This document shows, one piece after another, positions 1-64,000 of a stretch of DNA of 64,000 nucleotides (its first letter is position 1; each line of letters opens with the position of its first letter). Below the pieces are notes generated by a model that did not search any database, had not been told where the DNA came from, and was given only the letters and a program-made list of their open reading frames with translations. The DNA comes from a virus. The translations under genes and the position numbers were made by a program. The stretch spans positions 1 through 64,000 of IMG/VR virus record IMGVR_UViG_3300029505_000004; one strand, written 5' to 3'.

Positions 1-155
1 GTGCAGCGACCGCCGGAGATAATGGTGCAGCGACCGCCGGAGATAATGGTGCAGCGACCGCCGGAGATAATGGTGCAGCGACCGCCGGATATCGTGGTGC
101 AGCGACCGCCGGAGATAATGGTGCAGCGACCGCCGGAGATAATGGTGCAGCGACT
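1..155 (+). repeat. 24-bp tandem repeat GTGCAGCGACCGCCGGAGATAATG, about 6.5 copies, running off the 5' window edge
   Basis: Identical units at 1-24, 25-48, 49-72, 97-120 and 121-144; variant unit at 73-96; partial unit at 145-155. Confidence 0.95.
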
Positions 156-383
156 TCACGAGGCAAATCATGTACCAGGGAAAATGGGTTGTCAGTAGCC
201 CGTGGAAACGATGTAAGAGTACGAGGGGGAATGGGAGCAATATTGGTAATTGCGGAAGAAAACGAAGATAATTATAACATTGCATCATGGAAGGCAGTTG
301 TAGTTGATGGTGTTAATGTAAAGCCTGATACATGGTACATGTTGCAAAATGGTGAATTAGTAGAAGATAATAATAAAAATTAA
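3..383 (+). CDS. 3' part of a repeat-containing hypothetical protein (octapeptide repeats AATAGDNG in frame 3); 5' end lies outside the window
   Basis: Frame 3 is open from nt 3 to TAA 381-383 and is continuous with track ORF 189..383. It stops 3 nt before the next ATG (387). The frame-1 ORF 1..198 dies inside non-repeat sequence. Confidence 0.6.
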   Translation, partial: AATAGDNGAATAGDNGAATAGDNGAATAGYRGAATAGDNGAATAGDNGAATSRGKSCTRENGLSVARGNDVRVRGGMGAILVIAEENEDNYNIASWKAVVVDGVNVKPDTWYMLQNGELVEDNNKN

Positions 384-386
384 GTT

Positions 387-1277
387 ATGGCAAAGAAAAA
401 GAATCAAACCAGAGTAGAGACTAGAAAGGATGAAATTAGGGTTACCACAAGAGATCTCAAACAAATGCTCAACAAGTACCTTGTTCATAATCTGTTCAGG
501 AAATGGACGGGAAATTTCATGGATCAAGATACCGGGGAAGTTGTAAGTCTTGACAGAAACGAACTTATTCTTGAAGCCGGAACATATCTGGGTAAGGAAG
601 AATGTTCTACTATCAACTTCTACATGCAGGAAGGATCAATCACGGAAGTGGAAGTATCTAACCAGAAAAGAATGGCATTCGAGAACGACCGAGACGCGCT
701 AGTTCCTTACATCGCACAGGTTATGCTGGACAAGAAGAAAAAATTCCTGTTGAAGGCTCAAAATATTGATCAGGCAAGAGAAATAGTAAAAGACTATACA
801 GAACTGAACTTTAAAAGCCCCTATCGTATAACTCTTCTTAAAGAATTTGACTATTGCACAATTCTGGTAGACAAACTTTCTGTTACCCCAATCGACGAAA
901 TAGGCAAACTTGCTATTGAATTTTCTGATCTTTACTCTGAAGAACAGATCAAAGCCCTTATGGGAGAAGGTGAAGAAGATATTCCGGAACCTAAATTCTA
1001 CAACATCGAAGCAAGAATAATACTCACCGGACCTAAAGAAGAATATAAAGAGGAAACAAACCAGACGTTTGTCGTGGAAACCTATAATGCGGAACGTGCA
1101 ATGCTAATCATTAATAAGTATCTCAATGATAAGCAGGATGAACTTGAAAAAGCCGCAAAAGAAAAAGGACGGGAATTCGATAGAAAGATCATTCACGCAA
1201 GTATAGAACAATCTTCCATCATTCCTGTGAACTCATATATTCCAGAAGAATTCAGTATAGCCTATGCAGAAAAATAG
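387..1277 (+). CDS. hypothetical protein (296 aa), early operon
   Basis: Long ORF, co-directional, overlaps the next gene by 14 nt; no motif recognised with certainty. Confidence 0.7.
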   Translation: MAKKKNQTRVETRKDEIRVTTRDLKQMLNKYLVHNLFRKWTGNFMDQDTGEVVSLDRNELILEAGTYLGKEECSTINFYMQEGSITEVEVSNQKRMAFENDRDALVPYIAQVMLDKKKKFLLKAQNIDQAREIVKDYTELNFKSPYRITLLKEFDYCTILVDKLSVTPIDEIGKLAIEFSDLYSEEQIKALMGEGEEDIPEPKFYNIEARIILTGPKEEYKEETNQTFVVETYNAERAMLIINKYLNDKQDELEKAAKEKGREFDRKIIHASIEQSSIIPVNSYIPEEFSIAYAEK

Positions 1278-1680
1278 AATTAGCCTTACCGATTTTCTAA
1301 AACAACAGAAAAAATCATCTGGTAAGCATGATGATGAAGAACACCGCATACAATGTTCTTGTGTAAAATGGTTCAGGATGCAATATCCCCAATACCAGAA
1401 TATCCTGTTTGCTATTCCTAATGCTGCAAGAAGAACCCCCCGAATTGGGGCTTACATGAAGGATGAAGGTATGCTTCCCGGTGTAGCTGATCTCATATTT
1501 CTGAAAAGTAACCGCAATTACAGTGCGCTATGTATTGAGATGAAAACTAAAGACGGAAGGCAAAGCGAATCACAGAAGAAATGGGAAAAAGCTGCAAAGG
1601 AAAATGGAAGTCATTATATCGTATGCCGGTCGTTTGACGAATTCAGAAAAGTAGTAACAGATTATATCAATGATATGTAA
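1264..1680 (+). CDS. VRR-NUC domain nuclease (PD-(D/E)xK fold)
   Basis: EEHRIQCSCVKWF ... GVADLIFL ... CIEMKTKDGRQSESQKKW ... VCRSFDEF matches the VRR-NUC D..(E)xK..Q..W layout. Confidence 0.8.
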   Translation: MQKNRISLTDFLKQQKKSSGKHDDEEHRIQCSCVKWFRMQYPQYQNILFAIPNAARRTPRIGAYMKDEGMLPGVADLIFLKSNRNYSALCIEMKTKDGRQSESQKKWEKAAKENGSHYIVCRSFDEFRKVVTDYINDM

Positions 1681-2333
1681 TGAACCGAAAATCATTCTTG
1701 CTGTATCTCGATACGCTGGACGTTATTCAGGAACTTACCGATGCACAGATCGGTAAACTATTCCGGGCCATCGTATCTTATCAGCACGGACTTGATGATC
1801 CAGATAACAGAGAATATGAAGAATTGCTGTCCGGAGATTCCCTGTTAAAGATTGCGTTTACTCCTTTCAAATCCCAGTTTGACAGAGATTTTCTTAAATA
1901 CAAAGAAGTGTGCGAGAAAAGAGCAAATGCCGGAAGGAAAGGAGGAATAGCAAAGGCAAGTAAGGCACCTGCAGGACCGGTAAATCCGGTTCCTGTAAAG
2001 CCTGTTAAAGCTTTTGGAGACATTATCCAAGAACTTAATTCCGATCAGTTATGGATCGAACAAATGTGCCGTCAGTCCGGAATAGGCGCAAAGACTTTTC
2101 TGGGAATTTTACCGGAACAAATTAATAAGTTCTTTGACTATATCTCTGCAACCGGACAGGAAGATACCGTGCTAACCACATCTGATGCAAAGAAACGGTT
2201 TTTCTGGTGGTGGAAAAATCAGGGTATAGAATCTATTAAACCAACCAATAATGGAAGAAAAACAAACATTAGCACAAAACCAGATATTCAACCTAGTAAA
2301 CCGCCTGAAAAAGACTATTCTGGTTCATTCTGA
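1680..2333 (+). CDS. replication-associated protein (replisome-organizer/DnaD-like N-terminal region), function uncertain
   Basis: N-terminus FLLYLDTLDVIQELTDAQIGKLFRAIVSYQ ... KRANAGRKGG resembles phage replication-organizer families from memory; sits upstream of the DnaC-like ATPase; TAATG overlap with the VRR-NUC gene. Confidence 0.4.
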   Translation: MNRKSFLLYLDTLDVIQELTDAQIGKLFRAIVSYQHGLDDPDNREYEELLSGDSLLKIAFTPFKSQFDRDFLKYKEVCEKRANAGRKGGIAKASKAPAGPVNPVPVKPVKAFGDIIQELNSDQLWIEQMCRQSGIGAKTFLGILPEQINKFFDYISATGQEDTVLTTSDAKKRFFWWWKNQGIESIKPTNNGRKTNISTKPDIQPSKPPEKDYSGSF

Positions 2334-2988
2334 GTATGACTTGACCGACTTTGATGAATTTGACCGGCATTGCCTTATGATTGAACAGATAGGTGCTGCA
2401 TACATGGGGCGAGAATTCAGGGAGTTTGTTATTGACAGTTACAATAAAGATGTTATAAGATTTCTTGTTTACTACTTCAACAACTGCAAGCTGGCTGAGA
2501 GTATCTTTCCCGACAAAGAATTTAAAGTTTACAAGAACCTTATGATCCTGGGATCTCCGGGAACAGGAAAGACATTGCTTATGCAGATATTTTCAGACTA
2601 TCTTATGCTGACAGGAAACCCCAACCGGTTCTATAACGTGTCTGTAACCCAAATGATGAATTACTACAAGATGAACGGGCATATAGACAGGTATACATAC
2701 AACGAAAATTCCGGCAAAGGAAGTATAGAAGGTGATCCATTCAACATCTGTATTAATGACATCGGTCTGGAAACAGAGAATCAGAAAAGCTATGGTACTT
2801 CACTTGATCTAGTAATAGATGAATTCCTGTATGCCAGATATGAGATATTTCAGAACCAGTTTAAGAAATGCCATATAACCAGCAATCTTTCACCTGATGA
2901 ATTCAAAGAAAGGTTTGGATATCGGCTGGTAGACCGGTTCAAGAGTTTTAACGTAATACCTTTATTAGGAGATAGTAGAAGAATATGA
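2251..2988 (+). CDS. DnaC/IstB-like AAA+ ATPase (helicase-loader type)
   Basis: Walker A GSPGTGKT; Walker B-like ICINDIGLE. Start uncertain: ATG 2251 overlaps the upstream gene by 83 nt, and the next in-frame ATG is near 2377. Confidence 0.7.
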   Translation: MEEKQTLAQNQIFNLVNRLKKTILVHSEYDLTDFDEFDRHCLMIEQIGAAYMGREFREFVIDSYNKDVIRFLVYYFNNCKLAESIFPDKEFKVYKNLMILGSPGTGKTLLMQIFSDYLMLTGNPNRFYNVSVTQMMNYYKMNGHIDRYTYNENSGKGSIEGDPFNICINDIGLETENQKSYGTSLDLVIDEFLYARYEIFQNQFKKCHITSNLSPDEFKERFGYRLVDRFKSFNVIPLLGDSRRI

Positions 2989-3377
2989 TCAGACAAGACC
3001 AGTTTCCCCTTACATCATATCCCGGAAAATCATTCCAGAAGGAATACAGGGGAACAGATATCGTAATAGTGATATCAGCAGGACGCGGGATAGACTGCAT
3101 TGTTATGAAGGACAATAAGGTTTTCTGGAAAGATCACCGGAAGTTTATAAAAGTCAGTGACTATTTTAAACAAGCAGAACAACAAATAGATTTCTTGATC
3201 GAAGGAAGAACAGATTTACGCCTTCAAATGATGCAGCAGCAGCTTGATACGATTAAGGATAAAGCTATGCGTGCGGCAAAACAAGCTATGGCTACCGCTT
3301 TATCATTATCGAAAGATCGCAAAGATCTGATGGATTTTTTTGATTTTGAAATTAAAAAACAATTTGGGAAAATATGA
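2985..3377 (+). CDS. hypothetical protein (130 aa)
   Basis: ORF with ATGA start/stop overlap at both ends. Confidence 0.65.
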   Translation: MIRQDQFPLTSYPGKSFQKEYRGTDIVIVISAGRGIDCIVMKDNKVFWKDHRKFIKVSDYFKQAEQQIDFLIEGRTDLRLQMMQQQLDTIKDKAMRAAKQAMATALSLSKDRKDLMDFFDFEIKKQFGKI

Positions 3378-3766
3378 TAAACGATAAACTAATGTCATTT
3401 ATGTGCTCAAGAATTCCTTTCGGGTTGAAGGTGTTTTCTTCGGAATATGGAATTCTGGAATTGGAAAGTGTAAGCCGTGATGGAATGGTTGAACTTAGAG
3501 GGAATAATGAATCTTCTGTTTATACCCAATTCTTTAACGTAAAACCAATATTATATCCTGCTGAAATGTTTTTGAATGATGTTGTTGTATGCGTCAGTCA
3601 AAGCACTGTGAAATATGTTATAAATGGTATTTTCCCATATTTTACCGACCAGCTTGGATTTGTCAATGAAGGTCTGGCCGTCTCGGTTTTCGATTTACCT
3701 TTTGATCCGTACATGAAATATGACGGGAACCAATTTAAAGTAGGAACACAAAACATAGTAAAATGA
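3374..3766 (+). CDS. hypothetical protein (130 aa)
   Basis: ORF with ATGA coupling to both neighbours. Confidence 0.65.
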   Translation: MINDKLMSFMCSRIPFGLKVFSSEYGILELESVSRDGMVELRGNNESSVYTQFFNVKPILYPAEMFLNDVVVCVSQSTVKYVINGIFPYFTDQLGFVNEGLAVSVFDLPFDPYMKYDGNQFKVGTQNIVK

Positions 3767-4122
3767 TACCTCTGGGATTTATTACAGCCTTACAAGGCTT
3801 AGAAAGTATTCTAGCCAAAACATATAACAAAAGTATATATATGGGAACAAAGTTAATAACACTTCCTTATTCTGAATATCAGGAATTACTTCAAAAGGCA
3901 AATGCCACCAATTACCAGTTGATTAAAGAATCGGAGAACATCAGGAAGGAATACGAATCACTCCTTGAGAAAAGCAACAATTTATACAAAAATTATTTTG
4001 AACTGTATACAAAGCAAAAAGAAGAAATCAAAGAAATGGAACGAGTAATTACTCAGCTTAAAATGGAGTTAAGCAAGAAATGGTGGAAACGTATCTTTAA
4101 TCATAAAAAACTGGAATTATGA
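3763..4122 (+). CDS. hypothetical coiled-coil protein (119 aa)
   Basis: ORF with ATGA coupling; K/E-rich heptad-like C-terminal half. Confidence 0.6.
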   Translation: MIPLGFITALQGLESILAKTYNKSIYMGTKLITLPYSEYQELLQKANATNYQLIKESENIRKEYESLLEKSNNLYKNYFELYTKQKEEIKEMERVITQLKMELSKKWWKRIFNHKKLEL

Positions 4123-4748
4123 CAAAGGAAGAAGCAAACAATATCATAGCAGGAAATGAAGCTATGGTGATCGGATGCACTTACAACGTGCTATTTACAA
4201 ATGATATAGTGATAGGTCTTACGATAGAAGCTGTTGAATCTATCAGGAAATCTCCATTATACCGGTTTGATACCAAAAGAAAAGTAAATATAGTAGAGAA
4301 AGATCGCTTGAAATATGAAAGGTTGATAAATGAAGTAATTGGTAACACAAGTTCTTTCTTTGCTGACGCAAACGACATTTTTCTTGAAGATATTCAGAAG
4401 CATGTAGATATACTGTACTACTCGATTAAAAGAGAATTTGATAAAGTGAATTTATCTTTTTCCGGCATAATAGCACGCATGGAACTTGCCAGAACATTGT
4501 GTGAATTCTCATGCCTTCAACTGGATAAAAGAGAAGAGGAACTTCAAGAGAAGGACAAGCGTTTCAAGAAATTCGGCATTGACTATTTACGTTTGACGAA
4601 TCTTTTACGGTCGTTATCCGAAACAATGAAAACCTTAAATGTACCCTGTACGGTAAATCTTAATACTGAAGAATGTACAAAAGCAATTAATATATTATCT
4701 GTTAAACTTGCTGATGCGAATACAATCGCAAAAGCTATATCCGCATAA
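4119..4748 (+). CDS. hypothetical protein (209 aa)
   Basis: ORF with ATGA coupling to the upstream gene. Confidence 0.65.
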   Translation: MTKEEANNIIAGNEAMVIGCTYNVLFTNDIVIGLTIEAVESIRKSPLYRFDTKRKVNIVEKDRLKYERLINEVIGNTSSFFADANDIFLEDIQKHVDILYYSIKREFDKVNLSFSGIIARMELARTLCEFSCLQLDKREEELQEKDKRFKKFGIDYLRLTNLLRSLSETMKTLNVPCTVNLNTEECTKAINILSVKLADANTIAKAISA

Positions 4749-4751
4749 GTT

Positions 4752-4967
4752 ATGAAGAAATCACAAGATCCGATAGTCCAGCGTAAAGTAGATCTGGAAG
4801 AAAACCCTAAAGGAACCATGCTCAAAGTATCTCAGCAAAGAGATCTGGAGGAAAACGGAAGATATGTTCCAGTTCCGGGAGATAAAAATCACACAATGAT
4901 TTTCGTCCGTAATGGTGATGATCCAGAAAAGAGAATTGCTGCATATCTGGAAAGAACTAGATATTAA
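4752..4967 (+). CDS. hypothetical protein (71 aa)
   Basis: ORF starting 3 nt after the upstream stop. Confidence 0.5.
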   Translation: MKKSQDPIVQRKVDLEENPKGTMLKVSQQRDLEENGRYVPVPGDKNHTMIFVRNGDDPEKRIAAYLERTRY

Positions 4968-4985
4968 TTTTTAAAATAATACATT

Positions 4986-5858
4986 ATGAAAAAGACTTAT
5001 AAATTTGAACTTCCACAAAACAAGGAATTAAAAAGCGCAAATACACGTGTAGAAGATGGGAAACTTTTTGTTGATGTTGAGTTTCAAGAGAAGTTTGATC
5101 CGAAAGATGGTGATTTTCTGTATTGTAAAGACTGTGGAGTTTTCATTTGCAGAGGTAATTCACCTTATGAAGGAACATTGAGAGCATATATTGGTATTAA
5201 TAGAGGTGGGGAATTAGTAGATCAACCAGAATTGTTTCTTAATACAACATATTGGTGCTGGATGGGAGATTGTAGGTATGCCACACCCGAAGAAAAAGCT
5301 GCCTTCCTTGAAAGGCTTGAAAAGAAATGTCACAAGAAATGGAATTCGGAAAAGAAATGCTTGGAAGATATCTATATACCTAAATTTGGGGATATTGTAA
5401 GAATTGATCATCCAGACATTAATGAATACAAAAGACAGTATGTAATAAGCATATTCCCAGATAAGGAAGTTCCTAATACAAGTGTTAGTGGTTTCTTTGA
5501 TGTATGCGGAATAGATATGGATGGAAATCTGTTTTTTGAGGGTAAAGCTTACTATAATTACGGATATGTATCTCCTGCATCAGAATCAGAGAAACAAGAA
5601 CTGTTTAGCAAACTAGAAGATGTAGGCCTTAGATGGAATTCTGAAACTAAGAGTTTTGAAAATATAAGATGGAGAGCAGGTCAACTTTGTGAATATTATT
5701 CAATAGATTTCAATTATACAATAAAAAGATATGTTGAATCTTTTTCTATTGAAGATTTTAAGAGATATACAAATGGTAATTACTTCCGCACACCCGAAGC
5801 CGCCCAAAAGGTAGCCGACCAGATAAAAGATATTTTCAAAAAAAGTAAAGTTGAATGA
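4986..5858 (+). CDS. hypothetical protein (290 aa)
   Basis: Long ORF in the operon. Confidence 0.65.
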   Translation: MKKTYKFELPQNKELKSANTRVEDGKLFVDVEFQEKFDPKDGDFLYCKDCGVFICRGNSPYEGTLRAYIGINRGGELVDQPELFLNTTYWCWMGDCRYATPEEKAAFLERLEKKCHKKWNSEKKCLEDIYIPKFGDIVRIDHPDINEYKRQYVISIFPDKEVPNTSVSGFFDVCGIDMDGNLFFEGKAYYNYGYVSPASESEKQELFSKLEDVGLRWNSETKSFENIRWRAGQLCEYYSIDFNYTIKRYVESFSIEDFKRYTNGNYFRTPEAAQKVADQIKDIFKKSKVE

Positions 5859-6175
5859 CTATGGATAAAGAAGATATCGAAAAAGCAGCAGCCGAATATG
5901 CAAATGAAGCTTGCCGTCCACTATGGAGAACAGGTAACGAACAGGTCTGTATGACCGATTTCATAGAAGGTGTAAAATGGCGAATAAATTCAGTTTGGCA
6001 TTACGATAAATCAATGCCTAATATAAATGAGCCATTTTTACTAATAGATCATAAGTGGGCATTAGTTTTACGGATAGGTTGCGAAAGAGACTGGGCTATT
6101 ATGATAAAGGATAAAATATTTGTTAAATGGGCATACATTAAGGATTTAATACCAAATAAGGAGGGAGAACAATGA
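5855..6175 (+). CDS. hypothetical protein (106 aa)
   Basis: ATGA coupling at both ends. Confidence 0.6.
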   Translation: MTMDKEDIEKAAAEYANEACRPLWRTGNEQVCMTDFIEGVKWRINSVWHYDKSMPNINEPFLLIDHKWALVLRIGCERDWAIMIKDKIFVKWAYIKDLIPNKEGEQ

Positions 6176-6483
6176 TAGATGAATTACCTAATAATATACA
6201 CCCCGATGTTTTACGGAAAGTCACATCATTAAGATCTTATGCAAGAGACATAATTTCAGAAGCTAAATATCAACTTGGTGGAGAGTTCCCAAAAGGTAAA
6301 AGGGTGGCAATAAATAAGGCTGTACCATTTAGTGATAACCTTAGAATGATTGAGACTAAACAAGCATTTGAAGTGCTCAAGAGGTATTTAAGACGAAAGT
6401 ATAGCCGATTGCATTATGAAGAATATATTGGAGGATATGAAGTACGTTTCTGTATTTCGTTTTACACAGATAAGGAGGACTAA
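6172..6483 (+). CDS. hypothetical protein (103 aa)
   Basis: ATGA coupling to the upstream gene. Confidence 0.6.
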   Translation: MIDELPNNIHPDVLRKVTSLRSYARDIISEAKYQLGGEFPKGKRVAINKAVPFSDNLRMIETKQAFEVLKRYLRRKYSRLHYEEYIGGYEVRFCISFYTDKED

Positions 6484-6485
6484 TT

Positions 6486-6590
6486 ATGACAGAGCAAGAA
6501 TTAGACAATATATGCGAACAGACACAATGCGATGGGGATTGCGTTCAATGTCCGATATTTGCAGAGTATATAAGCGGAAAGGAAGAATGA
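6486..6590 (+). CDS. small Cys-rich ORF (34 aa, MTEQELDNICEQTQCDGDCVQCPIFAEYISGKEE), not in the track
   Basis: Hand translation; starts 2 nt after the upstream stop; four Cys in a C-x4-C-x3-C-x2-C pattern. Confidence 0.3.
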   Translation: MTEQELDNICEQTQCDGDCVQCPIFAEYISGKEE

Positions 6591-6593
6591 TAT

Positions 6594-6773
6594 ATGAGGA
6601 AAGATGAATTGGTAGTATTAAGGTTTCATACAAAAGAAGATTTAGATAAAGCATTGTCATTTTTGAGCAATAAGTCAAAACGTGAAATACTACCAAAAAC
6701 TAATACTGGGTATTATGTGAAAATATCAAAAAGTAGTGCCATAAAGATAGAAAAGGAATTGAATAAAAAGTAG
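6594..6773 (+). CDS. small ORF (59 aa, MRKDELVVLRFHTKEDLDKALSFLSNK...), just below the track cutoff
   Basis: Hand translation; fills an otherwise empty co-directional gap; the competing track ORFs 6416..6607(+) and 6484..6696(-) look spurious. Confidence 0.35.
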   Translation: MRKDELVVLRFHTKEDLDKALSFLSNKSKREILPKTNTGYYVKISKSSAIKIEKELNKK

Positions 6774-6798
6774 ATGTTATTTTCGTAAAAGTGGAGGA

Positions 6799-7215
6799 AT
6801 GATTATGAACAGAGAAATAAAATTCAGAGGAAAATCAGAAGTCACAAATGAGTGGGTTTACGGCTCACTTGTAAAGGTTGGGAACGAAAGTCATATAGTC
6901 GGATTTGATGAAGTAGACTTAGACGGACATCATCTAAGCTATTGCAGTGATAGACCGATATTCACGAAACAGGGAACAATAGGCCAGTTTACCGGGAAAT
7001 ATGATAAAAACGGAAAAGAAATATACGAAGGAGATATATTAAGACATCTAAATGGAAATACATTTCAAGTTTTATACTCTAATCGCACTACTTCTTTTAT
7101 TCTTATATCTATTTCTCACAAAGAAGTTGGTTTAGATTTGGGTATTTATGATACTGAAAATTGTTTTGAGGTAATTGGTAACATATACGATAATAAAGAA
7201 CTTTTGGAGGAATAA
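6799..7215 (+). CDS. YopX family protein
   Basis: IKFRGK ... EWVYG ... TIGQFTGKYDKNGKEIYEGDIL ... VIGNIYDNKELL is the classic YopX signature. Confidence 0.85.
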   Translation: MIMNREIKFRGKSEVTNEWVYGSLVKVGNESHIVGFDEVDLDGHHLSYCSDRPIFTKQGTIGQFTGKYDKNGKEIYEGDILRHLNGNTFQVLYSNRTTSFILISISHKEVGLDLGIYDTENCFEVIGNIYDNKELLEE

Positions 7216-7218
7216 ATT

Positions 7219-7737
7219 ATGAAACCAATTCTTGATGCTTGCTGCGGTGGGAAAATGTTTTATTTTGATAAATCAGACAATAGAGTTTTATTTCAAGATA
7301 TTCGCAAAGTAAAGACAACTCTTTGTGATGGTAGAATCTTTGAAGTAAATCCTGATGTTCAATGTGATTTTACTAAAATGCCATACGGAGATGATACTTT
7401 TTCTATGGTAGTATTTGATCCACCTCATTTAGTTTACAGCCGGGGGAAAAAGTCTAAAATGGTTGACTTGTATGGATGCTTAAGTGACAAAGCAATGCCA
7501 ACAGGGTATCAACAAATTAAATATGGAGCATTATATTCCGATTGGCGAGATATGCTTTCAAAAGGTTTTAAAGAGTGCTTTAGGGTATTAAAATCAGGTG
7601 GATTTTTGATTTTTAAGTGGAATGATACAGATATAAAGGTTTCTGAGATTTTAAAGTTGACACCTGAAAAACCTGTATTTGGTCATATATCAGGGAAACG
7701 CTCTAATACTCATTGGATTTGTTTTATGAAAGAATAA
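7219..7737 (+). CDS. small SAM-dependent DNA methyltransferase (N6-A/N4-C type, DPPH motif)
   Basis: Motif I-like ILDACCGGKMF and motif IV VVFDPPHL. Confidence 0.6.
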   Translation: MKPILDACCGGKMFYFDKSDNRVLFQDIRKVKTTLCDGRIFEVNPDVQCDFTKMPYGDDTFSMVVFDPPHLVYSRGKKSKMVDLYGCLSDKAMPTGYQQIKYGALYSDWRDMLSKGFKECFRVLKSGGFLIFKWNDTDIKVSEILKLTPEKPVFGHISGKRSNTHWICFMKE

Positions 7738-7739
7738 TA

Positions 7740-8042
7740 ATGCTTAAAAGGGGATCATTTTCGGTTAAATTCCTTGCGGAAGGTGTATTGTTCCGTGAGG
7801 AATACGAACTTCCTTACAGAACGGAAGAACCGGTTTACTGGGCAAGAAATATGCTTAATACACATTCCACTTTATACCAAAACGCCTTAGAAAGAATTGC
7901 GAAAGACTTAGGAATATCTTTTTCTTATAAAAGAAAAGGATGGGAAAATAGAAGAATGGTTTGTTTTTTAGGGCTTGGATTGAAGGGAATTGATATAATT
8001 GAGATTAATGAAATACACAATCATTTAATATTGGAGGACTGA
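7740..8042 (+). CDS. hypothetical protein (100 aa)
   Basis: ATG at 7740, 2 nt after the upstream TAA; the track start at 7713 is a non-ATG extension. Confidence 0.55.
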   Translation: MLKRGSFSVKFLAEGVLFREEYELPYRTEEPVYWARNMLNTHSTLYQNALERIAKDLGISFSYKRKGWENRRMVCFLGLGLKGIDIIEINEIHNHLILED

Positions 8043-8045
8043 GAT

Positions 8046-8348
8046 ATGAAAGCAAAAGTAAAAGCAACCGGAAAAGTAGTTGAAGCAGTAATAGATAAAT
8101 GTTCTGTACCTGCATCCGGATATGGAGCAAAGTTTGTTTATGACTGTTCGGATGGAAAAAAATATTTTGATACCGAATTGGATTTTATCAATGTTTACCC
8201 AGATTGGCAGCAGATAAGAATACATGCTTCAATTGCAGCAATGCAAGGATGTTTGGCGAATAATACTTTTTATGCTACCAAAGAAAATATTACAAAGTTG
8301 TCTGTCGGATTTGCTGATGCGCTGATTGAAGAACTTAAAAAAAAGTAA
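8046..8348 (+). CDS. hypothetical protein (100 aa)
   Basis: ORF in the operon. Confidence 0.6.
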   Translation: MKAKVKATGKVVEAVIDKCSVPASGYGAKFVYDCSDGKKYFDTELDFINVYPDWQQIRIHASIAAMQGCLANNTFYATKENITKLSVGFADALIEELKKK

Positions 8349-8349
8349 T

Positions 8350-8823
8350 ATGGGAAAGGAAGAAAAAGCAATGAGATACGTGCAGGATAAGATGTTCCCG
8401 CACATTATTAATGCTTCACGAATAACTGATCCATGTTTTACAAGAGATGATCTGAGAAAAGCGTATGAATCCGGATATGATGAGGGCTATTCTGAAGGAA
8501 GAACAGAAAATCTACTTGATCAATTAAAAAAGAATAAAGATGAAGAAGCAGAATTGATCTGTAAGAGAAAACAGGATGAAGCGTGGACTGAATTTAAAAA
8601 GATTTTCTATAATATGGAGACAAAGGAAGATAAAGCAAAAAAGTATGCTGAAGGACTTAATAAAGTAGGCCAGTCTTTTGATATATATTATGTTGAGCAA
8701 GCTTTTCTGGATGGCTGGGAAGAATGTATGAAATATCTTAAATCTTTACCTTTAGATGAAGCTTCTAACAGAATTTTATATCATGGGACTAAAATAGGTG
8801 ATAAATCAACTTTTAATGATTAA
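8350..8823 (+). CDS. hypothetical protein (157 aa)
   Basis: ATG 8350 immediately after the upstream TAA (8346-8348); in frame with track ORF 8326..8823. Confidence 0.6.
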   Translation: MGKEEKAMRYVQDKMFPHIINASRITDPCFTRDDLRKAYESGYDEGYSEGRTENLLDQLKKNKDEEAELICKRKQDEAWTEFKKIFYNMETKEDKAKKYAEGLNKVGQSFDIYYVEQAFLDGWEECMKYLKSLPLDEASNRILYHGTKIGDKSTFND

Positions 8824-8891
8824 GTGATATGGAAACAAAATATGTAAGAGTGCCATTTGATGTTGAATTATGATAACTGGGAGGAATAGAT

Positions 8892-9497
8892 ATGCAAAAG
8901 ATAATGTTCAACGACAAATACGGCTTAACTAAAGCCGTATTGGAAGGAAGAAAGACGCAGACAAGAAGAATTATCCCAAAGGATTTTTTCACTTTGCAAT
9001 GGGACGTAAGGGATGATACTCTTGTTGTAGAGAACGAATGGGGTGATTTTATTGATATAAGAAACACCAAATTCTGCATGTTTAAGAAGGATGAAATTGT
9101 GGCGGTTGCTCAAAGTTACAAAGACTGTGGAGGTTTTATGGAGGATGGTACTCCAAGATGGGATTACATATCATGTATTGTCGGAAACAAAAATGCAGGT
9201 TGGTCTAACAAGATGTTTGTAAAGCCAGAACTTATGCCGCATCAAATTCGCATGAAAAACGTAAGAATTGAGCGTTTACAAGATATTTCGGATGAGGATT
9301 GCTTGGCTGAAGGAATAGAGTTTGACGCAAAAGCGAAATCATTTTATTGTGGGATGAATGTATTGAACAATTCTAAAATTTGGCTAGGTTGTAGCCCTCG
9401 TGAAGCCTATGCCACATTGATTGACAAAGTAGGCAAGAAAGGTGATTGGAATAAGAATCCGTATGTATTTGCTTATGAATTTGAACTTATAAAATAA
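8892..9497 (+). CDS. ASCH-domain-like protein
   Basis: N-terminal FNDKYGLTKAVLEGRKTQTRR resembles the ASCH G-x-K-T-x-T-x-R signature. Confidence 0.45.
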   Translation: MQKIMFNDKYGLTKAVLEGRKTQTRRIIPKDFFTLQWDVRDDTLVVENEWGDFIDIRNTKFCMFKKDEIVAVAQSYKDCGGFMEDGTPRWDYISCIVGNKNAGWSNKMFVKPELMPHQIRMKNVRIERLQDISDEDCLAEGIEFDAKAKSFYCGMNVLNNSKIWLGCSPREAYATLIDKVGKKGDWNKNPYVFAYEFELIK

Positions 9498-9504
9498 TTG
9501 AATT

Positions 9505-10038
9505 ATGGAATTTAAAGTCGGTGATATAGTAAAGGTAAAAGATATTCAGGATTTGATTAAAAGAGGTAAATGTGACGAAAAGACTGCACGCCATATTTCA
9601 GGTGTAGAATTTATAATTAATGCGTTTGTTGTAAAAGCAAATCAATATGAACTTAAATCCAAAACCGGTTTTACAGTATATTGTTATGAAGATGAAATCG
9701 AGAAATGCGAGGATATCGAAAATGAAAGCATAAAGAACGACCGGAAAGACGACAAGGTTATGATGGAACTTTTGCCTTGGCCGGAACTGGAAGAAGTCGG
9801 GAAAGTATACACTGCAGGAGCAAAAAAATATGGCCCCAACAAATGGCAAAACCTTCCAGACGGATATCAGAGATATAAAGGTGCCATGCTCCGGCACCTT
9901 ACCGAACTGGAAAAGGGTAATGATATTGATCCGGAAACAGGATGCTTGCACGCGGCACAGATAGTATGGAATGCAATTGCCATGTTGCACTGTAAAATGG
10001 AAGAAATGTCTTTAAAAAATAATGTTTGCAATGGATAG
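9505..10038 (+). CDS. protein with a C-terminal dATP/dGTP pyrophosphohydrolase-like (MazG-related) domain
   Basis: AGAKKYGPNKWQN ... AMLRHLTELEKGNDIDPETGCLHAAQIVWNAIAML resembles the phage dNTP-PPase helical domain (recalled, not searched). Confidence 0.45.
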   Translation: MEFKVGDIVKVKDIQDLIKRGKCDEKTARHISGVEFIINAFVVKANQYELKSKTGFTVYCYEDEIEKCEDIENESIKNDRKDDKVMMELLPWPELEEVGKVYTAGAKKYGPNKWQNLPDGYQRYKGAMLRHLTELEKGNDIDPETGCLHAAQIVWNAIAMLHCKMEEMSLKNNVCNG

Positions 10039-10501
10039 TTTGAATACGCCAGAAAGATTGCTTGATAGTTTTACACTTATAGCAATGAATGGGAGAGAAG
10101 TTAATGAAGTTGTCTACAAACATATAGCTTTAAAAGCTGTTCAAATGGCTAGACAAGAAGGATGGATTTGCCCTAAATGCGGAAAGGTTTATTCTCCCAG
10201 TGTAGATAATTGCTCAAGCTGCAATGGGGGGAAAGCAAGTCAATATGACAGGGAAAAGGCCCAAAAAAGACTACATGATTTAGGCATAAATATGGATAAG
10301 GTATGTCGTATAAGGCTTTATATACCAGATATTGATTCGGTTAAAATTGAGAATGAATATTGGCTTTTTAAAAGCAATGGTGCTGAATTTAAACTGAATT
10401 TCTCAGATATGTCAGTCCTGCAATATGTAAAAGGCGAATACATTATAACAGATCTTTCAAAAACATTGAAAGAACTTATAAAAGGGCACTTAATATATTG
10501 A
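10022..10501 (+). CDS. zinc-ribbon protein (159 aa)
   Basis: CPKCGKVYSPSVDNCSSCNG (CxxC-x12-CxxC). Confidence 0.55.
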   Translation: MFAMDSLNTPERLLDSFTLIAMNGREVNEVVYKHIALKAVQMARQEGWICPKCGKVYSPSVDNCSSCNGGKASQYDREKAQKRLHDLGINMDKVCRIRLYIPDIDSVKIENEYWLFKSNGAEFKLNFSDMSVLQYVKGEYIITDLSKTLKELIKGHLIY

Positions 10502-10552
10502 TTTCCCCAACTTGTCAACGCTGTAATACAATAATTCAGTTAATTTGCTGGT

Positions 10553-13060
10553 ATGGAAAATGTAAAGATACAATTTAAAGGAATAACCCGTAACACGGAC
10601 GATGGAATATGCCCGGACGGGGAATGTATGGAACTGATCAACGCAAAGGTGAACAATTCCAGTATAGAACCTATTGGAAATCCCATTCAGCTAAAACAGA
10701 CGGTTCATACATACAAGGAAATATATCACCATGCGAACACTAAGAGATATATCGGGATAACCGAGGATGGTCAAATGTACGAAATGCCGGAAGATCTTTC
10801 TTCTGAAACAATTATGACGGAAGATGTAAAGGCTAAAAGTATTCAATTCATAGGTAACACGGTGTCGGTATTAACTGACACCGGTGTTAAATACCTTCTG
10901 TTTAAAAACGATGGATATGCTTATCTGGGTGAACTTCCTGATATGCCCGGCATGACTATCAGGAAAAAACTTGCCGTGGTAGATGCGGATATAACAGAAG
11001 TATCAGAATTAAGCGACACAGAAGTAAGATATGGCAACTTTGTGAAGGTACTGAATAATGCAAACAAAAAAGGATATTATTGCTATGCTGCCGCCTTTTG
11101 TGCCGCGTTTCGTCTGTTCGATGGAAGTATTGTAAAGACAACAGAAATTCAAATACCTTTCCTCGGCTACGATGATATAATGTCATATAATTATAATTCA
11201 TCTGACAGCGGAAGCGTCAGTGTAGAAATGAAAGGTGGGTTGAGTGATACCCAGTTCATTCAGGTAAATACGTCTAATGGTGCCAAAGCTGCATTGTTGT
11301 GTTTTAAGCCGGAATTTGTTTTTGACGACTATGATCTGTCGGCATGGGCAGATATCATTTTGAGCATTGATATTTTCTCTACTGACAGCCTGAGATTTAA
11401 AGTCAGTGATCTGTACGACAATATAGAATCCGCTACTACCAGAGCGTCTAATATAAGCCTGATGTATAATATTGCGGAATTGAAGATCGGAGAAACTACC
11501 ATTGTACCCGACCTAGATGTATCATCCGACAACATGGCCGTACAGAAAAGCATGGTTGACGGATTTGGGTATAATCACAAGGTTAATGCTTCAAAGTCTT
11601 ATTCGTACAATAACAGGCTTCATCTTTTCGGAATAACAAAGACTTTATTTGAAGGCTATAAAATAGTAGCGGGGGCAGAAAATTATACTTTTGATGTATA
11701 CACCTATATCCACACCTCTAACGGTGATAAAATTGTTCATTCATCACAAAAGGGATCTTACATTCCGTCATTCATAATTTATCCTGATAGCCGGGCATAC
11801 AAAATTGTTGTAAACTGTGCTTCGATCAATAAAGGAAAAACTTTCCTTTTAAACAGCAGCAATTATTTCAATTTCTCTTATTATTGCAGGTCATTTCAGG
11901 ACGTATTGATATCAACCAAATACCGGTGCAGGACAAGTTATTTCACCGACACCACTACTGATTATTTTGTAGATATGCAATACTTGGTACGGCCAACAGA
12001 TAATATTGATTATTCCAAAGATAATATATTATTGGCTTCCAATGTAAACAATCCGTTCTACTTCCCTGCCGATCAGACCTACCAGTTTCAGACACCTATT
12101 GTCGGGGTGCAGTCAAATGTGATAGCAATGTCTCAGGGCCAGTTCGGACAGTTCCCTTTGTATGTGTTTACAAAGGACGGAATATATGCAATGTCTGTCG
12201 GATCCGGAACACTGGCCTACTCTACCCAGACACCGGTAACAAGAGACGTATGTAACAATCCGGATTCTATATGTGGGCTTGATACAATGGTAGCCTTTTC
12301 TACCGAAAGGGGCCTTATGGTAATAGATGGTGCTACTACCCAGCTGATATCGGAAAAGATATACGGATTTCTGCCTTCATGTTCCATATCTTCACCGATC
12401 ATTACCCGTATACTCGCTGTTGCCGGTCTGGATTCATGCCTGTCAAGCGTTGTGTTCCCGGACTATCTGGAAACGGCAAAAGTGGGATATAACTACGAAA
12501 CAAAGGAAGTCGTGGTAGCAAACGGGGATTTCCCCTACTCTTATGTATATTCCCTTAAAACCGGAGAATGGCATAAGATCTCACAACAGATAGATTCTTT
12601 TGTGAATTCCTATCCGTATACCTGGGCAATGATCGGAACGCAAATACTTGATCTGAATAACATGCACCGGAGTGTTTCAAAGATAGCCCTTGTTACCAGA
12701 CCTATTAAGATGGGAACACTTACGCATAAAAGAATACTCCAGACCGCCTTGAGAGGAATAGTCAAGAGAAGCCTGTCAGATCTTTACATTAAGGGAGAAC
12801 CGGTAATGTTCAGAGGTGAAGGAGTAGATATCTTCTCTGATGTCGGAATGTATATTCTGGCTTCCAATGATGCGGAACATTTTGAACTTGTTGCAAAGAA
12901 AGAAAAAATGATTGATATCCGGGATCTTGTCACAAAGATGAACAAGAGCAAACCATACAAGTATTTTATGATATGCCTTGTCGGTGGTGTACGAACTGAC
13001 GTTTCAGTGAACTACATTGAAATGATGGTAGACGAAAGCTTTACTAACAGGCTCAGATAA
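10553..13060 (+). CDS. large hypothetical protein (835 aa), possibly a virion/tail structural (nozzle-sized) protein
   Basis: Long ORF at the end of the plus-strand block, followed by a strong terminator; beta-rich S/T/N/Y composition; no catalytic motif seen. Confidence 0.5.
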   Translation: MENVKIQFKGITRNTDDGICPDGECMELINAKVNNSSIEPIGNPIQLKQTVHTYKEIYHHANTKRYIGITEDGQMYEMPEDLSSETIMTEDVKAKSIQFIGNTVSVLTDTGVKYLLFKNDGYAYLGELPDMPGMTIRKKLAVVDADITEVSELSDTEVRYGNFVKVLNNANKKGYYCYAAAFCAAFRLFDGSIVKTTEIQIPFLGYDDIMSYNYNSSDSGSVSVEMKGGLSDTQFIQVNTSNGAKAALLCFKPEFVFDDYDLSAWADIILSIDIFSTDSLRFKVSDLYDNIESATTRASNISLMYNIAELKIGETTIVPDLDVSSDNMAVQKSMVDGFGYNHKVNASKSYSYNNRLHLFGITKTLFEGYKIVAGAENYTFDVYTYIHTSNGDKIVHSSQKGSYIPSFIIYPDSRAYKIVVNCASINKGKTFLLNSSNYFNFSYYCRSFQDVLISTKYRCRTSYFTDTTTDYFVDMQYLVRPTDNIDYSKDNILLASNVNNPFYFPADQTYQFQTPIVGVQSNVIAMSQGQFGQFPLYVFTKDGIYAMSVGSGTLAYSTQTPVTRDVCNNPDSICGLDTMVAFSTERGLMVIDGATTQLISEKIYGFLPSCSISSPIITRILAVAGLDSCLSSVVFPDYLETAKVGYNYETKEVVVANGDFPYSYVYSLKTGEWHKISQQIDSFVNSYPYTWAMIGTQILDLNNMHRSVSKIALVTRPIKMGTLTHKRILQTALRGIVKRSLSDLYIKGEPVMFRGEGVDIFSDVGMYILASNDAEHFELVAKKEKMIDIRDLVTKMNKSKPYKYFMICLVGGVRTDVSVNYIEMMVDESFTNRLR

Positions 13061-13063
13061 AAA

Positions 13064-13090
13064 AGGGGAAGTGAAAACTTCCCTTTTTTT
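13064..13090. terminator. bidirectional rho-independent terminator between convergent gene blocks
   Basis: GGGAAGT-GAAA-ACTTCCC stem-loop (13066-13083), flanked by an A-run upstream and TTTTTTT downstream. Confidence 0.8.
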
Positions 13091-13517
13091 ATATCCCCAT
13101 TTCTGCGGCCCTTCGCCTTACTTTGGGTGCTAATGCACAAATACTGTTTTTAAGCCGGTCCAATGCCTGATCCTTTTCTGTCGGATCTACATTATAACCG
13201 TTGTCCGAAAGCCATTTGTAGGATATGTATTCTACCATGTAATCACCCAGAAGCCGGTCAACACATTTGGTTATCTCTTCCTTCTTCGGCCTTTGGCTGG
13301 TTATTTCGATACTGTCCTCTGTGATTATAACTTCTACCAGCCTTTTCTGGGCATAGAAGTTTATCTCGTTCAGGGCTTCATCAAAATAATCTCCCAGAAT
13401 ATCCGATTCGTCTTTGCTTGCCTGAATGATTTTTGACAAAGGATTTTCCTGCTTTTTGGCTTCGCCGATATAGTAGGTTTTAGTGAAAACCTTGTCTATT
13501 ATTTGCTGTTTGTTCAT
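13089..13517 (-). CDS. hypothetical protein, paralog 3 of a tandem trio (gp6-like connector pattern?)
   Basis: Shares YYIGEAKK ... ASKDESDILGDYFDEA ... LGDYMVEYISYKW pattern with the two upstream ORFs. Confidence 0.6.
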   Translation of the reverse strand: MNKQQIIDKVFTKTYYIGEAKKQENPLSKIIQASKDESDILGDYFDEALNEINFYAQKRLVEVIITEDSIEITSQRPKKEEITKCVDRLLGDYMVEYISYKWLSDNGYNVDPTEKDQALDRLKNSICALAPKVRRRAAEMGI

Positions 13518-13978
13518 GTTCTTTCAGGTTTAAGCCGTCTGGCCGAAAGCTGAATAAGTTCCGTTTCCAGACGGATCAGCATTTCTTCAAACCTTTTTGC
13601 TTCGTCTGATTTGATCACATTGAGCCAGCTTCGCAAAATAGCCGTTGACATGTAGTTTGTTATATAATCTACAAGCTGATCCTGCAGGTCCGGTGTGTTG
13701 GCGGCTGCTTTTACTGTAAATGTGATATTTCCATCTCCATCTGTGTAGCTTGTCTCTCCTAACATTCTCGACAGAAGATTACAAACAACCGATGTGGCGT
13801 CAGATACATAATCTTTCAAAATCGGATCATCATCATCTGAAGCCTGTATCTTTGCGGATATTTCCACCAGACGGGGATCTGATTTCGCTGATTCACCGAT
13901 GTAATACGCTTGATCCTTTACTCTCAACAGGAGATCTCTTACAACCACCTGCGGTGTTAAACTTTTACTTCCTTCCAT
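13514..13978 (-). CDS. hypothetical protein, paralog 2 of the tandem trio
   Basis: YYIGESAKS ... ASDDDDPILKDYVSDA ... LVDYITNYMSTAILRSW; ATGA coupling. Confidence 0.6.
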   Translation of the reverse strand: MEGSKSLTPQVVVRDLLLRVKDQAYYIGESAKSDPRLVEISAKIQASDDDDPILKDYVSDATSVVCNLLSRMLGETSYTDGDGNITFTVKAAANTPDLQDQLVDYITNYMSTAILRSWLNVIKSDEAKRFEEMLIRLETELIQLSARRLKPERT

Positions 13979-14400
13979 TATCTCTGCGGTTTTTTACGTT
14001 CACACAATAATTTTGTTATGTTTGTAGCATTAATTACAACTTTGTCTGCATAATACTTCACATCATCCCTGTTGGTCATGGCAAACCATCTTTGACAGAT
14101 TGAGTTAGATATATAGTTGGTCAGACACTGGGTAAGTGTAGTTAGTGCCGCGTCTTTCCAGTTTACAGGAAGATCAAAGTCTATGCTTATTTCTCCCTCT
14201 CCAAAAGACAAAGTACCATACGAAGATATTACATCACTTAATTCTGCGGCAGATTCCTTCATAAGCGGCTGAACAATCTTCATTTCATCTTCCGTAAGCG
14301 AAAGCTTGTCTATATTATCCAGAGCCTTTCCGGTGTGCGCGGTGATTGCATACACATCTTCGTATATCTTACTTTCCTGAATTGTTACGTTTACTTCCAT
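13978..14400 (-). CDS. hypothetical protein, paralog 1 of the tandem trio
   Basis: Start set to the ATG at 14400 (MEVNVTIQ...); similar size and a similar C-terminal TNYISNSICQRWF motif. Confidence 0.5.
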   Translation of the reverse strand: MEVNVTIQESKIYEDVYAITAHTGKALDNIDKLSLTEDEMKIVQPLMKESAAELSDVISSYGTLSFGEGEISIDFDLPVNWKDAALTTLTQCLTNYISNSICQRWFAMTNRDDVKYYADKVVINATNITKLLCERKKPQR

Positions 14401-14870
14401 AATTTCCTGATAAAAAAATAATATATCAGATAACCGGATCCGGCCAGAACTAAAGACCATAAAACCCATGATATCCATACCGGATTTACTTTCTTCTCTT
14501 CTGTCTTGCTATATTCTGTTTCCGTATAGGTAGAATCCCTTATGTTAGATCCGGACTTGATCTGTTCCTGACTGAATACTTCTGTCTCGGCCCGAGAATT
14601 TCCGGTGTAATCTGTTTCTGTCTGAACAGTAGAAACAACATGCTGTTTGCCTGTGCTGTCTGGTTCTGAAAAGAACGTCTCGGTCTTTTTGATCTTATAA
14701 TTTCCAAAGACTACTTCTTTTTGAAACACATGATCATTCCTAGAGGAAATAAGAGAATCCCATTTGCTTCTCACATTCTCCAGAGAAGTGTTCAACGTTT
14801 CTTCCGATTTGTACTTTCTGGAAGCACAGGCTGTAAAAAGCAATAATACTATGAATGCAAATACTTTCAT
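14391..14870 (-). CDS. unimolecular-spanin-like protein (N-terminal lipoprotein signal plus C-terminal TM anchor)
   Basis: MKVFAFIVLLLFTAC lipobox-like signal; C-terminal PVWISWVLWSLVLAGSGYLIYYFFIRKLWK; start overlaps the endolysin stop (ATGA). Confidence 0.55.
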   Translation of the reverse strand: MKVFAFIVLLLFTACASRKYKSEETLNTSLENVRSKWDSLISSRNDHVFQKEVVFGNYKIKKTETFFSEPDSTGKQHVVSTVQTETDYTGNSRAETEVFSQEQIKSGSNIRDSTYTETEYSKTEEKKVNPVWISWVLWSLVLAGSGYLIYYFFIRKLWK

Positions 14871-15385
14871 GCTTCAAATTTAAATTTGTTGATACGGTTC
14901 ATCCATCCTTTCTTGTATTTTTTGTTGGTCGGCCTTGCCTTGCAGATTTCATCAATGTATTTAATACGGTCATTCTTGATCTGGAAGTACAAAGACATGG
15001 GATCCATTGCGTTCAATGCAGCAATAGTCTTATCACCTACAATTCCATCAACCGTTACGCCAAGTATTTTCTGTGGCCTTTTAATTCCATGAACACCGGA
15101 AGCCCACACCCAATCAACAAGTATATTGGCAACAGACTGATTTTCTATCCGGTCAGCCTGCCATCTGTCCCAGAACATTGTTTTGAGAATTTCCGTCCAT
15201 TCTTCATCACTGATGTTTTTCAGATCGTCAATAGAAGGATCTGGAAGCCCTTTCCTTTTTCTGTATTCCTTGTATGTAGTAAGGGTTATTCCCCTGTTGG
15301 TTGCTCCACCCAGATCATCCGGATCGTTTACAAAACCACCTTCACATTTCAGGATAAATGGTTTCAATTTATTCACGTTTGCCAT
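14867..15385 (-). CDS. endolysin, GH108 lysozyme domain plus PG-binding domain
   Basis: CEGGFVNDPDDLGGATNRGITL (GH108 signature); C-terminal VDGIVGDKTIAALN (PG_binding_3-like). Confidence 0.85.
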   Translation of the reverse strand: MANVNKLKPFILKCEGGFVNDPDDLGGATNRGITLTTYKEYRKRKGLPDPSIDDLKNISDEEWTEILKTMFWDRWQADRIENQSVANILVDWVWASGVHGIKRPQKILGVTVDGIVGDKTIAALNAMDPMSLYFQIKNDRIKYIDEICKARPTNKKYKKGWMNRINKFKFEA

Positions 15386-15851
15386 TGTTTACCTCCTTAT
15401 CTTCTTTTAAAATGCACTTGACTTCTTCATCATTTACGTCTACTGCTTTTTTCGCAAAGACACGTGCGGCTCCAAGCATATCAATCTTGATTCCTTTAGG
15501 TTTAAGAATATTGCCTATAATGCTGCATAATTCGATAAATGAGACCAGCAAACAGGCGTATACGTCTATATCCCAGCCTTTACCGCTTGCTACATTAATC
15601 ATACAAACCGCACATACAAAAGCAAAGTATGTGGTTATTTTACCCATAGTGGCACGTATAGCACGCGAAAAGCGAACCGTCTCACCCATAAGAAGGCTTT
15701 TCCTTACGCCGAATGCCAGATCTGCCATGATAACAACAAAACTAACAATTAACCAGGGTATCATGTGTTGTAATGATTCCATGATAAATGCAGTTGCTAC
15801 ACTGGCAAAGCTTCCTTGAATTGTTCCTGAAATAATACCTTTTTCTTCCAT
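15369..15851 (-). CDS. holin (multi-TM phage holin family)
   Basis: Start set to MEEKGII at 15851; at least 3 hydrophobic segments and a charged C-terminus; directly upstream of and overlapping the endolysin gene. Confidence 0.65.
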   Translation of the reverse strand: MEEKGIISGTIQGSFASVATAFIMESLQHMIPWLIVSFVVIMADLAFGVRKSLLMGETVRFSRAIRATMGKITTYFAFVCAVCMINVASGKGWDIDVYACLLVSFIELCSIIGNILKPKGIKIDMLGAARVFAKKAVDVNDEEVKCILKEDKEVNNGKRE

Positions 15852-15959
15852 GTTGTCGTGTTTTTGACAAAAATAGTAATTATATGCAAAAACAAAGAAG
15901 AGGTACAAGCAATTATCTAACCGCCTGTACCTCTTTGATAAACATATTTCCCAATTCAA

Positions 15960-16508
15960 CTACATAGGGGAATTGCTGTACATTTTCCCTTTGAAGTATT
16001 TCCTTACATTAAATCCCATGTCTATGTCCTTCAGCTTTTCTACGGCTTTCCGGTAGCATGACAAAGCCATCTTTTCATTGGGAACTTTACGGGGATCATC
16101 ATAGCCCATATCCATAGCAATGCTCAGACCGTGATCACTATAACATACGTTTGCTGTAACGTACAGGGCGTATGAATTATAGTAAGGCTTTTCTTCAATC
16201 ACACCGTTAAGAGATTGAACCGCTTTTGTGAATACTTCATAGGTCCAGTGGAAACCTTTTGTCCCGTCCTGATTAACCGTCCGGTTGCTGATGTTTACAG
16301 CTTCTTTGTCCGAAAGATAATTCTTCCAGCATACTTCTTCAAGGTGTGACAGCCAGCTTTCTGCCAGATCCGGATGAACTTTTGCTACTTCTTTGAAAAC
16401 CCACATTTCAGATTCTCCGAAAATCTTCATGTTGGCCGGATCCTTTGAGGAAACCATCTTGTGATAGAGTTCCTCATATCTCTGTATCATTTCGTCCGCT
16501 TTCATCAT
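15960..16508 (-). CDS. hypothetical protein (182 aa)
   Basis: ORF in the late block. Confidence 0.6.
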   Translation of the reverse strand: MMKADEMIQRYEELYHKMVSSKDPANMKIFGESEMWVFKEVAKVHPDLAESWLSHLEEVCWKNYLSDKEAVNISNRTVNQDGTKGFHWTYEVFTKAVQSLNGVIEEKPYYNSYALYVTANVCYSDHGLSIAMDMGYDDPRKVPNEKMALSCYRKAVEKLKDIDMGFNVRKYFKGKMYSNSPM

Positions 16509-16567
16509 ATCTTTTGTTTTAAGTTATCCCCACCAAACACTGGTGGGGAGTTTTTAACATATACTAC

Positions 16568-16981
16568 TTATGCAGGATATGTAGCGGCAATGGTCAAGGG
16601 GGTTGCCATACTTACACCGTATGCCAAGTTGCAGTTGCATTTATCTTTAATGTTGTCAGGACTGATTACTGTCTGCAATGCTGTTAGTGCAATTGTAGGC
16701 ACTGCATTTTCGGCTCCGATAAACGCCACTCTAAACTGTTCGTTAAACTGTTTAGGAATTGCCCTGCAAGAACCTTTAGGGGTGTAGAGAAAGCTTCCTG
16801 CTGCATTGATTGTTACTACCGTTTGAGTGCCGGTTGTTGTCTGGCTTAATACGGAAAATGTTACGCCGCCAGTGGGCATAATAGAACCCGTTGCACAGTA
16901 AGGCTGGCATACGTTTCTGACAATATCAACTAAATACTGTTGTGATGTTGCCGCAATTGTGATAGGTGCTAATGTTACCAT
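16568..16981 (-). CDS. hypothetical Cys-containing beta-rich protein (137 aa)
   Basis: ORF; third gene of a three-gene unit starting at 18019. Confidence 0.55.
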   Translation of the reverse strand: MVTLAPITIAATSQQYLVDIVRNVCQPYCATGSIMPTGGVTFSVLSQTTTGTQTVVTINAAGSFLYTPKGSCRAIPKQFNEQFRVAFIGAENAVPTIALTALQTVISPDNIKDKCNCNLAYGVSMATPLTIAATYPA

Positions 16982-16989
16982 ATATCCAA

Positions 16990-17517
16990 TTATTTTGTGT
17001 TTGGTGCAGGACTTTCAGCCGCCTGCGCTTCGGCTTTCTTTGTATCACTTGTTTTTACTACGTAGTCTGTCGTTTGGCCTACCGGAAGGTTGTAGTTAAG
17101 CAAATTCTTCAGTTCTGTCAGATCTTCTTTGTTAAAGGTCAGTTTACCTTCCATAAGTTTCAATTCGCCTGATTCAAGGGCCTTGTCAACAATCCCGTGA
17201 GCCATAGCCGGGATAGATTCATCAGGCACACTTGAAAGGTATTTACCCAGCATTGGCTGTACAATGCTATTGGTGATAGGTTCTATCATGGGTGCCAGTT
17301 CTTGAGTAAGTGACCAGCTGGGAGAAACAATACCCATCTGTCGTACTTTATTCTCAATCATCTGTAATGCTGGGAATGAGGACATTTTTGCTTGTGAAAG
17401 CTGCAACACAACCGGCTGCAACCATCTGTTCAGAACTGCCGCTAGTATCTGAGAGTTAGTATATTGCATAATGTTTGTCGTTTTATAGGTCGGAGCGTAC
17501 CTAAACGCCCCGGCCAT
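16990..17517 (-). CDS. hypothetical protein (175 aa)
   Basis: ORF; second gene of the unit. Confidence 0.6.
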   Translation of the reverse strand: MAGAFRYAPTYKTTNIMQYTNSQILAAVLNRWLQPVVLQLSQAKMSSFPALQMIENKVRQMGIVSPSWSLTQELAPMIEPITNSIVQPMLGKYLSSVPDESIPAMAHGIVDKALESGELKLMEGKLTFNKEDLTELKNLLNYNLPVGQTTDYVVKTSDTKKAEAQAAESPAPNTK

Positions 17518-17530
17518 TTAAGAATTGATT

Positions 17531-18019
17531 TTACTGGTTGCTGCAACAAGTGTCGCACACTTTGTTCTGCGGAACAACCAACTGAGACAGAGATTGCAGC
17601 TGTGCAATTTGCTGGCCCAGACAGCTGATGTTGGCAGTAGCAGTAGCGTTGTAAGTAGCCTGCTGCAAGTTGACAGCGTTCTGTGCGTCTCTGAAGTTTT
17701 CCAGTTTTGTAGCAACCTTACCGATTTCACCCTGCAAGTAAGCAGTAGCTTCAACGATCTTCTGATCAGTGTACACCTGAGAACGCAACAGGGCATTTTC
17801 AGATTTCAAAGAATCAGCTTCGCGAGTAAGGTTCAATTCATAACGGTTTACAGCCATGTTTTCAGAACAGCCGCAGTTTCCGTTGTTCCAGCCACCGAGA
17901 AAGTTTCCACCATTAAATCCCAGGAAAGAAGCCGTACCGAGTGCTCCCAAAACCGTGTTCAGATTACCCTGTCCCTGTCCGGTGACATTGTAGTTCTTGC
18001 CGTTTACATCTAATGTCAT
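17531..18019 (-). CDS. Gly/Asn-rich coiled-coil protein with a Cys-rich C-terminus (162 aa)
   Basis: N-terminus GQGQGNLNTVLGALGTASFLGFNGGNFLGGWNNGNCGC, central heptad-like region, C-terminus CDTCCSNQ. The overlapping ORFs in other frames are low-complexity artefacts. Confidence 0.55.
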   Translation of the reverse strand: MTLDVNGKNYNVTGQGQGNLNTVLGALGTASFLGFNGGNFLGGWNNGNCGCSENMAVNRYELNLTREADSLKSENALLRSQVYTDQKIVEATAYLQGEIGKVATKLENFRDAQNAVNLQQATYNATATANISCLGQQIAQLQSLSQLVVPQNKVCDTCCSNQ

Positions 18020-18111
18020 AGTGTTGTGAATTTAATTTGCCTTCTTATTGCTTCCGGCATTGCAAACTAGGATAATTATCAGTATCTTAGCTGAGCACAA
18101 AGATATATGAC

Positions 18112-18411
18112 ATGAAACACGACGACAATGGGGTAAAAACCTCAATTTCTAAAAGAGAAATGGAAGTGATGGAAGAACTGTCACACGGACTTACAGAAAA
18201 AGAAATAGGCGAGAAATTATTTATCTCGCCCAAAACTGTAAATAACCATCTTAGTAATATACGCGAAAAGATAGGTGTTACTAAAAATGTAGAAGTAGTT
18301 GCCTACTATATTGCAAATTTGCGTGGTAAAAAGTTTGATTTAAAGCTGTTGCATGAATATGGGATAAGTATATTTATTCTTCTCTTAAATGTGTGTTCTC
18401 TGAACAGATAA
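18112..18411 (+). CDS. LuxR/GerE-type HTH DNA-binding protein (DNA-binding domain only)
   Basis: REMEVMEELSHGLTEKEIGEKLFISPKTVNNHLSNIREKIGV is a typical GerE HTH; the only plus-strand gene inside the minus-strand late block. Confidence 0.75.
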   Translation: MKHDDNGVKTSISKREMEVMEELSHGLTEKEIGEKLFISPKTVNNHLSNIREKIGVTKNVEVVAYYIANLRGKKFDLKLLHEYGISIFILLLNVCSLNR

Positions 18412-18835
18412 TTTTACCTACTCTATATGTAATTCGGAACACCAGCCATGTGATAATTGACATTATCGCAATAGACAATGATATGCTAAAATACTTAGCT
18501 AGTCCTATAATTTTATGATAGTATAAAATATTTATTACGTGAGACAACATAGAAAATATTATAGACATCTTATACCATTTACACATGTTTTTACTTCTTG
18601 ATAGCACTAATTGCAACCAGAATATAGAATGACCTGATAAATTTGCGTTATAACTTGCATATAGAGGGCTATAATTCTTTGTGTAGAAACATATAACGCT
18701 AATGCAATACATTATTGAAGATATAAATGGAACATACATAATCATAAACCTTTCATACATTCCATATATCTTTTTAAAATAAAGAAGGTGTGAATATATC
18801 ACACCTTTTAAACGACTTTTAAATTCTCTTTTCAT
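18374..18835 (-). CDS. AT-rich multi-pass membrane protein (153 aa)
   Basis: About 4 hydrophobic segments; visibly AT-richer than neighbouring genes; 3' end overlaps the LuxR gene by 38 nt. Confidence 0.55.
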   Translation of the reverse strand: MKREFKSRLKGVIYSHLLYFKKIYGMYERFMIMYVPFISSIMYCISVICFYTKNYSPLYASYNANLSGHSIFWLQLVLSRSKNMCKWYKMSIIFSMLSHVINILYYHKIIGLAKYFSISLSIAIMSIITWLVFRITYRVGKIICSENTHLREE

Positions 18836-19002
18836 TTTGGAATTCCATTAGTACCTTCACCTGGCAAAGGAACTTCGCCGTTTTCTTGTTCATCACCGGT
18901 AGGCTGCGGGGTTGCTGCAATAATTTCATCAATCAAAGCCTTTGCTTCTTCCGGCTTGTTTTCGTCAATCAGGACTTTTACCTGTTTCAATTTTTCTACC
19001 AT
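18832..19002 (-). CDS. small acidic ORF (56 aa, MVEKLKQVKVLIDENKPEEAKALIDEIIAATPQP...), not in the track
   Basis: Hand translation; its TGA overlaps the ATG of the membrane-protein gene (ATGA at 18832-18835). Confidence 0.45.
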   Translation of the reverse strand: MVEKLKQVKVLIDENKPEEAKALIDEIIAATPQPTGDEQENGEVPLPGEGTNGIPK

Positions 19003-19082
19003 ACAAAACTAGATTATAAGTTAAACATCACGACTACAAATATATTAATTTATTTCTATGTACAGATGCAAAAAAGGGAATA

Positions 19083-19271
19083 TTACAGATTCCAATATGA
19101 CCTGTTTATTTTCCCTTGATTTTCTGTTGTTTCTTTATCGCTTTCTAAAATTTTATTATTTATTATTGGCTGTTCAACTTCTCCTTCTTCCGGTGGTGCC
19201 GGAGATCTGTTACTCTTTATGTCACCAATGACATTCGTATTGATAACAGATCCTATAATGTTTGTTTTCAT
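19083..19271 (-). CDS. hypothetical protein (62 aa)
   Basis: ATGA coupling to the upstream ORF. Confidence 0.45.
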   Translation of the reverse strand: MKTNIIGSVINTNVIGDIKSNRSPAPPEEGEVEQPIINNKILESDKETTENQGKINRSYWNL

Positions 19272-19540
19272 GCTGTCGTGTATTCTGCTGATGTTACTTT
19301 GGAATAACTGATAACCTTGATCTTTTTCGGGATAAGAACCTGTATATCCACATCAATCACGGTTTTGTTGGCATATCGTTCTGCTTCAATAATATCAGCC
19401 CATTTCTCACCGCTGGTTTTCTGCATGATATTAAGCTGTGCCGCTTTTCCCCTTTCTATGTGAAGGTTGAAGTCTGATGATACGGATATCTCATCGGATA
19501 TCCATGCAAGTCCGTTCTGTGTAAAATTGAGTTGTGCCAT
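19268..19540 (-). CDS. hypothetical protein (90 aa)
   Basis: ORF downstream of a terminator/promoter gap. Confidence 0.55.
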   Translation of the reverse strand: MAQLNFTQNGLAWISDEISVSSDFNLHIERGKAAQLNIMQKTSGEKWADIIEAERYANKTVIDVDIQVLIPKKIKVISYSKVTSAEYTTA

Positions 19541-19571
19541 AATCGTTTTATTTTGTTTTCACAAATATAGT

Positions 19572-19602
19572 AAAAAAGCCTGCCGATTAATATAGCAGGC
19601 TT
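19572..19602 (-). terminator. rho-independent terminator after gene 19641..20054
   Basis: AGCCTGC/GCAGGCT stem; on the minus strand it is followed by TTTTTT. Confidence 0.7.
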
Positions 19603-19640
19603 TGTTTTAGGAAATAAATACCATTTATCGCAAGCGTCTG

Positions 19641-20054
19641 TTAATCAAGCATGATTTTCAGGAGATCCAGTTTAGACATAGGCCACTTGTTTTCCTTTGC
19701 CAGTTGGATTGCTCCTTCATCGGAAATCTTTTCAAGAGTTACTTCTACTTCCTTTTCAAGTTCCGGTTCACAGGCTGCATCTACCTTCTTCTGGTATGGC
19801 GCAAAGAAATTATTAAGTTCTTCCTTTTCACTCTCCGGAAGTTCATTCCATTTGCGGGCCTTTTCCTGCATTTCGTCAAAGTTTTTAGGCTTGAACTTTT
19901 CCTGTGCATCCTTCAGAAGTGCATCATAGGCTTCCACATGCTTGCGCATTTCCTTCCGGTTCTTAATTATACTGACTGCATCTTTGTCGTTTACACTTGT
20001 GATCACTGCATCATCCAGCATTTTGTATGCTATAACTACGGTTTTAAGTTTCAT
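19641..20054 (-). CDS. hypothetical protein (137 aa)
   Basis: ORF in the tail region. Confidence 0.6.
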   Translation of the reverse strand: MKLKTVVIAYKMLDDAVITSVNDKDAVSIIKNRKEMRKHVEAYDALLKDAQEKFKPKNFDEMQEKARKWNELPESEKEELNNFFAPYQKKVDAACEPELEKEVEVTLEKISDEGAIQLAKENKWPMSKLDLLKIMLD

Positions 20055-20067
20055 AGAGATATAATTT

Positions 20068-20712
20068 TTAGTTTGCTACTTCTACATAAATTCCTACAAG
20101 TCCGGACAAGTCCTGATATACGGCCTGTTCGGTGTTTCTGGTACATTTGTACGTGATACCATTCTGGGAGTAATACTTTCCTTCAAATAACTCCATGTTG
20201 TTATTGTACGGAATAGGATCTTCTTTTGTCCCGGCATTGGTTTCGTTGATTTCTTCGTACAGTGCTGCCGTGTCAACACTAGGAGGTTGGTTTTCCAGTA
20301 CATTTTCAATAGTCTGTTTCACTTTGTAAAGCCTGTCCTGATAAAGCACCTTGTAATCTTTTTCAAGTTTCTGACTGATGAAATTTTCCCAGGCTGGGTA
20401 CAGGTTCTTAAACTGCAATGCCTGTTCGTCCGTAAGGTTCATGGTGTTTATCTGTGATGCAAACAGCCCTATCATCTGATTTACCTGTTCTTCAGGATAG
20501 ACTACCTGACCTCTTGCAGCTTTCTTTGCCTTGAAGATACGTTCCGCATCTTCTTTGGTGATTTCAGTCCATTCATCGTTACTTTCATTCAAAGGGATAT
20601 ATACCTGTTTAGCCACTACCCGATCTTCATCTTTTGTTGCGGAAGATTGCGTAAGAAACTTACCATACATCGGGGATATCCACTTACCTTCTTGTTCTGT
20701 TCTTATTTCCAT
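20068..20712 (-). CDS. hypothetical tail-region protein (214 aa)
   Basis: ORF downstream of the fibre genes; functional assignment by position only. Confidence 0.55.
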   Translation of the reverse strand: MEIRTEQEGKWISPMYGKFLTQSSATKDEDRVVAKQVYIPLNESNDEWTEITKEDAERIFKAKKAARGQVVYPEEQVNQMIGLFASQINTMNLTDEQALQFKNLYPAWENFISQKLEKDYKVLYQDRLYKVKQTIENVLENQPPSVDTAALYEEINETNAGTKEDPIPYNNNMELFEGKYYSQNGITYKCTRNTEQAVYQDLSGLVGIYVEVAN

Positions 20713-20714
20713 AA

Positions 20715-21878
20715 TTAAAAATCTGTTTTTCTTATTGTAACTTCAAGTCTTGATAATTCTATATAACTGGAATTCCACCATATAACGACAGCTTTAGTTA
20801 CACTTTCGTCTATGTCGTTTGTGGTAAAATCGAAGCTGTCTACTATCGGATAATACCTGATTTCACCGGCTGCTACCGTTAATTCTCCAGCAGGGCCAGT
20901 TTCGTACCACGGCTGCTCATACTTATAATTGACATTGCCCGACTTGTATCTGTACACTGCAATCTTACTACCAGCTCCCAGCGTACCTCCTGAAAATCCA
21001 ACGGCTGTAATACCAAACGTAATGTTGTACAGGCGCAATCTCTTAATATCGGAATTGCTTTGCAGAACCTCACCACGCGGAGTAACAAAGTCGTATGGCT
21101 TGGTAGAAAATACTTTAACTTTATACAAGGTTGTTGTATCTTCCGTTGCCTTCATGTTTCTGTACCTTCCTTTTACATCTTTTGCCATAAGGTGCATACA
21201 TACGGTATCTTTAGGGGACATTCCGATAAACTCCAGATCTTCCGCGCTTATCTCCAGCATTGTCTGATGTTTGGGCTGAAACTCCACCAGTTTGTAATAT
21301 CCAGTTTTGCCCTGCACCCAAATTCGGAACACCAAAGTAACACCGCCTGCCACATCGTATATATCATTAAGAGTAAGTTCAGTTTCTCTCTTTTCCGGCA
21401 TATATATCGGCACTCGCAAACTTTGTCCTATTACAACATATTCCGGCACTACCAATGTGATCATATCACTTGTCGCTTTTGCGTCATACCCGGCAAAGTC
21501 CCCTAACCGGTAGGGTGCATTTTGACCACCCGGAACTGGTATATAAGACCATGGAACGTCATTTGGAGAATTGTTTTCCAAATTATCAATAATGGGTATG
21601 TTTATATTACATGTTCCATTCTTTCCGATCCACCATTTATCTTTGATAGTAACCAGTTGACCGTCCCAGGAATCAACGACAAATGCTCCGGGGTTATCTC
21701 TCGTAAAGTTTACAGCGCCAATATCAGAAGGCTTATATTTTGCAAACATATTAATGTTTGCTCCGCTTTGAAATGCTGTAATAGCATTGTTGTTTACAAC
21801 ACCACCATTGGCATTAAGTGTATCTCTCACATCATCCCATTTCAGGTTTTCGGTTGGTAAAATATCGTAAACTGCCAT
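20715..21878 (-). CDS. hypothetical tail-region protein (387 aa)
   Basis: ORF; assignment by position only. Confidence 0.6.
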   Translation of the reverse strand: MAVYDILPTENLKWDDVRDTLNANGGVVNNNAITAFQSGANINMFAKYKPSDIGAVNFTRDNPGAFVVDSWDGQLVTIKDKWWIGKNGTCNINIPIIDNLENNSPNDVPWSYIPVPGGQNAPYRLGDFAGYDAKATSDMITLVVPEYVVIGQSLRVPIYMPEKRETELTLNDIYDVAGGVTLVFRIWVQGKTGYYKLVEFQPKHQTMLEISAEDLEFIGMSPKDTVCMHLMAKDVKGRYRNMKATEDTTTLYKVKVFSTKPYDFVTPRGEVLQSNSDIKRLRLYNITFGITAVGFSGGTLGAGSKIAVYRYKSGNVNYKYEQPWYETGPAGELTVAAGEIRYYPIVDSFDFTTNDIDESVTKAVVIWWNSSYIELSRLEVTIRKTDF

Positions 21879-21880
21879 AG

Positions 21881-22090
21881 TTATTCCTCCTTAATTTTAG
21901 TGTAACAAGTTAAATTACCTTCGACCTTAAGGTCTCCTAGTACAACAACATCACCTTTAATAGTGACATTGCCATAGATAACACCTTCATGCGGAAGGTA
22001 CACTTCTTTCTCAACCACCTTTTCAATTACCTTTTCGGTTGGGATATCGAGCTTAAATACCCGAATCATCCAAAGTACGAACTTCTTCAT
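21881..22090 (-). CDS. small hypothetical protein (69 aa)
   Basis: ORF overlapping the 3' end of the fibre gene by 38 nt. Confidence 0.4.
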   Translation of the reverse strand: MKKFVLWMIRVFKLDIPTEKVIEKVVEKEVYLPHEGVIYGNVTIKGDVVVLGDLKVEGNLTCYTKIKEE

Positions 22091-25000
22091 AGCCTAGCTT
22101 TTTAAGTTGTTTTTTTAATATGACTATTTCTCTTTCAAGTTTCTTGATTTTCTTATCGGTTCTTGTTTCATAAGTTAGCAAGTGTCTGGCCGTATGAACG
22201 GCAAACGTATATGCTACTGTTGCATAGTCCATAGATAGGAAATTATCATTATCATTAACGGCCCACGGAAGTATCTTCTGTGCGTATTGTGCAGATCCTC
22301 CCAAGTTCAGTCTATTTTGATTCATGCCATGTTTATTCCATCTGTAAATAAACGAAGGTGCATTTGCAATTTCTAACAGAGATAGATTGACTTGCTGCAT
22401 GATTGATTTGTATCGTATATCTGATCCATAGAATGAACTTCCTCCTTCTGTAAGAATATTACCACTAAACCACAGTACATTATCTCTACCTCTAATTTCC
22501 AACTGCGCTTTTCTAGTTCTATTAGTTTCATATTGGCAAACCTCAAATGTCATAGATCCCCAACTACCATCATTAGATCTATATGTGCCTATTCCATATC
22601 CAGTAGTCCATCCTCCAGCCATTCTGTCTTGCCATCCTAAAACATATCTGTATTTATAGCTAGGAATTACAGGCACTGCTTTACACCATAAGTTAGATCT
22701 ATCTATACTAAATTCTTCATTTGCCGTAGATGTATAATTACTTTCTATACTTCTACATAAAATATCTCCATTTACATCTAGCTTAGCGGCAGGGGAAGTT
22801 GTTCCTATACCTACATTACCACCTCCATTACAACATAATAGATTATTGCCTGTATTGTGCTGCAAATATAATGCGGCAGAATAATTATTTATTTCATCAA
22901 TTCGTTGATCTCTATTTCCGCCATTGTTATCGCATTCCATTCTAATATGGTTTCCTGTATAAGCATATCCCGAAATAACCCCATTTACATTTAAAGGATG
23001 ATTTCCTGTTGCAGGATGGGCATAACCTATATTAACATTTTTAAACCAAGCCGTACCAGTAATACCTATCGCCCAGTTTTCAACTCCATTATGAGAAGCA
23101 ATGTCTTGCGTATAAACCCAACTTGCATTATTGGAATTTCCTAGATATAAAGGACTATCATCTGAGTTTCTTATTCTTGTACAAGTAGATATTTCTCCGC
23201 TTACATTTTCGGTTCCATTAAAGCTACGTCCCCACAATGTGCGTGCTGTCTGTAACTTAGTAGCTGATGCAACATTGTCTGTAAGAAATGCAACTGTTGA
23301 CCACGATTGCCATGTTTCTGTAGATACGTCTGACCTGCTTCTATAATATATTCTGTTTGTATTCTTCCAAGCTAAAAGTAATTCACCGCATCCTCCACCT
23401 CTAACACTTAATAAGTTACCAAACGATACTGGATAACCATTATTATACACTTGGTACAATCTAACTCCTGCAGCTGGCATTGTAGTTCCGGATATTGCAG
23501 TTTTATTACCTTGAGAAGTAAGACCTATAACATTTGCATTTAGAGTTACATTTGCAGATCCGTCTAAACTTACAGATCCGGATAAATACGAACCTAACGT
23601 TATAGTTCTAGCTGTTGCCCATTTACTTGCCGTAGCTGCATTTCCTGTAATTCCTATACCCCATGTACCACTAGCACCACTACCCGTTTTAGTCGGAGCG
23701 TCTGTAATTCCGTACCCGGCCAAAGTAGTTGGTTTGCCGGAAGTAATATTGCTCCAAGAATGGTTATGACTGCTAGCAGCAGCACCAACGCTAGATGCTG
23801 TTATATTTATACTTTTAGCAGCAGTAGCATTGTAGGTAAATTGGTTAGTTCCCTCTGTTGTTCCTCCGTTCAGCTTTACCACTAGATTTTGCTTGCTAGT
23901 AACCTCTGAAATAGTCGGCCAACGAGTAACATATGCCGAAGGTGCGGATTTCAAAAGCGCATCCCATCCGCTGTTAAGATCCGAAATAGTAGCAATACTA
24001 ACAGCTGTAAGCCATGCAGGTTTTTGCGCTGCTAGTACAGAATCCCAGCTAGAATGCAGGTCAGTAATATTTGCAATATTTGTAGCAAATACCGAAGGCT
24101 TTCCGGAAATATTGCCCCATGCAACGCTACCAGCTTCTCCACCTCCTACTGCGACAAGTTTTCCGTTTTCCTTCTTTATAGTAGTACCATCTACTACCAC
24201 TCCATCCATGACTGTAGACGCGGAAACCGGATCTATTGCATAGGTAGTAATACCCCCTGTTACGGCTAGATTTCCCTCTAGGGTAATTACTCCGTCTGCG
24301 GTTTTATGAAGGCGAATACCGTTGATGTAGACGCTATCGGTAGCCCTAACATTGGCAGAAGATAATATGTCACCCATCACGTGCAGCTTGGTCGATGGGC
24401 TATCTACCCCAATACCAACATTCCCAGATTTTCCAGTTATGACAACTTTTGTAGTTAGTGTAGGTGTAGTTCCAGCACCTCCGACAGCACTTTGGATAAG
24501 TAATTTATTATTATCATCTGTATTAGCAAAATTGGGTATAATTTTAAATTGATCTCCAAAATTAGTTTCTTTCCAATAGATTCCGTTACTTCCTAATGAT
24601 ATCTGCCCACTAACGTTACTTGACCCATCAAAGTTGTTTCCCCACAAAGAACGAGCAGTCTGTAACTTAGTAGCTGATCCAGCATTACCTGTAACATTGA
24701 TTCCCCATGTTCCACTGGCTCCGCTTCCGGTCTTTGTTGGGTACTTGTTATCAGATTCTGTCTTTGTATAAGCATCTGTGATACCATATCCGGACAGGGT
24801 TGAAGGCTTTCCGCTAGTTATATCAGACCATGCATGTTTATGTCCACTAAGGCTAAACGTACTTCCCTTGGTCAGAGTAAGAGTGTGACCGCTAATAGAT
24901 GCGGCAGTTACGGCATTACCTGTTCCGGTAACACTGACAGCATTAATTCCATCTGTTATACCATAGCCAGCTAATGTTGTAGCTTTAACAGCATAGTTTT

Positions 25001-27020
25001 TTCCTGACACCCAACTTTCGGTTGCGTACCCTGTCAAAGCAGTAGTAAGGTGCGACTTATTGATCTGTTCCGTGGTAGATCCGGCCAATGCAGTCCACAT
25101 GGCAGACTTGTCAAAAGATGATCCGCTACCCTCTCTTGCTTTCAAAACTCTTGATCCGTCAACTTCTTGCCAGTATATTGTATCGTTGTCAATCGGGAGA
25201 CCATCGTAAATTGTATCAAAACTTTGCCCATTGCTAGCGTACATAGTCAAAGCCCCGGTTAATGCCAGATTCCCTTCCAGCATTAACGCACCATCCTCCA
25301 GCTTCCTCAGCTTAATTCCGGCAATAGTAACCCAGTCCGATACTGCCAGCGAAGGTGCTGTAATAGCTCCGGATGCCTTGATAGCGGCTGTATTCAATAC
25401 AGAGGAAAAAGTCTTTTCCCCTGTGATCGTTTGCTTGGTTGCCAACGTAACAAACGTGCTATCTACATATTTTTTGTCGGCCTTTGTTCCTAGGATCTCT
25501 GCTAGATTATCCGTTTCTGCCATTCCGGACAAAAACGCTTCCAGTTCCTTCCACTTGTTTATGATGTTATCCGTATCAGAACCTTCTAAGAAGTCATTCA
25601 GCTTATTAGACACAGCATTTAAAGCCTCAGTAGTTGCATAGTTCTTGCTAGCCACCCAACTTTCGGTAGCGTATCCTTTTCCTGTTACCCAGCTTTCAGT
25701 AGCATATCCATCCAAAGCCGTGGTTAGATGCGACTTGTTGATCTGGTTGTCCGAAGATCCGGAAAGTGCAGACCACATGGCATTTTCATCGAAGGAACTT
25801 CCTGCACCAGCATTTTTTATGCGAAGTACATTGTCAGATCCTTTTGTGATAGTTTCTTCATCAACAGTTACGCCGTCCATAATGGTAGATACGGATCTAC
25901 CAGCCGAAGCATAGAAAGTCATTGCTCCGGTAACAGCTACATCTGCATCAATGTAGACAACACCGTTTTCTTCGTAGATCTTTTTCTTTGATTCTCCGAC
26001 TGAAAGACCGGCAGTGAAATGCTTTAATGCTGTTATCTCCTGCTCGGTATCAATAGTTACAAATTTTGCCGCTACTTCTTCTTTGGTATAAAATGGTTTT
26101 TCTCCTTGAATTTCATACCAATTATAGGTCGGTTTGGTATCTTCGATCCATGTAGGTTTGCCAGATATATTCCCCCACTGTACAGATCCAGCTTCGCCAC
26201 CTGATCCTTTTGCCTTTAAAACTCTGGATCCTTCAACTGTTTCCCAATAGATAGTATCGTTATCAATAGGTAAACCGTCATATATACTACTAACACTTTG
26301 ACCATCTGTTGCATACATGGTCAAAGCACCGGTGATAGCTACATTTGAATCAATGTATAAAACACCGTCTTTTTCATAAATTTTCTTTTTGGCTGATCCG
26401 ATTGATAGACCGGCAGTAAAGTGCTTTAATGCCGTTATCTCCTGTTCGGTGTTGATAGTTACAAACTCATTACTGAACTGAGAAAACGCGCTTCTTAAAT
26501 GTGAATAATCAATCTGTTGATCTCCTGGGGTTCCTAAAACATTCCAAAGCTTTGTTTCATCTAAACCGGTACTACCACCGCCGGATCCTTTTGCCTTTAA
26601 TACTCTGGATCCTTCAACTTCTTCCCAGTATATCGTATCGTTATCTATCGGAAGGCCGTCATAGATAGTTCCTAGCTTCTGTTCACCCAGACCGTAAGTA
26701 GTGAGACCTCCTTCGGTAAGAACATTGTACTTTGTCGAAATATATTCATTACCCTGAGAATCTTGTTTCAATTCCCAGAATCCGGAAGTGACAGAGTTTA
26801 TTTCCTTCAGGATTGTGTCGTGAAGGTTTTCTATTTCTTTGAGAACACGTAATGAAGAGAATACATTTTTATCAGTAGGTTCAGTATTATCACCGACCTT
26901 TATAAGATAAAGTTCCAGTGAATCACTGAATATGTTTGACTTTATCTTTATTACTAACTTATTACCTTCGCGGACCTCAAATGCAAGTTCGCTGTTCTCT
27001 TCATCAATGTGATATGGCAT
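22053..27020 (-). CDS. tail fibre/spike protein (1655 aa) with a C-terminal intramolecular chaperone (peptidase S74) domain
   Basis: Fibre repeats (SGKP(S/T)TL(S/A)GYGITDA, ATKLQTAR.LWG..F(D/N)G, YATESWV). Three copies of IYDGLPIDNDTIYW.EVEGSRVLKAKGSGG. C-terminal SDIRYKSIMQQV...IYRWNK...GGSAQYAQKILPWAV...LSMDYATVAY... followed by a coiled coil. Confidence 0.85.
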   Translation of the reverse strand: MPYHIDEENSELAFEVREGNKLVIKIKSNIFSDSLELYLIKVGDNTEPTDKNVFSSLRVLKEIENLHDTILKEINSVTSGFWELKQDSQGNEYISTKYNVLTEGGLTTYGLGEQKLGTIYDGLPIDNDTIYWEEVEGSRVLKAKGSGGGSTGLDETKLWNVLGTPGDQQIDYSHLRSAFSQFSNEFVTINTEQEITALKHFTAGLSIGSAKKKIYEKDGVLYIDSNVAITGALTMYATDGQSVSSIYDGLPIDNDTIYWETVEGSRVLKAKGSGGEAGSVQWGNISGKPTWIEDTKPTYNWYEIQGEKPFYTKEEVAAKFVTIDTEQEITALKHFTAGLSVGESKKKIYEENGVVYIDADVAVTGAMTFYASAGRSVSTIMDGVTVDEETITKGSDNVLRIKNAGAGSSFDENAMWSALSGSSDNQINKSHLTTALDGYATESWVTGKGYATESWVASKNYATTEALNAVSNKLNDFLEGSDTDNIINKWKELEAFLSGMAETDNLAEILGTKADKKYVDSTFVTLATKQTITGEKTFSSVLNTAAIKASGAITAPSLAVSDWVTIAGIKLRKLEDGALMLEGNLALTGALTMYASNGQSFDTIYDGLPIDNDTIYWQEVDGSRVLKAREGSGSSFDKSAMWTALAGSTTEQINKSHLTTALTGYATESWVSGKNYAVKATTLAGYGITDGINAVSVTGTGNAVTAASISGHTLTLTKGSTFSLSGHKHAWSDITSGKPSTLSGYGITDAYTKTESDNKYPTKTGSGASGTWGINVTGNAGSATKLQTARSLWGNNFDGSSNVSGQISLGSNGIYWKETNFGDQFKIIPNFANTDDNNKLLIQSAVGGAGTTPTLTTKVVITGKSGNVGIGVDSPSTKLHVMGDILSSANVRATDSVYINGIRLHKTADGVITLEGNLAVTGGITTYAIDPVSASTVMDGVVVDGTTIKKENGKLVAVGGGEAGSVAWGNISGKPSVFATNIANITDLHSSWDSVLAAQKPAWLTAVSIATISDLNSGWDALLKSAPSAYVTRWPTISEVTSKQNLVVKLNGGTTEGTNQFTYNATAAKSINITASSVGAAASSHNHSWSNITSGKPTTLAGYGITDAPTKTGSGASGTWGIGITGNAATASKWATARTITLGSYLSGSVSLDGSANVTLNANVIGLTSQGNKTAISGTTMPAAGVRLYQVYNNGYPVSFGNLLSVRGGGCGELLLAWKNTNRIYYRSRSDVSTETWQSWSTVAFLTDNVASATKLQTARTLWGRSFNGTENVSGEISTCTRIRNSDDSPLYLGNSNNASWVYTQDIASHNGVENWAIGITGTAWFKNVNIGYAHPATGNHPLNVNGVISGYAYTGNHIRMECDNNGGNRDQRIDEINNYSAALYLQHNTGNNLLCCNGGGNVGIGTTSPAAKLDVNGDILCRSIESNYTSTANEEFSIDRSNLWCKAVPVIPSYKYRYVLGWQDRMAGGWTTGYGIGTYRSNDGSWGSMTFEVCQYETNRTRKAQLEIRGRDNVLWFSGNILTEGGSSFYGSDIRYKSIMQQVNLSLLEIANAPSFIYRWNKHGMNQNRLNLGGSAQYAQKILPWAVNDNDNFLSMDYATVAYTFAVHTARHLLTYETRTDKKIKKLEREIVILKKQLKKLGYEEVRTLDDSGI

Positions 27021-27645
27021 TGCTAATATAGTTTATAGCTATTGTCTGCATTTCCTTTGCCGTTGACGGATTTTCAAAAATTGAATATACCAGACTGGCC
27101 GTCATGTAACACAAAGCATAAAATGCAGGATCGTTTGATTTTAGATTTATCCCGGAAGAAGGATCGTATGCCGCTTCATACACAAATACGGATATAGTAT
27201 GGCTTTCGCTGTCTCCCAGACTATAATACTCCAAAGTTTTCTTCCCTTCGGGAGAATATGACAATACACACACCGGTTTACTTTTGGTTCCTCTTGTGAA
27301 TTCGTTTCCTTGCTCTTTAGCCTGTTCGCTGTCTAAAGAATAAGCAATAGAAACAGACCTTTTCCATCCGTTCATTTTGAAGGCTACAAGCTTCACAAAG
27401 TCGTCTGGAAGGACAACATATCCTGTACCGTCTCCGTTAGTAGTAGGGCTTACTGATCCTTTCTTTGGGTTTATGACAAGGTTCGGAGAATTAAGTATTA
27501 CAAGGGATAGGGCGTCACCTATACACTCTTCAATGTAATGGTCTATTTTTATTGTATCTTCGTCAAGAAGGGAAGCATTGGTCTCTTCCCCGATCTCGTT
27601 CATTATAGCCTTAACCTTTGCTACTATTTCATCCTTTGTTATCAT
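27004..27645 (-). CDS. hypothetical head/neck-module protein (213 aa)
   Basis: ORF between the head genes and the fibre gene; assignment by position only. Confidence 0.5.
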   Translation of the reverse strand: MITKDEIVAKVKAIMNEIGEETNASLLDEDTIKIDHYIEECIGDALSLVILNSPNLVINPKKGSVSPTTNGDGTGYVVLPDDFVKLVAFKMNGWKRSVSIAYSLDSEQAKEQGNEFTRGTKSKPVCVLSYSPEGKKTLEYYSLGDSESHTISVFVYEAAYDPSSGINLKSNDPAFYALCYMTASLVYSIFENPSTAKEMQTIAINYISNAISH

Positions 27646-27647
27646 AA

Positions 27648-28112
27648 TTATTTCCAGTTAGGGAATGATACTCCCAGTTCTTTTGCTTTTGATTTGATAC
27701 TTTCTTTGTCCTGTAACTCAATAATCGGAACATTGAATTCACGGATAAGAACTTCTTTAGCTGTCTGTGCGTTTTTTACATCTTGATACACCGTTTCACT
27801 TCCGTCCTGCGGTGTCTCCGGTGCAGTGGTTTCAGATTTGGAAGGCTGAGAAGATGTTTCCGTTTCAACTTCTCCGATCTTATATTTTTTTACAAGTTTG
27901 ATCCTTCCTTTTAAATACATTTCGTGGTTTTCAATGGCAGTCTGTACAACTGGATCTGATGTTGTAAAGCTGGCTGGTACTACCCCCTGCGCATTGATTA
28001 TGCCATCCTGAAAGTTGATTCTTAACTTGGCTTTGTTTACGGGTATAAGAACACTCATTTCAACTTTACCGTAAATGCCATATTTCTTTTTATATAAATC
28101 TATTTTAGCCAT
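27648..28112 (-). CDS. hypothetical head-module protein (154 aa)
   Basis: ORF directly downstream of the capsid gene. Confidence 0.55.
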   Translation of the reverse strand: MAKIDLYKKKYGIYGKVEMSVLIPVNKAKLRINFQDGIINAQGVVPASFTTSDPVVQTAIENHEMYLKGRIKLVKKYKIGEVETETSSQPSKSETTAPETPQDGSETVYQDVKNAQTAKEVLIREFNVPIIELQDKESIKSKAKELGVSFPNWK

Positions 28113-28150
28113 AATACAAGGTAAGGGCGGTTTTACCCGCCCCGCTTTTT
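28113..28150. terminator. GC-rich hairpin downstream of the capsid gene (attenuator/terminator candidate)
   Basis: GGGCGG-tttta-CCCGCC stem-loop with a flanking T-run on plus and A-run on minus. Confidence 0.4.
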
Positions 28151-28160
28151 AAGTTATACA

Positions 28161-29792
28161 TTAAAAGGATTCGTTCTTTGTGTAGATCTCACCTTCGTAC
28201 TTTTCCCATGCAGAACCGTTCCACTTCCAGAATTCACCGGCTTTACTTCCGGAGATACCAGTACATGCCTGTTTCAGATAGAAAATCTGACCTGTCTTTG
28301 GATCAGCAGGCGCGTCTGTTCCGTTGTCGTGAACTGAAACAACTGTTGCACCCGGCAGACTTCCCTTGTAGTCACCTTCTACCCAGATATGTGAGAAGCC
28401 TTTCAACGCCAGAGCATTGATAGAGATCACGGCCTGTCTCTTTGCTTCTTCGCCTTCGATATCTTCGGTAGACTTTTCTTCGTTCTTGTACCAGTATCTT
28501 ACCAGACCTTGCATGTCTAAGATTGCTCCAGAGTTTGCATATCCGATAACATCAAGAGTAGGTTCGTGTTTCAGGTAGAAATCACCGAATACCGTGTGAA
28601 GTTTGGTACAAGAGAATCCCCATGTGGTAGCGGAAGTCATGGTGATATCCTTATGCTTGGTGAAGTCAATGTTCTGGATAGATTCAAGCTGGTCACGGCC
28701 CATCAGCCAGAAAGCTTCTTTTGAACAGTCGGATCCGGTAAATTTCAGTTTGGCCAGTGCAATGATTTCTTCAAACGTCCAGTTGCCGTCGTGCTGCCAT
28801 TCGCGCTTGATCTGCCATCTGACACCTTCTGTAAAATAAACATCCTGAACTCCCATTTCACCGCGGTCTACTTTCACTTTACCTTTCTGGCCGATCCACA
28901 GCGTTCTGTTGTTCTTACGTCTGTACTGTTTAACAGCGGCTTCTGCAATAGTAGCCTGCTGGAACGGGATTCTCTTTTTCTGATGGTCGAAGTAATCAGA
29001 AACAATCTGGTTCATAATGCTCTTTTGCAGATAAACTCTGTTGGGAGTAGGAACAACAATGTCCGGAGCAACATTTTTCTGGGTTTCAGCACATGCGTTG
29101 CTGAGAATTACCAGCTTAGTTCCTGCTTCAATAGTAGGAACATTACAGTACATATCTGTTGCTTCACTCTTTGGACCGTTGATTGCGCGTACAATCGGGC
29201 TTCCATTTTTTGAACTGTCTTTACCTACGATAAACAGCATAAGGTCTACGCCTTCCAGTTCATTCTGTCCGGTGGGATCATAGCCGTTTACTCCCTTTGC
29301 AAGAATAGTTCCATATTCTTGGAACAAGCCTGCATCTTTGGAAGCTACTTCAATGGTTGCCGTTTCGCTTTCGGCTGCGGTGTATTTTTTTGAAACTTCA
29401 ACAACGGCTTTCTGTTCGTCAATGATGTAGTGGTCTACCTCAAAGCTTTTAACTTTTACCTGACGTTTTGCTTTTCGCATGATACCGTCAAGTACGGTTT
29501 CATCGGTCCCGATTTCAAAAATCTGCTCGTCAATCTCAGGTTGGATAAGTCCGTCACCTCCGACACCGCCGGTTGCCTGTTCAACTCCTGAAACAGTTGT
29601 TGCCTGTCCGGGAATTTGTGTTTCAGCACCGGTATGTCCGGGCTGTGCCTGTGCGCCGCCTTCTGTTACTGCAACGGTAGCCCCTTCTGCTGCAAGCATA
29701 AATGGAGATCCTATCAAAACCGACAGAACTGTCAGGCAGACAGACAAAACGCCCCATTTTTCTTTTTTGATAAATTTGATCAGTTTTTCCAT
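28161..29792 (-). CDS. major capsid protein candidate (543 aa)
   Basis: Follows a scaffold-like acidic gene; the segment IFEIGTDETVLDGIMRKAKRQVKVKSFEVDHYIIDE resembles conserved N-arm regions of HK97-fold capsid proteins (recalled). The hydrophobic N-terminus is unusual. Confidence 0.55.
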   Translation of the reverse strand: MEKLIKFIKKEKWGVLSVCLTVLSVLIGSPFMLAAEGATVAVTEGGAQAQPGHTGAETQIPGQATTVSGVEQATGGVGGDGLIQPEIDEQIFEIGTDETVLDGIMRKAKRQVKVKSFEVDHYIIDEQKAVVEVSKKYTAAESETATIEVASKDAGLFQEYGTILAKGVNGYDPTGQNELEGVDLMLFIVGKDSSKNGSPIVRAINGPKSEATDMYCNVPTIEAGTKLVILSNACAETQKNVAPDIVVPTPNRVYLQKSIMNQIVSDYFDHQKKRIPFQQATIAEAAVKQYRRKNNRTLWIGQKGKVKVDRGEMGVQDVYFTEGVRWQIKREWQHDGNWTFEEIIALAKLKFTGSDCSKEAFWLMGRDQLESIQNIDFTKHKDITMTSATTWGFSCTKLHTVFGDFYLKHEPTLDVIGYANSGAILDMQGLVRYWYKNEEKSTEDIEGEEAKRQAVISINALALKGFSHIWVEGDYKGSLPGATVVSVHDNGTDAPADPKTGQIFYLKQACTGISGSKAGEFWKWNGSAWEKYEGEIYTKNESF

Positions 29793-29828
29793 AATTTTGC
29801 GTGTTATTTTGTGTTTGTGTTGTGGCTG

Positions 29829-30602
29829 TTATGCGTATTTTGCAATGTCAAGAATTGTTTCTTGTTTCTGCTTCGGTTTCTTGGTCTGCTTGGTATTTGT
29901 ACCTAGTCCGGTCGGCAGCCCGTCTCCAATCTTGTCATTTCTCATTTTGTTTACGTTTTCGTTCCTTCCTTTGACTTCTCCGGCCTTCAGTGCATCACTT
30001 ACGTCTGTGTCGTAATTGAAAGCCTTATCCATCATTTCAAGAAGTTCGGGAGTGTATCTTCCGGAAAGAATGGGTGATGCAACCCAATCCCACACCTTAT
30101 CCAGGAATTCATCAACATCATAGCCTTTCTTTTTGCAGAATTGCTCAATTACAGGAGCGGATGTGTCCATGTTGCTTTTGTATTCTCTTTCCCTTGCAGC
30201 ACGTTCTTCAGCTTCTTTCTTACGTTCTTCTTCTGCTGCTGCGATATCATCATATTCCGGCGTTCCTTCTTCTGCTGAAAGGAAATCTCTTCCGTAATAT
30301 CTTACCAGCGCATTACCGCTGCTTCTCTTGCCGCTTACAATATCAGAAAGAACTTGCGCTAAACGGGGATCCTGATTGATAGCATCCGAAAGAATCTTCT
30401 TCTGTTCATCACTCTTGGTGTAGTAGTCGATCAACATTCCGTATGCTCCTTCTTCATCATCAGGGTTATATCCCTGCATCCTTTCCATCATCATTGAGTT
30501 AAACCGTTCTTTGTTGGTCGGTTTTCTCTCTGTTTCACTGGCTGCGGTTTCCTGTTCCGCTGCTGTTTTAGCCATTTCTTCTTTATCCATTTTTGCAGTC
30601 AT
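29829..30602 (-). CDS. scaffolding-like acidic helical protein (257 aa)
   Basis: E/K/D-rich helical composition, immediately upstream of the capsid candidate. Confidence 0.4.
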   Translation of the reverse strand: MTAKMDKEEMAKTAAEQETAASETERKPTNKERFNSMMMERMQGYNPDDEEGAYGMLIDYYTKSDEQKKILSDAINQDPRLAQVLSDIVSGKRSSGNALVRYYGRDFLSAEEGTPEYDDIAAAEEERKKEAEERAAREREYKSNMDTSAPVIEQFCKKKGYDVDEFLDKVWDWVASPILSGRYTPELLEMMDKAFNYDTDVSDALKAGEVKGRNENVNKMRNDKIGDGLPTGLGTNTKQTKKPKQKQETILDIAKYA

Positions 30603-30731
30603 TTAGTATATATGCAAAGTAAGACTTTAAAGCAATATTAAAGTTGATGATTTGGGTAGTATAATTGACGATTTGGGTAATAAGGCTATTTGTTTGTTTT
30701 TTATTATTATCTTTGTGGAAAGCTGCGTTTT

Positions 30732-31136
30732 ATGAAAGAGAATTACATTTCAGAACTTCGACGACAGCATATAACAGACGCGTTCTTTGAAGCAATAAAG
30801 TCTATGAGAAAATTTTCCGTAACACAGGACGATATCATACGTTCGGTTATGATAAAGGGTGCTCCCAGATTTTATGTCAGTTACGAGAACGCCAGACGTT
30901 ATGTCTCGAAGATTGAGAGAGGAAAGCCGCTGGGGCTTAAAAATAAGAACACTATCCTTATGTATCAGGAGTTGCACAGAAGATACAAAGCCTATAAGGA
31001 TAAGACAGGATTGGTCGGTTATTCGATCCTGACAAAGATTTTACAGGAAAAAGCACCTTCCTACTACATTGATCTGAAAACATTCCGGGAAATCATTTAC
31101 AGCTACTACAAAGAAAGGAAGAAATGCCAGTCATAG
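30732..31136 (+). CDS. hypothetical protein (134 aa); small-terminase candidate by position only
   Basis: ATG at 30732 (MKENYISELRR); first gene of the plus-strand packaging cassette. Confidence 0.4.
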   Translation: MKENYISELRRQHITDAFFEAIKSMRKFSVTQDDIIRSVMIKGAPRFYVSYENARRYVSKIERGKPLGLKNKNTILMYQELHRRYKAYKDKTGLVGYSILTKILQEKAPSYYIDLKTFREIIYSYYKERKKCQS

Positions 31137-31609
31137 TTGTTCTATTTATTATTTGGCTGCTTTCTTTTTTCTATCCGATCGAAATGCTGGCCGTTACAAA
31201 CCACTCTTCTTGGTGGACGCTATTCACATATAATCTGGTACATACTTACTTTCTTCATCTTGCGGTTAATTGCTTTGTGTTCTGGACTTATTACCGCGTT
31301 CTTCATAAATCTGATCTTAAATTTTTGCTTCCGGCCTGTGTTATAATACCGGCCATATCCGGATATCTATCGGCTAAAGATGTTCCAACTTGCGGATTTT
31401 CCGCTGTTATTTCCGTGATAATGGGATATTATCTTTCTGGCATAAACAAGAAGCTTTTTCTGAAATCCATTTCACTTATTATTTTTTCTTATGTTTTTAC
31501 CGGCTTGTTTGCGCACGGGGTAAACACACTCATCCATGTGTACAGCTTTTCATCCTCGTATCTGGCTAGCCTAGTTTACAGGAGGATATTATGCAGGCGC
31601 AGGAAATAA
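31124..31609 (+). CDS. rhomboid-family intramembrane serine protease homologue (161 aa, 6 predicted TM)
   Basis: SWWTLFTYNLVHTYFLHLAVNCF fits the rhomboid WR-loop/TM2 H-x4-H-x3-N motif; GFSAVISVIMGYY fits TM4 GxSG-like with Ser; FAHGVNTLIH fits the TM6 His. Confidence 0.65.
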   Translation: MPVIVVLFIIWLLSFFYPIEMLAVTNHSSWWTLFTYNLVHTYFLHLAVNCFVFWTYYRVLHKSDLKFLLPACVIIPAISGYLSAKDVPTCGFSAVISVIMGYYLSGINKKLFLKSISLIIFSYVFTGLFAHGVNTLIHVYSFSSSYLASLVYRRILCRRRK

Positions 31610-33606
31610 TAAAGAAAAACCTTGAAAGGCTCAAAGTAATTGAATCGCCTTACAATCCTCTTACCGGTGAAGGATCTTTTTCTATTGAGAGAGTAAAGGT
31701 AGCATGTGAAGATTTTCCTTTGAAGGGAATGTGGCTTCCGGTGGAATTTGCCAATACCGGCTTCTGTCAGGTTCTCATGTCTCTTGGAATACGTCTGTAC
31801 ATTGAAAGAATAATGCAGCAGGCGTATACAGAATACATGGCTAATCTTCTGTATGTTGAATTTTGTCGGCAGAGATTTCTGTATGATTTTGAATTCTGGG
31901 CATACAGTACCGCTCTTATTTCTCCAAAGGGGGGTGGAGAGGATATACACTTCCTTCTTAACAGGGCACAGAGGACCTATCTTTGTACTCTGGAAAAGCT
32001 TAGAAAGAATAATGAACCTATCAACATAATACTTTTGAAAGCCCGGCAATGGGGCGGATCTACTCTTACTCAGATATACATGCTTTGGATCCAGATCATT
32101 CATAGGAAGAACTGGAACAGTGTTATATGCGGTGATGTAGAATCCCAGTCAAACATTGTTTCGGGTATGCTTTCCAAAGTAATAGAACATTATCCCACAT
32201 GGGCTACAAATGGTATTTCTTTGAAAACTACTCCGTTTGAAGGATCATCTAAAACAAGACAGATACAGTATTGTCAGTGTCTTTACTCAATCGGATCGGC
32301 CCAGAAACCGGATAGCCTTCGTTCTCAAAATATATCTATGGCCCACCTGACAGAGGTGGGTTTGTGGAAGGAAACGAAAGGTAAAAAGCCTGAAGATCTT
32401 GTACAGTCTATTTTTGGATCAATCAATGACGGCCCTTACACAGTCAAGGTTCTTGAATCTACCGCCAAAGGTGTAGGAAACTATTTTCACAGAACATGGC
32501 TGAAAGCTGTAAAGGGAGAAAACGACTTTACACCCGTATTTATCCCGTGGTTCCTGATTGATATGTACTCTACTTACATAGGATATCAGAACTATCTGGA
32601 TTTCATAGAATCAATGGATGAATACGAACACTACCTTTTTGAGTTGGGTGCTACTCTTGAAGCTATTGCCTGGTATCGGAAAAAGAAAAAAGGAATGGTT
32701 GAGGAATGGCGTATGTGTTCTGAATATCCTTCTGATCCGAAAGAAGCATTTCAGTCAACCGGCCGCCCGTTCTTCCCCAGACAATATGTTGAACAGTGTC
32801 GTAAATCCTGTATGGATCCGGCTTTCTATGGAGAATTTGTCGGTGACGCAACTAAAGGAGAAAAAGCATTTGAAAATATACGGTTTGTTGAAGTCGAAAA
32901 ACCGAAACAGAGAGAAAATGCGCTGCATGTATGGATGCTTCCAGACAAATCAAAAGGGCTTTACAGATACAGATATATTGTTTCTGTTGATATTGGTGGT
33001 ACTGGAGATCAGGCAGACTACTCTTCGATTAAAGTATTTGACCGGCTTCCCATGATTGAAGGCGGTATTCCGGAAGTAGTTGCCGAATGGCATGGTCATA
33101 TCGAACACGACCTTTTGATATGGAAAGCTGCCCAGATAGCTAAAGCTTATGACACGGCTTTACTTGTCATTGAATCCAATACATTAGAGACAGAAGGAAC
33201 AGAAGGAGACAATTTTGAATATGTGCTTGATGAAATTGTTGATTTCTATCCCGACCTGTATAGCCGCACAAGTCCGGAACAGATCAAACAGGGAGCACCG
33301 GTTAAATATGGTTTCCACACCAACCCTTCAACCAAGCCAATGGTTACCGGGTTCCTGAAGGCTGCCATGCGTGATTGCCTGTACATAGAACGAAGCTTAG
33401 AAACAACGTTTGAATACGACCAGTTTGAAATCAAAGAGGATGGCAAAAAGACTGGTGCTGTTGAGGGTTGCCATGACGACCGTGTAATGTCTACCGCAAT
33501 AGGCGTATATGTTTGCTATAAGACAGAGAAACCATACAGGATTGCACAAAAAAATACGGGCCTTCAAAAGAGAAAAACCCGTATTGTTTCCGAAGCTTCC
33601 GTTTAA
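31591..33606 (+). CDS. terL: terminase large subunit
   Basis: 671 aa; P-loop-like LKARQWGGSTLT; ...MAHLTEVG Walker B/coupling region; C-terminal nuclease acidic residues VSVDIGG and CHDDRVMS. Confidence 0.8.
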   Translation: MQAQEIIKKNLERLKVIESPYNPLTGEGSFSIERVKVACEDFPLKGMWLPVEFANTGFCQVLMSLGIRLYIERIMQQAYTEYMANLLYVEFCRQRFLYDFEFWAYSTALISPKGGGEDIHFLLNRAQRTYLCTLEKLRKNNEPINIILLKARQWGGSTLTQIYMLWIQIIHRKNWNSVICGDVESQSNIVSGMLSKVIEHYPTWATNGISLKTTPFEGSSKTRQIQYCQCLYSIGSAQKPDSLRSQNISMAHLTEVGLWKETKGKKPEDLVQSIFGSINDGPYTVKVLESTAKGVGNYFHRTWLKAVKGENDFTPVFIPWFLIDMYSTYIGYQNYLDFIESMDEYEHYLFELGATLEAIAWYRKKKKGMVEEWRMCSEYPSDPKEAFQSTGRPFFPRQYVEQCRKSCMDPAFYGEFVGDATKGEKAFENIRFVEVEKPKQRENALHVWMLPDKSKGLYRYRYIVSVDIGGTGDQADYSSIKVFDRLPMIEGGIPEVVAEWHGHIEHDLLIWKAAQIAKAYDTALLVIESNTLETEGTEGDNFEYVLDEIVDFYPDLYSRTSPEQIKQGAPVKYGFHTNPSTKPMVTGFLKAAMRDCLYIERSLETTFEYDQFEIKEDGKKTGAVEGCHDDRVMSTAIGVYVCYKTEKPYRIAQKNTGLQKRKTRIVSEASV

Positions 33607-35585
33607 GCTGCTTGTTGTATTATTCCGTCTTGTGGAGAAGCATTTGCATCGTTCATCATCTTCTCCATAAGTGCCGGATTTTGACTTGCTATCTGTTGCA
33701 TCAGTGCCGGATCCATCTGTGTCATGTTCTGGTTTTCTGCCATTTCCTGCTCTGCACGTTTGATACTTTCCAATATCTTTGATGCAAAAGGCAGACTGGA
33801 GTTTTCCAGCAAGGTCTTTACGTTGATAGCCTGCATTTCAAACAGCTTCATCAGGAATTCGTTTTCAAGCATTTGGAATGTAGGTGTATTTGTTCCTTCT
33901 GTAAGTTCAAGATCAAGCTGCGCACCCTGAACCTTCTCCGGATCGTAATATTTAGATTCTTCAGAATAATCTTTTCCTCCCAATTCTATATATCTGGGCG
34001 AATCATAATATTGCTGAATGGTCTGCATCAGCTTGAGATCTCTCCTTTTCCGGAAGGCTTTAAACGAATCGAACAAACCTTTCAGGTTCATAGATGCGTT
34101 TTCTGTCTGTTGTGCATAAAGAGAAGCGGCAGTTCCGGATGAAGGATCCTTTCCCTGCATAGCTGAGTTTACACCGGCAATATCATTGATCAGTTTTAAC
34201 TGAAGGCTTAACAGTTCATAGTCCCCCTGAATGGCTCCGGATCCGTTAAGCTGTGTAATGACTGAACGAATGTCTTTACCCGGTTTCAGTCGGCAGAAAA
34301 GAACTCCGTTATATCTTACGTATTCATCAATGATTTCTTCCCGGCTCATGCTGTCGAATGCATCTTCATCCACAACTACCAGACCTTTTGCTGAAGAAGA
34401 ACGTATAAAGTCTATCAGCGTCATGGTACGGTTGATACTTCTCTGCTGGTCGATAAAGTCCTCTATGAAATTGAATATCTTTCCGTGTATGATAGGATAA
34501 GCATGAAATACATAGTTGTGCTGGCCGTGCCAGTATGGGCTTCTTCCTTCCTGCAAAACATCACCCCACGGGGAAAGATATCTGTAATACCAGTATCTTT
34601 CTACTTTGAATTCGTATTCTATCAAAAGAATATCTTCCTCTTCTACTCCAGCTTCAAGTGCTTCGGATATTCTTTTCTGGTTTATGTATTCCAGCTTATT
34701 TACTTCGTTCAATCCGACAAAGCCCCAGCTTCCATCAAGCGTGTCGTGGTAGAAATATGCGTCCCTGCTCTCCAGCTTCCAGCCTAGGATAACCCGGCAA
34801 AGATCTACTTCTGCAGGTGTGTAAAAATCGGCATTTTTCTGGTTGTAACCCTGTACACCGTCAACGAATGATCTTCTTGGGTGATCATTGGTTCCATATA
34901 TGCTTTCCAGCCATTCACGATCCTTTTTACTCTTTGCAAAGGCCGCGACTACCTGTTCAAAGTCCATATCAAAGATTTCACCGATGCAGGTTATATCCCA
35001 TCCTCGCTGATCTTCTATGTTTGTATTGAAAAATAGCCGTGAGGGATCAACATTGTAAACCCATGCATCATTCATGTGCTTGTACTCGTTGTACCCGAAC
35101 TCTATTCTTTGTGCAATGTAGCCGCCACATTCCAGAACCATAAGGCTGGCTGCGTCCAGTTCTGTGATCTCGTTAAGTGACTGAGCATATTCCATTGCAA
35201 TACTCATCATTTCACCGATCTTTGCTTCATCCCGATCTCTTACCGAGCATATAGGTTTTGTTACGTTTCTTCTGAACTGGCCTTCTATGTTCTTAACAAT
35301 CGGTGCTATCATGTTGTTTTTCAAAGGAACCTTACCATTTTTCTTGATAAGTTCTCCTTCAGTCATCATCTTGCCGGTGTCCGGATCCTTTATATAGTCT
35401 CCCCATTGATCTTCTTTCGCATACATCAGGGATCTTTCCATTTTCTTACGGGCAGTGTAAAGGCTGCTCCAGTATGAAGCAAACTCTTCAAGTTCCTCAT
35501 ACGCCGTTCCTCTTGTGCGGTAAACGGTTTCTTTTGTCCTGTCGTCCCGCTTCGGCTTTACAGATCTGTTTAAGAATTTATTCAT
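33603..35585 (-). CDS. portal protein candidate (660 aa)
   Basis: Size, adjacency to terL and to the ejection-protein genes, Q/M/A-rich C-terminal tail; no motif verified. Confidence 0.5.
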   Translation of the reverse strand: MNKFLNRSVKPKRDDRTKETVYRTRGTAYEELEEFASYWSSLYTARKKMERSLMYAKEDQWGDYIKDPDTGKMMTEGELIKKNGKVPLKNNMIAPIVKNIEGQFRRNVTKPICSVRDRDEAKIGEMMSIAMEYAQSLNEITELDAASLMVLECGGYIAQRIEFGYNEYKHMNDAWVYNVDPSRLFFNTNIEDQRGWDITCIGEIFDMDFEQVVAAFAKSKKDREWLESIYGTNDHPRRSFVDGVQGYNQKNADFYTPAEVDLCRVILGWKLESRDAYFYHDTLDGSWGFVGLNEVNKLEYINQKRISEALEAGVEEEDILLIEYEFKVERYWYYRYLSPWGDVLQEGRSPYWHGQHNYVFHAYPIIHGKIFNFIEDFIDQQRSINRTMTLIDFIRSSSAKGLVVVDEDAFDSMSREEIIDEYVRYNGVLFCRLKPGKDIRSVITQLNGSGAIQGDYELLSLQLKLINDIAGVNSAMQGKDPSSGTAASLYAQQTENASMNLKGLFDSFKAFRKRRDLKLMQTIQQYYDSPRYIELGGKDYSEESKYYDPEKVQGAQLDLELTEGTNTPTFQMLENEFLMKLFEMQAINVKTLLENSSLPFASKILESIKRAEQEMAENQNMTQMDPALMQQIASQNPALMEKMMNDANASPQDGIIQQAA

Positions 35586-35644
35586 GTTTGTGTGATTTTT
35601 TACAAAACTAGCTTATTTTCAAATACTAAAGTTGAAATATTGGG

Positions 35645-35680
35645 AAAAGCGGTACGTCATTATGGCGCACCGCTTTTTTC
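35645..35680. terminator. hairpin between the 750-aa ORF and the portal gene
   Basis: GCGGT(A)CG ... CG(C)ACCGC stem with A/T runs on both sides. Confidence 0.35.
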
Positions 35681-37933
35681 TTATTTCACTTCTTCAAGAA
35701 GTTCTCGTCTGGTTTCTATAATCATATCCTCTATTTCTTTTCGATCTTCTCCTTGAGATTCTTTTGCCATATCGTTTAGTTTTTTCAACTTCTTCTGATA
35801 TGGTTTGTATTTCTGGTATTTATCATACAGATCAGAATTCAGCATTTCTTTATACTCATCTTTGTTTCCGCTTTTCTTTACACCATTAAGTTCATACTTA
35901 AACTGGTCCATTTCATCACGGAGATTAAAGTATTCTGTATTGATTCCAGAAAAAGCATTTCTTTCATCAACAGTATTAAGGAACCTGTTTACAATAGGAA
36001 CATTTCTCATCACCAGATCTTCATCTTTCTGCTGTTCGATTAATGACTTTCCACCATAATATATCGTTTTCCCAGCCTGATTGAATGTTTTGGCCATACC
36101 GCCAAAATAAGATTCAAGAAGGTGTTCTACTTTGGCAGGATTGAAATCTATAAATCCTTTTCGGAATTCAGATCCCGGACCACTACCGTTGCTGATATCA
36201 TTCAGGAATTTGGAAGTATCAACAAGCCATCCTGACGTACCTTTATAAACTCTCTTCCACTCCGGATCACGTTCGTTAAATGGAGATATCTTTGCTACCG
36301 GTTTCCCGGTGAAGTCCTGATTCCAGACATAAGCCTCAAATATTGGAGACATAATATCAGGCATAAACGTCTTTAAGCCTTCATTCCCTGTTGGATTTAA
36401 AGGCAAAAGATCTGCAAGCTGTCCTACTGTTCCTTTTGCGATATTGGTCGCGGAAGGCTTTTCTTTGCCGGTTGTAATCTGATAAGCATAATCACCCAGC
36501 CCGTAGAAAGCCCTTAATTCAATGGGAAGAGGAATAGTCAAAAACGTATCATTACCTGTATATATACAGAGATTGTTTCTTCTTACCCATTCCGGCAGAT
36601 CATTGTACGGATCATCGTCTCCACCGCCAAAGATACTGTACAATACATTGTTTATCATTGGCATTAAAAATCCTGCTGACATAAATCCGCCTAAAGCTGA
36701 ATAGAACTTAACCGGTTGTTTGTCATACAGTCTTTTAAAATTGGTTAGAGACTGAACAGAAGCATTAAAGAAAAGATACAGGTTTCTGAATATACCCGAA
36801 GTCATTCCAAAAAATCCGCCGGTTTTATATCCGGCCCCTTTCTTGTTAAAGTTTACAGTTACTTCTTTCGCATCATTCACAGATTCCGTAATACTTCTAC
36901 CCATTTGTCTGGAAGTCATGTACGTGGTAAATCGTGAAATATCTTCTGCCCATCTGTTGAAATCCTCAAGTCTGTCTATTGCAAAATCCATAGCCATCTT
37001 TGCGGATCCCATCTCACCGTTTATTTTTGGAAGTTCCTTCCTTACTTTTTTCTTGTACTTTTCAACATCATTCAGGTGCATGTATCCGGTTTCACCGCCA
37101 TTCTCGATAAACTCCTGAAAATATCTGTCAGCTTCGGTGTTATTTGGCTTGCCATTCAGGTTTCTCAATACAACAGGCATGGCTTTCAGTATGTTCTTTC
37201 TGAACCTACTTGAATACTTCCCATCTTCTTTTATGCTTACAGCAACATTGGAAAATATCAGGTCTCTTACAAGGTTGCTTAACACAAAAGCCGGGTTTCT
37301 GGTAGTGAAGTTAGCCGCCAACCATCTGTTTGCAGTTGCAATGGATCTGAATATCGGGTTCTGTTCTACATTCGGGTTAGTCAATCCATTGATTGCCTGC
37401 GCTGCTCTTGGATTTCCATTAATGTATATAATATAATCTTTCCCGCCATTCTTTACCTGAACAACATGCTGGGAGATGTTGTTTTTATTGATCCTATAAT
37501 TTATATTAAGACCATTTGACTTTTGTGTTGCACGCCCCTCATTTTTTAATTGCTTCATCTGCTCTTCGTGATTTTTGATCTTTTCAGCAATAGTTTCAGC
37601 GTTGTCGCTTTCTTGAATGTATGGCATAGATATATTCCATTCATCTTTTACCGGATCATATACATACCAAGCCTTTTTCAATGTAGCTATATCAGTAGGA
37701 TGATTTATAACCATACTCATAAAACTTTGCTTCATCATGTTTCTGTTGCCTTGCATGATAGCACTTTCGGCCATATTTCCAATTGTGGCAAATATTTCAT
37801 CAGGAATACTCTTTCTTCCCTTTGCGGATTTCAGTACAGAACTTACAGGATTTCTTTCTGAATCAATATATTCATAAACATCTTCTGCTGTCTGTTCATC
37901 CCATCCGCGCAAGGGTACATAATACATGTACAT
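35681..37933 (-). CDS. 750-aa ORF: C-terminal portion of the IS-split polyvalent virion protein gene (may still be translated from its own ATG)
   Basis: The four codons between the IS end (37946) and ATG 37933 (GINN) are open and in frame; after in-silico IS removal they join the giant ORF in frame. Confidence 0.6.
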   Translation of the reverse strand: MYMYYVPLRGWDEQTAEDVYEYIDSERNPVSSVLKSAKGRKSIPDEIFATIGNMAESAIMQGNRNMMKQSFMSMVINHPTDIATLKKAWYVYDPVKDEWNISMPYIQESDNAETIAEKIKNHEEQMKQLKNEGRATQKSNGLNINYRINKNNISQHVVQVKNGGKDYIIYINGNPRAAQAINGLTNPNVEQNPIFRSIATANRWLAANFTTRNPAFVLSNLVRDLIFSNVAVSIKEDGKYSSRFRKNILKAMPVVLRNLNGKPNNTEADRYFQEFIENGGETGYMHLNDVEKYKKKVRKELPKINGEMGSAKMAMDFAIDRLEDFNRWAEDISRFTTYMTSRQMGRSITESVNDAKEVTVNFNKKGAGYKTGGFFGMTSGIFRNLYLFFNASVQSLTNFKRLYDKQPVKFYSALGGFMSAGFLMPMINNVLYSIFGGGDDDPYNDLPEWVRRNNLCIYTGNDTFLTIPLPIELRAFYGLGDYAYQITTGKEKPSATNIAKGTVGQLADLLPLNPTGNEGLKTFMPDIMSPIFEAYVWNQDFTGKPVAKISPFNERDPEWKRVYKGTSGWLVDTSKFLNDISNGSGPGSEFRKGFIDFNPAKVEHLLESYFGGMAKTFNQAGKTIYYGGKSLIEQQKDEDLVMRNVPIVNRFLNTVDERNAFSGINTEYFNLRDEMDQFKYELNGVKKSGNKDEYKEMLNSDLYDKYQKYKPYQKKLKKLNDMAKESQGEDRKEIEDMIIETRRELLEEVK

Positions 37934-37945
37934 GTTATTTATTCC

Positions 37946-39019
37946 AATCAGCAGTTGAACTGCTGTATTTTTATAAGTTTAACCGAGGTCATTTAGACCT
38001 CAAAAAAGTTGTAAATAGTTGAAAATTAAGGGATAAAATACTTGCAAAAGTCCTTGAAAATCAGTAACTTAAAGTAAAAAACACCCCTATTTTTTGCTTG
38101 TTATGATTCCCAAGGACAAAGCTCTAAGACTTATAAGAACCTATATGTATATCTGCAATATGTACGAACAAAGTCTCAAATACCATTGCCAAAGATACAG
38201 CAATAATTCGAAACCGTTGTTCTCCGACGAGGAAATTCTCACGATTTATTTCTTTGTCGGTCATGAGCAGAAGTACACCCTCATCAAGGATATTCACAAC
38301 TTCGCTAAAGAGTACCTACGCGACTGGTTCCCGAACCTGGTGTCCTATCAGACATTCAATTACCGTCTAAATAGGATGGCCGGTGCTGTTACGGAACTGT
38401 CCTCACAGTTGTTAAGCATGTTCAAGCCTTCTGACTGTCAGGAAGATACCGTCATTGTTGACTCGATGCCGATAATCACATGCTGCGGAAGGAACCGTAC
38501 AGGTAAGGTCGCCAGGGATATTGCCGACAAGGGATACTGTTCCACCAAGAACCTGTACTATCATGGAATAAAGCTTCACATGGTAGGCTATCGAAGGAAA
38601 GGACATCTCCCGCATCCATGCCAGATCGCACTGTCGCCAGCATCCGAGAATGACCTGAAGGTCTTCCAGAGCGAATGCATGCCGAATCTTTTTAACAAGA
38701 AGATCTTCGCTGACAAGATATACCGAAGCTGTGACTACTGGGAGCTGGAGAGACGCGATAAGGACAATGAGTTCTACGCTCCCGTCAAGTCCATCAAAGG
38801 GGCTTCCGAGGAAGAAAAGCAGAGAAGCAAGGCTGCAAATGACCTTTATTCTCAAGCCGTTTCTGCTGTTAGGGAACCCATTGAGGCACTCTTCAGTTGG
38901 CTGAACGAAAAAACAAATATTCAAAGAGCTTCAAAGTGCCGCTCTACTTGCGGACTGCTAATTCATACGATGGGAAAGGTTGCCATCGCATTTTTATACC
39001 TTATTTTCAACTACTGATT
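37946..39019 (+). mobile_element. IS982-family insertion sequence (~1074 bp) with an interrupted left inverted repeat
   Basis: Terminal IRs AATCAGCAGTTGAA (37946-37959) and the reverse complement of 39006-39019 AATCAGTAGTTGAA. An inner IR continuation at 38016-38038 matches 38991-39013 in about 21 of 23 positions. The transposase stop at 39015-39017 lies inside these ends. No target-site duplication seen. Confidence 0.75.
38103..39017 (+). CDS. IS982-family DDE transposase
   Basis: VIVDSMPIITC, KGYCSTKNLYYHGIKLH, ASENDL, ADKIY and REPIEALFSWLNE blocks match the IS982 transposase pattern; ATG at 38103. Confidence 0.75.
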   Translation: MIPKDKALRLIRTYMYICNMYEQSLKYHCQRYSNNSKPLFSDEEILTIYFFVGHEQKYTLIKDIHNFAKEYLRDWFPNLVSYQTFNYRLNRMAGAVTELSSQLLSMFKPSDCQEDTVIVDSMPIITCCGRNRTGKVARDIADKGYCSTKNLYYHGIKLHMVGYRRKGHLPHPCQIALSPASENDLKVFQSECMPNLFNKKIFADKIYRSCDYWELERRDKDNEFYAPVKSIKGASEEEKQRSKAANDLYSQAVSAVREPIEALFSWLNEKTNIQRASKCRSTCGLLIHTMGKVAIAFLYLIFNY

Positions 39020-42000
39020 CAAATTATTTACATTAGAGTATTGTTCCTTTCCCATCATTCCGCTATCATAAGCCTTACGCAATGTGGTTTTGGTTGCATC
39101 GTTGATCTTATTCCACAACTCTTTTACATCATATGTCTGTTCAAAGTCCTTGACGTAATTAAGCGCATCTTCTTGGAAGTTATCATGTTCTTCTCCGTCC
39201 ATACTGTTAAGAATGGCCTGTGTAGCTGAATAGTCATTTACACCTCCAATATAATCACTCAGTTCTTTCAGGTATTCATATCCTGAATATAACTTCCTCA
39301 GTCTTTCCTTTTCATCTTTAAAATCCTGAATTAATTGATCCGCATTGCCCTTTTTGTTTTTGATAACTTCATCAAGCCGTTCCCGGAATGTAAGTTCTAC
39401 GTTTCTTTCAATTCCGTGGGCCAACATCATATACCGTTCAATACCCTTTTGAGTAAGGCCGTACTTCTTCATCATCTTACCGGCTTCCTGAAGCATTGGC
39501 TGATAATGTTTCTTATAATACACTTCTGCTTCGGAAGTGTTTTTTGAACTTAACTGGTTTTCTGCCATGTATGCGTTCTCAAATGACTTTATAGGTTTAC
39601 CGGAAACTTTAGCAATTACTTCCTGAAGGTTTTTCAAAGCAAGCATACTGTCTTGATATGCTTCCTGTGCCTTATATTTCCATCCTTTCAAAGATTGCTC
39701 ATACATACCTATACTTCCGTCTGTATCTTCCCTAAAGTAGTTACCTACTCCCATCTGGTACTGCATGGCAACATCTTTGGCCAGATCAAGCGGTTTGTTT
39801 TTGTCTAGGTTCTGGCGGCTTCTCCAAAGGATATATTGAAGTTCATTATCACTTATTTTTATGTTAATGCCCATACGTCTCATAAGTGAATTGAATGCCT
39901 GTTTTATCCTTTGCCATACAGAAACGTCTACTCCGTTTTCAGCCATTCTTGCCATGTATTCCTCTGTGGCTATACGTGAATTATATCCATATCTGGGAAG
40001 AGTATCAATAATTTTCTTCCTTACTTCATCGGTAACATTGGCAAAAACATCATCAAGAAAATCATCCATACGATCTTCTCCTACAAGCTGTCTCAATCCG
40101 TAATGTGCAACACCTTCGTGAAGGATAGTCTGGTTCACATCTTCCATGCTGGTAGCGTTAGGAAGATATACATACACTTTGTTGTCTGACAAAGAATACC
40201 ATCCCTTTACTTTCCTTCCTTTTTCAATGGCAGATCTTACTGAGTTATCCTTTATCTGGTCAACAGAAGTTATAACCTCTACCGGAACATTCAACTTTTT
40301 AGATGTTTCTTCTACATCTTCCGATTTTATGTTGTTTAAGTCCTGATTTTCTTCCGAAACCCTAAAACGCACATCTTCGCTATTCTCCAGTTTTGCCTTC
40401 TTTGATACGGTTACTCCCATCTTACTTAACCGGTCAAGAACTTTAGACAGGTTATCGGAAGAAATATCCGCAACCATGTAATTACCCCTAGTTGTAAACT
40501 CTTTGTTGTCAGCAAGTGAACGTAACTTGTTGTCCTCAAAGAATTCTCCACCTTGTTTTTTGGATTTAGGAACCTTTAAAGCATATCCGGATCTCCAGCC
40601 GGTGTTTTTCTCCACAATGACACGTTTATCTTCACTGATAACAGTTTCACCCTGCTGTATCTGGATAAGTCTGCTGCTGATAGGAGCACTTGTTGTAAGA
40701 TTTTCCGGCTTGAAGCTATCAGACATCAGAATACCCTGTTTCGTATCACCTTCAATAGTAGAATATGAAACCAGATATCCTTTTACGTTTTCTGATTTTT
40801 TTGTATCAACTAGGGCCTGCAGAAGGTTACCTGTAACAATATAGGCCTTCTTTCTTGTCTGGGTAGGCACATAAGAATCCCAGGTATCAACATTAAGATC
40901 CTTCAGGTAAGTCGGCTGCATCATTGTGTTCATACGGATCGAATTGAAAGCTTTTTCCTGATTTAACGGTATTTCTACTTTCCTTCTTCCGTCAAGAGTG
41001 GCAAAAATGGCAGTAGAAGAACTCGGTGAATAGTCCTTACTGAACTTGTACCCCAAAAACATACCACGACTTGGCATAATTGTTACCAGTGTTTCGTCAA
41101 GATTGAATGGTATTACAAGAGGTTTCATAGGAGTAAACGAATTGATCTGCTTGCGAATGTTTTCCCTTCGGGCTTCAATTACGTTCTTCTGTTTTATGAA
41201 GCTTTCTTTCGATTTCTTCATAATATCCTCTACAACTACCTCGGACATTTTTTCAATTTCTTCGTCCGTAAACTCATTCTTTCCGTTTTTGCGGGCTTCT
41301 TTAGACTTTTCGATGTAGTTCTTCTTGGCTTTTTCAGAACGCTCTAACGCGCTTTGATCAAGCCTTTCTTTCAGAGTGGCAATTTTACCATCATACAATG
41401 AATTTATTTCCTTAACTCTATTGTCCAGCCATTCATTGAAAGGTTCTCCAGAAGTCATACGACTAACTGTTGACTTGATTTCTTCCGCTTTCATGGGCTT
41501 TTTAAGGACATCTACTTCTACTTCTTCCAGATAAGTGTTATCCGCAAAGGCATTACCGCTATTGGGATCCGTTCCCGGCTTCCATATCTTTTTGCTGATA
41601 GTTTTGGCCTTCAACGGCATAGTGGTAATTTCAAGATCGTTTTCTCCGGCGTCATTAAGAAGCTGGATCTTTACATTGTATGCGTCTGTGATATCCTTGA
41701 AAACTTCTTCCTGTTCTTTTACAGGCAGGAATGGAAGATATCTGGCTATTTTGGCCGCACACCCTTCTTTACCTGCGGTGTTGGTATCTCCTGACTGGGA
41801 TTCTTCTCCTTCGCTTGTGAGGATTTTAAGAGGATCACCCAGTTTTTCGGACAACTCCGGATGCTCAAGCATATACTGCCATGTCACATCGTCACCGTAC
41901 TTGTTGAGGTAATCAACAACTTCCATTTCGTTGAACTTGGATTTCTGAGAAGATGTAGTATTTGCATCAAGAGACTTAAGTTTTGCCTTGAACATCATCT

Positions 42001-45000
42001 GTAATCTTTGTTCTGCCGGGATAGACGACATGATATACTCATATTTTCCTCTGAACTTCTGGCCGGTTCTGTCTATACGTCCTCGCATCTGCACTTCATC
42101 ATTGATATCACTCTGGAACTGGGCAAACACCATGACGCGCTGACGCTGATCCTCAAACTTGGGTGAAGCATGAAGGGATATACCTGTACTACCAGACTTG
42201 TTTACCATAAGCACGTCAAGTTGTCCGTTGTTGAAATCACGTGCGGCAGACTTCTTATCACGGTCCTTACGGTTCTGTATGACATACTTTCCGTTTTCGT
42301 CCTGAACCATCTCAAGTGTTCTACCTGTGATTTCTCCAACCTTATATCCTGCCTTCTGGATCTTCATCTTAATTGCGTCCATAGGGCTTATAGGAAGGTC
42401 CGCGGAAAGGTTTTCAATCTTTTCCCTGATCTCGTAATACTTGTTTTGTCCGGCTTCCGGAAGGTCGTTCACAGTGAAGAACTTGTTTTCCTTTTCTCCC
42501 TTCAGGTTGGTTTCCGTATATCTCATAACTCCGTCAAGCGCACGCATAAGAGTTGCTGAGAAGTTTGGCACCTTATCCATAGGAGTGTCTTTAGGTGCTT
42601 CATCCAGAAATCCTTCCATCGTATTGGTGAAGGATATTACAGGCTTAAAACCATTCTTAAGGTTTTCAATAACCCTGTTGGCGACTGCATCTGCCTTAAG
42701 AGAGAAAAGCAACTGATTTACCAGATTATACATTTTGCTGGCAAATGGTGTATTGGTTACTCCCAGTTCTGCGGTACCCTGCTGGAGATCGGAATAACCG
42801 CCTTGTTCGGACAATTCTTCGGAAATGCCTTCGACAATAGGTGTAATGTAGTCTTTCTGGAACGCCCTGATATCACTGAATATTGAAGATACTTCATCGA
42901 ATTGTTTTCTCTGAACCGCATCTTCTTCTTCACTTACCGGCATCCAGTCAATAGTTACACCTTGAAAACTTCTTTCTCTTCGGATCATCTGTCCGGATTG
43001 AACAAGCTGTTTGGACATGATCTCCTGCAATGTAACACCACCTTGAGATATTGCTTCGATCATATCCTGTGGTGATATGCCAGACTTGGAAAGGTCGGTT
43101 TTCATTGCATATATAGGCATGTTATCCGCACGTTTGGCGAATGTGGCAGACAGGAATGTTACTCCTTTTACCTTTGGCATGATATACTGCATGTACATGG
43201 ATCCACCGCCACTTCCACCGGCTGTATGACTTTCATCTAGGATCATAATGTTATCCTTTGACAAGGCTTGAATAACATCACGTCTTTCCTGACCGCTCTT
43301 GTCTGCTGCCGAAGGAGATTTCTTCTTATAACTCTTGTCTTTTTCAGCTATTCCATCTTCTTTTGGCTCATATTCTTTCGTTCCATTATTGATCTGGGAA
43401 TATGTAGTTATGACGTAATCATACTCTTCTGGAAGCTTTCCGTTCTTCATAATGTAGTCAAACACTCTTTTCTTCTCCTTGTCGGTAGGAAGTTTGTGTA
43501 CTACATTCCCGGACGCATCAGTAATAGCTGCGTTTTTTGGATCTGACGCGATGATAAACGGCCTTAAATCTCCGCTGCCTATATCTGCAAGGTCTCTGTA
43601 ATTATCAGAGAAAAGCGCGGGCTTCTGAGTGAAGTATATAGGGTTATAACCCTTCCTTACCGCATATCTGATTAAGGCTGCACCCTGACGGCCCTTTCCG
43701 ACACCGGTCATATCTCCGATAATGAATCCGTTTCCTTTATTCATCTGGTTTATAGCCAAAGAAACAGAATCAATCTGTTCAGCGGCCAGATAACTGAACA
43801 GTTCGTCTTTGCTTGAATATCCAAGCTGGTCAACCAAGAACTGGTCTACATCACCAATGTTAGCCAGAGAATCGGCAAGAACTTGTGCTTGATTTGCCGG
43901 AACAACTGACATAAGTGTACCGGACTGGCTTCTGTTGGGATATGGGACTTTTTCATCACTGAGGTTTACTGATAATCTGCTTCTGCCGGTGTTATCTCCT
44001 GAATCAGATCTGACAGATCCACCATTCCGGCTTCCTCCGGTACTTCCTCCGTTATCAGATCCTCGCTGCTCTTGAACAGGTTCAACGCTTCCTGCATTTG
44101 ATCTGTCCGCATTATCCAATTTGCCAGCATTTTCTTCTGCTGTGGATCGTTCAGCCTGCTCTGGTCCGGATGCGGTAGTATTACCGGTGCTTCCCATGTC
44201 ATTGTCAGATCCGACTTTTTTGTCTGGTCGTACGGATTTTCCCCGTTCTCCAGACTTTGGTCTATTGCTGACATTATTGTTTGCTCCACTTCCTTCTGTG
44301 TCAGTGGTCCGGGTTTCTCCTTCTGTACCGTTAAAGAGATCCCCCATTTGCTGTAATGAACGTATATCATCTTGAACTCGGTTATATAATTCTTCAAAGC
44401 TGTTTATCTGTTCCGCTCTTGCTTTGCTCTTAACCGGTGGAGCAATAAGTTTAAACGGACCAGTTTTTCTTCCGTTGATAAGGATAATACGAACGTCATA
44501 TTTAGTTCCGTTCCTCTTGTACATATCCCCGTTAAGGTTGATAACATCAACCACATTATAGTGTGAGTAAAGATACGCAAAAAGTTTCATATCTTTGCTC
44601 TGCATCGCACCATTATCTCGATAAGAAGTATTTCCACCGATAACAATAGCCGCCCTTCCGTTATCCTTCATGGATTCAAGCGCATTAATAGCCATCAAAC
44701 CTTCCAGAGAACTGATCTTGATCTGTCCGTCGTCGAATTCTTTTGCGGTTGTCGATCCAAATGGGGGATTTGTCAGAACTGCGTCAACAGATCCTTCAAA
44801 TGGTATCAGTGCATCCTGATTGGTTACCTGGGCATATCCCAGCGTACGAAGGTTTTCCAGTCTCCTTTCATCAATATCATTAACATGTACAGTATTGGCC
44901 GGGAAAGCTATTGTTAGTGCGCCATTCCCTGCTGAAGGTTCCAGAACGCTTTCAACCGTTTTGCCATCCTTGACAAACTTCCCCATTACATATCCGAAGG

Positions 45001-48000
45001 GAGTAGGCGTACTGTATTGCTGGCGTTCAAACCTTGTGCTGTCTCTTGCATTAAGAAGAGGTTGCATATTGTACATATCGACAATAGTGTCATATCCCTG
45101 CTTTTGTTTTGTTGCGTCTCCGTTAATGTAGGATTCAGCTATTAATCTTGTCTCGTTGGTCATTGCCAGTTCAACAAGTTCCTGCATATCTGTTGCTGAC
45201 ATGTCAGAAAGCATGTCATAACCCTTAAGGATATCTTTAACTTCCTTCATGGTTAGGGGATCTACCTGTTCATCATTTCTCTTAGCTATTGCCTTCTCTG
45301 CAATTTTAACGCCAATTATAGAAACGGCTTCTTTCTCCTGCTCGGCTTTTTTCTGGTATTCCTCAGAGTTGCCAAAGAGATCAGAAGGTGATTTTTTTAC
45401 ATCATTACTGGAAGTTGCCTTTTCTATTTCCTTCTCTTTAGCAACATTTTCTATCTGCTGCATTACATCAGGAACAGACTTATCGAAGTTGGTTACATCA
45501 AACTGACTGACTTCGCTGTCCGGGCTCATTCTTTCCGACAAGCCGTTTTCTATTGATTGCGGCATATATCTTGCGGAGCTATAAAATGACTTCAAGTAAG
45601 GCCTGATAACGTCTCCAAGATCATCTACCATTGCTTTGCAATAGTCTGCAAACTTGACTGCACCGCGTTCTATGTGGTACACAGCCATTTCTGCGCCAAT
45701 AGCAATAATTTCAGGATCAATACCGGCATTTAGCTGGCCCAACTTCTGTTTAAGTCTATTTTTAAGTTCCTGGTAACGTTCATCGGAAACAATGTTGTTA
45801 CTTTTTGCAGGTGTATCTTCTGCGTTAGTGGTTGTTTCCTTTTCGGAAACAGGCACTACACTCTTATACTCAGCAAAAGGTTTGGTTTTTCTGTGGGATG
45901 AATTAACCCACTTCTTAAACTCTTCTTTGGAAACACGTGTTATGTTTCCTAGTCCGGTCCAGTCTTTTGAGTAATTAGCCATGTATGCGCGTTTGGCCGC
46001 AAGGGCTGATTTAAACCCATACATAACCTTGTGTTCGTCAAATGTTCCATCAGGGTTTACCTGATCAATAACAAACACATCACCAGTTTCCGGGTTATCA
46101 GAAAGGAATACATCAATGTGATCACCATCTACGCCCTCGGTACCGTGGATATATCCATAGTCGTTGTTCATGGTAACAGACCATTCATTACCATCTGCGT
46201 CTTTTCCAGAACGTACAGATCCCTTCGGGTTTTCAATAGTTACATCGTACCCGTCAATCTTAACATGGCCTTTCTTGTAGTTACCGGCTTCCTTCTGTGC
46301 TTCAGTTGGATTTTGATCTACTTCCGCACGTGCAGCTTCGATATCGGTTTTTACTGTTCCTTCTGGTTCAGGTACCACGCTACCGCTTTTGCCATCAGTT
46401 TTAATTGCTGGCTCCGGTTGTTCTTCGACTTCTCCAGTTCTTCCTTCGTTATCACTTTCGCGTTCAGGCTGAACTGTATTGCCTTGTTCACTGTCTGTTT
46501 GTCCTTCAGTGCTTCCTGCACTTTCTGTTTCTGCTCTTCGTTCATAGTCGTTAATGATTTGCTCAAAGATAGTATTTAATTCTTCATCTGTTACGGATGA
46601 ATACAAGTTATTAAGTTCTTCTTCGATATAGTCTGAATATGCAATCCATTCAGGTACCGACATTCTGTTTTCAGAAGCTTCCCATTCAATAAGCTGGCGT
46701 TCCTGATCTTCTTCATATCCCGGAATGTTTTCTTCGATATCGGTTCCATGCATGTTTTTTGCGGCGTCCCACATCTTAGAAGGACTTCCATATTCTTGGA
46801 AAGCATTAATGATCATGTTGAACACGTCCTGATCAGTAACCATTCCCTGCAAGTTCTCCGGCATATCAGCATGGATCTGTTCTGCTGCGGCTTCTGGCGT
46901 TAAACCATCGGAAGATAATGCCCATACAAGCTTTTTCCTTTCTTCCGGTGAGTTGGAATAGCCCAGATGTGAAGAAAGGCCCTGTGCTCCTTCTGTGTCA
47001 GACAGAGAGAACGAAACGCGGCCTGTTGCTATTTCTCGCAAAACATGTTCCTGTGGAGTTATGGAAGGGCCTAGATCTGCATCTTCTTTGACATAACGAA
47101 CCTTTTTCCGCGGTTCCTTGCGTTCAAAGGCTCCTGCATCAATCTTCTTCTGAACTTCCTGCTGTGCAGCTTGCTGTTCTTCGGCTGTCATGGATGCAAG
47201 ACGTTGCTGGTTTTCTTTAGCCTTTTCTTCTGCCTGAGCAATAAGTCCGGTAGGCCTTTTTGCTTCAAGATCCGCTGCAACCTGATTCCAATAGGATATC
47301 TTGTCATTGATAGCTTTTTTTGCCTTCTTTGTCTCAATAATTCCCTGAATAGTGTTTCCGGAAGATTTTTTCTTTTCAACTTTTTTTAGTTCGTTATTAT
47401 AATACTCAATCATCTGCGTTACGGTGTCCTTCGCATCATCAACATTATCACTGATTTCCAGCAATGCGGCAGAAGTATCTGCAATCGGTGCGGCTTCAAA
47501 GTCTTGTTCACCTCTTTCGTTAAGAGGAATGCGAGACATGGCAGTCTGATTTTCCTGAACCGGTTGTTCAGAAGTTTCTTCCTGTACAGGCTGTTCAGCT
47601 ACAGAAGGCTGTGTTTCTTCTCCATTAGCTGGCTGTTGGCCGTTGATGGCATTTCTTATTTCTTCTTCGGACATCAGCTGTGACTGGGCTGGCGTTCCAT
47701 TTTCATCAAGAAGGTACACTTCATATCCGTCTGGAGTTACCCTGTTGACTTCATAATTGTTTCCACCCATTGTAAATCTGGTTTCTGGTCCTATGGGCTG
47801 TTGTTCTTGGGCCGGAATAGAATTAATCTGTGCTTCTTCGGCTTGCAAGACTTCTTCTTGCGCATCATTACCGGCACGCTGGATCATTTCTTCTGCCGGT
47901 GTATTATCTACAAGAGAACTGAACATAGATACAGGAGCCATTTTCACACGTCCATCTTCCGACATGTAGTATATGGTCTTATCAGATTGATTTTCATCAA

Positions 48001-50392
48001 CTTTACCTTCGTTATCAAACACAAGGTTTCCGCGAAGAACATTAACAGGATTTTTGGTTAGCTTGTTATTTACCCGCATGATCGTGCCGGTGGTTGCATT
48101 GGTAAGGCTTTCGACTTGTGCTTCCGCTTGTCTCCTTGCATTATCAGCCTGATCTTGCACCCAATAATTATAATTAACAAAATCATCATAGGCTTGTTTG
48201 TATTTCATTATGTTGTTGGCCGTTTCCGGATCAAATTGAGATATGATAGCCTGATATCCTTCTTCTGAATTGATGATAGAGTTGAGTTCTTCATCGTTCA
48301 AGCTGATCTTAGAACGCGTCTCATTCAGATTGTTGATAATGTTCCTTTTTTCAACAGCAATTTCTTCCGGCATCATCTGTTTGTCTGCTTCCTGTAAGGT
48401 TTGTTCCTGAAGGACTGAAGATATATACTTGATAGCATTCTTCTTCATATCCGGAGACATAGGGCTGGACAGAACATCTTTGACCATGTTGCGGGCCGTT
48501 TCAATATCAGCGTCCTGAAGGGCTTCTCTTACACCGGACCAATCTTCGCCCATTGCATCCTGCATCTGGGTTTCAAAATTACGCATGTTGCGGTAGTTCT
48601 TGTATTTATCACGAAGATATCCACCTGTTCCGGCTGCACCAAACAATGCAGACATGGGAGCAACACCGAGGAACGTATCAATATTCTGATCAAGATCGAC
48701 AAGCTGTTCAGGTGTCATATCTCCTATTGCGGTAGATACAAGGTTATTGGCAACTTCTTCGGCATATTCTCCCAATGGATCAGATATCTTGGCACGTCTG
48801 GCAATCTCCTGCATTTCCCGGAAGCCTTGACTATTGACAACGTCCTTGAACGCCTTACCTACTGATGCAGGTATGATCTTTCCAACTTTGTTCGCACCAG
48901 TAACACGACCGATATATCCCAACATAGGCGCAAAGTATTCGCCCAGAAGTTCGCTTCCGGTTTCTGCGGCTGTTGATATTATGGACTTACCGAGTGCTTC
49001 CGCTCCAGTCTGTACATTCTCCCGACCATCATAAGATACCGTTCCGTCTGCGTTAGGCTTAACCTGCACGTCTCCCAGACCTCTACGCTGATAATCTGCG
49101 GCCACTCTTGCACTTCCGAATGTGGCGGTGTGCGCTGCAACGTCTCCCAGACCGGCAACAGTTCTGGCGGCACCTTTAGCCAGCCCAGTTGTAGCCCGGC
49201 CAAGGCCCATTTGTGCAGCCTTATCAGCCGCATACTTAACAATGGCTTTAGACGCTGGTTTGGTCAAAGCCTGAACTGCACCCATACCGGCAATCATGTC
49301 AAGCATGAACGGAAGTGATTCTGCTGTTACACCGCCAGCCTTATAACCTCTTCCAAGATCACCGGAATAATACATCTGTGTTGCAGCATTGGTGACAAGA
49401 GCCTGCATAAGTGCATCTTCCGAAGGAGTAAGTTCTTCCCCCTTGTCTACTTTGTCCATGACTTTCTTTGCGGCAGAATAATTCTTGAGATCCTGCAATC
49501 CCATTGCCCATCCGTCCAGTGGTGCGTCCTTGAAACCACGCGCAAACCCGGCAAAGAAGTTGGTGTTTCCTTTCTTCTTCGCTTCATTGGTAATATTCTG
49601 AGCCTGTTCTATTAGGGTAGACGCATATTCCAACTGTTTGTCGGTATCATTCTGCTCCCCGGCAAGATACGCCTGTGACATGGTTGAGAATATACCGCCA
49701 TCACCAACAGATCTCACGCGCTGTTGTCTTTCCTTAGCACGTTCCTGCCTTGCCGCATTGATCAGTTCATTAACGCTGTTGATCTGCTCCTGATTCTGCC
49801 TTTTGAACAGTTCAAGATTCTGTTCCTTCATATAGGGATCATTGGCAGACTTCTGTGCCTGTTCAACTCTCTGCTGTTGGTCAATACCGATTTTACGGAC
49901 TAGATCCGAAGGATTGTTTTCAAACAGATCTTGCTGGGGCAAAGGCCTTGTGGCAAGATTATTCCCCTTGCTCCTGAACATATCAGGAACATTGTCAAGA
50001 ATGTACCCTTGTGTCTTGGGATCATAAGAAGGCATATCTTGAACTGGCTGTACTTGCGGCTGTTCCGGCTGAACATTCTGGGTTCTCACATTGGTTGCCG
50101 GTTCTTCCTGTGATCTGGCTACCAGTTTGCTCGAAAACGAATCGAAGTCGCCAACATCATATCCATCATTTGTAATTGTCTCATACAACGATTTCCGTTT
50201 AGTTTCGTCCTGTACATTCTTGCTGAACGAATCGAAGTCGCCAACATCATATCCATCATTTGTAATTGTCTCATACAACGATTTCCGTTTAGTTTCGTCC
50301 TGTACATTCTTGCTGAACGAATCGAAGTCGCCAATATCATAACCATCTTGGGTTAGTCTATCATACAATACTCTTGTCTTATTATCTTCCAT
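39011..50392 (-). CDS. giant DarB-like polyvalent virion protein, N-terminal 3791 native residues (truncated by the IS, which supplies NQ plus TAG)
   Basis: ENPKGS (46217-46246) and DGDHIDV (46106-46130) are pyrophosphatase-like. EPSAGNGAL (44916-44947) and TNPPFG (~44757-44775) fit an N6-adenine MTase. GDMTGVGKGRQ (43685-43717), ILDESH (~43225-43245) and RGRIDRTGQ (~42065-42095) fit a strawberry-notch/DExH helicase. Confidence 0.8.
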   Translation of the reverse strand: MEDNKTRVLYDRLTQDGYDIGDFDSFSKNVQDETKRKSLYETITNDGYDVGDFDSFSKNVQDETKRKSLYETITNDGYDVGDFDSFSSKLVARSQEEPATNVRTQNVQPEQPQVQPVQDMPSYDPKTQGYILDNVPDMFRSKGNNLATRPLPQQDLFENNPSDLVRKIGIDQQQRVEQAQKSANDPYMKEQNLELFKRQNQEQINSVNELINAARQERAKERQQRVRSVGDGGIFSTMSQAYLAGEQNDTDKQLEYASTLIEQAQNITNEAKKKGNTNFFAGFARGFKDAPLDGWAMGLQDLKNYSAAKKVMDKVDKGEELTPSEDALMQALVTNAATQMYYSGDLGRGYKAGGVTAESLPFMLDMIAGMGAVQALTKPASKAIVKYAADKAAQMGLGRATTGLAKGAARTVAGLGDVAAHTATFGSARVAADYQRRGLGDVQVKPNADGTVSYDGRENVQTGAEALGKSIISTAAETGSELLGEYFAPMLGYIGRVTGANKVGKIIPASVGKAFKDVVNSQGFREMQEIARRAKISDPLGEYAEEVANNLVSTAIGDMTPEQLVDLDQNIDTFLGVAPMSALFGAAGTGGYLRDKYKNYRNMRNFETQMQDAMGEDWSGVREALQDADIETARNMVKDVLSSPMSPDMKKNAIKYISSVLQEQTLQEADKQMMPEEIAVEKRNIINNLNETRSKISLNDEELNSIINSEEGYQAIISQFDPETANNIMKYKQAYDDFVNYNYWVQDQADNARRQAEAQVESLTNATTGTIMRVNNKLTKNPVNVLRGNLVFDNEGKVDENQSDKTIYYMSEDGRVKMAPVSMFSSLVDNTPAEEMIQRAGNDAQEEVLQAEEAQINSIPAQEQQPIGPETRFTMGGNNYEVNRVTPDGYEVYLLDENGTPAQSQLMSEEEIRNAINGQQPANGEETQPSVAEQPVQEETSEQPVQENQTAMSRIPLNERGEQDFEAAPIADTSAALLEISDNVDDAKDTVTQMIEYYNNELKKVEKKKSSGNTIQGIIETKKAKKAINDKISYWNQVAADLEAKRPTGLIAQAEEKAKENQQRLASMTAEEQQAAQQEVQKKIDAGAFERKEPRKKVRYVKEDADLGPSITPQEHVLREIATGRVSFSLSDTEGAQGLSSHLGYSNSPEERKKLVWALSSDGLTPEAAAEQIHADMPENLQGMVTDQDVFNMIINAFQEYGSPSKMWDAAKNMHGTDIEENIPGYEEDQERQLIEWEASENRMSVPEWIAYSDYIEEELNNLYSSVTDEELNTIFEQIINDYERRAETESAGSTEGQTDSEQGNTVQPERESDNEGRTGEVEEQPEPAIKTDGKSGSVVPEPEGTVKTDIEAARAEVDQNPTEAQKEAGNYKKGHVKIDGYDVTIENPKGSVRSGKDADGNEWSVTMNNDYGYIHGTEGVDGDHIDVFLSDNPETGDVFVIDQVNPDGTFDEHKVMYGFKSALAAKRAYMANYSKDWTGLGNITRVSKEEFKKWVNSSHRKTKPFAEYKSVVPVSEKETTTNAEDTPAKSNNIVSDERYQELKNRLKQKLGQLNAGIDPEIIAIGAEMAVYHIERGAVKFADYCKAMVDDLGDVIRPYLKSFYSSARYMPQSIENGLSERMSPDSEVSQFDVTNFDKSVPDVMQQIENVAKEKEIEKATSSNDVKKSPSDLFGNSEEYQKKAEQEKEAVSIIGVKIAEKAIAKRNDEQVDPLTMKEVKDILKGYDMLSDMSATDMQELVELAMTNETRLIAESYINGDATKQKQGYDTIVDMYNMQPLLNARDSTRFERQQYSTPTPFGYVMGKFVKDGKTVESVLEPSAGNGALTIAFPANTVHVNDIDERRLENLRTLGYAQVTNQDALIPFEGSVDAVLTNPPFGSTTAKEFDDGQIKISSLEGLMAINALESMKDNGRAAIVIGGNTSYRDNGAMQSKDMKLFAYLYSHYNVVDVINLNGDMYKRNGTKYDVRIILINGRKTGPFKLIAPPVKSKARAEQINSFEELYNRVQDDIRSLQQMGDLFNGTEGETRTTDTEGSGANNNVSNRPKSGERGKSVRPDKKVGSDNDMGSTGNTTASGPEQAERSTAEENAGKLDNADRSNAGSVEPVQEQRGSDNGGSTGGSRNGGSVRSDSGDNTGRSRLSVNLSDEKVPYPNRSQSGTLMSVVPANQAQVLADSLANIGDVDQFLVDQLGYSSKDELFSYLAAEQIDSVSLAINQMNKGNGFIIGDMTGVGKGRQGAALIRYAVRKGYNPIYFTQKPALFSDNYRDLADIGSGDLRPFIIASDPKNAAITDASGNVVHKLPTDKEKKRVFDYIMKNGKLPEEYDYVITTYSQINNGTKEYEPKEDGIAEKDKSYKKKSPSAADKSGQERRDVIQALSKDNIMILDESHTAGGSGGGSMYMQYIMPKVKGVTFLSATFAKRADNMPIYAMKTDLSKSGISPQDMIEAISQGGVTLQEIMSKQLVQSGQMIRRERSFQGVTIDWMPVSEEEDAVQRKQFDEVSSIFSDIRAFQKDYITPIVEGISEELSEQGGYSDLQQGTAELGVTNTPFASKMYNLVNQLLFSLKADAVANRVIENLKNGFKPVISFTNTMEGFLDEAPKDTPMDKVPNFSATLMRALDGVMRYTETNLKGEKENKFFTVNDLPEAGQNKYYEIREKIENLSADLPISPMDAIKMKIQKAGYKVGEITGRTLEMVQDENGKYVIQNRKDRDKKSAARDFNNGQLDVLMVNKSGSTGISLHASPKFEDQRQRVMVFAQFQSDINDEVQMRGRIDRTGQKFRGKYEYIMSSIPAEQRLQMMFKAKLKSLDANTTSSQKSKFNEMEVVDYLNKYGDDVTWQYMLEHPELSEKLGDPLKILTSEGEESQSGDTNTAGKEGCAAKIARYLPFLPVKEQEEVFKDITDAYNVKIQLLNDAGENDLEITTMPLKAKTISKKIWKPGTDPNSGNAFADNTYLEEVEVDVLKKPMKAEEIKSTVSRMTSGEPFNEWLDNRVKEINSLYDGKIATLKERLDQSALERSEKAKKNYIEKSKEARKNGKNEFTDEEIEKMSEVVVEDIMKKSKESFIKQKNVIEARRENIRKQINSFTPMKPLVIPFNLDETLVTIMPSRGMFLGYKFSKDYSPSSSTAIFATLDGRRKVEIPLNQEKAFNSIRMNTMMQPTYLKDLNVDTWDSYVPTQTRKKAYIVTGNLLQALVDTKKSENVKGYLVSYSTIEGDTKQGILMSDSFKPENLTTSAPISSRLIQIQQGETVISEDKRVIVEKNTGWRSGYALKVPKSKKQGGEFFEDNKLRSLADNKEFTTRGNYMVADISSDNLSKVLDRLSKMGVTVSKKAKLENSEDVRFRVSEENQDLNNIKSEDVEETSKKLNVPVEVITSVDQIKDNSVRSAIEKGRKVKGWYSLSDNKVYVYLPNATSMEDVNQTILHEGVAHYGLRQLVGEDRMDDFLDDVFANVTDEVRKKIIDTLPRYGYNSRIATEEYMARMAENGVDVSVWQRIKQAFNSLMRRMGINIKISDNELQYILWRSRQNLDKNKPLDLAKDVAMQYQMGVGNYFREDTDGSIGMYEQSLKGWKYKAQEAYQDSMLALKNLQEVIAKVSGKPIKSFENAYMAENQLSSKNTSEAEVYYKKHYQPMLQEAGKMMKKYGLTQKGIERYMMLAHGIERNVELTFRERLDEVIKNKKGNADQLIQDFKDEKERLRKLYSGYEYLKELSDYIGGVNDYSATQAILNSMDGEEHDNFQEDALNYVKDFEQTYDVKELWNKINDATKTTLRKAYDSGMMGKEQYSNVNNLNQ
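50131..50345 (-). repeat. 90-bp (30-aa) tandem repeat, 2 identical copies plus 1 diverged, at the 5' end of the giant gene
   Basis: 50141-50220 is identical to 50231-50310; encodes DGYD(I/V)GDFDSFSKNVQDETKRKSLYETITN. Confidence 0.9.
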
Positions 50393-50393
50393 A

Positions 50394-51488
50394 TCAGAAA
50401 CCTTCTATTTTTTTCTTTGTGTTTGTTTTTGAAGAGGATCCAAAACCATCAATAGTTTTCCGATCCTTTTCATAGTTCCCTGTTATATCTCTCTTGTTGT
50501 CGATAGATGTCATTATGACTTCTCTCATATCATCAATAGTTGTCGGGTTAGATGTATCCATGTTTACTATTTCAGGGAAATATCCAATTTCCACGCCTTC
50601 ATTGTACATCTTAGCAACATCTTCCGGCTTGTTGAGATCTCTTTGTACGCCATTCTTCCCAAACCGGACAACAGGATATGTAACCTTTCCTTTCTTGCCC
50701 TTAGTTCCGGAAGTTGTGATTTCTCCCTGACGATACTTTTCTCTTTCCATTGCGGCCTTATTGTTCATGGCAGCACGGGCTGATGCAGCTTTGTCCTTAA
50801 CCTTCTGCAAGGCTTTAGCGTCATTGGCTTTCTGTGCCTGCTTAGTCAGGTCCGCGGCAGTCTGTTTATCCATAAGACCGGCCTTGATAGATGCGTTAAG
50901 TTCTGCTAGCATACGATCCTTGTCGGCTTTCAGACGTATAGTCTCCTGCTGGAGCCTTGCTTCTCTGTCTGCCTTCGCATTGGCCAGTGAATAATTGAGA
51001 AGAGTATCATTATATCCGTCACGAAGTCTGTCAAGGGCTTGATTATATGCCGGAACATTACTCTTGATAGGTTGAAAAATTCTGGCACCAGCGGCAGAGG
51101 AAACTGTCTGTCCAAAAAGGTTCGCTAGGTTTCCCCAGAACTCTGCGGCACGTTGTCTCTTTATACTTTCCTCGCCAGATTGGTACTTCTGATCAAGAAG
51201 GGCCTTAAAGACATCTTCACCATCCTTCACGCGATCAGCAACACTCTTTTGCCGGTTTATCTCGTTGGCTGCGTTATTGATCTCTTCGACAGGATTTCTC
51301 TGTTCAACCTGATTTTCGGGCTTAAAATCCACTCCAGAAGGATATTTTTGCCCGGAATTCTGATTTTGGGCGCGTGAGAATTGAAAATTCAGAGACGATC
51401 CGGGAGATTCTCCGTAATTTCCCAATCTCGGAAGCCTTGAAGTGTCTACGGGATCAGGTTTCTTCTTAATGTAGTCGAATAAGCCCAT
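50394..51488 (-). CDS. hypothetical internal/ejection-module protein (364 aa)
   Basis: ORF immediately upstream of the giant gene; coiled-coil K/A/Q-rich middle. Confidence 0.6.
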   Translation of the reverse strand: MGLFDYIKKKPDPVDTSRLPRLGNYGESPGSSLNFQFSRAQNQNSGQKYPSGVDFKPENQVEQRNPVEEINNAANEINRQKSVADRVKDGEDVFKALLDQKYQSGEESIKRQRAAEFWGNLANLFGQTVSSAAGARIFQPIKSNVPAYNQALDRLRDGYNDTLLNYSLANAKADREARLQQETIRLKADKDRMLAELNASIKAGLMDKQTAADLTKQAQKANDAKALQKVKDKAASARAAMNNKAAMEREKYRQGEITTSGTKGKKGKVTYPVVRFGKNGVQRDLNKPEDVAKMYNEGVEIGYFPEIVNMDTSNPTTIDDMREVIMTSIDNKRDITGNYEKDRKTIDGFGSSSKTNTKKKIEGF

Positions 51489-52000
51489 TATCTACCCCCT
51501 TTCTTCTTGTCATACATCGAGAAGGCACTACCGATAAGGCCAAGTCCATTCGACATAAGTTGCGCACCTCCCTGCTCATTCATCTGGCTCTGTCCAAGTC
51601 TTGCATTGAGAATTGCATTTTGGTTCTGCTGATTTGCTGCATCAACTTGCATTTTACGCTGTGTAGCCTGTGCAGCCAGACCGGTTGCAGTGTTATCCAG
51701 TATCTCATTGTTCGCCTGTTGTTGTGCTACGGCGGCTTCTGGAGTTGATCCCATAACAGCGGCAGTTGCACGTGCTTCCTGATTCTGCTTTTTCAGAGTG
51801 TTTTCCACTCTCTTCATTGCGGCCTGTGCTTCGGCTGATTCCATGTAGTTCTGGTAATAGTTACGATTATACCAGGCATTGTTCTTAGATTCCTGTTCAT
51901 TGATAAGCCGCTGCTGCTCGCGTGCAGCTTTGGCCGACTTAATTCCCCCGAATATTCCGGAAGCTAAACCGCCCACGGCTCCTAATATTGCTCCTATCAT
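51488..52000 (-). CDS. Gly-zipper membrane-active small protein (170 aa), first gene of the ejection module
   Basis: MIGAILGAVGGLASGIFGGIKSAK N-terminus, Q/A/N-rich helix, glycine-rich C-terminus. Confidence 0.6.
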   Translation of the reverse strand: MIGAILGAVGGLASGIFGGIKSAKAAREQQRLINEQESKNNAWYNRNYYQNYMESAEAQAAMKRVENTLKKQNQEARATAAVMGSTPEAAVAQQQANNEILDNTATGLAAQATQRKMQVDAANQQNQNAILNARLGQSQMNEQGGAQLMSNGLGLIGSAFSMYDKKKGGR

Positions 52001-52092
52001 AATACGTATTATTTTGGTTTATATTGTTAAAGCAAAGAAAGCTAATAATCAGTTATATAGGTTGCAGTGTTGGGTAATTGTTTTTCGACATT

Positions 52093-52218
52093 AGTTACAA
52101 ATGTTGTAACTTTATGTAACTCTTTATATATTTGAACTACAAATAGTTACAACGGCACCTAAATGTTAATAGTTATTAATTGGTGCATTTTTGTAACTGG
52201 TTACAAGAATAGTTACAA
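52093..52218. promoter_or_regulatory. cluster of 7 GTTACAA/TTGTAAC sites in a divergent intergenic region
   Basis: AGTTACAA at 52093, 52145, 52211; GGTTACAA at 52199; TTGTAACT at 52104, 52191; ATGTAACT at 52114. Two palindromic pairs (52093-52111 and 52191-52206). Confidence 0.6.
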
Positions 52219-52220
52219 CT

Positions 52221-52778
52221 ATGGCAGAAAAAGAAGAAAAAAAGAAGAGAAACAGACCTTGTAAAGTGAAGGAAAAAGAGCAGTCGTTAAAGCTGACATA
52301 TACTGATGAAGATCGCATCAAGGTTGTTCGCCTGTTGATAGACAACGGGATGAACTATGTTCTTACGCATCGGCAGACCGGCATTAATTCAGCCACAATC
52401 AAGCAATGGTATTACAGGTATAAGAAGGATATCGAAGAAAGTAGTACAGCTACTATGATTGCCGAAAAGGTAGAGATCGACTTTGCTCGCGCAAAATTGG
52501 AACTCCTGCAAAATAACTTCTCCAAATTAAACACTCTTGCTGATGCAGCAATAATGCGTGCTATTGCCTTGTGTCAGGTCGAAACAGATCTTAATAAGCT
52601 GAATGGCACATTAAAGATCATCTTCGACTTGATATGTAAGTTCAACGAATCTTCTCAAGAGCAACAACAGACTTCTGGCGCAACCATCAACTTCATACAG
52701 GAAAGTATTGTCCAGCTAAACCAACTGAAGCAAGATCAGATAGACAAACTAAAGGAAAGCGCAAAAGATAAGAATTAA
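52221..52778 (+). CDS. HTH DNA-binding protein with a coiled-coil tail (small terminase or regulator/excision factor candidate)
   Basis: DEDRIKVVRLLIDNGMNYVLTHRQTGINSATIKQWYYRY resembles the TerS/IS3-OrfA-type HTH. Confidence 0.45.
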   Translation: MAEKEEKKKRNRPCKVKEKEQSLKLTYTDEDRIKVVRLLIDNGMNYVLTHRQTGINSATIKQWYYRYKKDIEESSTATMIAEKVEIDFARAKLELLQNNFSKLNTLADAAIMRAIALCQVETDLNKLNGTLKIIFDLICKFNESSQEQQQTSGATINFIQESIVQLNQLKQDQIDKLKESAKDKN

Positions 52779-52781
52779 AAT

Positions 52782-52818
52782 AAAAGCCTGTGCAGCGTTT
52801 AACTCACAGGCTTTTTTA
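52782..52818. terminator. bidirectional terminator between the HTH gene and the integrase gene
   Basis: AAGCCTGTG ... CACAGGCTT stem flanked by A-run/T-run. Confidence 0.75.
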
Positions 52819-52819
52819 A

Positions 52820-54055
52820 TTATATCCGCATCATTAAAGCTTCATTCCTCAACTCCAGATAAGGCTTGTACTTGTCCGGATCATTGACATAATCACACAC
52901 TCTTGCAACACATATACTGGCTTGCTGGCTCCTGATTTTGGTATAATATCTTATAATGCCTTTGGCCCGATCGCTATGTCCCAGACAATAATTGATAACT
53001 CCGTCCGGCATACCCAGGTCACATGCGAATTGAGCAAAACATTTCCGCGCTGAATAGAATATTACTTTCTCTTCTATTCCCAGTTCTTCCGCAAGAAGCG
53101 ACAAACAATAAGATACATACTGGGAAAAGTTATGATAGGTGTAATTATACCCGAAATCAAGCTTTCCATCACTCTTGATCCATTCCTGATAATACTTCTT
53201 GATATTCTCCGGCATGGTAAAAGATATCCGGTTCTCCTGCTGTGTCCTTCCTGCTGACTTGGTTCTTACATAGCTGACATCTTCCTTCCGGAAGTCTACG
53301 TTCATAAGGTCTATCAGATTCATGCCGCCCAGAGAGAAGGAAAGCATAAACAGATCTCTTGCCATTCTTAACCTCTTTCTTTCCGGATTGCTGTACATGA
53401 TCTTACGGAAAGATTCAATACTTAACGATACATCGCGGACCGGTGCCGGTGATATCTTGGTTGTCGCGAACGGATGAATAGAATAAGTTACCATCTGATC
53501 CGATACGGCTTTGTTCACAATGACCTTAATGTGGCTTAGTATAGTATTGATATACGTTTGGGTTTTCCCGGCCTTCTTTAGTTTATCAGCAAAAGATTTA
53601 ATCAGGACCGGTGTTATATCCTGCATATCTATATCTCCATTGCAATACTCACAAAAGTAACGGGATGATCTCTCCATCAGTTTTGCATACGATGATCTGT
53701 TGTTGTCCAGAAGATAACTCACATACTCGTTAGATATTCCGCGAAATGTGACTTCCGTGTCAGAAGGCCCGGCCTTGATGATGTCTCTCAATTGCTCGCA
53801 GGTGTAGATGCCGGTGTTGCGAATGTTATCCAGCCGTTCTTCGTACAGATCCATCATTGCACGCAACTTTTTATTGAGTGCTGATGCATCCGGGTGCTTG
53901 ACGATCTTCCCATTTTTAAGCTGGCTTGGATCTGCCAGAATGATTGATGTTACGATGTAACTTGTACGCGACTTGTGACGGACCGCAATTCTCAATTTAT
54001 GCGTTCCATTGATAAGTTGTCTTTCGGGGATAATTACAGGATTGATTGTTGCCAT
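52820..54055 (-). CDS. int: tyrosine recombinase / phage integrase (Bacteroidota arm-binding type)
   Basis: 411 aa; N-terminal arm-binding-like region; catalytic-region blocks MARDLFMLSFSLGGMNLIDL, SARKCFAQ, LGHSD, IRYY. Confidence 0.85.
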   Translation of the reverse strand: MATINPVIIPERQLINGTHKLRIAVRHKSRTSYIVTSIILADPSQLKNGKIVKHPDASALNKKLRAMMDLYEERLDNIRNTGIYTCEQLRDIIKAGPSDTEVTFRGISNEYVSYLLDNNRSSYAKLMERSSRYFCEYCNGDIDMQDITPVLIKSFADKLKKAGKTQTYINTILSHIKVIVNKAVSDQMVTYSIHPFATTKISPAPVRDVSLSIESFRKIMYSNPERKRLRMARDLFMLSFSLGGMNLIDLMNVDFRKEDVSYVRTKSAGRTQQENRISFTMPENIKKYYQEWIKSDGKLDFGYNYTYHNFSQYVSYCLSLLAEELGIEEKVIFYSARKCFAQFACDLGMPDGVINYCLGHSDRAKGIIRYYTKIRSQQASICVARVCDYVNDPDKYKPYLELRNEALMMRI

Positions 54056-54200
54056 AGCTGATCTTCAAATTAAAGGTAATTTTTTGGGTACTCTTTTTCT
54101 TCCAAAAGTGGAAGAATTTTCCTTTTTTTTGAAGGTTGCCGGAGTTTTTGTGAGAAAATCAATAGGGTAAACTCCTTATTTTTCAGCCTGTTATGAATTG

Positions 54201-54242
54201 AGCCGAAAGCGGGACTCGAACCCGCGACTTACTCATTACGAA
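54201..54242 (-). other. 3' fragment of a tRNA-Thr(CGU)-like gene (anticodon loop to discriminator): putative attP core
   Basis: Minus strand reads TTCGTAA-TGAGT-AAGTC-GCGGG-TTCGAGT-CCCGC-TTTCGGC-T. The 5' half (anticodon-stem partner, D arm, acceptor 5' strand) is absent. Lies 146 nt from the int start. Confidence 0.65.
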
Positions 54243-54338
54243 TGCAATATCCGACTACCCTTTAATGTATTGGTTTTTAATCAGTTATAAAGATTTTTTG
54301 AAATTTAAAAGGTACTTTTTTGGTATTCAGTTACTCTT

Positions 54339-54557
54339 CTAATAACATATTTTACAAGGCCGTCTTGATTTCTTTGCTTTCTCCAGCGATATTTCTTTAA
54401 CATCACCAGAACAATTCCTAAGACCTTTGCAGTCTTTGTATTTATGATATACTTTAGCTTTTGGCCCGGTACAGATATAAACCGTATCTGATTTATCACT
54501 TTGTAAGCCGCACGAAATTAATGCAGCACATGCCATTATACCCAATAACATCTTCAT
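54339..54557 (-). CDS. small lipoprotein (72 aa), moron
   Basis: MKMLLGIMACAALISCG lipobox; Cys-rich YHKYKDCKGLRNC...PCKICY; AT-rich. Confidence 0.6.
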   Translation of the reverse strand: MKMLLGIMACAALISCGLQSDKSDTVYICTGPKAKVYHKYKDCKGLRNCSGDVKEISLEKAKKSRRPCKICY

Positions 54558-55081
54558 AGTTCTTCATTATTAGAATTTATACTTTGTTCATTTAAAGAGT
54601 TGTTCCAGTAGCTAAGTGTAAAATACCAATACATTTCACCACCTTTTGATTCTGCGTATTTAAAAGTTATAAGACAAGAATTAAATTCATCAAAAAAATA
54701 CTTCTTTTTCGTGTTACTCTCATCCACTTCGTACTGATTTATTATATCGTATTTTTCATCTAACTTATCTTTAAAGAAATTATAATCTTCTAGTGCGTCA
54801 GACCTTCTTTTATAAGGAATGCTAAAATCTATCGAATAGAACTCTTCATTATAAAATTGCATTTCTACAAATTTCCATGAATAACCTGCAAAATCTTGAT
54901 CATAAAGCATTAAAGAGTTTTGATCTTCTCTAAAGTATATGTTATCTCTATTAAGTCCGCTTTTAATAACCTTTTTATTCAATCCGAAAAAATATCCCCA
55001 AAATTTATTTTGCACAGTTTGTTGGCAAAAGATATTTAATGAAAAGAAAAACAGACAAATAAAAATTATATATTTTTTCAT
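54554..55081 (-). CDS. secreted hypothetical protein (175 aa), moron
   Basis: Signal peptide MKKYIIFICLFFFSLNIFCQQ; AT-rich; ATGA coupling to the lipoprotein gene. Confidence 0.6.
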   Translation of the reverse strand: MKKYIIFICLFFFSLNIFCQQTVQNKFWGYFFGLNKKVIKSGLNRDNIYFREDQNSLMLYDQDFAGYSWKFVEMQFYNEEFYSIDFSIPYKRRSDALEDYNFFKDKLDEKYDIINQYEVDESNTKKKYFFDEFNSCLITFKYAESKGGEMYWYFTLSYWNNSLNEQSINSNNEEL

Positions 55082-55083
55082 GC

Positions 55084-55704
55084 TTATAATCTTATACTTC
55101 CAACAACTAAATTATACGATCTTATATCCTCTTTGGGTATCGAGAAGTCTGGAAACTCCGGATTGAAGGACTTGCACACAATATAATCTCCATTATCATA
55201 TATCCTTTTAATGACAACGCCTTGAGTTGTATCTAATACATGTACTCTTCCCCATTGAAGAAACCTCTTTTCGTTTACCCGCAAACACGCCACTTCATCA
55301 CCGGCAAAATATTCCGGCTCCATACTCCGGCCGACTATTCTGATAGTAAAATCATATCTGGGGAAAACTCCTATTATAGGAACCTGTTCGCATTGATACT
55401 CCGCCACACCCTCTACTGTTTCGGTGAGTGTGCCTGCTGCCGCATCATAGGGTATTCTGGGGCGAGTATTATTCTTATCGAAGAACTGTTCTTTAGAGAT
55501 AACCATATCACCTACTCCATTTAAAAGCCAGTCTGAATTCAAATCAGGATAAACACAGAGTATTCTCTGTAATTTATCCGCTCCTATGCCTTTAGAAATG
55601 TTGTTTACAAATCCATTGCTCAAGCCAACGGACTTTTCAAAACGACTTTGGCTAAGCCCTTTGTGCTTTATAAAAGCAACAAGTCTATCTTTTACGGTAA
55701 GCAT
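55084..55704 (-). CDS. CI/LexA-type repressor (HTH plus S24 peptidase domain)
   Basis: N-terminal HTH KHKGLSQSRFEKSVGLSNGFVNNISKG; S24 motifs VGRSMEP (Ser) and VVIKRI (Lys). Confidence 0.85.
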   Translation of the reverse strand: MLTVKDRLVAFIKHKGLSQSRFEKSVGLSNGFVNNISKGIGADKLQRILCVYPDLNSDWLLNGVGDMVISKEQFFDKNNTRPRIPYDAAAGTLTETVEGVAEYQCEQVPIIGVFPRYDFTIRIVGRSMEPEYFAGDEVACLRVNEKRFLQWGRVHVLDTTQGVVIKRIYDNGDYIVCKSFNPEFPDFSIPKEDIRSYNLVVGSIRL

Positions 55705-55727
55705 ACAATATATAATTAATGTTAATT

Positions 55728-55776
55728 ACAGAAATTTCTCTATGTTTTTATACTCGCTTTACAGAGATTTCTCTAT
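55728..55776. promoter_or_regulatory. two 16-bp direct repeats ACAGA(A/G)ATTTCTCTAT (operator candidates), 33 bp apart
   Basis: Copies at 55728-55743 (contains the perfect palindrome AGAAATTTCT) and 55761-55776. Confidence 0.55.
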
Positions 55777-55781
55777 CTTTG
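55774..55781 (+). promoter_or_regulatory. Bacteroides-type -7 promoter element TATCTTTG (rightward)
   Basis: Exact TAnnTTTG match overlapping operator copy 2. Confidence 0.35.
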
Positions 55782-55866
55782 CACAGAACAAAGTAAGTAA
55801 GTAAACGCAAAGCAAGAAAAAAAGAGCGACTACCGGAGTAGACACTACACACACATTCTATAAATA

Positions 55867-55874
55867 CAAAGATA
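55867..55874 (-). promoter_or_regulatory. Bacteroides-type -7 promoter element TATCTTTG (leftward, toward the repressor gene)
   Basis: Plus strand CAAAGATA is the reverse complement of TATCTTTG. Confidence 0.3.
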
Positions 55875-55913
55875 GGAAATTCTTTTGTTCTTGCCGCATA
55901 AACACAGGAAAAT

Positions 55914-56135
55914 ATGTCGGATAAAATAACAGTAACAGACATTCAGAGGATTGAGCCGGGTACCTCAATGACGTGGACACTCCCTCCTGCTAAATGCTTG
56001 TCAGCAAAAGCAATGGCATACGAATATGCCTTCAAGAAGAAGGATCCTCGCATAGAGAGATACAAGGTAAGTATCAACACCAAAGAATCAAAGATAACCA
56101 TTACAGCAATACCAGTTAAACCCAAACAATTATGA
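55914..56135 (+). CDS. hypothetical early protein (73 aa), divergent from the repressor
   Basis: First ORF on the opposite strand from the repressor. Confidence 0.5.
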   Translation: MSDKITVTDIQRIEPGTSMTWTLPPAKCLSAKAMAYEYAFKKKDPRIERYKVSINTKESKITITAIPVKPKQL

Positions 56136-56350
56136 TGAACAGAATTTCTAAAACAGCTTTAGCCGCTATTACGGCAATTATCTTAATCGGTTTTCTAGTC
56201 AATAACCGGAAAGACTATTCTTCAGATGTTATCAGCCAGATCAATGAAAATGCAAAGGCTTCCATCATGTATAAGCTGGGGCCGGATGCAACAGATACCG
56301 AGATCGCGCGCGAATACCTAACCAATAAAGACTTCTACGATGCTCAATGA
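56132..56350 (+). CDS. small membrane protein (72 aa)
   Basis: ATGA coupling; TM segment ALAAITAIILIGFLV. Confidence 0.5.
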   Translation: MMNRISKTALAAITAIILIGFLVNNRKDYSSDVISQINENAKASIMYKLGPDATDTEIAREYLTNKDFYDAQ

Positions 56351-56570
56351 AACGGCAATAATGATCACGATGAACAATAAGACGTTTGGCCTTCGTGAAT
56401 CAGCGTCTATTGTCGGTGGAATGTCACGTTTGCAAAAGCTTCTTGACAACGGATCTATAAGGTTCCACAAGAAGAGTGACAAACAAAATGCCAAGACGTT
56501 CTGCAATGCGTGGGACGTTCTGAAAAATGCTTCGATTGAACGTGCCATAGTAGGCCGTCCAAGAAAGTAA
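56340..56570 (+). CDS. hypothetical protein (76 aa), possible small DNA-binding protein
   Basis: ORF overlapping the upstream gene by 11 nt; weak HTH-like LRESASIVGGMSRLQKLLDNGSI. Confidence 0.45.
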   Translation: MLNETAIMITMNNKTFGLRESASIVGGMSRLQKLLDNGSIRFHKKSDKQNAKTFCNAWDVLKNASIERAIVGRPRK

Positions 56571-56574
56571 GATA

Positions 56575-56646
56575 CGCTTTGTAGTTCAACGGATAGAACG
56601 GAAGTTTCCTAAACTTCAAATCCGGGTTCGATCCCCGGCAAAGTGA
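56575..56646 (+). tRNA. tRNA-Arg (anticodon CCU)
   Basis: Hand-folded cloverleaf. Acceptor CGCTTTG/CAAAGTG (one G-U); D arm GTTC-AACGGATA-GAAC; anticodon arm GAAGT-TTCCTAA-ACTTC; T arm CCGGG-TTCGATC-CCCGG. Confidence 0.85.
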
Positions 56647-57007
56647 CACAATAAAATAGATCTTTGACATGCTTAACATACAAACATGTACTGACGTTAA
56701 GAAATGACATCTAGCGGAAACGCGGTTATGGTGTCTGGGCTTGTCAGTACATTATCAAGTCCAAAACAATTGCTGATTAAACGGCTGGGTATGTCCCTTA
56801 ATGACAAGATCGCGCTTGCGGCCACCCCTGTGGTAAGATTCCACCAGATTATTCTGTGACAGGTTGAAGCCTTCGAGGGGTACTGCCAAAGTTCATAAGG
56901 TTTTTTTTCTAAGCTAGGATTGTCTTTTGGGTTAATTTATTTTGTTTAAATGGTTTTTTATCTTTCCTGCTGGTCTGTGAAGATCGGCAGGTTTCTTTAA
57001 AAAACAC

Positions 57008-57081
57008 GGATCAGTAGCTTAGTTGGTGAAAGCGGCGGCCTCATAAGCCGAAGATCCACGGTTCAAGCCCGTGCTGATCCA
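57008..57081 (+). tRNA. tRNA with CAU anticodon (Met, or Ile2 if lysidine-modified)
   Basis: Acceptor GGATCAG/CTGATCC; D arm GCTT-AGTTGGTGA-AAGC; anticodon loop CTCATAA; T arm CACGG-TTCAAGC-CCGTG. Confidence 0.85.
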
Positions 57082-57128
57082 CGCTTGTAGAAAAGCAATT
57101 CTATTTTCTTAATCTTAACCACTGGACA

Positions 57129-57193
57129 GGGGCTGTAGATCAATGTAGATCATCACTTCGGTGAAGATGCGGATTCGTAACCCGCCAGCTCCA
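57129..57193 (+). ncRNA. degenerate tRNA-like element (65 nt) whose anticodon arm is replaced by a TCAC-TTCG-GTGA mini-hairpin
   Basis: Acceptor GGGGCTG/CAGCTCC (one G-U); GATC/GATC D-like stem; T-arm-like GCGGA-TTCGTAA-CCCGC with an A-C mismatch; no GG in the D loop. Confidence 0.3.
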
Positions 57194-57248
57194 CAATACT
57201 TGTAACTAACAGCAAAGGTGGTGTGAATGCGCCAGGGCTTGTGATCAA

Positions 57249-57281
57249 GGAATGCGTTGGGAATGCGTTGGGAATGCGTGT
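57249..57281. repeat. 11-bp tandem repeat GGAATGCGTTG x3
   Basis: Direct reading. Confidence 0.9.
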
Positions 57282-57362
57282 CTGGTGATATGGGGCCTAG
57301 TATGTCAGGCGGCGGCGGTGATGAACCGTGGGCACCGTGGAAAAGCGTGATAGATAAACAGA

Positions 57363-57397
57363 GCAAGACGTCCCGCAAGACGTCCCGCAAGATGTCC
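57363..57397. repeat. 12-bp tandem repeat GCAAGACGTCCC x3 (third copy diverged)
   Basis: Direct reading. Confidence 0.9.
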
Positions 57398-57540
57398 TTG
57401 AGAGACCAAGTACGCGAGCCAGTAAGCATCATTAATGGGAAGAGTTGCCGGTTAAATTCAATAGCGTATCTCTTTTTTTTTTAAAAAAAGTCGTCCGCTA
57501 AATGGGAAAGCTACACCCTATTCCTAAAAAAACCTGGCAT

Positions 57541-57596
57541 TTGCTAGCAATTGCTAGCATTTGGTAGCATTTGCTAGGTTTGCTAGCAATTGCTTT
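57541..57596. repeat. about six 10-bp-phased units TTGCTAGCA(A/T), core palindrome TGCTAGCA (iteron/operator array, left)
   Basis: TTGCTAGCAA TTGCTAGCAT TTGGTAGCAT TTGCTAGGT TTGCTAGCAA TTGCTTTCAC. Confidence 0.9.
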
Positions 57597-57626
57597 CACT
57601 CGCCAAAAAAATACGCTAAATTCTTC

Positions 57627-57634
57627 TATTTTTG
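57627..57634 (+). promoter_or_regulatory. TAnnTTTG -7-like element (TATTTTTG) in the AT-rich spacer between the two arrays
   Basis: Exact motif match; no clear -33 TTTG partner seen. Confidence 0.25.
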
Positions 57635-57721
57635 GAAGAATAAATCAATTTTCGATGAAATATTTTTACATGGTTAATTAGTTGTATTTCAGCGAGTAAA
57701 GTATCATCAAAGAGGTTGAAG

Positions 57722-57757
57722 TCTAGCAAATGCTAGCAAATGCTAGCAAATGCTACA
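57722..57757. repeat. 3.5 x 10-bp units TGCTAGCAAA (iteron/operator array, right; inverted relative to the left array)
   Basis: TCTAGCAAA TGCTAGCAAA TGCTAGCAAA TGCTACA. Confidence 0.9.
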
Positions 57758-57826
57758 TGATATATGATATATATAATAAGATAATATATATTATTAACCC
57801 CTTTATATTTCCCCTTAGAACTTTCA

Positions 57827-57859
57827 GCTTGTCCGGTCATATCCGGACAGGCTTTTTTT
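57827..57859 (+). terminator. strong rho-independent terminator with no upstream ORF
   Basis: GCTTGTCCGG-tcatat-CCGGACAGGC stem (10 bp, one G-U) followed by TTTTTTT. Confidence 0.75.
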
Positions 57860-57880
57860 ATAACCTAAAACTTAATCACA

Positions 57881-58054
57881 ATGGAAGAAAAAAACATTCT
57901 GCTGATCGGACAGGATTCTCAAGGTAATCTGGTTCTGGTTAAACGTCCTGAAGATGGAACTTCATTTTCTGAACAGACGCTGAAATTAAATGAAGAAGAT
58001 CAGGTTCTTCTGAAAAACTATTTGTCAACCATTAAAACAAAATCAAATGAGTAA
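57881..58054 (+). CDS. small ORF (57 aa, MEEKNILLIGQDSQGNLVLVKRPEDGTSF...), not in the track
   Basis: Hand translation; its 3' end overlaps the RecT-like gene start by 8 nt (ATGAGTAA). Confidence 0.5.
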   Translation: MEEKNILLIGQDSQGNLVLVKRPEDGTSFSEQTLKLNEEDQVLLKNYLSTIKTKSNE

Positions 58055-58991
58055 CGTATCAATGAAATTAAGCGAATTCCAGAAGTTCAATTCTGAAAAC
58101 ATTCTGGAGTATGATGTAGTCCAGGAAAAGGTTGTTGAATTATACAACATGATCTGGGGGCAAGGCGGTGAATCCTTCATCGAACGTGAGACACAGAACT
58201 TCCTGAAGATTATCCGGGAAAGCAAAGCCTTAAAAGCATGTACGGCTTTCTCGGTATATACTTGCATGATTGATCTTGCAGTTACCGGCCTGACAGTTGA
58301 ACCGGGCGCACAGGCAATGGCTTATCTGATCCCACGCAATGTATGTATCGGGAAAAGCCCAAACAACGGACAGGATATCTACGAAGCGCGCTGTCAGTTG
58401 AAAATCTCCGGATATGGCGAATTATCCATGCGTACAGCTTCCGGCCAGATCCTTTATGCTGACAATCCTATCATAGTATACGACAATGATGATTTTTCCT
58501 GCTCAGTTTCCGGAGATGTCAAGAATGTGGAATATAAGTGCAACCTTCCGCACAAAGGACATCAGATAATCGGTTGCTTTGTCCGCATAGTAAGGCCAGA
58601 CCACTCTGTCGATTATTCCTGGCTCCTTGAAGAAGAGATTGAACGCCTGAAAGGTTACTCCTTAAAAGCAAACAGAAAATGGAATGATAGGGACAGAAAA
58701 TGGGAATTAAAGGCTAATGATCTCTATTCATCTAATGATGGCCAGATAGATTCCGGTTTTCTGATCGCCAAGACTATCAAACACGCCTTCAAGACTTATC
58801 CCAAATTGAGGATCGGTAAATACACCAGTCTCCAGTCTGACGATAATACACAGGATCCGGCAATGGATATCTATCAGGTCCAACAGCCAGAACAGGACAG
58901 ACCATTCGGCCCTGATGTGAACAACATTGCTCAGGGTGTCAGAATAGAACCTAAAGATACAGACCAGAAAAGTGATGATACACCATTTTAA
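58047..58991 (+). CDS. recT: RecT-family single-strand annealing protein
   Basis: AMAYLIPRN ... QLKISGYGELSMRTASGQI ... IIVYDNDDF resembles the RecT core. Confidence 0.65.
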   Translation: MSNVSMKLSEFQKFNSENILEYDVVQEKVVELYNMIWGQGGESFIERETQNFLKIIRESKALKACTAFSVYTCMIDLAVTGLTVEPGAQAMAYLIPRNVCIGKSPNNGQDIYEARCQLKISGYGELSMRTASGQILYADNPIIVYDNDDFSCSVSGDVKNVEYKCNLPHKGHQIIGCFVRIVRPDHSVDYSWLLEEEIERLKGYSLKANRKWNDRDRKWELKANDLYSSNDGQIDSGFLIAKTIKHAFKTYPKLRIGKYTSLQSDDNTQDPAMDIYQVQQPEQDRPFGPDVNNIAQGVRIEPKDTDQKSDDTPF

Positions 58992-59002
58992 CAAAAATCA
59001 TT

Positions 59003-60184
59003 ATGGAAAAACAGCTAATTAACTACAATGACATTACTAGCATTGCGCAGATTGCGCCTGATGCGGTAACCAACAACCAGACTTCGGCAGCGGCATGTTT
59101 ACAATACGGGGAAAATCTTCTCCGTATTGTCGAAGAAGAAGGAATGAATGATGAAATAGATGAAAAGCTGGCCAACTATATCAAAAGGTCCAGATCTACC
59201 ATTCAGGCTATGACGGACCGGAGAAAGCCGGTTACCCAGTTGTTTGACAATATCCGTTCAGGATTTACTCAGCTTGAATCAAGCATAGATCCAAAGGTAG
59301 CCGGATCCCCGGCAAACAAAGCCCAGAAGCTTCGCGATGATTATGCGAGAAAGAAACATGAAGAAGAACAGAAAAGAAGGAAGGAAGCAGAACTTCTTGC
59401 ACGGAAGCAACAGGAAAGGGCCAAGTACCGTGAAGATCTGGAACAGGAATTGTTCGGGTTCTTCAACCAGAAAACAACTCAGTCTATCAACAAGCTGATA
59501 ACTCTTAATAAGTCAATCACATTGCAAACCTTTGACGCGGTTTCAGCTGATATACAATCTTTCGACTGTACTTTCCCCGTTTCCGAACTTTCCAGATACA
59601 CATTCGGAGTAATGCTTCCTTCTTCTCTTGATATGACAGAGATACAGACTATCCAGAAAGAAGTTCTCCAGAAAGGTCAGGCAATGATGGAACAATACAA
59701 CTTTGACGTGCAGGATCAGAAGGACAGCATAATGCAGGTACTTCCTTCCAAGTACAACGAACTTCTTGCTATCGAAGAACAAAGAAAGACAGACGAACAG
59801 GCTGCCTTGTTGAGAGAAGAAGAAATGAAGCGCAAGGAAGCTGAAGAACAGGCCCGTCAGGATCTCCAGAGGAAACAGGCAGAAGAACTTCTTAAGCAAC
59901 AGTCTGCCGCGGCCAACTTGTTTCAGGCTTCTTCTACAACTTTTGTCAGTTCTCCGGAAAAGAAGATTAAAGTCAAGAAATGTGTTAATGTTCTTAACCC
60001 GATAGGATATGCAGAGATATTCAACTACTGGTGGATAAACGAAGGCCAGCACTTGAATGAAGAAGAAATGAAGAAAATATTCAAGAAGCAGATCACTTAT
60101 GCAGAGAAGGCTGCAAACCAGGCAAGGCCAGACTTCATCCAGTCAGACAATATACAATACATTGATGATGTGAAAGCGAAATGA
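59003..60184 (+). CDS. hypothetical coiled-coil protein (393 aa)
   Basis: Long ORF with E/K/Q/R-rich helical blocks. Confidence 0.6.
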   Translation: MEKQLINYNDITSIAQIAPDAVTNNQTSAAACLQYGENLLRIVEEEGMNDEIDEKLANYIKRSRSTIQAMTDRRKPVTQLFDNIRSGFTQLESSIDPKVAGSPANKAQKLRDDYARKKHEEEQKRRKEAELLARKQQERAKYREDLEQELFGFFNQKTTQSINKLITLNKSITLQTFDAVSADIQSFDCTFPVSELSRYTFGVMLPSSLDMTEIQTIQKEVLQKGQAMMEQYNFDVQDQKDSIMQVLPSKYNELLAIEEQRKTDEQAALLREEEMKRKEAEEQARQDLQRKQAEELLKQQSAAANLFQASSTTFVSSPEKKIKVKKCVNVLNPIGYAEIFNYWWINEGQHLNEEEMKKIFKKQITYAEKAANQARPDFIQSDNIQYIDDVKAK

Positions 60185-60831
60185 ATCCGGATAATTACTA
60201 CAACAGAAACGAAATCAGCAATTCGGATCTTACAGAGTTAAAGAATCTTCTTTATCCCCGGCTTCAGTTCGGGGATAAAGAAAAGATCTTTGCCTTCGGA
60301 TCTCTTGTGGATGCAATAATCACGGAACCTGCAAGGGTAAACTACTTTCAGCTAAAGGTTGATGATGTTCAATATACGGAAGATGATTTTGCACTTGCAC
60401 GCGAAATGCACAAGTCACTTCTGATGGAAGCCAGAAAAGATCAGTTCCTAGCTTACGTGCTTGAAAATTCCGATACACAGAAGTTCATGGTAAAGGAACG
60501 GGAGTTTGACTATTGCGACTTTAAGTTCACTTTACCTACGCGATGTAAATGGGACTGGTTCCTGTCGGCTGCCGGTTTTGGCGGTGATCTGAAAACCACG
60601 TTCGCCAGATCGCAACAGGAGTTTGACGAAGCAGTAGACTTCTTCGACTGGGACAGAAGTCGCGCATGGTATATGGATATTGCCGGATCAGATAAAGACT
60701 TCATCTATGCGATAAGTAAGAAAAACTGCAAGATCTTCAAAAAATTCATTGAGAGAGGTGATCAAGTGTATAGACGTGGCTTTGACAAGTATAACGAATT
60801 GGCGTTCAAATATTATCTGTTTGTGTTATGA
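60181..60831 (+). CDS. PD-(D/E)xK exonuclease (RecT partner candidate)
   Basis: GSLVDAIITE, CKWDWF and GDLKTT fit motifs I-III of RecB/YqaJ-like nucleases; ATGA coupling. Confidence 0.55.
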   Translation: MNPDNYYNRNEISNSDLTELKNLLYPRLQFGDKEKIFAFGSLVDAIITEPARVNYFQLKVDDVQYTEDDFALAREMHKSLLMEARKDQFLAYVLENSDTQKFMVKEREFDYCDFKFTLPTRCKWDWFLSAAGFGGDLKTTFARSQQEFDEAVDFFDWDRSRAWYMDIAGSDKDFIYAISKKNCKIFKKFIERGDQVYRRGFDKYNELAFKYYLFVL

Positions 60832-61262
60832 AGATATTGTGTGTTGTTACTGAAAATGGTCTAGCCCCAAAGTATGACAGTGACCGGGAAGAGTTTTCCC
60901 GGCTTAAAAGAAACACTGATGTTTTGGTAGAGGTGGGGCAAAAGAGAAATTATGAGTTTCACAAAAAATTCTTTGCCCTTCTTAAGTTGACATACGATAA
61001 CTTCCCGGAATGGATGGAAGATAATCTGAATGTACATTCTGTTGAGGATCTCAGGACGCGTCTTAAGATTGATCTGGGCCTGTACGAAGTTTCGCATTAC
61101 GGGAACCAGTCTGTAATTATACCGAAATCTATTGCATTTGACAAGATGGATGAAACTGAATTTGAAAAGTTCTACAAAATGTCAGTAAATCACATTTTGA
61201 AAAACTATCTCAAAGGAGTAACTAACGAGCAAATTGAGGAAGAAATATGGAAGTTCCTATAA
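60828..61262 (+). CDS. hypothetical protein (144 aa; DUF1367-like from memory)
   Basis: ATGA coupling; KRNYEFHKKFFALLKLTYDN block. Confidence 0.5.
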   Translation: MKILCVVTENGLAPKYDSDREEFSRLKRNTDVLVEVGQKRNYEFHKKFFALLKLTYDNFPEWMEDNLNVHSVEDLRTRLKIDLGLYEVSHYGNQSVIIPKSIAFDKMDETEFEKFYKMSVNHILKNYLKGVTNEQIEEEIWKFL

Positions 61263-62680
61263 AACTTAATATTACCCCCTATGATTATCAAAAGGAAGGA
61301 ATTGAAAAAGGGCTGGAGTGGAAAAGGCTTTTTTTAGGCGATGAACCGGGCCTGGGGAAGACATGCCAGTCTATCGGTATTGTTAATACCGCAAAGGCAT
61401 ACCCTGCTCTGGTTATCTGTCCATCTTCCCTTAAGATAAACTGGAAAAGAGAATTTGAGAAATTCGCCGGGGCCGAAGCTATTGTTCTTAACGACAATAT
61501 AAAAGCTACATGGGGGTACATGCTGCAAATGCACAACATGGACGTTTGCATCTGCAATTACGAAAGCCTTCGAAAGTATTTTGTTTGGGAGTATAAAAAA
61601 GGCTACCGTCTGAAGGATATAGTATTCAGCCCATTTATCAGCCTGTTCAAGTCTGTAATTATCGACGAAAGCCACCGCTGCAAAGATCCGGGAGCGCAAC
61701 AGTCTAAGTTTGTAGCCGGTCTTGCTGCCGGGAAAGAATATGTTATGCTGCTAACCGGTACACCGGTAGTAAACCGGCCAAGAGATCTGATAGCCCAGCT
61801 TGCTATTATAGACCGCTTAAAAGAGTTTGGAGGAACAAGCTATTTCACGGCCCGGTATGGGGATGGCGAAAATCTGACAGAATTGTCAGAAAAGCTATAC
61901 GAAACATGTCTTGTCCGAAGGGAAAAGAAAGATGTTCTTACCCAGCTTCCGGATAAAACAAGAATGGATATCTATATCGACATAGAGAAGGAAGCACCAC
62001 AAGAGTATTATGAAGCTTACAAGATGGCGGAAGAAAACCTGAAGGAGTATCTATTAACATACAAGTCATGTACTGAATGGCAAGCGCGGGCAAAGATGCG
62101 TAACAAAGCCCTAGTTCAGTTCATGGAGTTAAGATCTCTTGTTGGAATATGCAAGGTCAAACCTGTGATAGATTTTATCAAAGATTTTGTTGCAACAGGG
62201 AAAAAGATCGTTGTTTTCTGTTCATCTCATTCGATTGTTGATTCCATAAAAAAGGCTTTTCCTAAAGCGGTAATGGTTACCGGCCGCGAAAACTATGTAC
62301 AGAAGCAAGCAGCGGTAGATGTGTTTCAAAACCGACCGGAAATCCAAGTGATTATCTGTTCTATAAAGGCTGCCGGTGTTGGAATTACCCTGACAGCTTC
62401 TTCTACTGTTTTGTTCATCGAACAGCCGTGGACCTATGCTGATCTTGTTCAATGCGAGGACCGTTGCCATCGTATAGGGCAGAAGGATAACGTAACCGTA
62501 TACAATGCTCTGGGAAATAACAGCATTGATCACAGGATATACAATCTAATACAAAACAAGAGAAGCATATCCAATCAGATAATGGCTTCTTCTGATGACA
62601 TACCAAAGGATGAATGTTATTTTGACGAACTTGTAAATCTCGTATTGAATGACACAAAAAAGCAAAATAGCAATACTTGA
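61247..62680 (+). CDS. SNF2-family helicase
   Basis: GDEPGLGKTCQ (motif I), IIDESHRCK (motif II), LLTGTPVVNRPRDL (motif III), QCEDRCHRIGQ (motif VI). Confidence 0.9.
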   Translation: MEVPIKLNITPYDYQKEGIEKGLEWKRLFLGDEPGLGKTCQSIGIVNTAKAYPALVICPSSLKINWKREFEKFAGAEAIVLNDNIKATWGYMLQMHNMDVCICNYESLRKYFVWEYKKGYRLKDIVFSPFISLFKSVIIDESHRCKDPGAQQSKFVAGLAAGKEYVMLLTGTPVVNRPRDLIAQLAIIDRLKEFGGTSYFTARYGDGENLTELSEKLYETCLVRREKKDVLTQLPDKTRMDIYIDIEKEAPQEYYEAYKMAEENLKEYLLTYKSCTEWQARAKMRNKALVQFMELRSLVGICKVKPVIDFIKDFVATGKKIVVFCSSHSIVDSIKKAFPKAVMVTGRENYVQKQAAVDVFQNRPEIQVIICSIKAAGVGITLTASSTVLFIEQPWTYADLVQCEDRCHRIGQKDNVTVYNALGNNSIDHRIYNLIQNKRSISNQIMASSDDIPKDECYFDELVNLVLNDTKKQNSNT

Positions 62681-62900
62681 ATGCCTTGAGTATGTAATAT
62701 CTCTTTTCCCGGAAACAAACAGAGGTTACAATGCATCAAGGCCATATCGTAAAGCACTGAAAGAATTTATCCGTGATAATAATTTAGACCATGAAAGAAA
62801 AGAAAATACCATTCCGGAGAAAATCTCCGCTTCGGAAGGTAAGACTAAGGAGAACAAGCAAAAGGCAGGAAGCACTGAACAGGAAGATATCGGCCATTAA
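62649..62900 (+). CDS. possible small ORF (83 aa); overlaps the SNF2 3' end and 110 nt of the HNH gene
   Basis: ORF only; the large overlap makes its true extent doubtful. Confidence 0.25.
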   Translation: MTQKSKIAILECLEYVISLFPETNRGYNASRPYRKALKEFIRDNNLDHERKENTIPEKISASEGKTKENKQKAGSTEQEDIGH

Positions 62901-63138
62901 GAGAGATCTTTCTCAAAGGTGTTGTATATGTGGACGTGAAGCGGTGGATCCCGCTCACCTTCTTCCGCGTTCAACTTATCCGGAATATTATGCAGAGAAA
63001 TGGAATATAGTTCCAATGTGTAGAGAACATCACAGACTATATGACAATAATCTTGAATTCCGTCAACAACAGATCCAATTGTTTAACATCGTGCTGGAAC
63101 ATGATGAATGTGCAGCACACAGATATTTCAGAATATGA
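62791..63138 (+). CDS. HNH endonuclease
   Basis: CCICGREAVDPAHLLPRS ... VPMCREHHRLYDNN (CxxC ... H ... CxxHH). Confidence 0.8.
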   Translation: MKEKKIPFRRKSPLRKVRLRRTSKRQEALNRKISAIKRDLSQRCCICGREAVDPAHLLPRSTYPEYYAEKWNIVPMCREHHRLYDNNLEFRQQQIQLFNIVLEHDECAAHRYFRI

Positions 63139-63662
63139 ATATAACAAAATCAATAGCAGAACAAGTAGCATTAAGGATGATACAGCCTATTGCCGAACGC
63201 ATCAGTAACGAAAATGATACATTAAACGAAATAGTGAATGAAATAGCTATTAGAAGTATTCCAAAACAAGTTTATAATACTTACAAAGAATATCCAAGAT
63301 TCTTTGCAACAACAAGATGTATCTATCTGGTAAATGGAACACAGATTACTAGGGTTGAAGTCAAAAACAGGTTTCCTACTGCTAGTTCAACTGGAGGATT
63401 GAACGTACCATGTAAACCTGAAGAAATGGAAACTGTATCAGAAATTCAGAATAGAATACAAGAGTTGAGAGATGAAAAAAGTAGAACATATAATTCGATT
63501 GTAAATACTCTTATTTCTTTGAAAACATCAAAAAAAGTAATGGAGTGTTTTCCCGAAGCGTATGAATATATAAAAGCGTATGAGAATAAAACAACAAATG
63601 AAGTATCTCTTCCGGTTGAGACTATAATGAACACAATAAATATAAAAATAATTAAGTTATGA
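63135..63662 (+). CDS. hypothetical protein (175 aa)
   Basis: ATG at 63135 overlaps the HNH stop (ATGA); the track start at 63108 is probably an upstream extension. Confidence 0.55.
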   Translation: MNITKSIAEQVALRMIQPIAERISNENDTLNEIVNEIAIRSIPKQVYNTYKEYPRFFATTRCIYLVNGTQITRVEVKNRFPTASSTGGLNVPCKPEEMETVSEIQNRIQELRDEKSRTYNSIVNTLISLKTSKKVMECFPEAYEYIKAYENKTTNEVSLPVETIMNTINIKIIKL

Positions 63663-64000
63663 AAAATTACACACCTGAAAAAATTACAAGCCTTAAAGAG
63701 AATGAAATTTTTGTTTTTGGATCGAATCTCAATGGAAATCATGCTGGCGGTGCTGCCTGTTTAGCGGTAGAAAAATTTGGCGCGCAAATGGGAAATCCTG
63801 AAGGAATACAAGGCCAGTCTTATGCTATTCCTACATTGGATAAAAATATGGATCGTATTAATCTTACTGACTTGGAACAGTCAATATGCAGATTTTACCA
63901 ATATGCCGAGGAAAACCCAGGGAAGGTATTCTACATGACAAAAATAGGTTGCGGCATTGCCGGATATGAATTGTCAGATATTGCCACAGTGGTTAATTGC
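63659..64000 (+). CDS. 5' part of a conserved phage protein (IFVFGSNLNGNHAGGAA ... GQSYAIPT family); 3' end lies outside the window
   Basis: Hand translation; ATGA overlap with the upstream stop; open to the window end. The motif resembles the A1S_2505-type phage non-structural family (recalled, unverified). Confidence 0.5.
   Translation, partial: MKNYTPEKITSLKENEIFVFGSNLNGNHAGGAACLAVEKFGAQMGNPEGIQGQSYAIPTLDKNMDRINLTDLEQSICRFYQYAEENPGKVFYMTKIGCGIAGYELSDIATVVNC

Follow-up and report, generated by a model that had tools for sequence, protein, structure and literature searches.

Results

A giant polyvalent-protein gene is split by an insertion sequence

Two ORFs on the minus strand of the window (the whole 64,000-nucleotide stretch of viral DNA analysed here), 39011..50392 (3793 aa) and 35681..37933 (750 aa), are by their sequences pieces of one gene, between which an insertion sequence (IS) is located. 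The gene split by the IS is one giant phage polyvalent-protein gene, as the first-pass annotation, which gave the same two ORFs, had proposed, and it is a continuous ORF in IS-free relatives, including L103 and gp3 of phage BS-TP4. The intact gene consists of 4540 codons (~13.6 kb) and adjoins the portal gene.

The N-terminal fragment (39011..50392) consists of 3790 native residues followed by Leu-Asn-Gln-stop, which is encoded by the IS end; the C-terminus of protein P0040 reads ...NVNNLNQ, and the TAG codon of the giant ORF (39011-39013) lies within the IS, as previously annotated. On this fragment are the cargo domains, followed by 136 aa from the start of a conserved core module. The cargo, all on the minus strand, includes an LPD14 domain (48587..48973; aa 474-602; Pfam PF18827, E 6e-43) and a strawberry-notch-type helicase, AAA_34 plus Helicase_C_4 (41624..43789; aa 2202-2923; Pfam PF13872 and PF13871). 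A candidate N6-adenine methyltransferase-like region at 44756..44941 is located solely by the positions of the motifs EPSAGNG and NPPFG, which we take, from general knowledge of amino-methyltransferases, to be N6-adenine methyltransferase motifs; this region gives no Pfam match at E 0.01. An InPase domain is present at 45905..46303 (aa 1364-1496; Pfam PF18823, E 6e-58), and this InPase type is confined to phage polyvalent proteins (PMC5512222). The C-terminal fragment (35681..37933) starts at a native internal methionine, M3791 of the intact protein, 1 nt past the duplicated target, and holds the remainder of the core module, with LPD38 at 35993-36616 on the minus strand (Pfam PF18857, E 5e-42).

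The presence of several unrelated effector domains (LPD14, InPase, AAA_34/Helicase_C_4 and LPD38) together with methyltransferase-like motifs, the phage-only domains InPase and LPD38, and the location of the gene beside the portal and terminase genes agree with the definition of a phage-type polyvalent protein (PMC5512222). The processing metallopeptidase (MPTase) of that definition is missing: no peptidase family is detected in the giant protein at E <= 0.01 with Pfam or NCBIfam, and the HExxH motif is absent from the whole protein, which contains HExxxH instead.

Boundaries of the insertion sequence and target-site duplication

The IS is located at 37941..39024 on the plus strand, as defined by aligning it with copies found elsewhere, flanks included. 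The alignments of nine of these, all full-length, and of six more cover exactly 37942..39023, so that 1082 bp are conserved among the copies, probably with one further base at each end. The left flanks of the copies all end in A and the right flanks all start with T, such that every copy ends (A)TTCCAATCAG... and ...CTGATTCAAA(T). This result indicates that the element is 1082-1084 bp long and ends at 37941/2 and 39023/4. Contigs of other assemblies break at 37939/37941. The ends previously assigned, 37946 and 39019, do not coincide with those of the other copies; the 14-nt inverted repeat on which they had been placed (37946-37959 and 39006-39019) is present, but represents the inner part of longer, imperfect repeats. 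The left repeat (37942..37959, plus strand) is TTCCAATCAGCAGTTGAA, and the right repeat (39006..39023, plus strand) is TTCAACTACTGATTCAAA; they are complementary at 15/18 positions (16/19 when extended). A plus-strand hairpin with a T-run behind it (37949-37965) overlaps the left repeat.

The IS is flanked by perfect copies of TTATTTA, at 37935..37941 and 39024..39030, where the first-pass annotation had seen no target-site duplication. The duplication extends over no more than TTATTTA and has TATTT as its 5-bp core (37936-37940 and 39025-39029). Among the other copies of the IS, 5-bp duplications are found in L018, L020, L022, L023, L024, L028 and L096, and none is visible in L016, L017, L019 and L021. 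In seven relatives that lack the IS (97-98% aa identity), the empty site contains one TAAATAA between identical flanks and is in-frame coding sequence, AAT GTA AAT AAC ATG. The single TAAATAA indicates that the insertion comprises 1089 bp including the duplication, and that the restored gene has 4540 codons. Deletion of 37946..39019 does open a frame of 4545 codons, as had been calculated, but this deletion model is rejected by the empty sites. The residues LGINN that it places at the junction are an artefact of the IS ends and the duplicated target, because the relatives read ...YSNVNN-MYMYYVPLRGW across the site. Likewise, preservation of the frame, to which a meaning had been attached, is uninformative, because the divisibility of 1089 by 3 is a coincidence and the frame of the gene runs into 23 stop codons inside the IS.

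Transposase and family assignment

The IS contains one intact transposase gene (38103..39017, plus strand; 304 aa), which is antiparallel to the phage gene; its ORF spans 38094/38103..39017, and its stop codon is at 39015-39017, where it had been annotated. The NCBIfam IS982 model, NF033520, is the sole NCBIfam family reported for this protein and covers 237 of its 243 model positions with E 3e-32 (3.2e-32), but the score of 112 bits is below the curated cut-off of 130. With Pfam, DDE_Tnp_1 scores 24.2 (cut-off 23) and DDE_Tnp_1_3 25.9 (cut-off 27). At least 22 contigs encode the identical protein, which belongs to a 90% cluster of 2025 members and is labelled only 'transposase' in public sources.

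The element was compared with the IS982 family as defined by ISfinder and reviewed in PMC7335449. Its size (1082-1084 bp, against ~1 kb for the family), the single 304-aa ORF (against one transposase of ~300 aa) and the direct repeats (5-7 bp in the window, against a variable 0-9 bp) agree with this definition. It resembles IS1187 of Bacteroides fragilis (1028 bp, 326-aa TnpA, DR 7) and IS195 of Porphyromonas gingivalis (1070 bp, 300-aa TnpA, DR 8) (PMC7335449) in its ~1.08-kb size, single DDE transposase of ~300 aa, short imperfect terminal inverted repeats, 5-7 bp duplication and host phylum (Bacteroidota). Transposases of the IS982 family have an atypical DDE triad, with no K/R six or seven residues after the Glu (PMC7335449). 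IS982 termini follow the consensus AC(N)6T(N)5TT, with which 57 of the 69 catalogued members begin (PMC7335449). The 5'-AC terminal repeats are lacking in all copies of the present element, which differs from IS982 members in having the termini (A)TTCC.../...(T)TTG, as well as in the sub-threshold score of its transposase. Thus, the earlier assignment to the IS982 family would hold solely as transposase homology. The other IS copies are 99.3-99.8% identical and are located in Bacteroidales chromosomal contexts; a megablast search of the IS against PLSDB plasmids gives no match.

Relatives without the insertion sequence

In IS-free relatives, the gene is uninterrupted across the junction. All 15 IMG/VR relatives of the phage lineage are continuous across the insertion site, as are 94 of 94 loci of two further lineages across the junction methionine, and L103-L107 carry continuous genes of 4510-4910 aa. 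The sibling genome L103, which is IS-free, shows 99.75-99.89% DNA identity over 21 kb. No IS-free relative with a stop codon and two genes at the insertion site is found. A megablast search of 35681-41500 against GenBank phages gives no match. At the protein level, gp3 (5391 aa) of the cultured temperate Bacteroides phage BS-TP4 (PQ571277.1; PMC12694917) matches in a single HSP that spans the insertion site, with 38% identity over residues 1482-4539. BS-TP4 shares the order of two small genes, giant gene and portal, although its portal is just 38% identical to that of the window; its gp3 is annotated as 'hypothetical protein' and contains no IS. Frameshift-type splits of the giant gene are found in ~5% of related viral contigs. 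The five contigs that bear the IS are all 100% identical to the window.

The core module and the position of the cut

A conserved, portal-adjacent core module containing LPD38 makes up the C-terminal ~886 aa of these giant proteins, and the first ~3650 aa are exchangeable cargo. The cut is 136 aa into this module, and the first 136 aa (MMLAHGIERN...NVNN; 39025..39430, minus strand) stay on the N-terminal fragment. The MMLAHGIERN point, 136 aa before the junction, is where stand-alone homologues (P0099/L263, P0157 and others) start; one of these natural stand-alone genes, P0099 (892 aa), is likewise surrounded by portal, terminase and capsid genes. In an alignment assembled from database homologues, core residues H5, G6, E8, R9 and N10 are nearly invariant, conserved residues are present on both sides of the cut, and the junction methionine, M137 of the core, is nearly invariant in an A-rich context. 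In an AlphaFold2 model of the core, the first 136 aa are predicted to form a seven-helix subdomain, and the cut would be exactly at the end of this subdomain, between helix 128-135 and a low-confidence linker of 40 residues (143-180). A profile search of PDB sequences with the core module gives nothing, and Foldseek of the model against PDB gives nothing at E <= 0.001.

Expression of the 750-aa ORF

The 750 codons are located 1.08 kb downstream of the stop codon of the upstream product, behind an oppositely oriented IS. As far as this arrangement can be read from the DNA, the 750-aa piece could be produced solely by independent initiation at the native methionine. Matches to an outward sigma-70-type promoter from the IS are at the chance level (3 versus 2.9 expected). 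A scan for TAnnTTTG gives one match, 264 nt upstream of the 750-aa ORF, without a properly spaced TTTG, and thus no usable promoter. IS1187, a member of the IS982 family, can supply outward Bacteroides promoters (PMC7335449).

Other elements near internal methionines of the gene

In L111, which belongs to another lineage, an element of 2664 bp is located 2 nt upstream of the orthologous methionine. Its features are those of the IS21 family: the transposase IstA (NF033546, 225 bits; cut-off 160), the ATPase helper IstB (PF01695, 225 bits), and long multi-repeat termini ending TG...CA, with inverted repeats of ~75 bp and the ends TGGAAAAGCC...GGCTTTTCCA. This case came to light because proteins starting close to the junction were singled out, and is subject to ascertainment bias. 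In L264, a third element is located 1 nt upstream of a different internal methionine, at the distal end of the predicted linker. Because each of the six copies of this element is adjacent to TATGG, its placement at an ATG is probably a matter of target choice. The 5' end of L114 has 29 unrelated nucleotides, whose origin is not found in two exact-pattern scans of viral contigs.

Phage context and genome form

The window represents a temperate phage of gut Bacteroidales and contains portal, terminase, capsid and integrase genes, as well as an attP in tRNA-Thr. The portal gene (33603..35585, minus strand; PHROG 156; PF16510, P22_portal) is directly downstream of the split gene. The tyrosine integrase gene is at 52820..54055 (minus strand; PHROG 1), and the identical integrase protein adjoins bacterial DNA in L104. 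The attP core at 54200..54244 (minus strand) is the 3' 45 nt of tRNA-Thr(CGT) and has phage DNA on both flanks, as in the excised form. The window is circularly permuted relative to another assembly, whose contig start is offset from the att core edge by exactly one 55-mer. The excised and circularly permuted form indicates that the IS-bearing genome is no silent relic, but one that excises and may replicate.

Discussion

The explanation that we favour, with somewhat better than even confidence, is a recent insertion of a host IS into the polyvalent-protein gene, probably during lysogeny, which is probably damaging and represents an early step of prophage decay. In this scenario, the giant gene of the temperate Bacteroidales phage, most probably in its prophage state at the time, would have received a host-derived IS of ~1.08 kb with an IS982-related transposase, which duplicated a 5-7 bp AT-rich target. 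The insertion is likely to be recent, because L103 is nearly identical and IS-free, the duplication is perfect, the transposase is intact, and the other IS copies are 99.3-99.8% identical. By its sequence, the upstream product stops after 3790 native and three IS-coded residues; all the cargo (methyltransferase-like motifs, Sno-type helicase, InPase and LPD14) stays on it, as does the core's first helical subdomain. The core module would be cut in two and the cargo uncoupled from it. The function of the gene would then most likely be impaired or abolished, with excision and replication still working. The location of the cut inside a conserved unit counts toward damage, as does the finding of no expression signal for the 750-aa ORF. 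By analogy, damage is also suggested by PTXU04 gp25, a related polyvalent protein that is required for infection (PMC11879866), and phi24B gp47, which contains LPD38 and is an abundant virion protein; both count toward polyvalent proteins mattering to their phages. The first-pass annotation called an IS in such a gene unusual, which is overstated, because prophages are known to gather IS in the course of lysogeny (Leclercq & Cordaux 2011, as cited in PMC7784688) and IS transposases are enriched in incomplete prophages (PMC7744054). Such insertions degrade prophages, a general pattern that favours damage here. The mutation is of an ordinary kind, though a different IS is found at the same codon in another phage lineage. 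What counts against damage is the excised attP form, the cut at a predicted subdomain boundary, the start of the downstream ORF at a nearly invariant native methionine, and the frameshift-type splits of the gene in ~5% of related viral contigs; the IS21-family element of L111 could mean that a split near this methionine is tolerated.

These same observations are accommodated by a possible, though clearly less probable, reading, separate function of the two halves, which the first-pass annotation had posed as the alternative to a decaying prophage. In it, the IS cuts the gene at an inter-subdomain linker and the phage stays infectious and ferries the IS as a passenger. The 750-aa piece would be translated from its native methionine via read-through or IS-borne transcription and would assemble with or beside the portal. 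The modelled boundary at the junction, the near invariance of M137, the excised circular genome, the elements next to methionines in L111 and L264, a gene family that tolerates other splits and varies highly in its cargo (4510-4910 aa), and the outward promoters known from IS1187 are consistent with it. However, the natural stand-alone versions begin 136 aa further upstream than the junction methionine, none of 109 viral contigs is split at the insertion site, and no convincing outward promoter was found. In addition, the IS-bearing contigs are identical to each other and may represent a single sample or strain, the position of the L264 element is probably explained by its target, and the L111 case was found under ascertainment bias. 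It is doubtful, at a still lower probability, that the codon hit is a tolerable fission point of the LPD38 core that was cut independently by IS982-like and IS21-family elements, with the C-terminal piece made and the phage propagating.

Wrong threading of a multi-copy IS into the phage contig during assembly is very unlikely. In favour of it are the many copies of the IS in gut Bacteroidales and the breaks of some assemblies at the IS ends. Against it, the sequence that is perfectly duplicated around the IS occurs once in the empty site, two assemblies that were built differently (scaffold_341 and SPAdes NODE_367) each read across both junctions, and two more contigs start at the IS end and run on into the giant gene. 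Least probable of all, and refuted by the IS-free relatives, is that two naturally separate genes received the IS in the spacer between them. Database proteins P0056, P0063 and P0136 do start at the junction methionine, but they are cut by contig ends or derive from disrupted alleles, and the codons of the gene run in frame through the empty site. This methionine is rejected as a natural gene start, because longer contigs with 99-100% identical proteins keep the frame straight through.

The favoured reading, insertion of a host IS into a prophage gene, makes this a clean, well-bounded case of such an interruption and corrects the annotation of two 'genes' to one of 4540 codons. It also establishes where an abundant, unnamed Bacteroidales IS (90% protein cluster of ~2000) ends and what it duplicates, and that its target is AT-rich. 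If fission is tolerated, such linkers could be places where giant polyvalent genes are broken up and put together again, and IS could travel between Bacteroidales hosts with viable phages. If the IS-bearing phage is infectious, it would be a natural experiment on splittable positions and would document phage-borne IS traffic in the gut.

As in other IS insertions in prophages, a host IS is found in a lytic-function gene and a near-identical IS-free sibling exists elsewhere. Unlike those cases (PMC7744054, PMC7784688), the genome in the window is otherwise complete and assembled in the excised form, and the target is a 13.6-kb polyvalent gene, cut at a predicted subdomain boundary. Phage-type polyvalent proteins (Iyer et al. 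2017, PMC5512222), examples of which are PTXU04 gp25 and phi24B gp47, the latter with the architecture LPD5-LPD1-LPD38 and found in virions, are comparable as a class to the present protein: many unrelated enzymatic domains in one polypeptide, the phage-only domains InPase and LPD38, and a gene beside portal and terminase. By analogy with the single case of phi24B gp47, the present protein may reside in the capsid and be delivered along with the DNA. It differs in the lack of a detected peptidase domain and in its much larger size of 4540 aa.

Structure of the insertion

The giant polyvalent-protein gene is present as two minus-strand ORFs, a 3793-aa N-terminal fragment (39011-50392) and a 750-aa C-terminal fragment (35681-37933), and the ORF list places a plus-strand transposase ORF between them (TTG at 38094, first ATG at 38103, stop at 39015-39017). 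The stops, as well as the 14-nt inverted repeat, are as described in the first-pass annotation, and its main interpretation, that one giant gene is split by an IS, is right. Its in-silico deletion also yields the joined open frame. This joining cannot locate the ends of the IS, because the two ORFs are joined by a deletion of any length divisible by three.

TTATTTA is found on both sides of the IS in the window, at 37935-37941 and 39024-39030. This pair brackets a slightly longer element than proposed, with 18-nt ends, TTCCAATCAGCAGTTGAA and TTTGAATCAGTAGTTGAA, that agree at 15 of 18 positions. These ends are favoured by two independent scans. When a junction-spanning query was scanned against IMG/VR, 15 loci were obtained. 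In seven of them (97-98% aa identity), TAAATAA (gene sense) is present only once and its flanks match those of the window exactly; these IS-free loci read ...KEQYSNVNN-MYMYYVPLRGW... across the insertion site. The transposase was scanned against one genome per species, giving 73 loci, in which nine full-length IS copies with 91.5-99.4% DNA identity align over exactly 37942..39023; an exact-protein look-up provided six more copies (99.7-99.8% identity). The left flank ends in A and the right flank starts with T in all other copies, and seven copies have perfect 5-bp duplications beyond A/T (TATTT, AAATA, GAATA, GAGTA, TATTA, TAATA). These flanks and duplications are most simply explained by a 1084-bp IS (37941-39024) with a 5-bp duplication. 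A 1082-bp IS with a 7-bp duplication also fits the window taken alone. Whichever end placement holds, the inserted length is 1089 bp, and the gene without it comprises 4540 codons. Thus, the ends previously placed at 37946 and 39019 are not those of the other copies, the reported lack of a target-site duplication is incorrect, and the 4545-codon product with 'LGINN' is an artefact.

Likely family and source of the IS

The sole NCBIfam match of the transposase is the IS982 family (E 3e-32), at 112 bits against a curated cut-off of 130, and DDE_Tnp_1 and DDE_Tnp_1_3 are borderline Pfam matches. The IS agrees with this family, as reviewed in PMC7335449 (Bacteroidota members listed: IS1187 and IS195), in size, transposase length and duplication length, but lacks its typical AC termini. 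The IS982 label given at first pass is kept for the homology of the transposase only. At least 22 contigs encode the identical 304-aa transposase, which belongs to a 90% cluster of 2025 members; public sources name it only 'transposase', from Bacteroides caccae and Alistipes shahii. Near-identical IS copies adjoin SusD and GH43 genes and occur in a Phocaeicola MAG. The donor of the IS was therefore likely a Bacteroidales host. A hairpin with a 7-bp stem followed by a T-run is located in the left inverted repeat (37949-37965, plus strand) and could stop outside transcription short of the transposase gene.

Intact gene in relatives

The gene is uninterrupted in every relative examined, so that the IS-free relatives with a continuous ORF that the first-pass annotation proposed to look for do exist. 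All 15 loci of the lineage of the window are continuous across the site. The relatives L103 to L107 have giant genes of 4510-4910 aa. In two more distant lineages, the frame stays open through the orthologous Met in 94 of 94 loci. The 5391-aa gp3 of the cultured Bacteroides phage BS-TP4 (PMC12694917), encoded directly upstream of the portal gene, aligns across the insertion site at 38% identity. The insertion is recent, because L103 lacks the IS and yet matches the window at 99.75-99.89% DNA identity over 21 kb. The contigs carrying the IS allele are all 100% identical to the window and may be re-assemblies of one sample, so that spread of this allele is not claimed.

Conserved core module and position of the cut

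When P0021, an 886-aa homologue spanning the junction, was used as a database query, 332 relatives were obtained, many of which are 900-1100 aa long and cover the full query. The 892-aa relative P0099 is a genuine stand-alone gene: it lacks an upstream giant gene, and downstream of it come the portal gene, a terminase-like gene on the opposite strand and an SU10-type capsid gene. P0099 and four others begin with M(A/S)KHG(L/I)ERN, 136 aa upstream of the IS junction. As judged from these starts, the last ~886 aa of the giant protein are a conserved core, preceded by ~3650 aa of variable cargo. The giant product contains LPD14, InPase and strawberry-notch-type helicase domains and motifs resembling amino-methyltransferase, and LPD38 is on the 750-aa piece. 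The cargo varies among phages otherwise 97-98% identical, when compared with window 39011-50392: L105 has an extra ART-PolyVal domain (4910 aa), L006 has a ~284-aa in-frame insert, and in L015 the C-terminal module is swapped, beyond about residue 3676, for one that is 30% identical. The N-terminus of the giant protein contains a 30-aa repeat, encoded by a 90-nt tandem repeat (50136-50347, 2.4 copies, 98% match). The copy number of this repeat varies between assemblies of the same sequence, which give lengths of 3793, 3763 and 3725 aa, and one contig stops at the repeat.

The IS interrupts the core module 136 aa past its start, with nearly invariant residues flanking the cut on both sides. In the AlphaFold2 model of the core module (pLDDT 76, pTM 0.63), residues 1-135 form a seven-helix subdomain, whose last helix ends exactly at the junction (136|137). 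Residues 143-180 are predicted with low confidence and no secondary structure, though the invariant Y-x-P-L-R-G...G-R-x-S is inside. No solved structure resembling the core module was found when the PDB was searched by profile and by model. Conservation in the module is strongest in the motif Y-x-P-L-R-G ... G-R-x-S-x-x-D-x-P, at core residues 141-183 (minus strand, about 37385-37513 of the window). This motif lies in the only long segment left disordered by the model, and may act as a binding peptide or as a processing site.

Other interruptions near the junction

When homologues with N-termini mapping to the junction were checked, the terminus of a different element was found 2 nt upstream of the ATG orthologous to window 37931-37933 (L111:1-60; ENA ERZ28614406 scaffold_21399). 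L111 belongs to a phage lineage with a 40% identical core module, and its relative L131, 99% identical to L111, is without an IS. The terminus is present in 52 metagenome contigs, which all diverge right after ...GGCTTTTCCA, and belongs to an IS21-family element of 2664 bp with IstA, IstB and ~75-bp inverted repeats (in L212, L239, L253 and others). A third element, containing a 399-aa ORF, ends 1 nt before another internal Met (L264:1-30; L010 lineage, 5 contigs). That Met is core residue 190, 53 codons downstream of the junction Met and at the far end of the predicted linker. Its position at a Met is probably explained by target choice, because TATGG flanks all six copies of its end (L264 and L265-L269). 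In the P0063 lineage, homology to IS-free contigs ends 13 nt upstream of the junction Met (L114:1-41 and L113:1-5; Logan ERR10986130 and ERR11004139). The 29 nt preceding the L114 break are unrelated sequence that ends an ORF (...WAKKAMKEAKR*), and were not found in a search of viral contigs.

In 5 of 94 viral loci (L163, L176, L182, L196, L197), the giant gene is divided by a frameshift-type split, at varied positions, into two long ORFs that overlap. Near the junction, L112:2990-3010 is split by loss of 1 nt from the Pro codon of YVPLRGW, and L130:560-610 also has a frameshift-type split. Such splits may be real mutations or sequencing errors. The interruptions round the predicted linker (L111, L264, L114, L112, L130) may mean that they are tolerated there. 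However, these cases came from looking there, in a survey covering homologues that start at the junction, and tolerance is therefore a lead rather than a result.

Integration site and attP form

Integrated prophages are present among the contigs carrying an integrase identical to that of the window (52820-54055). In L104, L106 and L107, the integrase gene adjoins a complete tRNA-Thr(CGT) and bacterial genes; relatives are integrated at this tRNA (L104:9783-9856), beside an acetyl-CoA hydrolase gene of a Bacteroidales chromosome, and the attachment core of the phage is its 3' 45 nt. The window has this 45-nt copy (54200-54244) with phage DNA on both sides, which is the attP form. The SPAdes contig L108, of the same sequence, runs from window 54190 to the window end and, through about 310 nt, to the window start, indicating that the molecule is circular or circularly permuted. 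L108 starts at a distance of exactly 55 nt from the att core edge, which would match the graph branch expected at k=55 between attP and attL. A 24-nt tandem repeat (1-154, 6.4 copies) is located where several assemblies break, and the window starts at that point of the circular genome because of these breaks.

Probable consequence for the phage

The IS contains 23 stops in the frame of the gene, so that NVNN-LNQ is the C-terminal end of the upstream product. The native Met, 1 nt past the duplicated target and in an A-rich context, is the start of the 750-aa ORF, and a promoter scan of the IS gave no credible promoter reading outward. Judging from two examples, related polyvalent proteins are important to their phages: infection requires PTXU04 gp25 (PMC11879866), and phi24B gp47, with LPD38, is an abundant virion protein with a proposed role in ejection. 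Accumulation of IS elements in prophages is known (PMC7784688), and these elements are enriched in degraded prophages (PMC7744054). The main rival explanation is that the split is tolerated by the phage. We prefer, and infer, that the IS was inserted recently, during lysogeny, probably damaging the gene, into a prophage that would still be able to excise. The phenomenon is of a known kind, and the excised state of this genome and the second IS at the same codon add slightly to its modest interest.

Gene content and repeat arrays

The window also encodes a GH108 lysin (14867-15385), a tail fibre (22053-27020), an SU10-like capsid protein (28161-29792), a large terminase (31591-33606) on the strand opposite to the portal gene (33603-35585), an S24 repressor (55084-55704), RecT (58047-58991) and an SNF2 helicase (61247-62680). 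The phage also encodes tRNA-Arg(CCT) and tRNA-Met(CAT); these tRNAs and the adjoining repeat arrays are at 56575-56647, 57008-57082 and 57249-57755. Four short tandem-repeat arrays with periods of 10-12 are located beside these tRNAs in a gene-poor stretch, and are possibly an origin or regulatory region.

Follow-up and report, generated by a model that had tools for sequence, protein, structure and literature searches.

The window analysed here (64,000 nt of the viral record IMGVR_UViG_3300029505_000004) carries on its minus strand an uninterrupted ORF of 3,793 codons (39011..50392, from the ORF list and its translation), followed by an IS982-like insertion sequence, a 750-aa ORF and a P22-like portal gene (Table 1). 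Portal, terminase and SU10-like capsid genes, i.e. a head and packaging module, lie directly downstream, and the same gene order is found at two related loci (L001 and L079) and in the Bacteroides phage BS-TP4. The preliminary description of this DNA had treated the long ORF as a complete DarB-like gene placed directly beside the portal gene. This adjacency does not hold, as both the IS (~37941-39024) and a severed 750-aa part of the gene itself separate the ORF from the portal.

Table 1. Features of the giant-gene locus (window positions; aa numbering follows the 3,793-aa ORF).
Feature	Position	Strand	Details
P22-like portal gene	33603..35585	-	PHROG 156, 9.9e-59; Pfam P22_portal, 6.8e-37
3' fragment of the polyvalent-protein gene	35681..37940	-	750-aa ORF 35681..37933 from an internal Met; LPD38
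Target duplication, left copy (TTATTTA)	37935..37941	.	5-bp TATTT at 37936-37940
IS982-like insertion sequence	~37941..39024	+ (transposase)	1,082-1,084 bp; ends set from six copies
IS terminal inverted repeats, imperfect			(A)TTCCAATCAGCAGTTGAA / TTCAACTACTGATTCAAA(T); inverted-repeat search
IS transposase gene	38094..39017	+	307 aa from TTG, 304 aa from first ATG
Target duplication, right copy (TTATTTA)	39024..39030	.	5-bp core TATTT at 39025-39029
5' fragment of the polyvalent-protein gene	39025..50392	-	native coding to ~codon 3790
HExxH module	39737..40315 (aa 3360-3552)	-	alignment A1; candidate zincin-like metallopeptidase
Strawberry-notch (SBNO) SF2 helicase unit	40373..43957 (aa 2146-3340)	-	Pfam
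Gamma-class N6-adenine DNA methyltransferase (MTase)	44333..45193 (aa 1734-2020)	-	STPTP, EPSAGNG (I), TNPPFG (IV)
InPase domain	45905..46303 (aa 1364-1496)	-	Pfam PF18823, 5.9e-58
LPD14	48587..48973 (aa 474-602)	-	Pfam PF18827, 6.2e-43
30-aa (90-nt) N-terminal tandem repeats	50136..50347	-	TRF: 2.4 copies, 98% identity

The element between the two coding segments has the features expected of IS982-type sequences: a length of ~1 kb, inverted repeats (15 of 18 positions match), a short target duplication and multiple genomic copies. Its transposase matches the NCBIfam IS982 model NF033520 with an E value of 3.3e-32 (112 bits, below the curated cut-off of 130), passes the Pfam DDE_Tnp_1 gathering score (24.2 vs 23 bits), also matches DDE_Tnp_1_3 and falls into a protein cluster with 2,025 members. 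We identified 73 related IS loci in genome collections, mostly of Bacteroidales, whose similarity to the window stops at the IS borders; the Bacteroidales copies (~90-99% identity) align only over about 37932-39034. The target duplication is seen in the window as well as at three of the other loci (L006, L009 and L010), and comparison with other copies of the IS favours a 5-bp duplication (TATTT) over a 7-bp one (TTATTTA). Empty sites were located by a protein-guided look-up, an exact-pattern search of genome contigs having found none: L001 and L079 each contain TTATTTA once and align to both IS flanks with a 7-nt overlap, the blastn alignment ending at 39024. A group I intron or homing endonuclease in the 1.1-kb gap was ruled out because of the DDE transposase, the inverted repeats, the target duplication and the many genomic copies. 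The inserted DNA is therefore an IS982-like element, originating from a Bacteroidales host, that cut the gene recently. Its insertion point lies inside the C-terminal module of the encoded protein, with the invariant motif YxPLRG following after five codons.

Since the stop codon of the ORF (TAG, 39013-39011) and its final three codons (LNQ) belong to the IS, position 39011 is not the natural end of the gene. The claim of a complete ORF was thus right as regards its continuity and the quoted motifs, all of which are present in the translation (IENPKGS, DYGYIHGTEGVDGDHIDVF, EPSAGNGAL, TNPPFG, GDMTGVGKGRQ, ILDESH and RGRIDRTGQ), and wrong as regards its 3' end, which is artificial and, compared with the native 5' fragment, adds the IS-derived LNQ codons and stop. 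When 1,089 nt were deleted in silico, the ORF was fused in frame with the 750-aa ORF into a single ORF of 4,540 aa, whose junction (SNVNN|MYMYY) matches intact relatives at 96-98% identity. The sequence SNVNNMYMYY is read through in the intact alleles P0001, P0116, P0128 and P0131; P0001 is 98% identical, and P0116 (4,543 aa) is collinear at 96%. Moreover, both fragments match PHROG 14770, the larger at positions 674-2134 and the 750-aa one at positions 2712-3419, and a single HSP with gp3 of BS-TP4 (5,391 aa) spans the split site. Judged from these alignments, a phage-type polyvalent-protein gene of 4,540 codons has been cut in two by a bacterial insertion sequence of ~1.1 kb, and the ORF represents five-sixths of this gene, counted from its 5' end.

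It could still be argued that the ORF is an entire DarB-like gene of 3,793 aa that stands alone, terminates at 39011 and is followed by unrelated genes, as it is uninterrupted, ends in a stop codon and appears in public gene calls as a 3,793-aa product. We consider this highly improbable: the stop codon belongs to the terminus of the IS, the 750-aa ORF beyond it matches a later part of the PHROG profile that the long ORF also matches, alleles at 96-98% identity run through the site without a break, and the empty-site loci L001 and L079 as well as P0116 refute it. Taking the ORF at face value would both mis-size the protein and overlook LPD38; the locus thus yields a corrected gene model. It is likewise hard to believe that the IS is an assembly artefact, i.e. 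a chimera created when metagenomic sequences were joined at a repeat. Copies of the IS are indeed abundant in gut Bacteroidales, and contig L078 ends right at the edge of the IS; however, the gene resumes in frame on the far side of the IS, the target is duplicated, which a chimera would not reproduce, and the full IS with both junctions is present in the window and, identically, in an ENA scaffold (L077).

The N-terminal part of the protein starts with three 30-aa repeats, as had been described, in that the 2.4-copy array together with its diverged leading part makes up about three units. Alleles differ in the number of these repeats, the present one having three and P0116, P0122, P0128 and P0131 having two, and PHROG 24532 matches the repeat region (aa 39-93). 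LPD14 sits in a conserved N-terminal module (~aa 245-700), for which an exhaustive phmmer search gave 536 representatives, almost all of 3,000-6,350 aa and matched at approximately residues 100-1000. The proposed family-I pyrophosphatase-like segment was borne out by PF18823 (195 bits vs a gathering score of 26.8) and the DGDHID metal-binding motif. It matches residues 636-763 of the Pa193 portal (PDB 9b41, 1.2e-31) and, weakly and consistently, the mycobacterial pyrophosphatases (PPases) 4ecp and 4z70, with a ~10-aa gap in the query. InPase domains of the polyvalent type are distinguished by the absence of the beta-hairpin of cellular PPases (PMC5512222); the present domain combines the profile match, a DxDxxD metal site and the gap relative to PPases.

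Both central enzymes of the earlier proposal are recognizable by profile. The N6-adenine MTase matches Pfam N6_Mtase (PF02384; 2.1e-6, 27.7 bits), exceeding the gathering score of 20.4 when the MTase tile is scanned alone, and its top five PDB matches are M subunits of type I systems (HsdM/EcoKI M). After a low-complexity linker (aa 2020-2145) comes the SBNO-type helicase, comprising AAA_34 (aa 2202-2491; 8.8e-17, 61.4 bits vs 27), Helicase_C_4 (aa 2683-2923; 3.3e-23, 83.2 bits vs 30.5) and a conserved C-terminal extension of ~400 aa. Its Walker A, DExH and motif VI sequences (GVGKGRQ, ILDESH and RGRIDRTGQ) are intact, and some of the 539 homologues of the unit are named 'strawberry notch' in their source records. 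The same layout (MTase, linker, SBNO and C-terminal extension) is shared by stand-alone proteins of Bacteroidota (1,550-1,830 aa; 34-42% identical across all of aa 1734-3340, the complete unit), which are named 'strawberry notch C-terminal domain-containing protein' or 'JAB domain-containing protein'. These are encoded by separate chromosomal or integrated-element genes, often with a RadC/JAB domain, whereas here the MTase-SBNO unit forms one cassette within a phage polyvalent protein.

The HExxH module contains five invariant residues (H3425, E3426, H3430, E3478 and E3485 in alignment A1). In an AF2 model (pLDDT 80) it is composed of a helix, three strands, the HExxH helix and a Glu helix, a predicted topology which, together with the motif, would fit a zincin-like metallopeptidase (MPTase) of polyvalent proteins. 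The module gave no Pfam match, no PDB match of the A1 profile and no Foldseek match better than E 0.5. PF18819 (MuF_C), precomputed on many homologues, was rejected as its identity, because scans of P0087 and P0090 place MuF_C upstream of the HExxH module. The remainder of the protein, i.e. aa 3555-3790 plus the 3' fragment, constitutes one conserved module of ~986 aa with LPD38 at aa 440-647 of the 750-aa fragment (Pfam, 4.9e-42). Its AF2 model (pLDDT 81) finds BFVD matches with TM scores of 0.65-0.80 over ~1,000 columns; Foldseek against the PDB returned nothing significant for the model of this or the HExxH module. A tblastn search with the 750-aa fragment gave 359 hits, including records of Burkholderia phages and of Stx phages. 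Two stretches said to be free of nameable motifs (~47000-50100 and 39011-42000) are thus both assigned to modules, namely the N-terminal module with LPD14, the SBNO C-terminal extension, the HExxH module and the first quarter of the LPD38 module. The intact layout is therefore an N module (repeats, LPD14), InPase, MTase-SBNO, HExxH and an LPD38-containing C module.

With InPase, N6_Mtase, AAA_34 plus Helicase_C_4 and the HExxH module in one polypeptide, the gene product falls, as suggested earlier, into the class of polyvalent proteins (Iyer et al. 2017). It also contains domains specific to this class, i.e. LPD14 and, in the severed 3' fragment, the phage-only LPD38, and it is encoded among virion and packaging genes. 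It is a known kind of giant multi-enzyme phage protein, whose architecture has already been described (Iyer 2017), and nothing found here overturns current understanding.

The designation DarB-like requires qualification. P1 DarB (2,255 aa), a capsid-borne antirestriction protein and the archetype of the MTase-helicase dyad (PMC5512222), shares with the present protein the placement of an SF2 helicase after a gamma-class N6A MTase that has TP and N-P/V-P-F motifs, and its gene likewise neighbours the portal gene. Members of the DarB family shield phage DNA in cis against type I restriction. The DarB-type MTase motifs are present (STPTP ... EPSAGNG ... TNPPFG, EcoKI/TaqI-like), while the helicase C-terminal to the MTase is of SBNO rather than DarB-family type. 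In BLASTP the alignment with DarB was confined to the core of the MTase (24% over 135 aa, E 2e-4) and a 25-residue stretch of the helicase (E 0.009), and no P1 record was matched by tblastn. In aa 1497-1760, on the N-terminal side of the MTase where DarB-family proteins have LPD36, no Pfam match was found at E values up to 10, the LPD36 model being perhaps not in the library. P1 is a myovirus of Enterobacteria, and its DarB lacks InPase, LPD14, the HExxH module and LPD38. The order of the two enzymes thus stands, and the link with P1 DarB is one of architecture alone.

Closer relatives are found elsewhere. In the temperate, 64.3-kb BS-TP4 (PMC12694917; PQ571277), the closest isolated phage, two small genes, the giant gene and the portal gene are followed by a convergent terminase gene, as here. 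Its gp3, annotated as hypothetical, is collinear with the present protein (38% identity over 3,224 columns) and contains the MTase, SBNO, HExxH and LPD38 modules, but it is intact, ~850 aa longer and only 24-53% identical in the N-terminal third. 'DarB-like' virion proteins of Bcep22-like podoviruses (Burkholderia phage JC1 gp69, 4,515 aa; Bcep22 gp75) are also giant single polypeptides encoded in the morphogenesis module. JC1 gp69 is of similar size (~4.5 kaa), with an adenine MTase then an SF2 helicase in mid-protein and LPD38 near the C-terminus (residues 4195-4401). Only JC1 gp69 has an N-terminal lytic transglycosylase, LPD3 and a helicase annotated as HepA/COG4646 type, whereas the present protein has InPase, LPD14 and an SBNO-type helicase, derives from a phage of a Bacteroidales host and is IS-interrupted. 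The LPD38-containing C-terminal module is further shared by phi24B gp47 of an Stx phage (2,811 aa) and gp25 of Escherichia phage PTXU04 (2,198 aa; a Foldseek match of our C-terminal module model), which are shorter, have other middle cassettes and have no reported MTase-SBNO unit.

Alleles of the gene in near-identical phages range from ~3,260 to 5,476 aa. The series includes a form of ~3,260 aa without the MTase-SBNO unit, forms of 4,540, 5,318 and 5,476 aa, and the IS-split form; in phages at 97-98% identity the N- and C-terminal modules are kept and the middle cassettes swapped. The natural L001 allele, otherwise 97-98% identical, does not have the MTase-SBNO unit. These comparisons suggest that the terminal modules form the core and that the enzymes are exchangeable cargo. 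The locus thereby supplies a set of natural alleles that are nearly identical apart from entire cassettes.

That homologues of the C-terminal module are virion-borne in podoviruses is supported by published work: JC1 gp69 (LT, MTase, helicase, LPD38) was represented by 51 peptides in CsCl-purified virions (PMC9144972), and phi24B gp47 was abundant in the virion proteome and proposed to be an ejection protein (bioRxiv 10.64898/2026.04.10.717836). By analogy, the intact protein would be packed in the capsid of a ~63-kb temperate phage with a P22-like portal and an SU10-like capsid protein, and would exit via the portal together with the DNA, the terminal modules serving in packaging and ejection. 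The MTase-helicase unit might then track along the incoming DNA and methylate its adenines, thus shielding it from host restriction; InPase might remove pyrophosphate or a nucleotide signal (both mechanistic proposals originate from PMC5512222); and the HExxH module might process the polyprotein or the cell wall. We consider this reading as a whole, from the IS-cut polyvalent-protein gene to the packaged and ejected protein with its enzymes, probable.

The protein might instead be chiefly a non-essential antirestriction accessory of DarB type, dispensable on non-restricting hosts and playing no ejection or structural role. Its MTase then SF2 helicase follow the order in P1 DarB, with homologous cores of the two MTases (E 2e-4), P1 darB too adjoins a portal gene, and the MTase-SBNO unit is dispensable in that the natural L001 allele lacks it altogether. 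We regard this as unlikely, as the conserved parts are the terminal modules and not the enzymes, the LPD38-bearing homologue PTXU04 gp25 (PTXU04_00025) is required for infection and plating (PMC11879866), and phi24B gp47, the proposed ejection protein (bioRxiv 10.64898/2026.04.10.717836), has LPD38 without an MTase-helicase. A Kyte-Doolittle scan revealed no convincing transmembrane helix (maximum 1.43) and gave no support for a membrane conduit role.

As a consequence of the split, the product in this genome is predicted to be truncated at residue 3790 plus LNQ. The function of its C-terminal module is probably lost or impaired, since the last 750 residues, if made, form a separate polypeptide. 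Loss of function is not proven, because the allele with the IS is found again in JGI contigs and in no fewer than two ENA assemblies, and the remainder of the compared phage region appears intact in this form, which could persist simply as a prophage. There is some limited chance that the split gene works, with the 3,793-aa and 750-aa products both made and associating as a tolerated two-piece protein of an infectious phage. The 750-aa ORF begins at a native Met right at the junction, the AF2 model places the split at the end of a helical subdomain and before a low-confidence loop, so that the pieces might still assemble, several assemblies contain the allele, and the related L001 gene is likewise called as two ORFs. 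On the other hand, the IS-bearing copies are 99.9-100% identical, which suggests one recent event, perhaps persisting only as a prophage. Invariant residues lie close on both sides of the cut, there is no promoter or ribosome-binding evidence for the 750-aa piece (a sigma-70 promoter scan around the junction, of a kind unsuited to Bacteroidota and thus uninformative, gave chance-level results), and the L001 split is in a different place, in a contig of 3x coverage. We thus favour impairment of the C-terminal module, and the locus clearly illustrates how a giant polyvalent-protein gene in a gut prophage is inactivated or split by an IS. It also seems improbable that the allele series reflects active cassette exchange among gut Bacteroidales phages and integrated elements, with the IS-split form perhaps infectious by means of a two-piece virion protein; if so, a natural deletion and split series for separating ejection parts from counter-defence parts would already be available.

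Among the structural ORFs tested, most of which had no match, none matched a tail tube, sheath or tape-measure profile, and a PHROG scan of ten further ORFs of the structural region gave no named function. When positions 13000-31000 were scanned for direct repeats that would indicate a diversity-generating retroelement, as reported in BS-TP4, only internal repeats in a tail-fibre-like ORF were detected. PADLOC gave no match, an NCBIfam scan of the giant ORF nothing useful, and no phage record matched the 14.7-kb region in megablast. In a widespread group of temperate podoviruses of ~60 kb, to which both Stx phages and prevalent Bacteroides phages of the human gut belong, giant polyvalent virion proteins account for approximately one-fifth of the genome.

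The giant ORF is shown to be the 5' part of a gene that encodes a phage-type polyvalent protein and that an IS has cut in two. Its frame is uninterrupted over 3,793 aa and its translation contains all motif strings quoted in the preliminary description; the gene end claimed at 39011 has to be withdrawn, as the stop codon (39013-39011) and the last three codons fall in the right end of the IS. Of the 3,427 positions of PHROG 14770, 674-2134 match the giant ORF and 2712-3419 match the next minus-strand ORF, which carries LPD38, a phage-only domain (Iyer et al., PMC5512222). The 307-aa ORF between them encodes a DDE transposase (NCBIfam IS982, 3.3e-32; Pfam DDE_Tnp_1) and is flanked by imperfect inverted repeats. 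Using a junction-spanning construct as query, we retrieved P0001, a 98% identical protein of the related locus L001, which reads ...KEQYSNVNNMYMYYVPLRGW... unbroken. Contig L001 aligns with window positions 40354-39024 and 37941-33000 (98.4% identity), the two alignments overlapping by 7 nt in L001. A second locus, L079, aligns to both IS flanks in the same way and has the same domain architecture, its protein P0116 (4,543 aa) being collinear over the full length at 96%. In-silico removal of 1,089 nt (363 codons) from the window gives one 4,540-aa ORF.

Features of the window and of the polyvalent protein (aa, numbering of the restored protein)
Feature	Position	Strand	Details
Giant ORF	39011-50392	-	3,793 aa
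Tandem array	50136-50347		90-nt unit, 2.4 copies, 98% identity; giant-ORF N-terminus
LPD14	aa 474-602		Pfam whole-protein scan, 6.2e-43
InPase PF18823	aa 1364-1496		Pfam whole-protein scan, 5.9e-58
AAA_34	aa 2202-2491		Pfam whole-protein scan, 8.8e-17
Helicase_C_4	aa 2683-2923		Pfam whole-protein scan, 3.3e-23
Transposase ORF	38094-39017	+	307 aa; between giant and 750-aa ORFs
750-aa ORF	35681-37933	-	3' part of the gene
Upstream genes	50394-51488, 51488-52000	-	364 and 170 aa
Portal gene	33603-35585	-	4-nt overlap with terminase gene
Terminase large subunit gene	31591-33606	+	convergent with portal gene
161-aa ORF	31124-31609	+	adjoins terminase gene
Tail-fibre-like ORF	22053-27020	-	1,655 aa; several diverged internal repeats, 90-165 nt
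tRNA Arg(CCT), Met(CAT)	56575-56647, 57008-57082	+	between repressor/integrase side and RecT/SNF2 early region

Elsewhere, the IS is present in Phocaeicola, Alistipes, Dysgonomonas and other Bacteroidales, in copies of about 90-99% nucleotide identity whose alignment to the window is confined to about 37932-39034. A six-copy comparison places the ends at (A)TTCCAATCAG...CTGATTCAAA(T) and favours a 5-bp target duplication: TATTT in the window and in copy L006, TATTA in L009 and GAATA in L010. The 7-nt repeat in the window is then this duplication plus coinciding end bases. An assembly chimera was rejected, since it would neither recreate a target duplication nor pick up the same frame again. 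The IS-bearing allele recurs at 99.9-100% identity in ENA scaffolds of ERZ28598520 and ERZ27272429 and in JGI contigs; this near-identity indicates one recent event, since spread or repeatedly sampled. A T-run follows a perfect hairpin (CAGCAGTTGAACTGCTG) in the left end of the IS (37949-37975, plus strand), a terminator-like arrangement for transcripts entering the IS toward the transposase gene.

The sequence interrupted is a single conserved module (aa 3555-4540) with many invariant residues on each side of the IS point. Its AF2 model (pLDDT 81, pTM 0.76) has no relative in PDB and 77 matches in BFVD (best E 8e-60, TM 0.80 across 978 columns), and tblastn finds the module in 359 phage records, comprising Stx-converting, Vibrio, Ralstonia and Burkholderia phages of ~60-66 kb. 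The IS point lies 236 residues into the module, where a helical subdomain of the model ends, five residues before an invariant YxPLRG motif. We infer that the module is broken in this genome, and the IS-bearing protein is therefore probably defective; that the split gene still yields a working two-piece protein seems unlikely.

Most of the enzymatic reading of the giant ORF was borne out. The claimed pyrophosphatase-like segment is an InPase domain, which also aligns with the Pa193 portal protein (PDB 9b41, residues 636-763; 1e-31); as the 9B41 model covers portal residues 94-528 only (PMC11456595), the domain has no solved structure. Weak, consistent matches to mycobacterial family I pyrophosphatases leave a ~10-residue gap in the query, corresponding to the hairpin missing from the polyvalent clade (PMC5512222). 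N6_Mtase is marginal in the whole-protein scan, and tile aa 1740-2030 alone confirms the proposed methyltransferase (PF02384, 2.1e-6; 27.7 bits, gathering score 20.4). Its top five PDB matches, all weak, are type I M subunits (HsdM/EcoKI M), with alignments centred on STPTP...EPSAGNG and TNPPFG. AAA_34 and Helicase_C_4 are both halves of the strawberry-notch (SBNO) helicase anticipated. The MTase-linker-SBNO unit (aa 1734-3340) is kept as one block, with 34-42% identity to stand-alone Bacteroidota proteins of 1,550-1,830 aa named 'strawberry notch C-terminal domain-containing' or 'JAB domain-containing'; given this whole-unit conservation, the 400 residues past Helicase_C_4 are part of it.

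A further module (aa 3360-3552) has invariant H3425, E3426, H3430, E3478 and E3485 in the alignment of homologues, and occurs in many polyvalent proteins, mostly downstream of MuF_C and separate from it. The AF2 model (pLDDT 80) predicts the order helix / three-strand / HExxH-helix / Glu-helix, as expected for a zincin. Foldseek and a PDB profile search gave this reading no support, so peptidase is kept as a candidate assignment.

At the N-terminus, the tandem array and a diverged leading segment make up roughly the three 30-aa repeats reported, whose number differs between alleles. The first 1,200 residues retrieved 536 representative homologues, nearly all of 3,000-6,350 aa, matched close to their own N-termini and best conserved at about aa 245-700, LPD14 included.

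Alleles were compared on backbones that share 96-99% identity with the window. L001 lacks about aa 1500-3340 and has a different cassette of 1.3-2.3 kb in place. The homologues P0128 (5,476 aa) and P0131 (5,318 aa) contain extra blocks, one of them a second HExxH domain, at aa 1348, 1552, about 1650 and 3344; the block at aa 3344 corresponds to the LPD23-bearing insert of homologue P0057. Across these comparisons, the terminal modules stay constant and the enzymes are exchangeable. In L001 (97-98% identical) the gene is called as two ORFs (4371-9920 and 10001-14236; 1,849 and 1,411 aa) separated by 80 nt, the break being unrelated in position to the IS site; with ~3x coverage, either a true split of the gene or an error in sequencing could account for it. 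Between its integrase and HTH-protein genes, L001 also has an extra 1.07 kb (912-1984, against window 52769/52770) that holds three small ORFs, an indel or moron site adjoining the integrase.

Proteins of this build are a known class. The dyad of MTase and helicase, which occasionally takes a strawberry-notch form, was described by Iyer et al. (PMC5512222), as was the hairpin-less InPase. JC1 gp69 (4,515 aa; MTase, helicase, LPD38) was found in purified virions (PMC9144972), phi24B gp47 is abundant in the virion and proposed as an ejection protein (bioRxiv 10.64898/2026.04.10.717836), and knock-down of PTXU04_00025 abolished plating (PMC11879866). In sequence, the suggested likeness to P1 DarB is limited to the MTase core (E 2e-4) and one helicase motif. 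Our study adds a further class member, corrects the gene model and supplies a useful series of natural alleles. By analogy with homologues, the intact protein would be carried in the capsid and released together with the DNA, the terminal modules serving packaging and ejection; the MTase-SBNO unit might methylate incoming DNA, with the InPase and HExxH modules as accessory enzymes.

The window looks phage-derived from end to end, with genes for integrase, S24 repressor, RecT, SNF2 helicase, P22-like portal, terminase and SU10-like capsid protein. Among isolated phages, temperate Bacteroides phage BS-TP4 (64.3 kb; PMC12694917) is the closest; its unannotated gp3 (5,391 aa) occupies the genomic position of the giant gene and aligns across the IS point within one HSP. 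BS-TP4 reportedly has a diversity-generating retroelement with a target protein of about 2,000 aa (PMC12694917); our repeat scan around the tail-fibre-like ORF revealed no template/variable repeat pair. Upstream of the giant gene lie two genes with no match in Pfam, PHROG or PADLOC; the pair keeps its position in L001, L077-L079 and BS-TP4 (gp1/gp2). The terminase and portal genes also converge in L079 and BS-TP4, with the terminase there carrying the annotation 'tail spike protein'. Counterparts of the 161-aa ORF have a weak Rhomboid Pfam match in L001 and L079, and in BS-TP4 (gp8) are annotated as rhomboid domain-containing.
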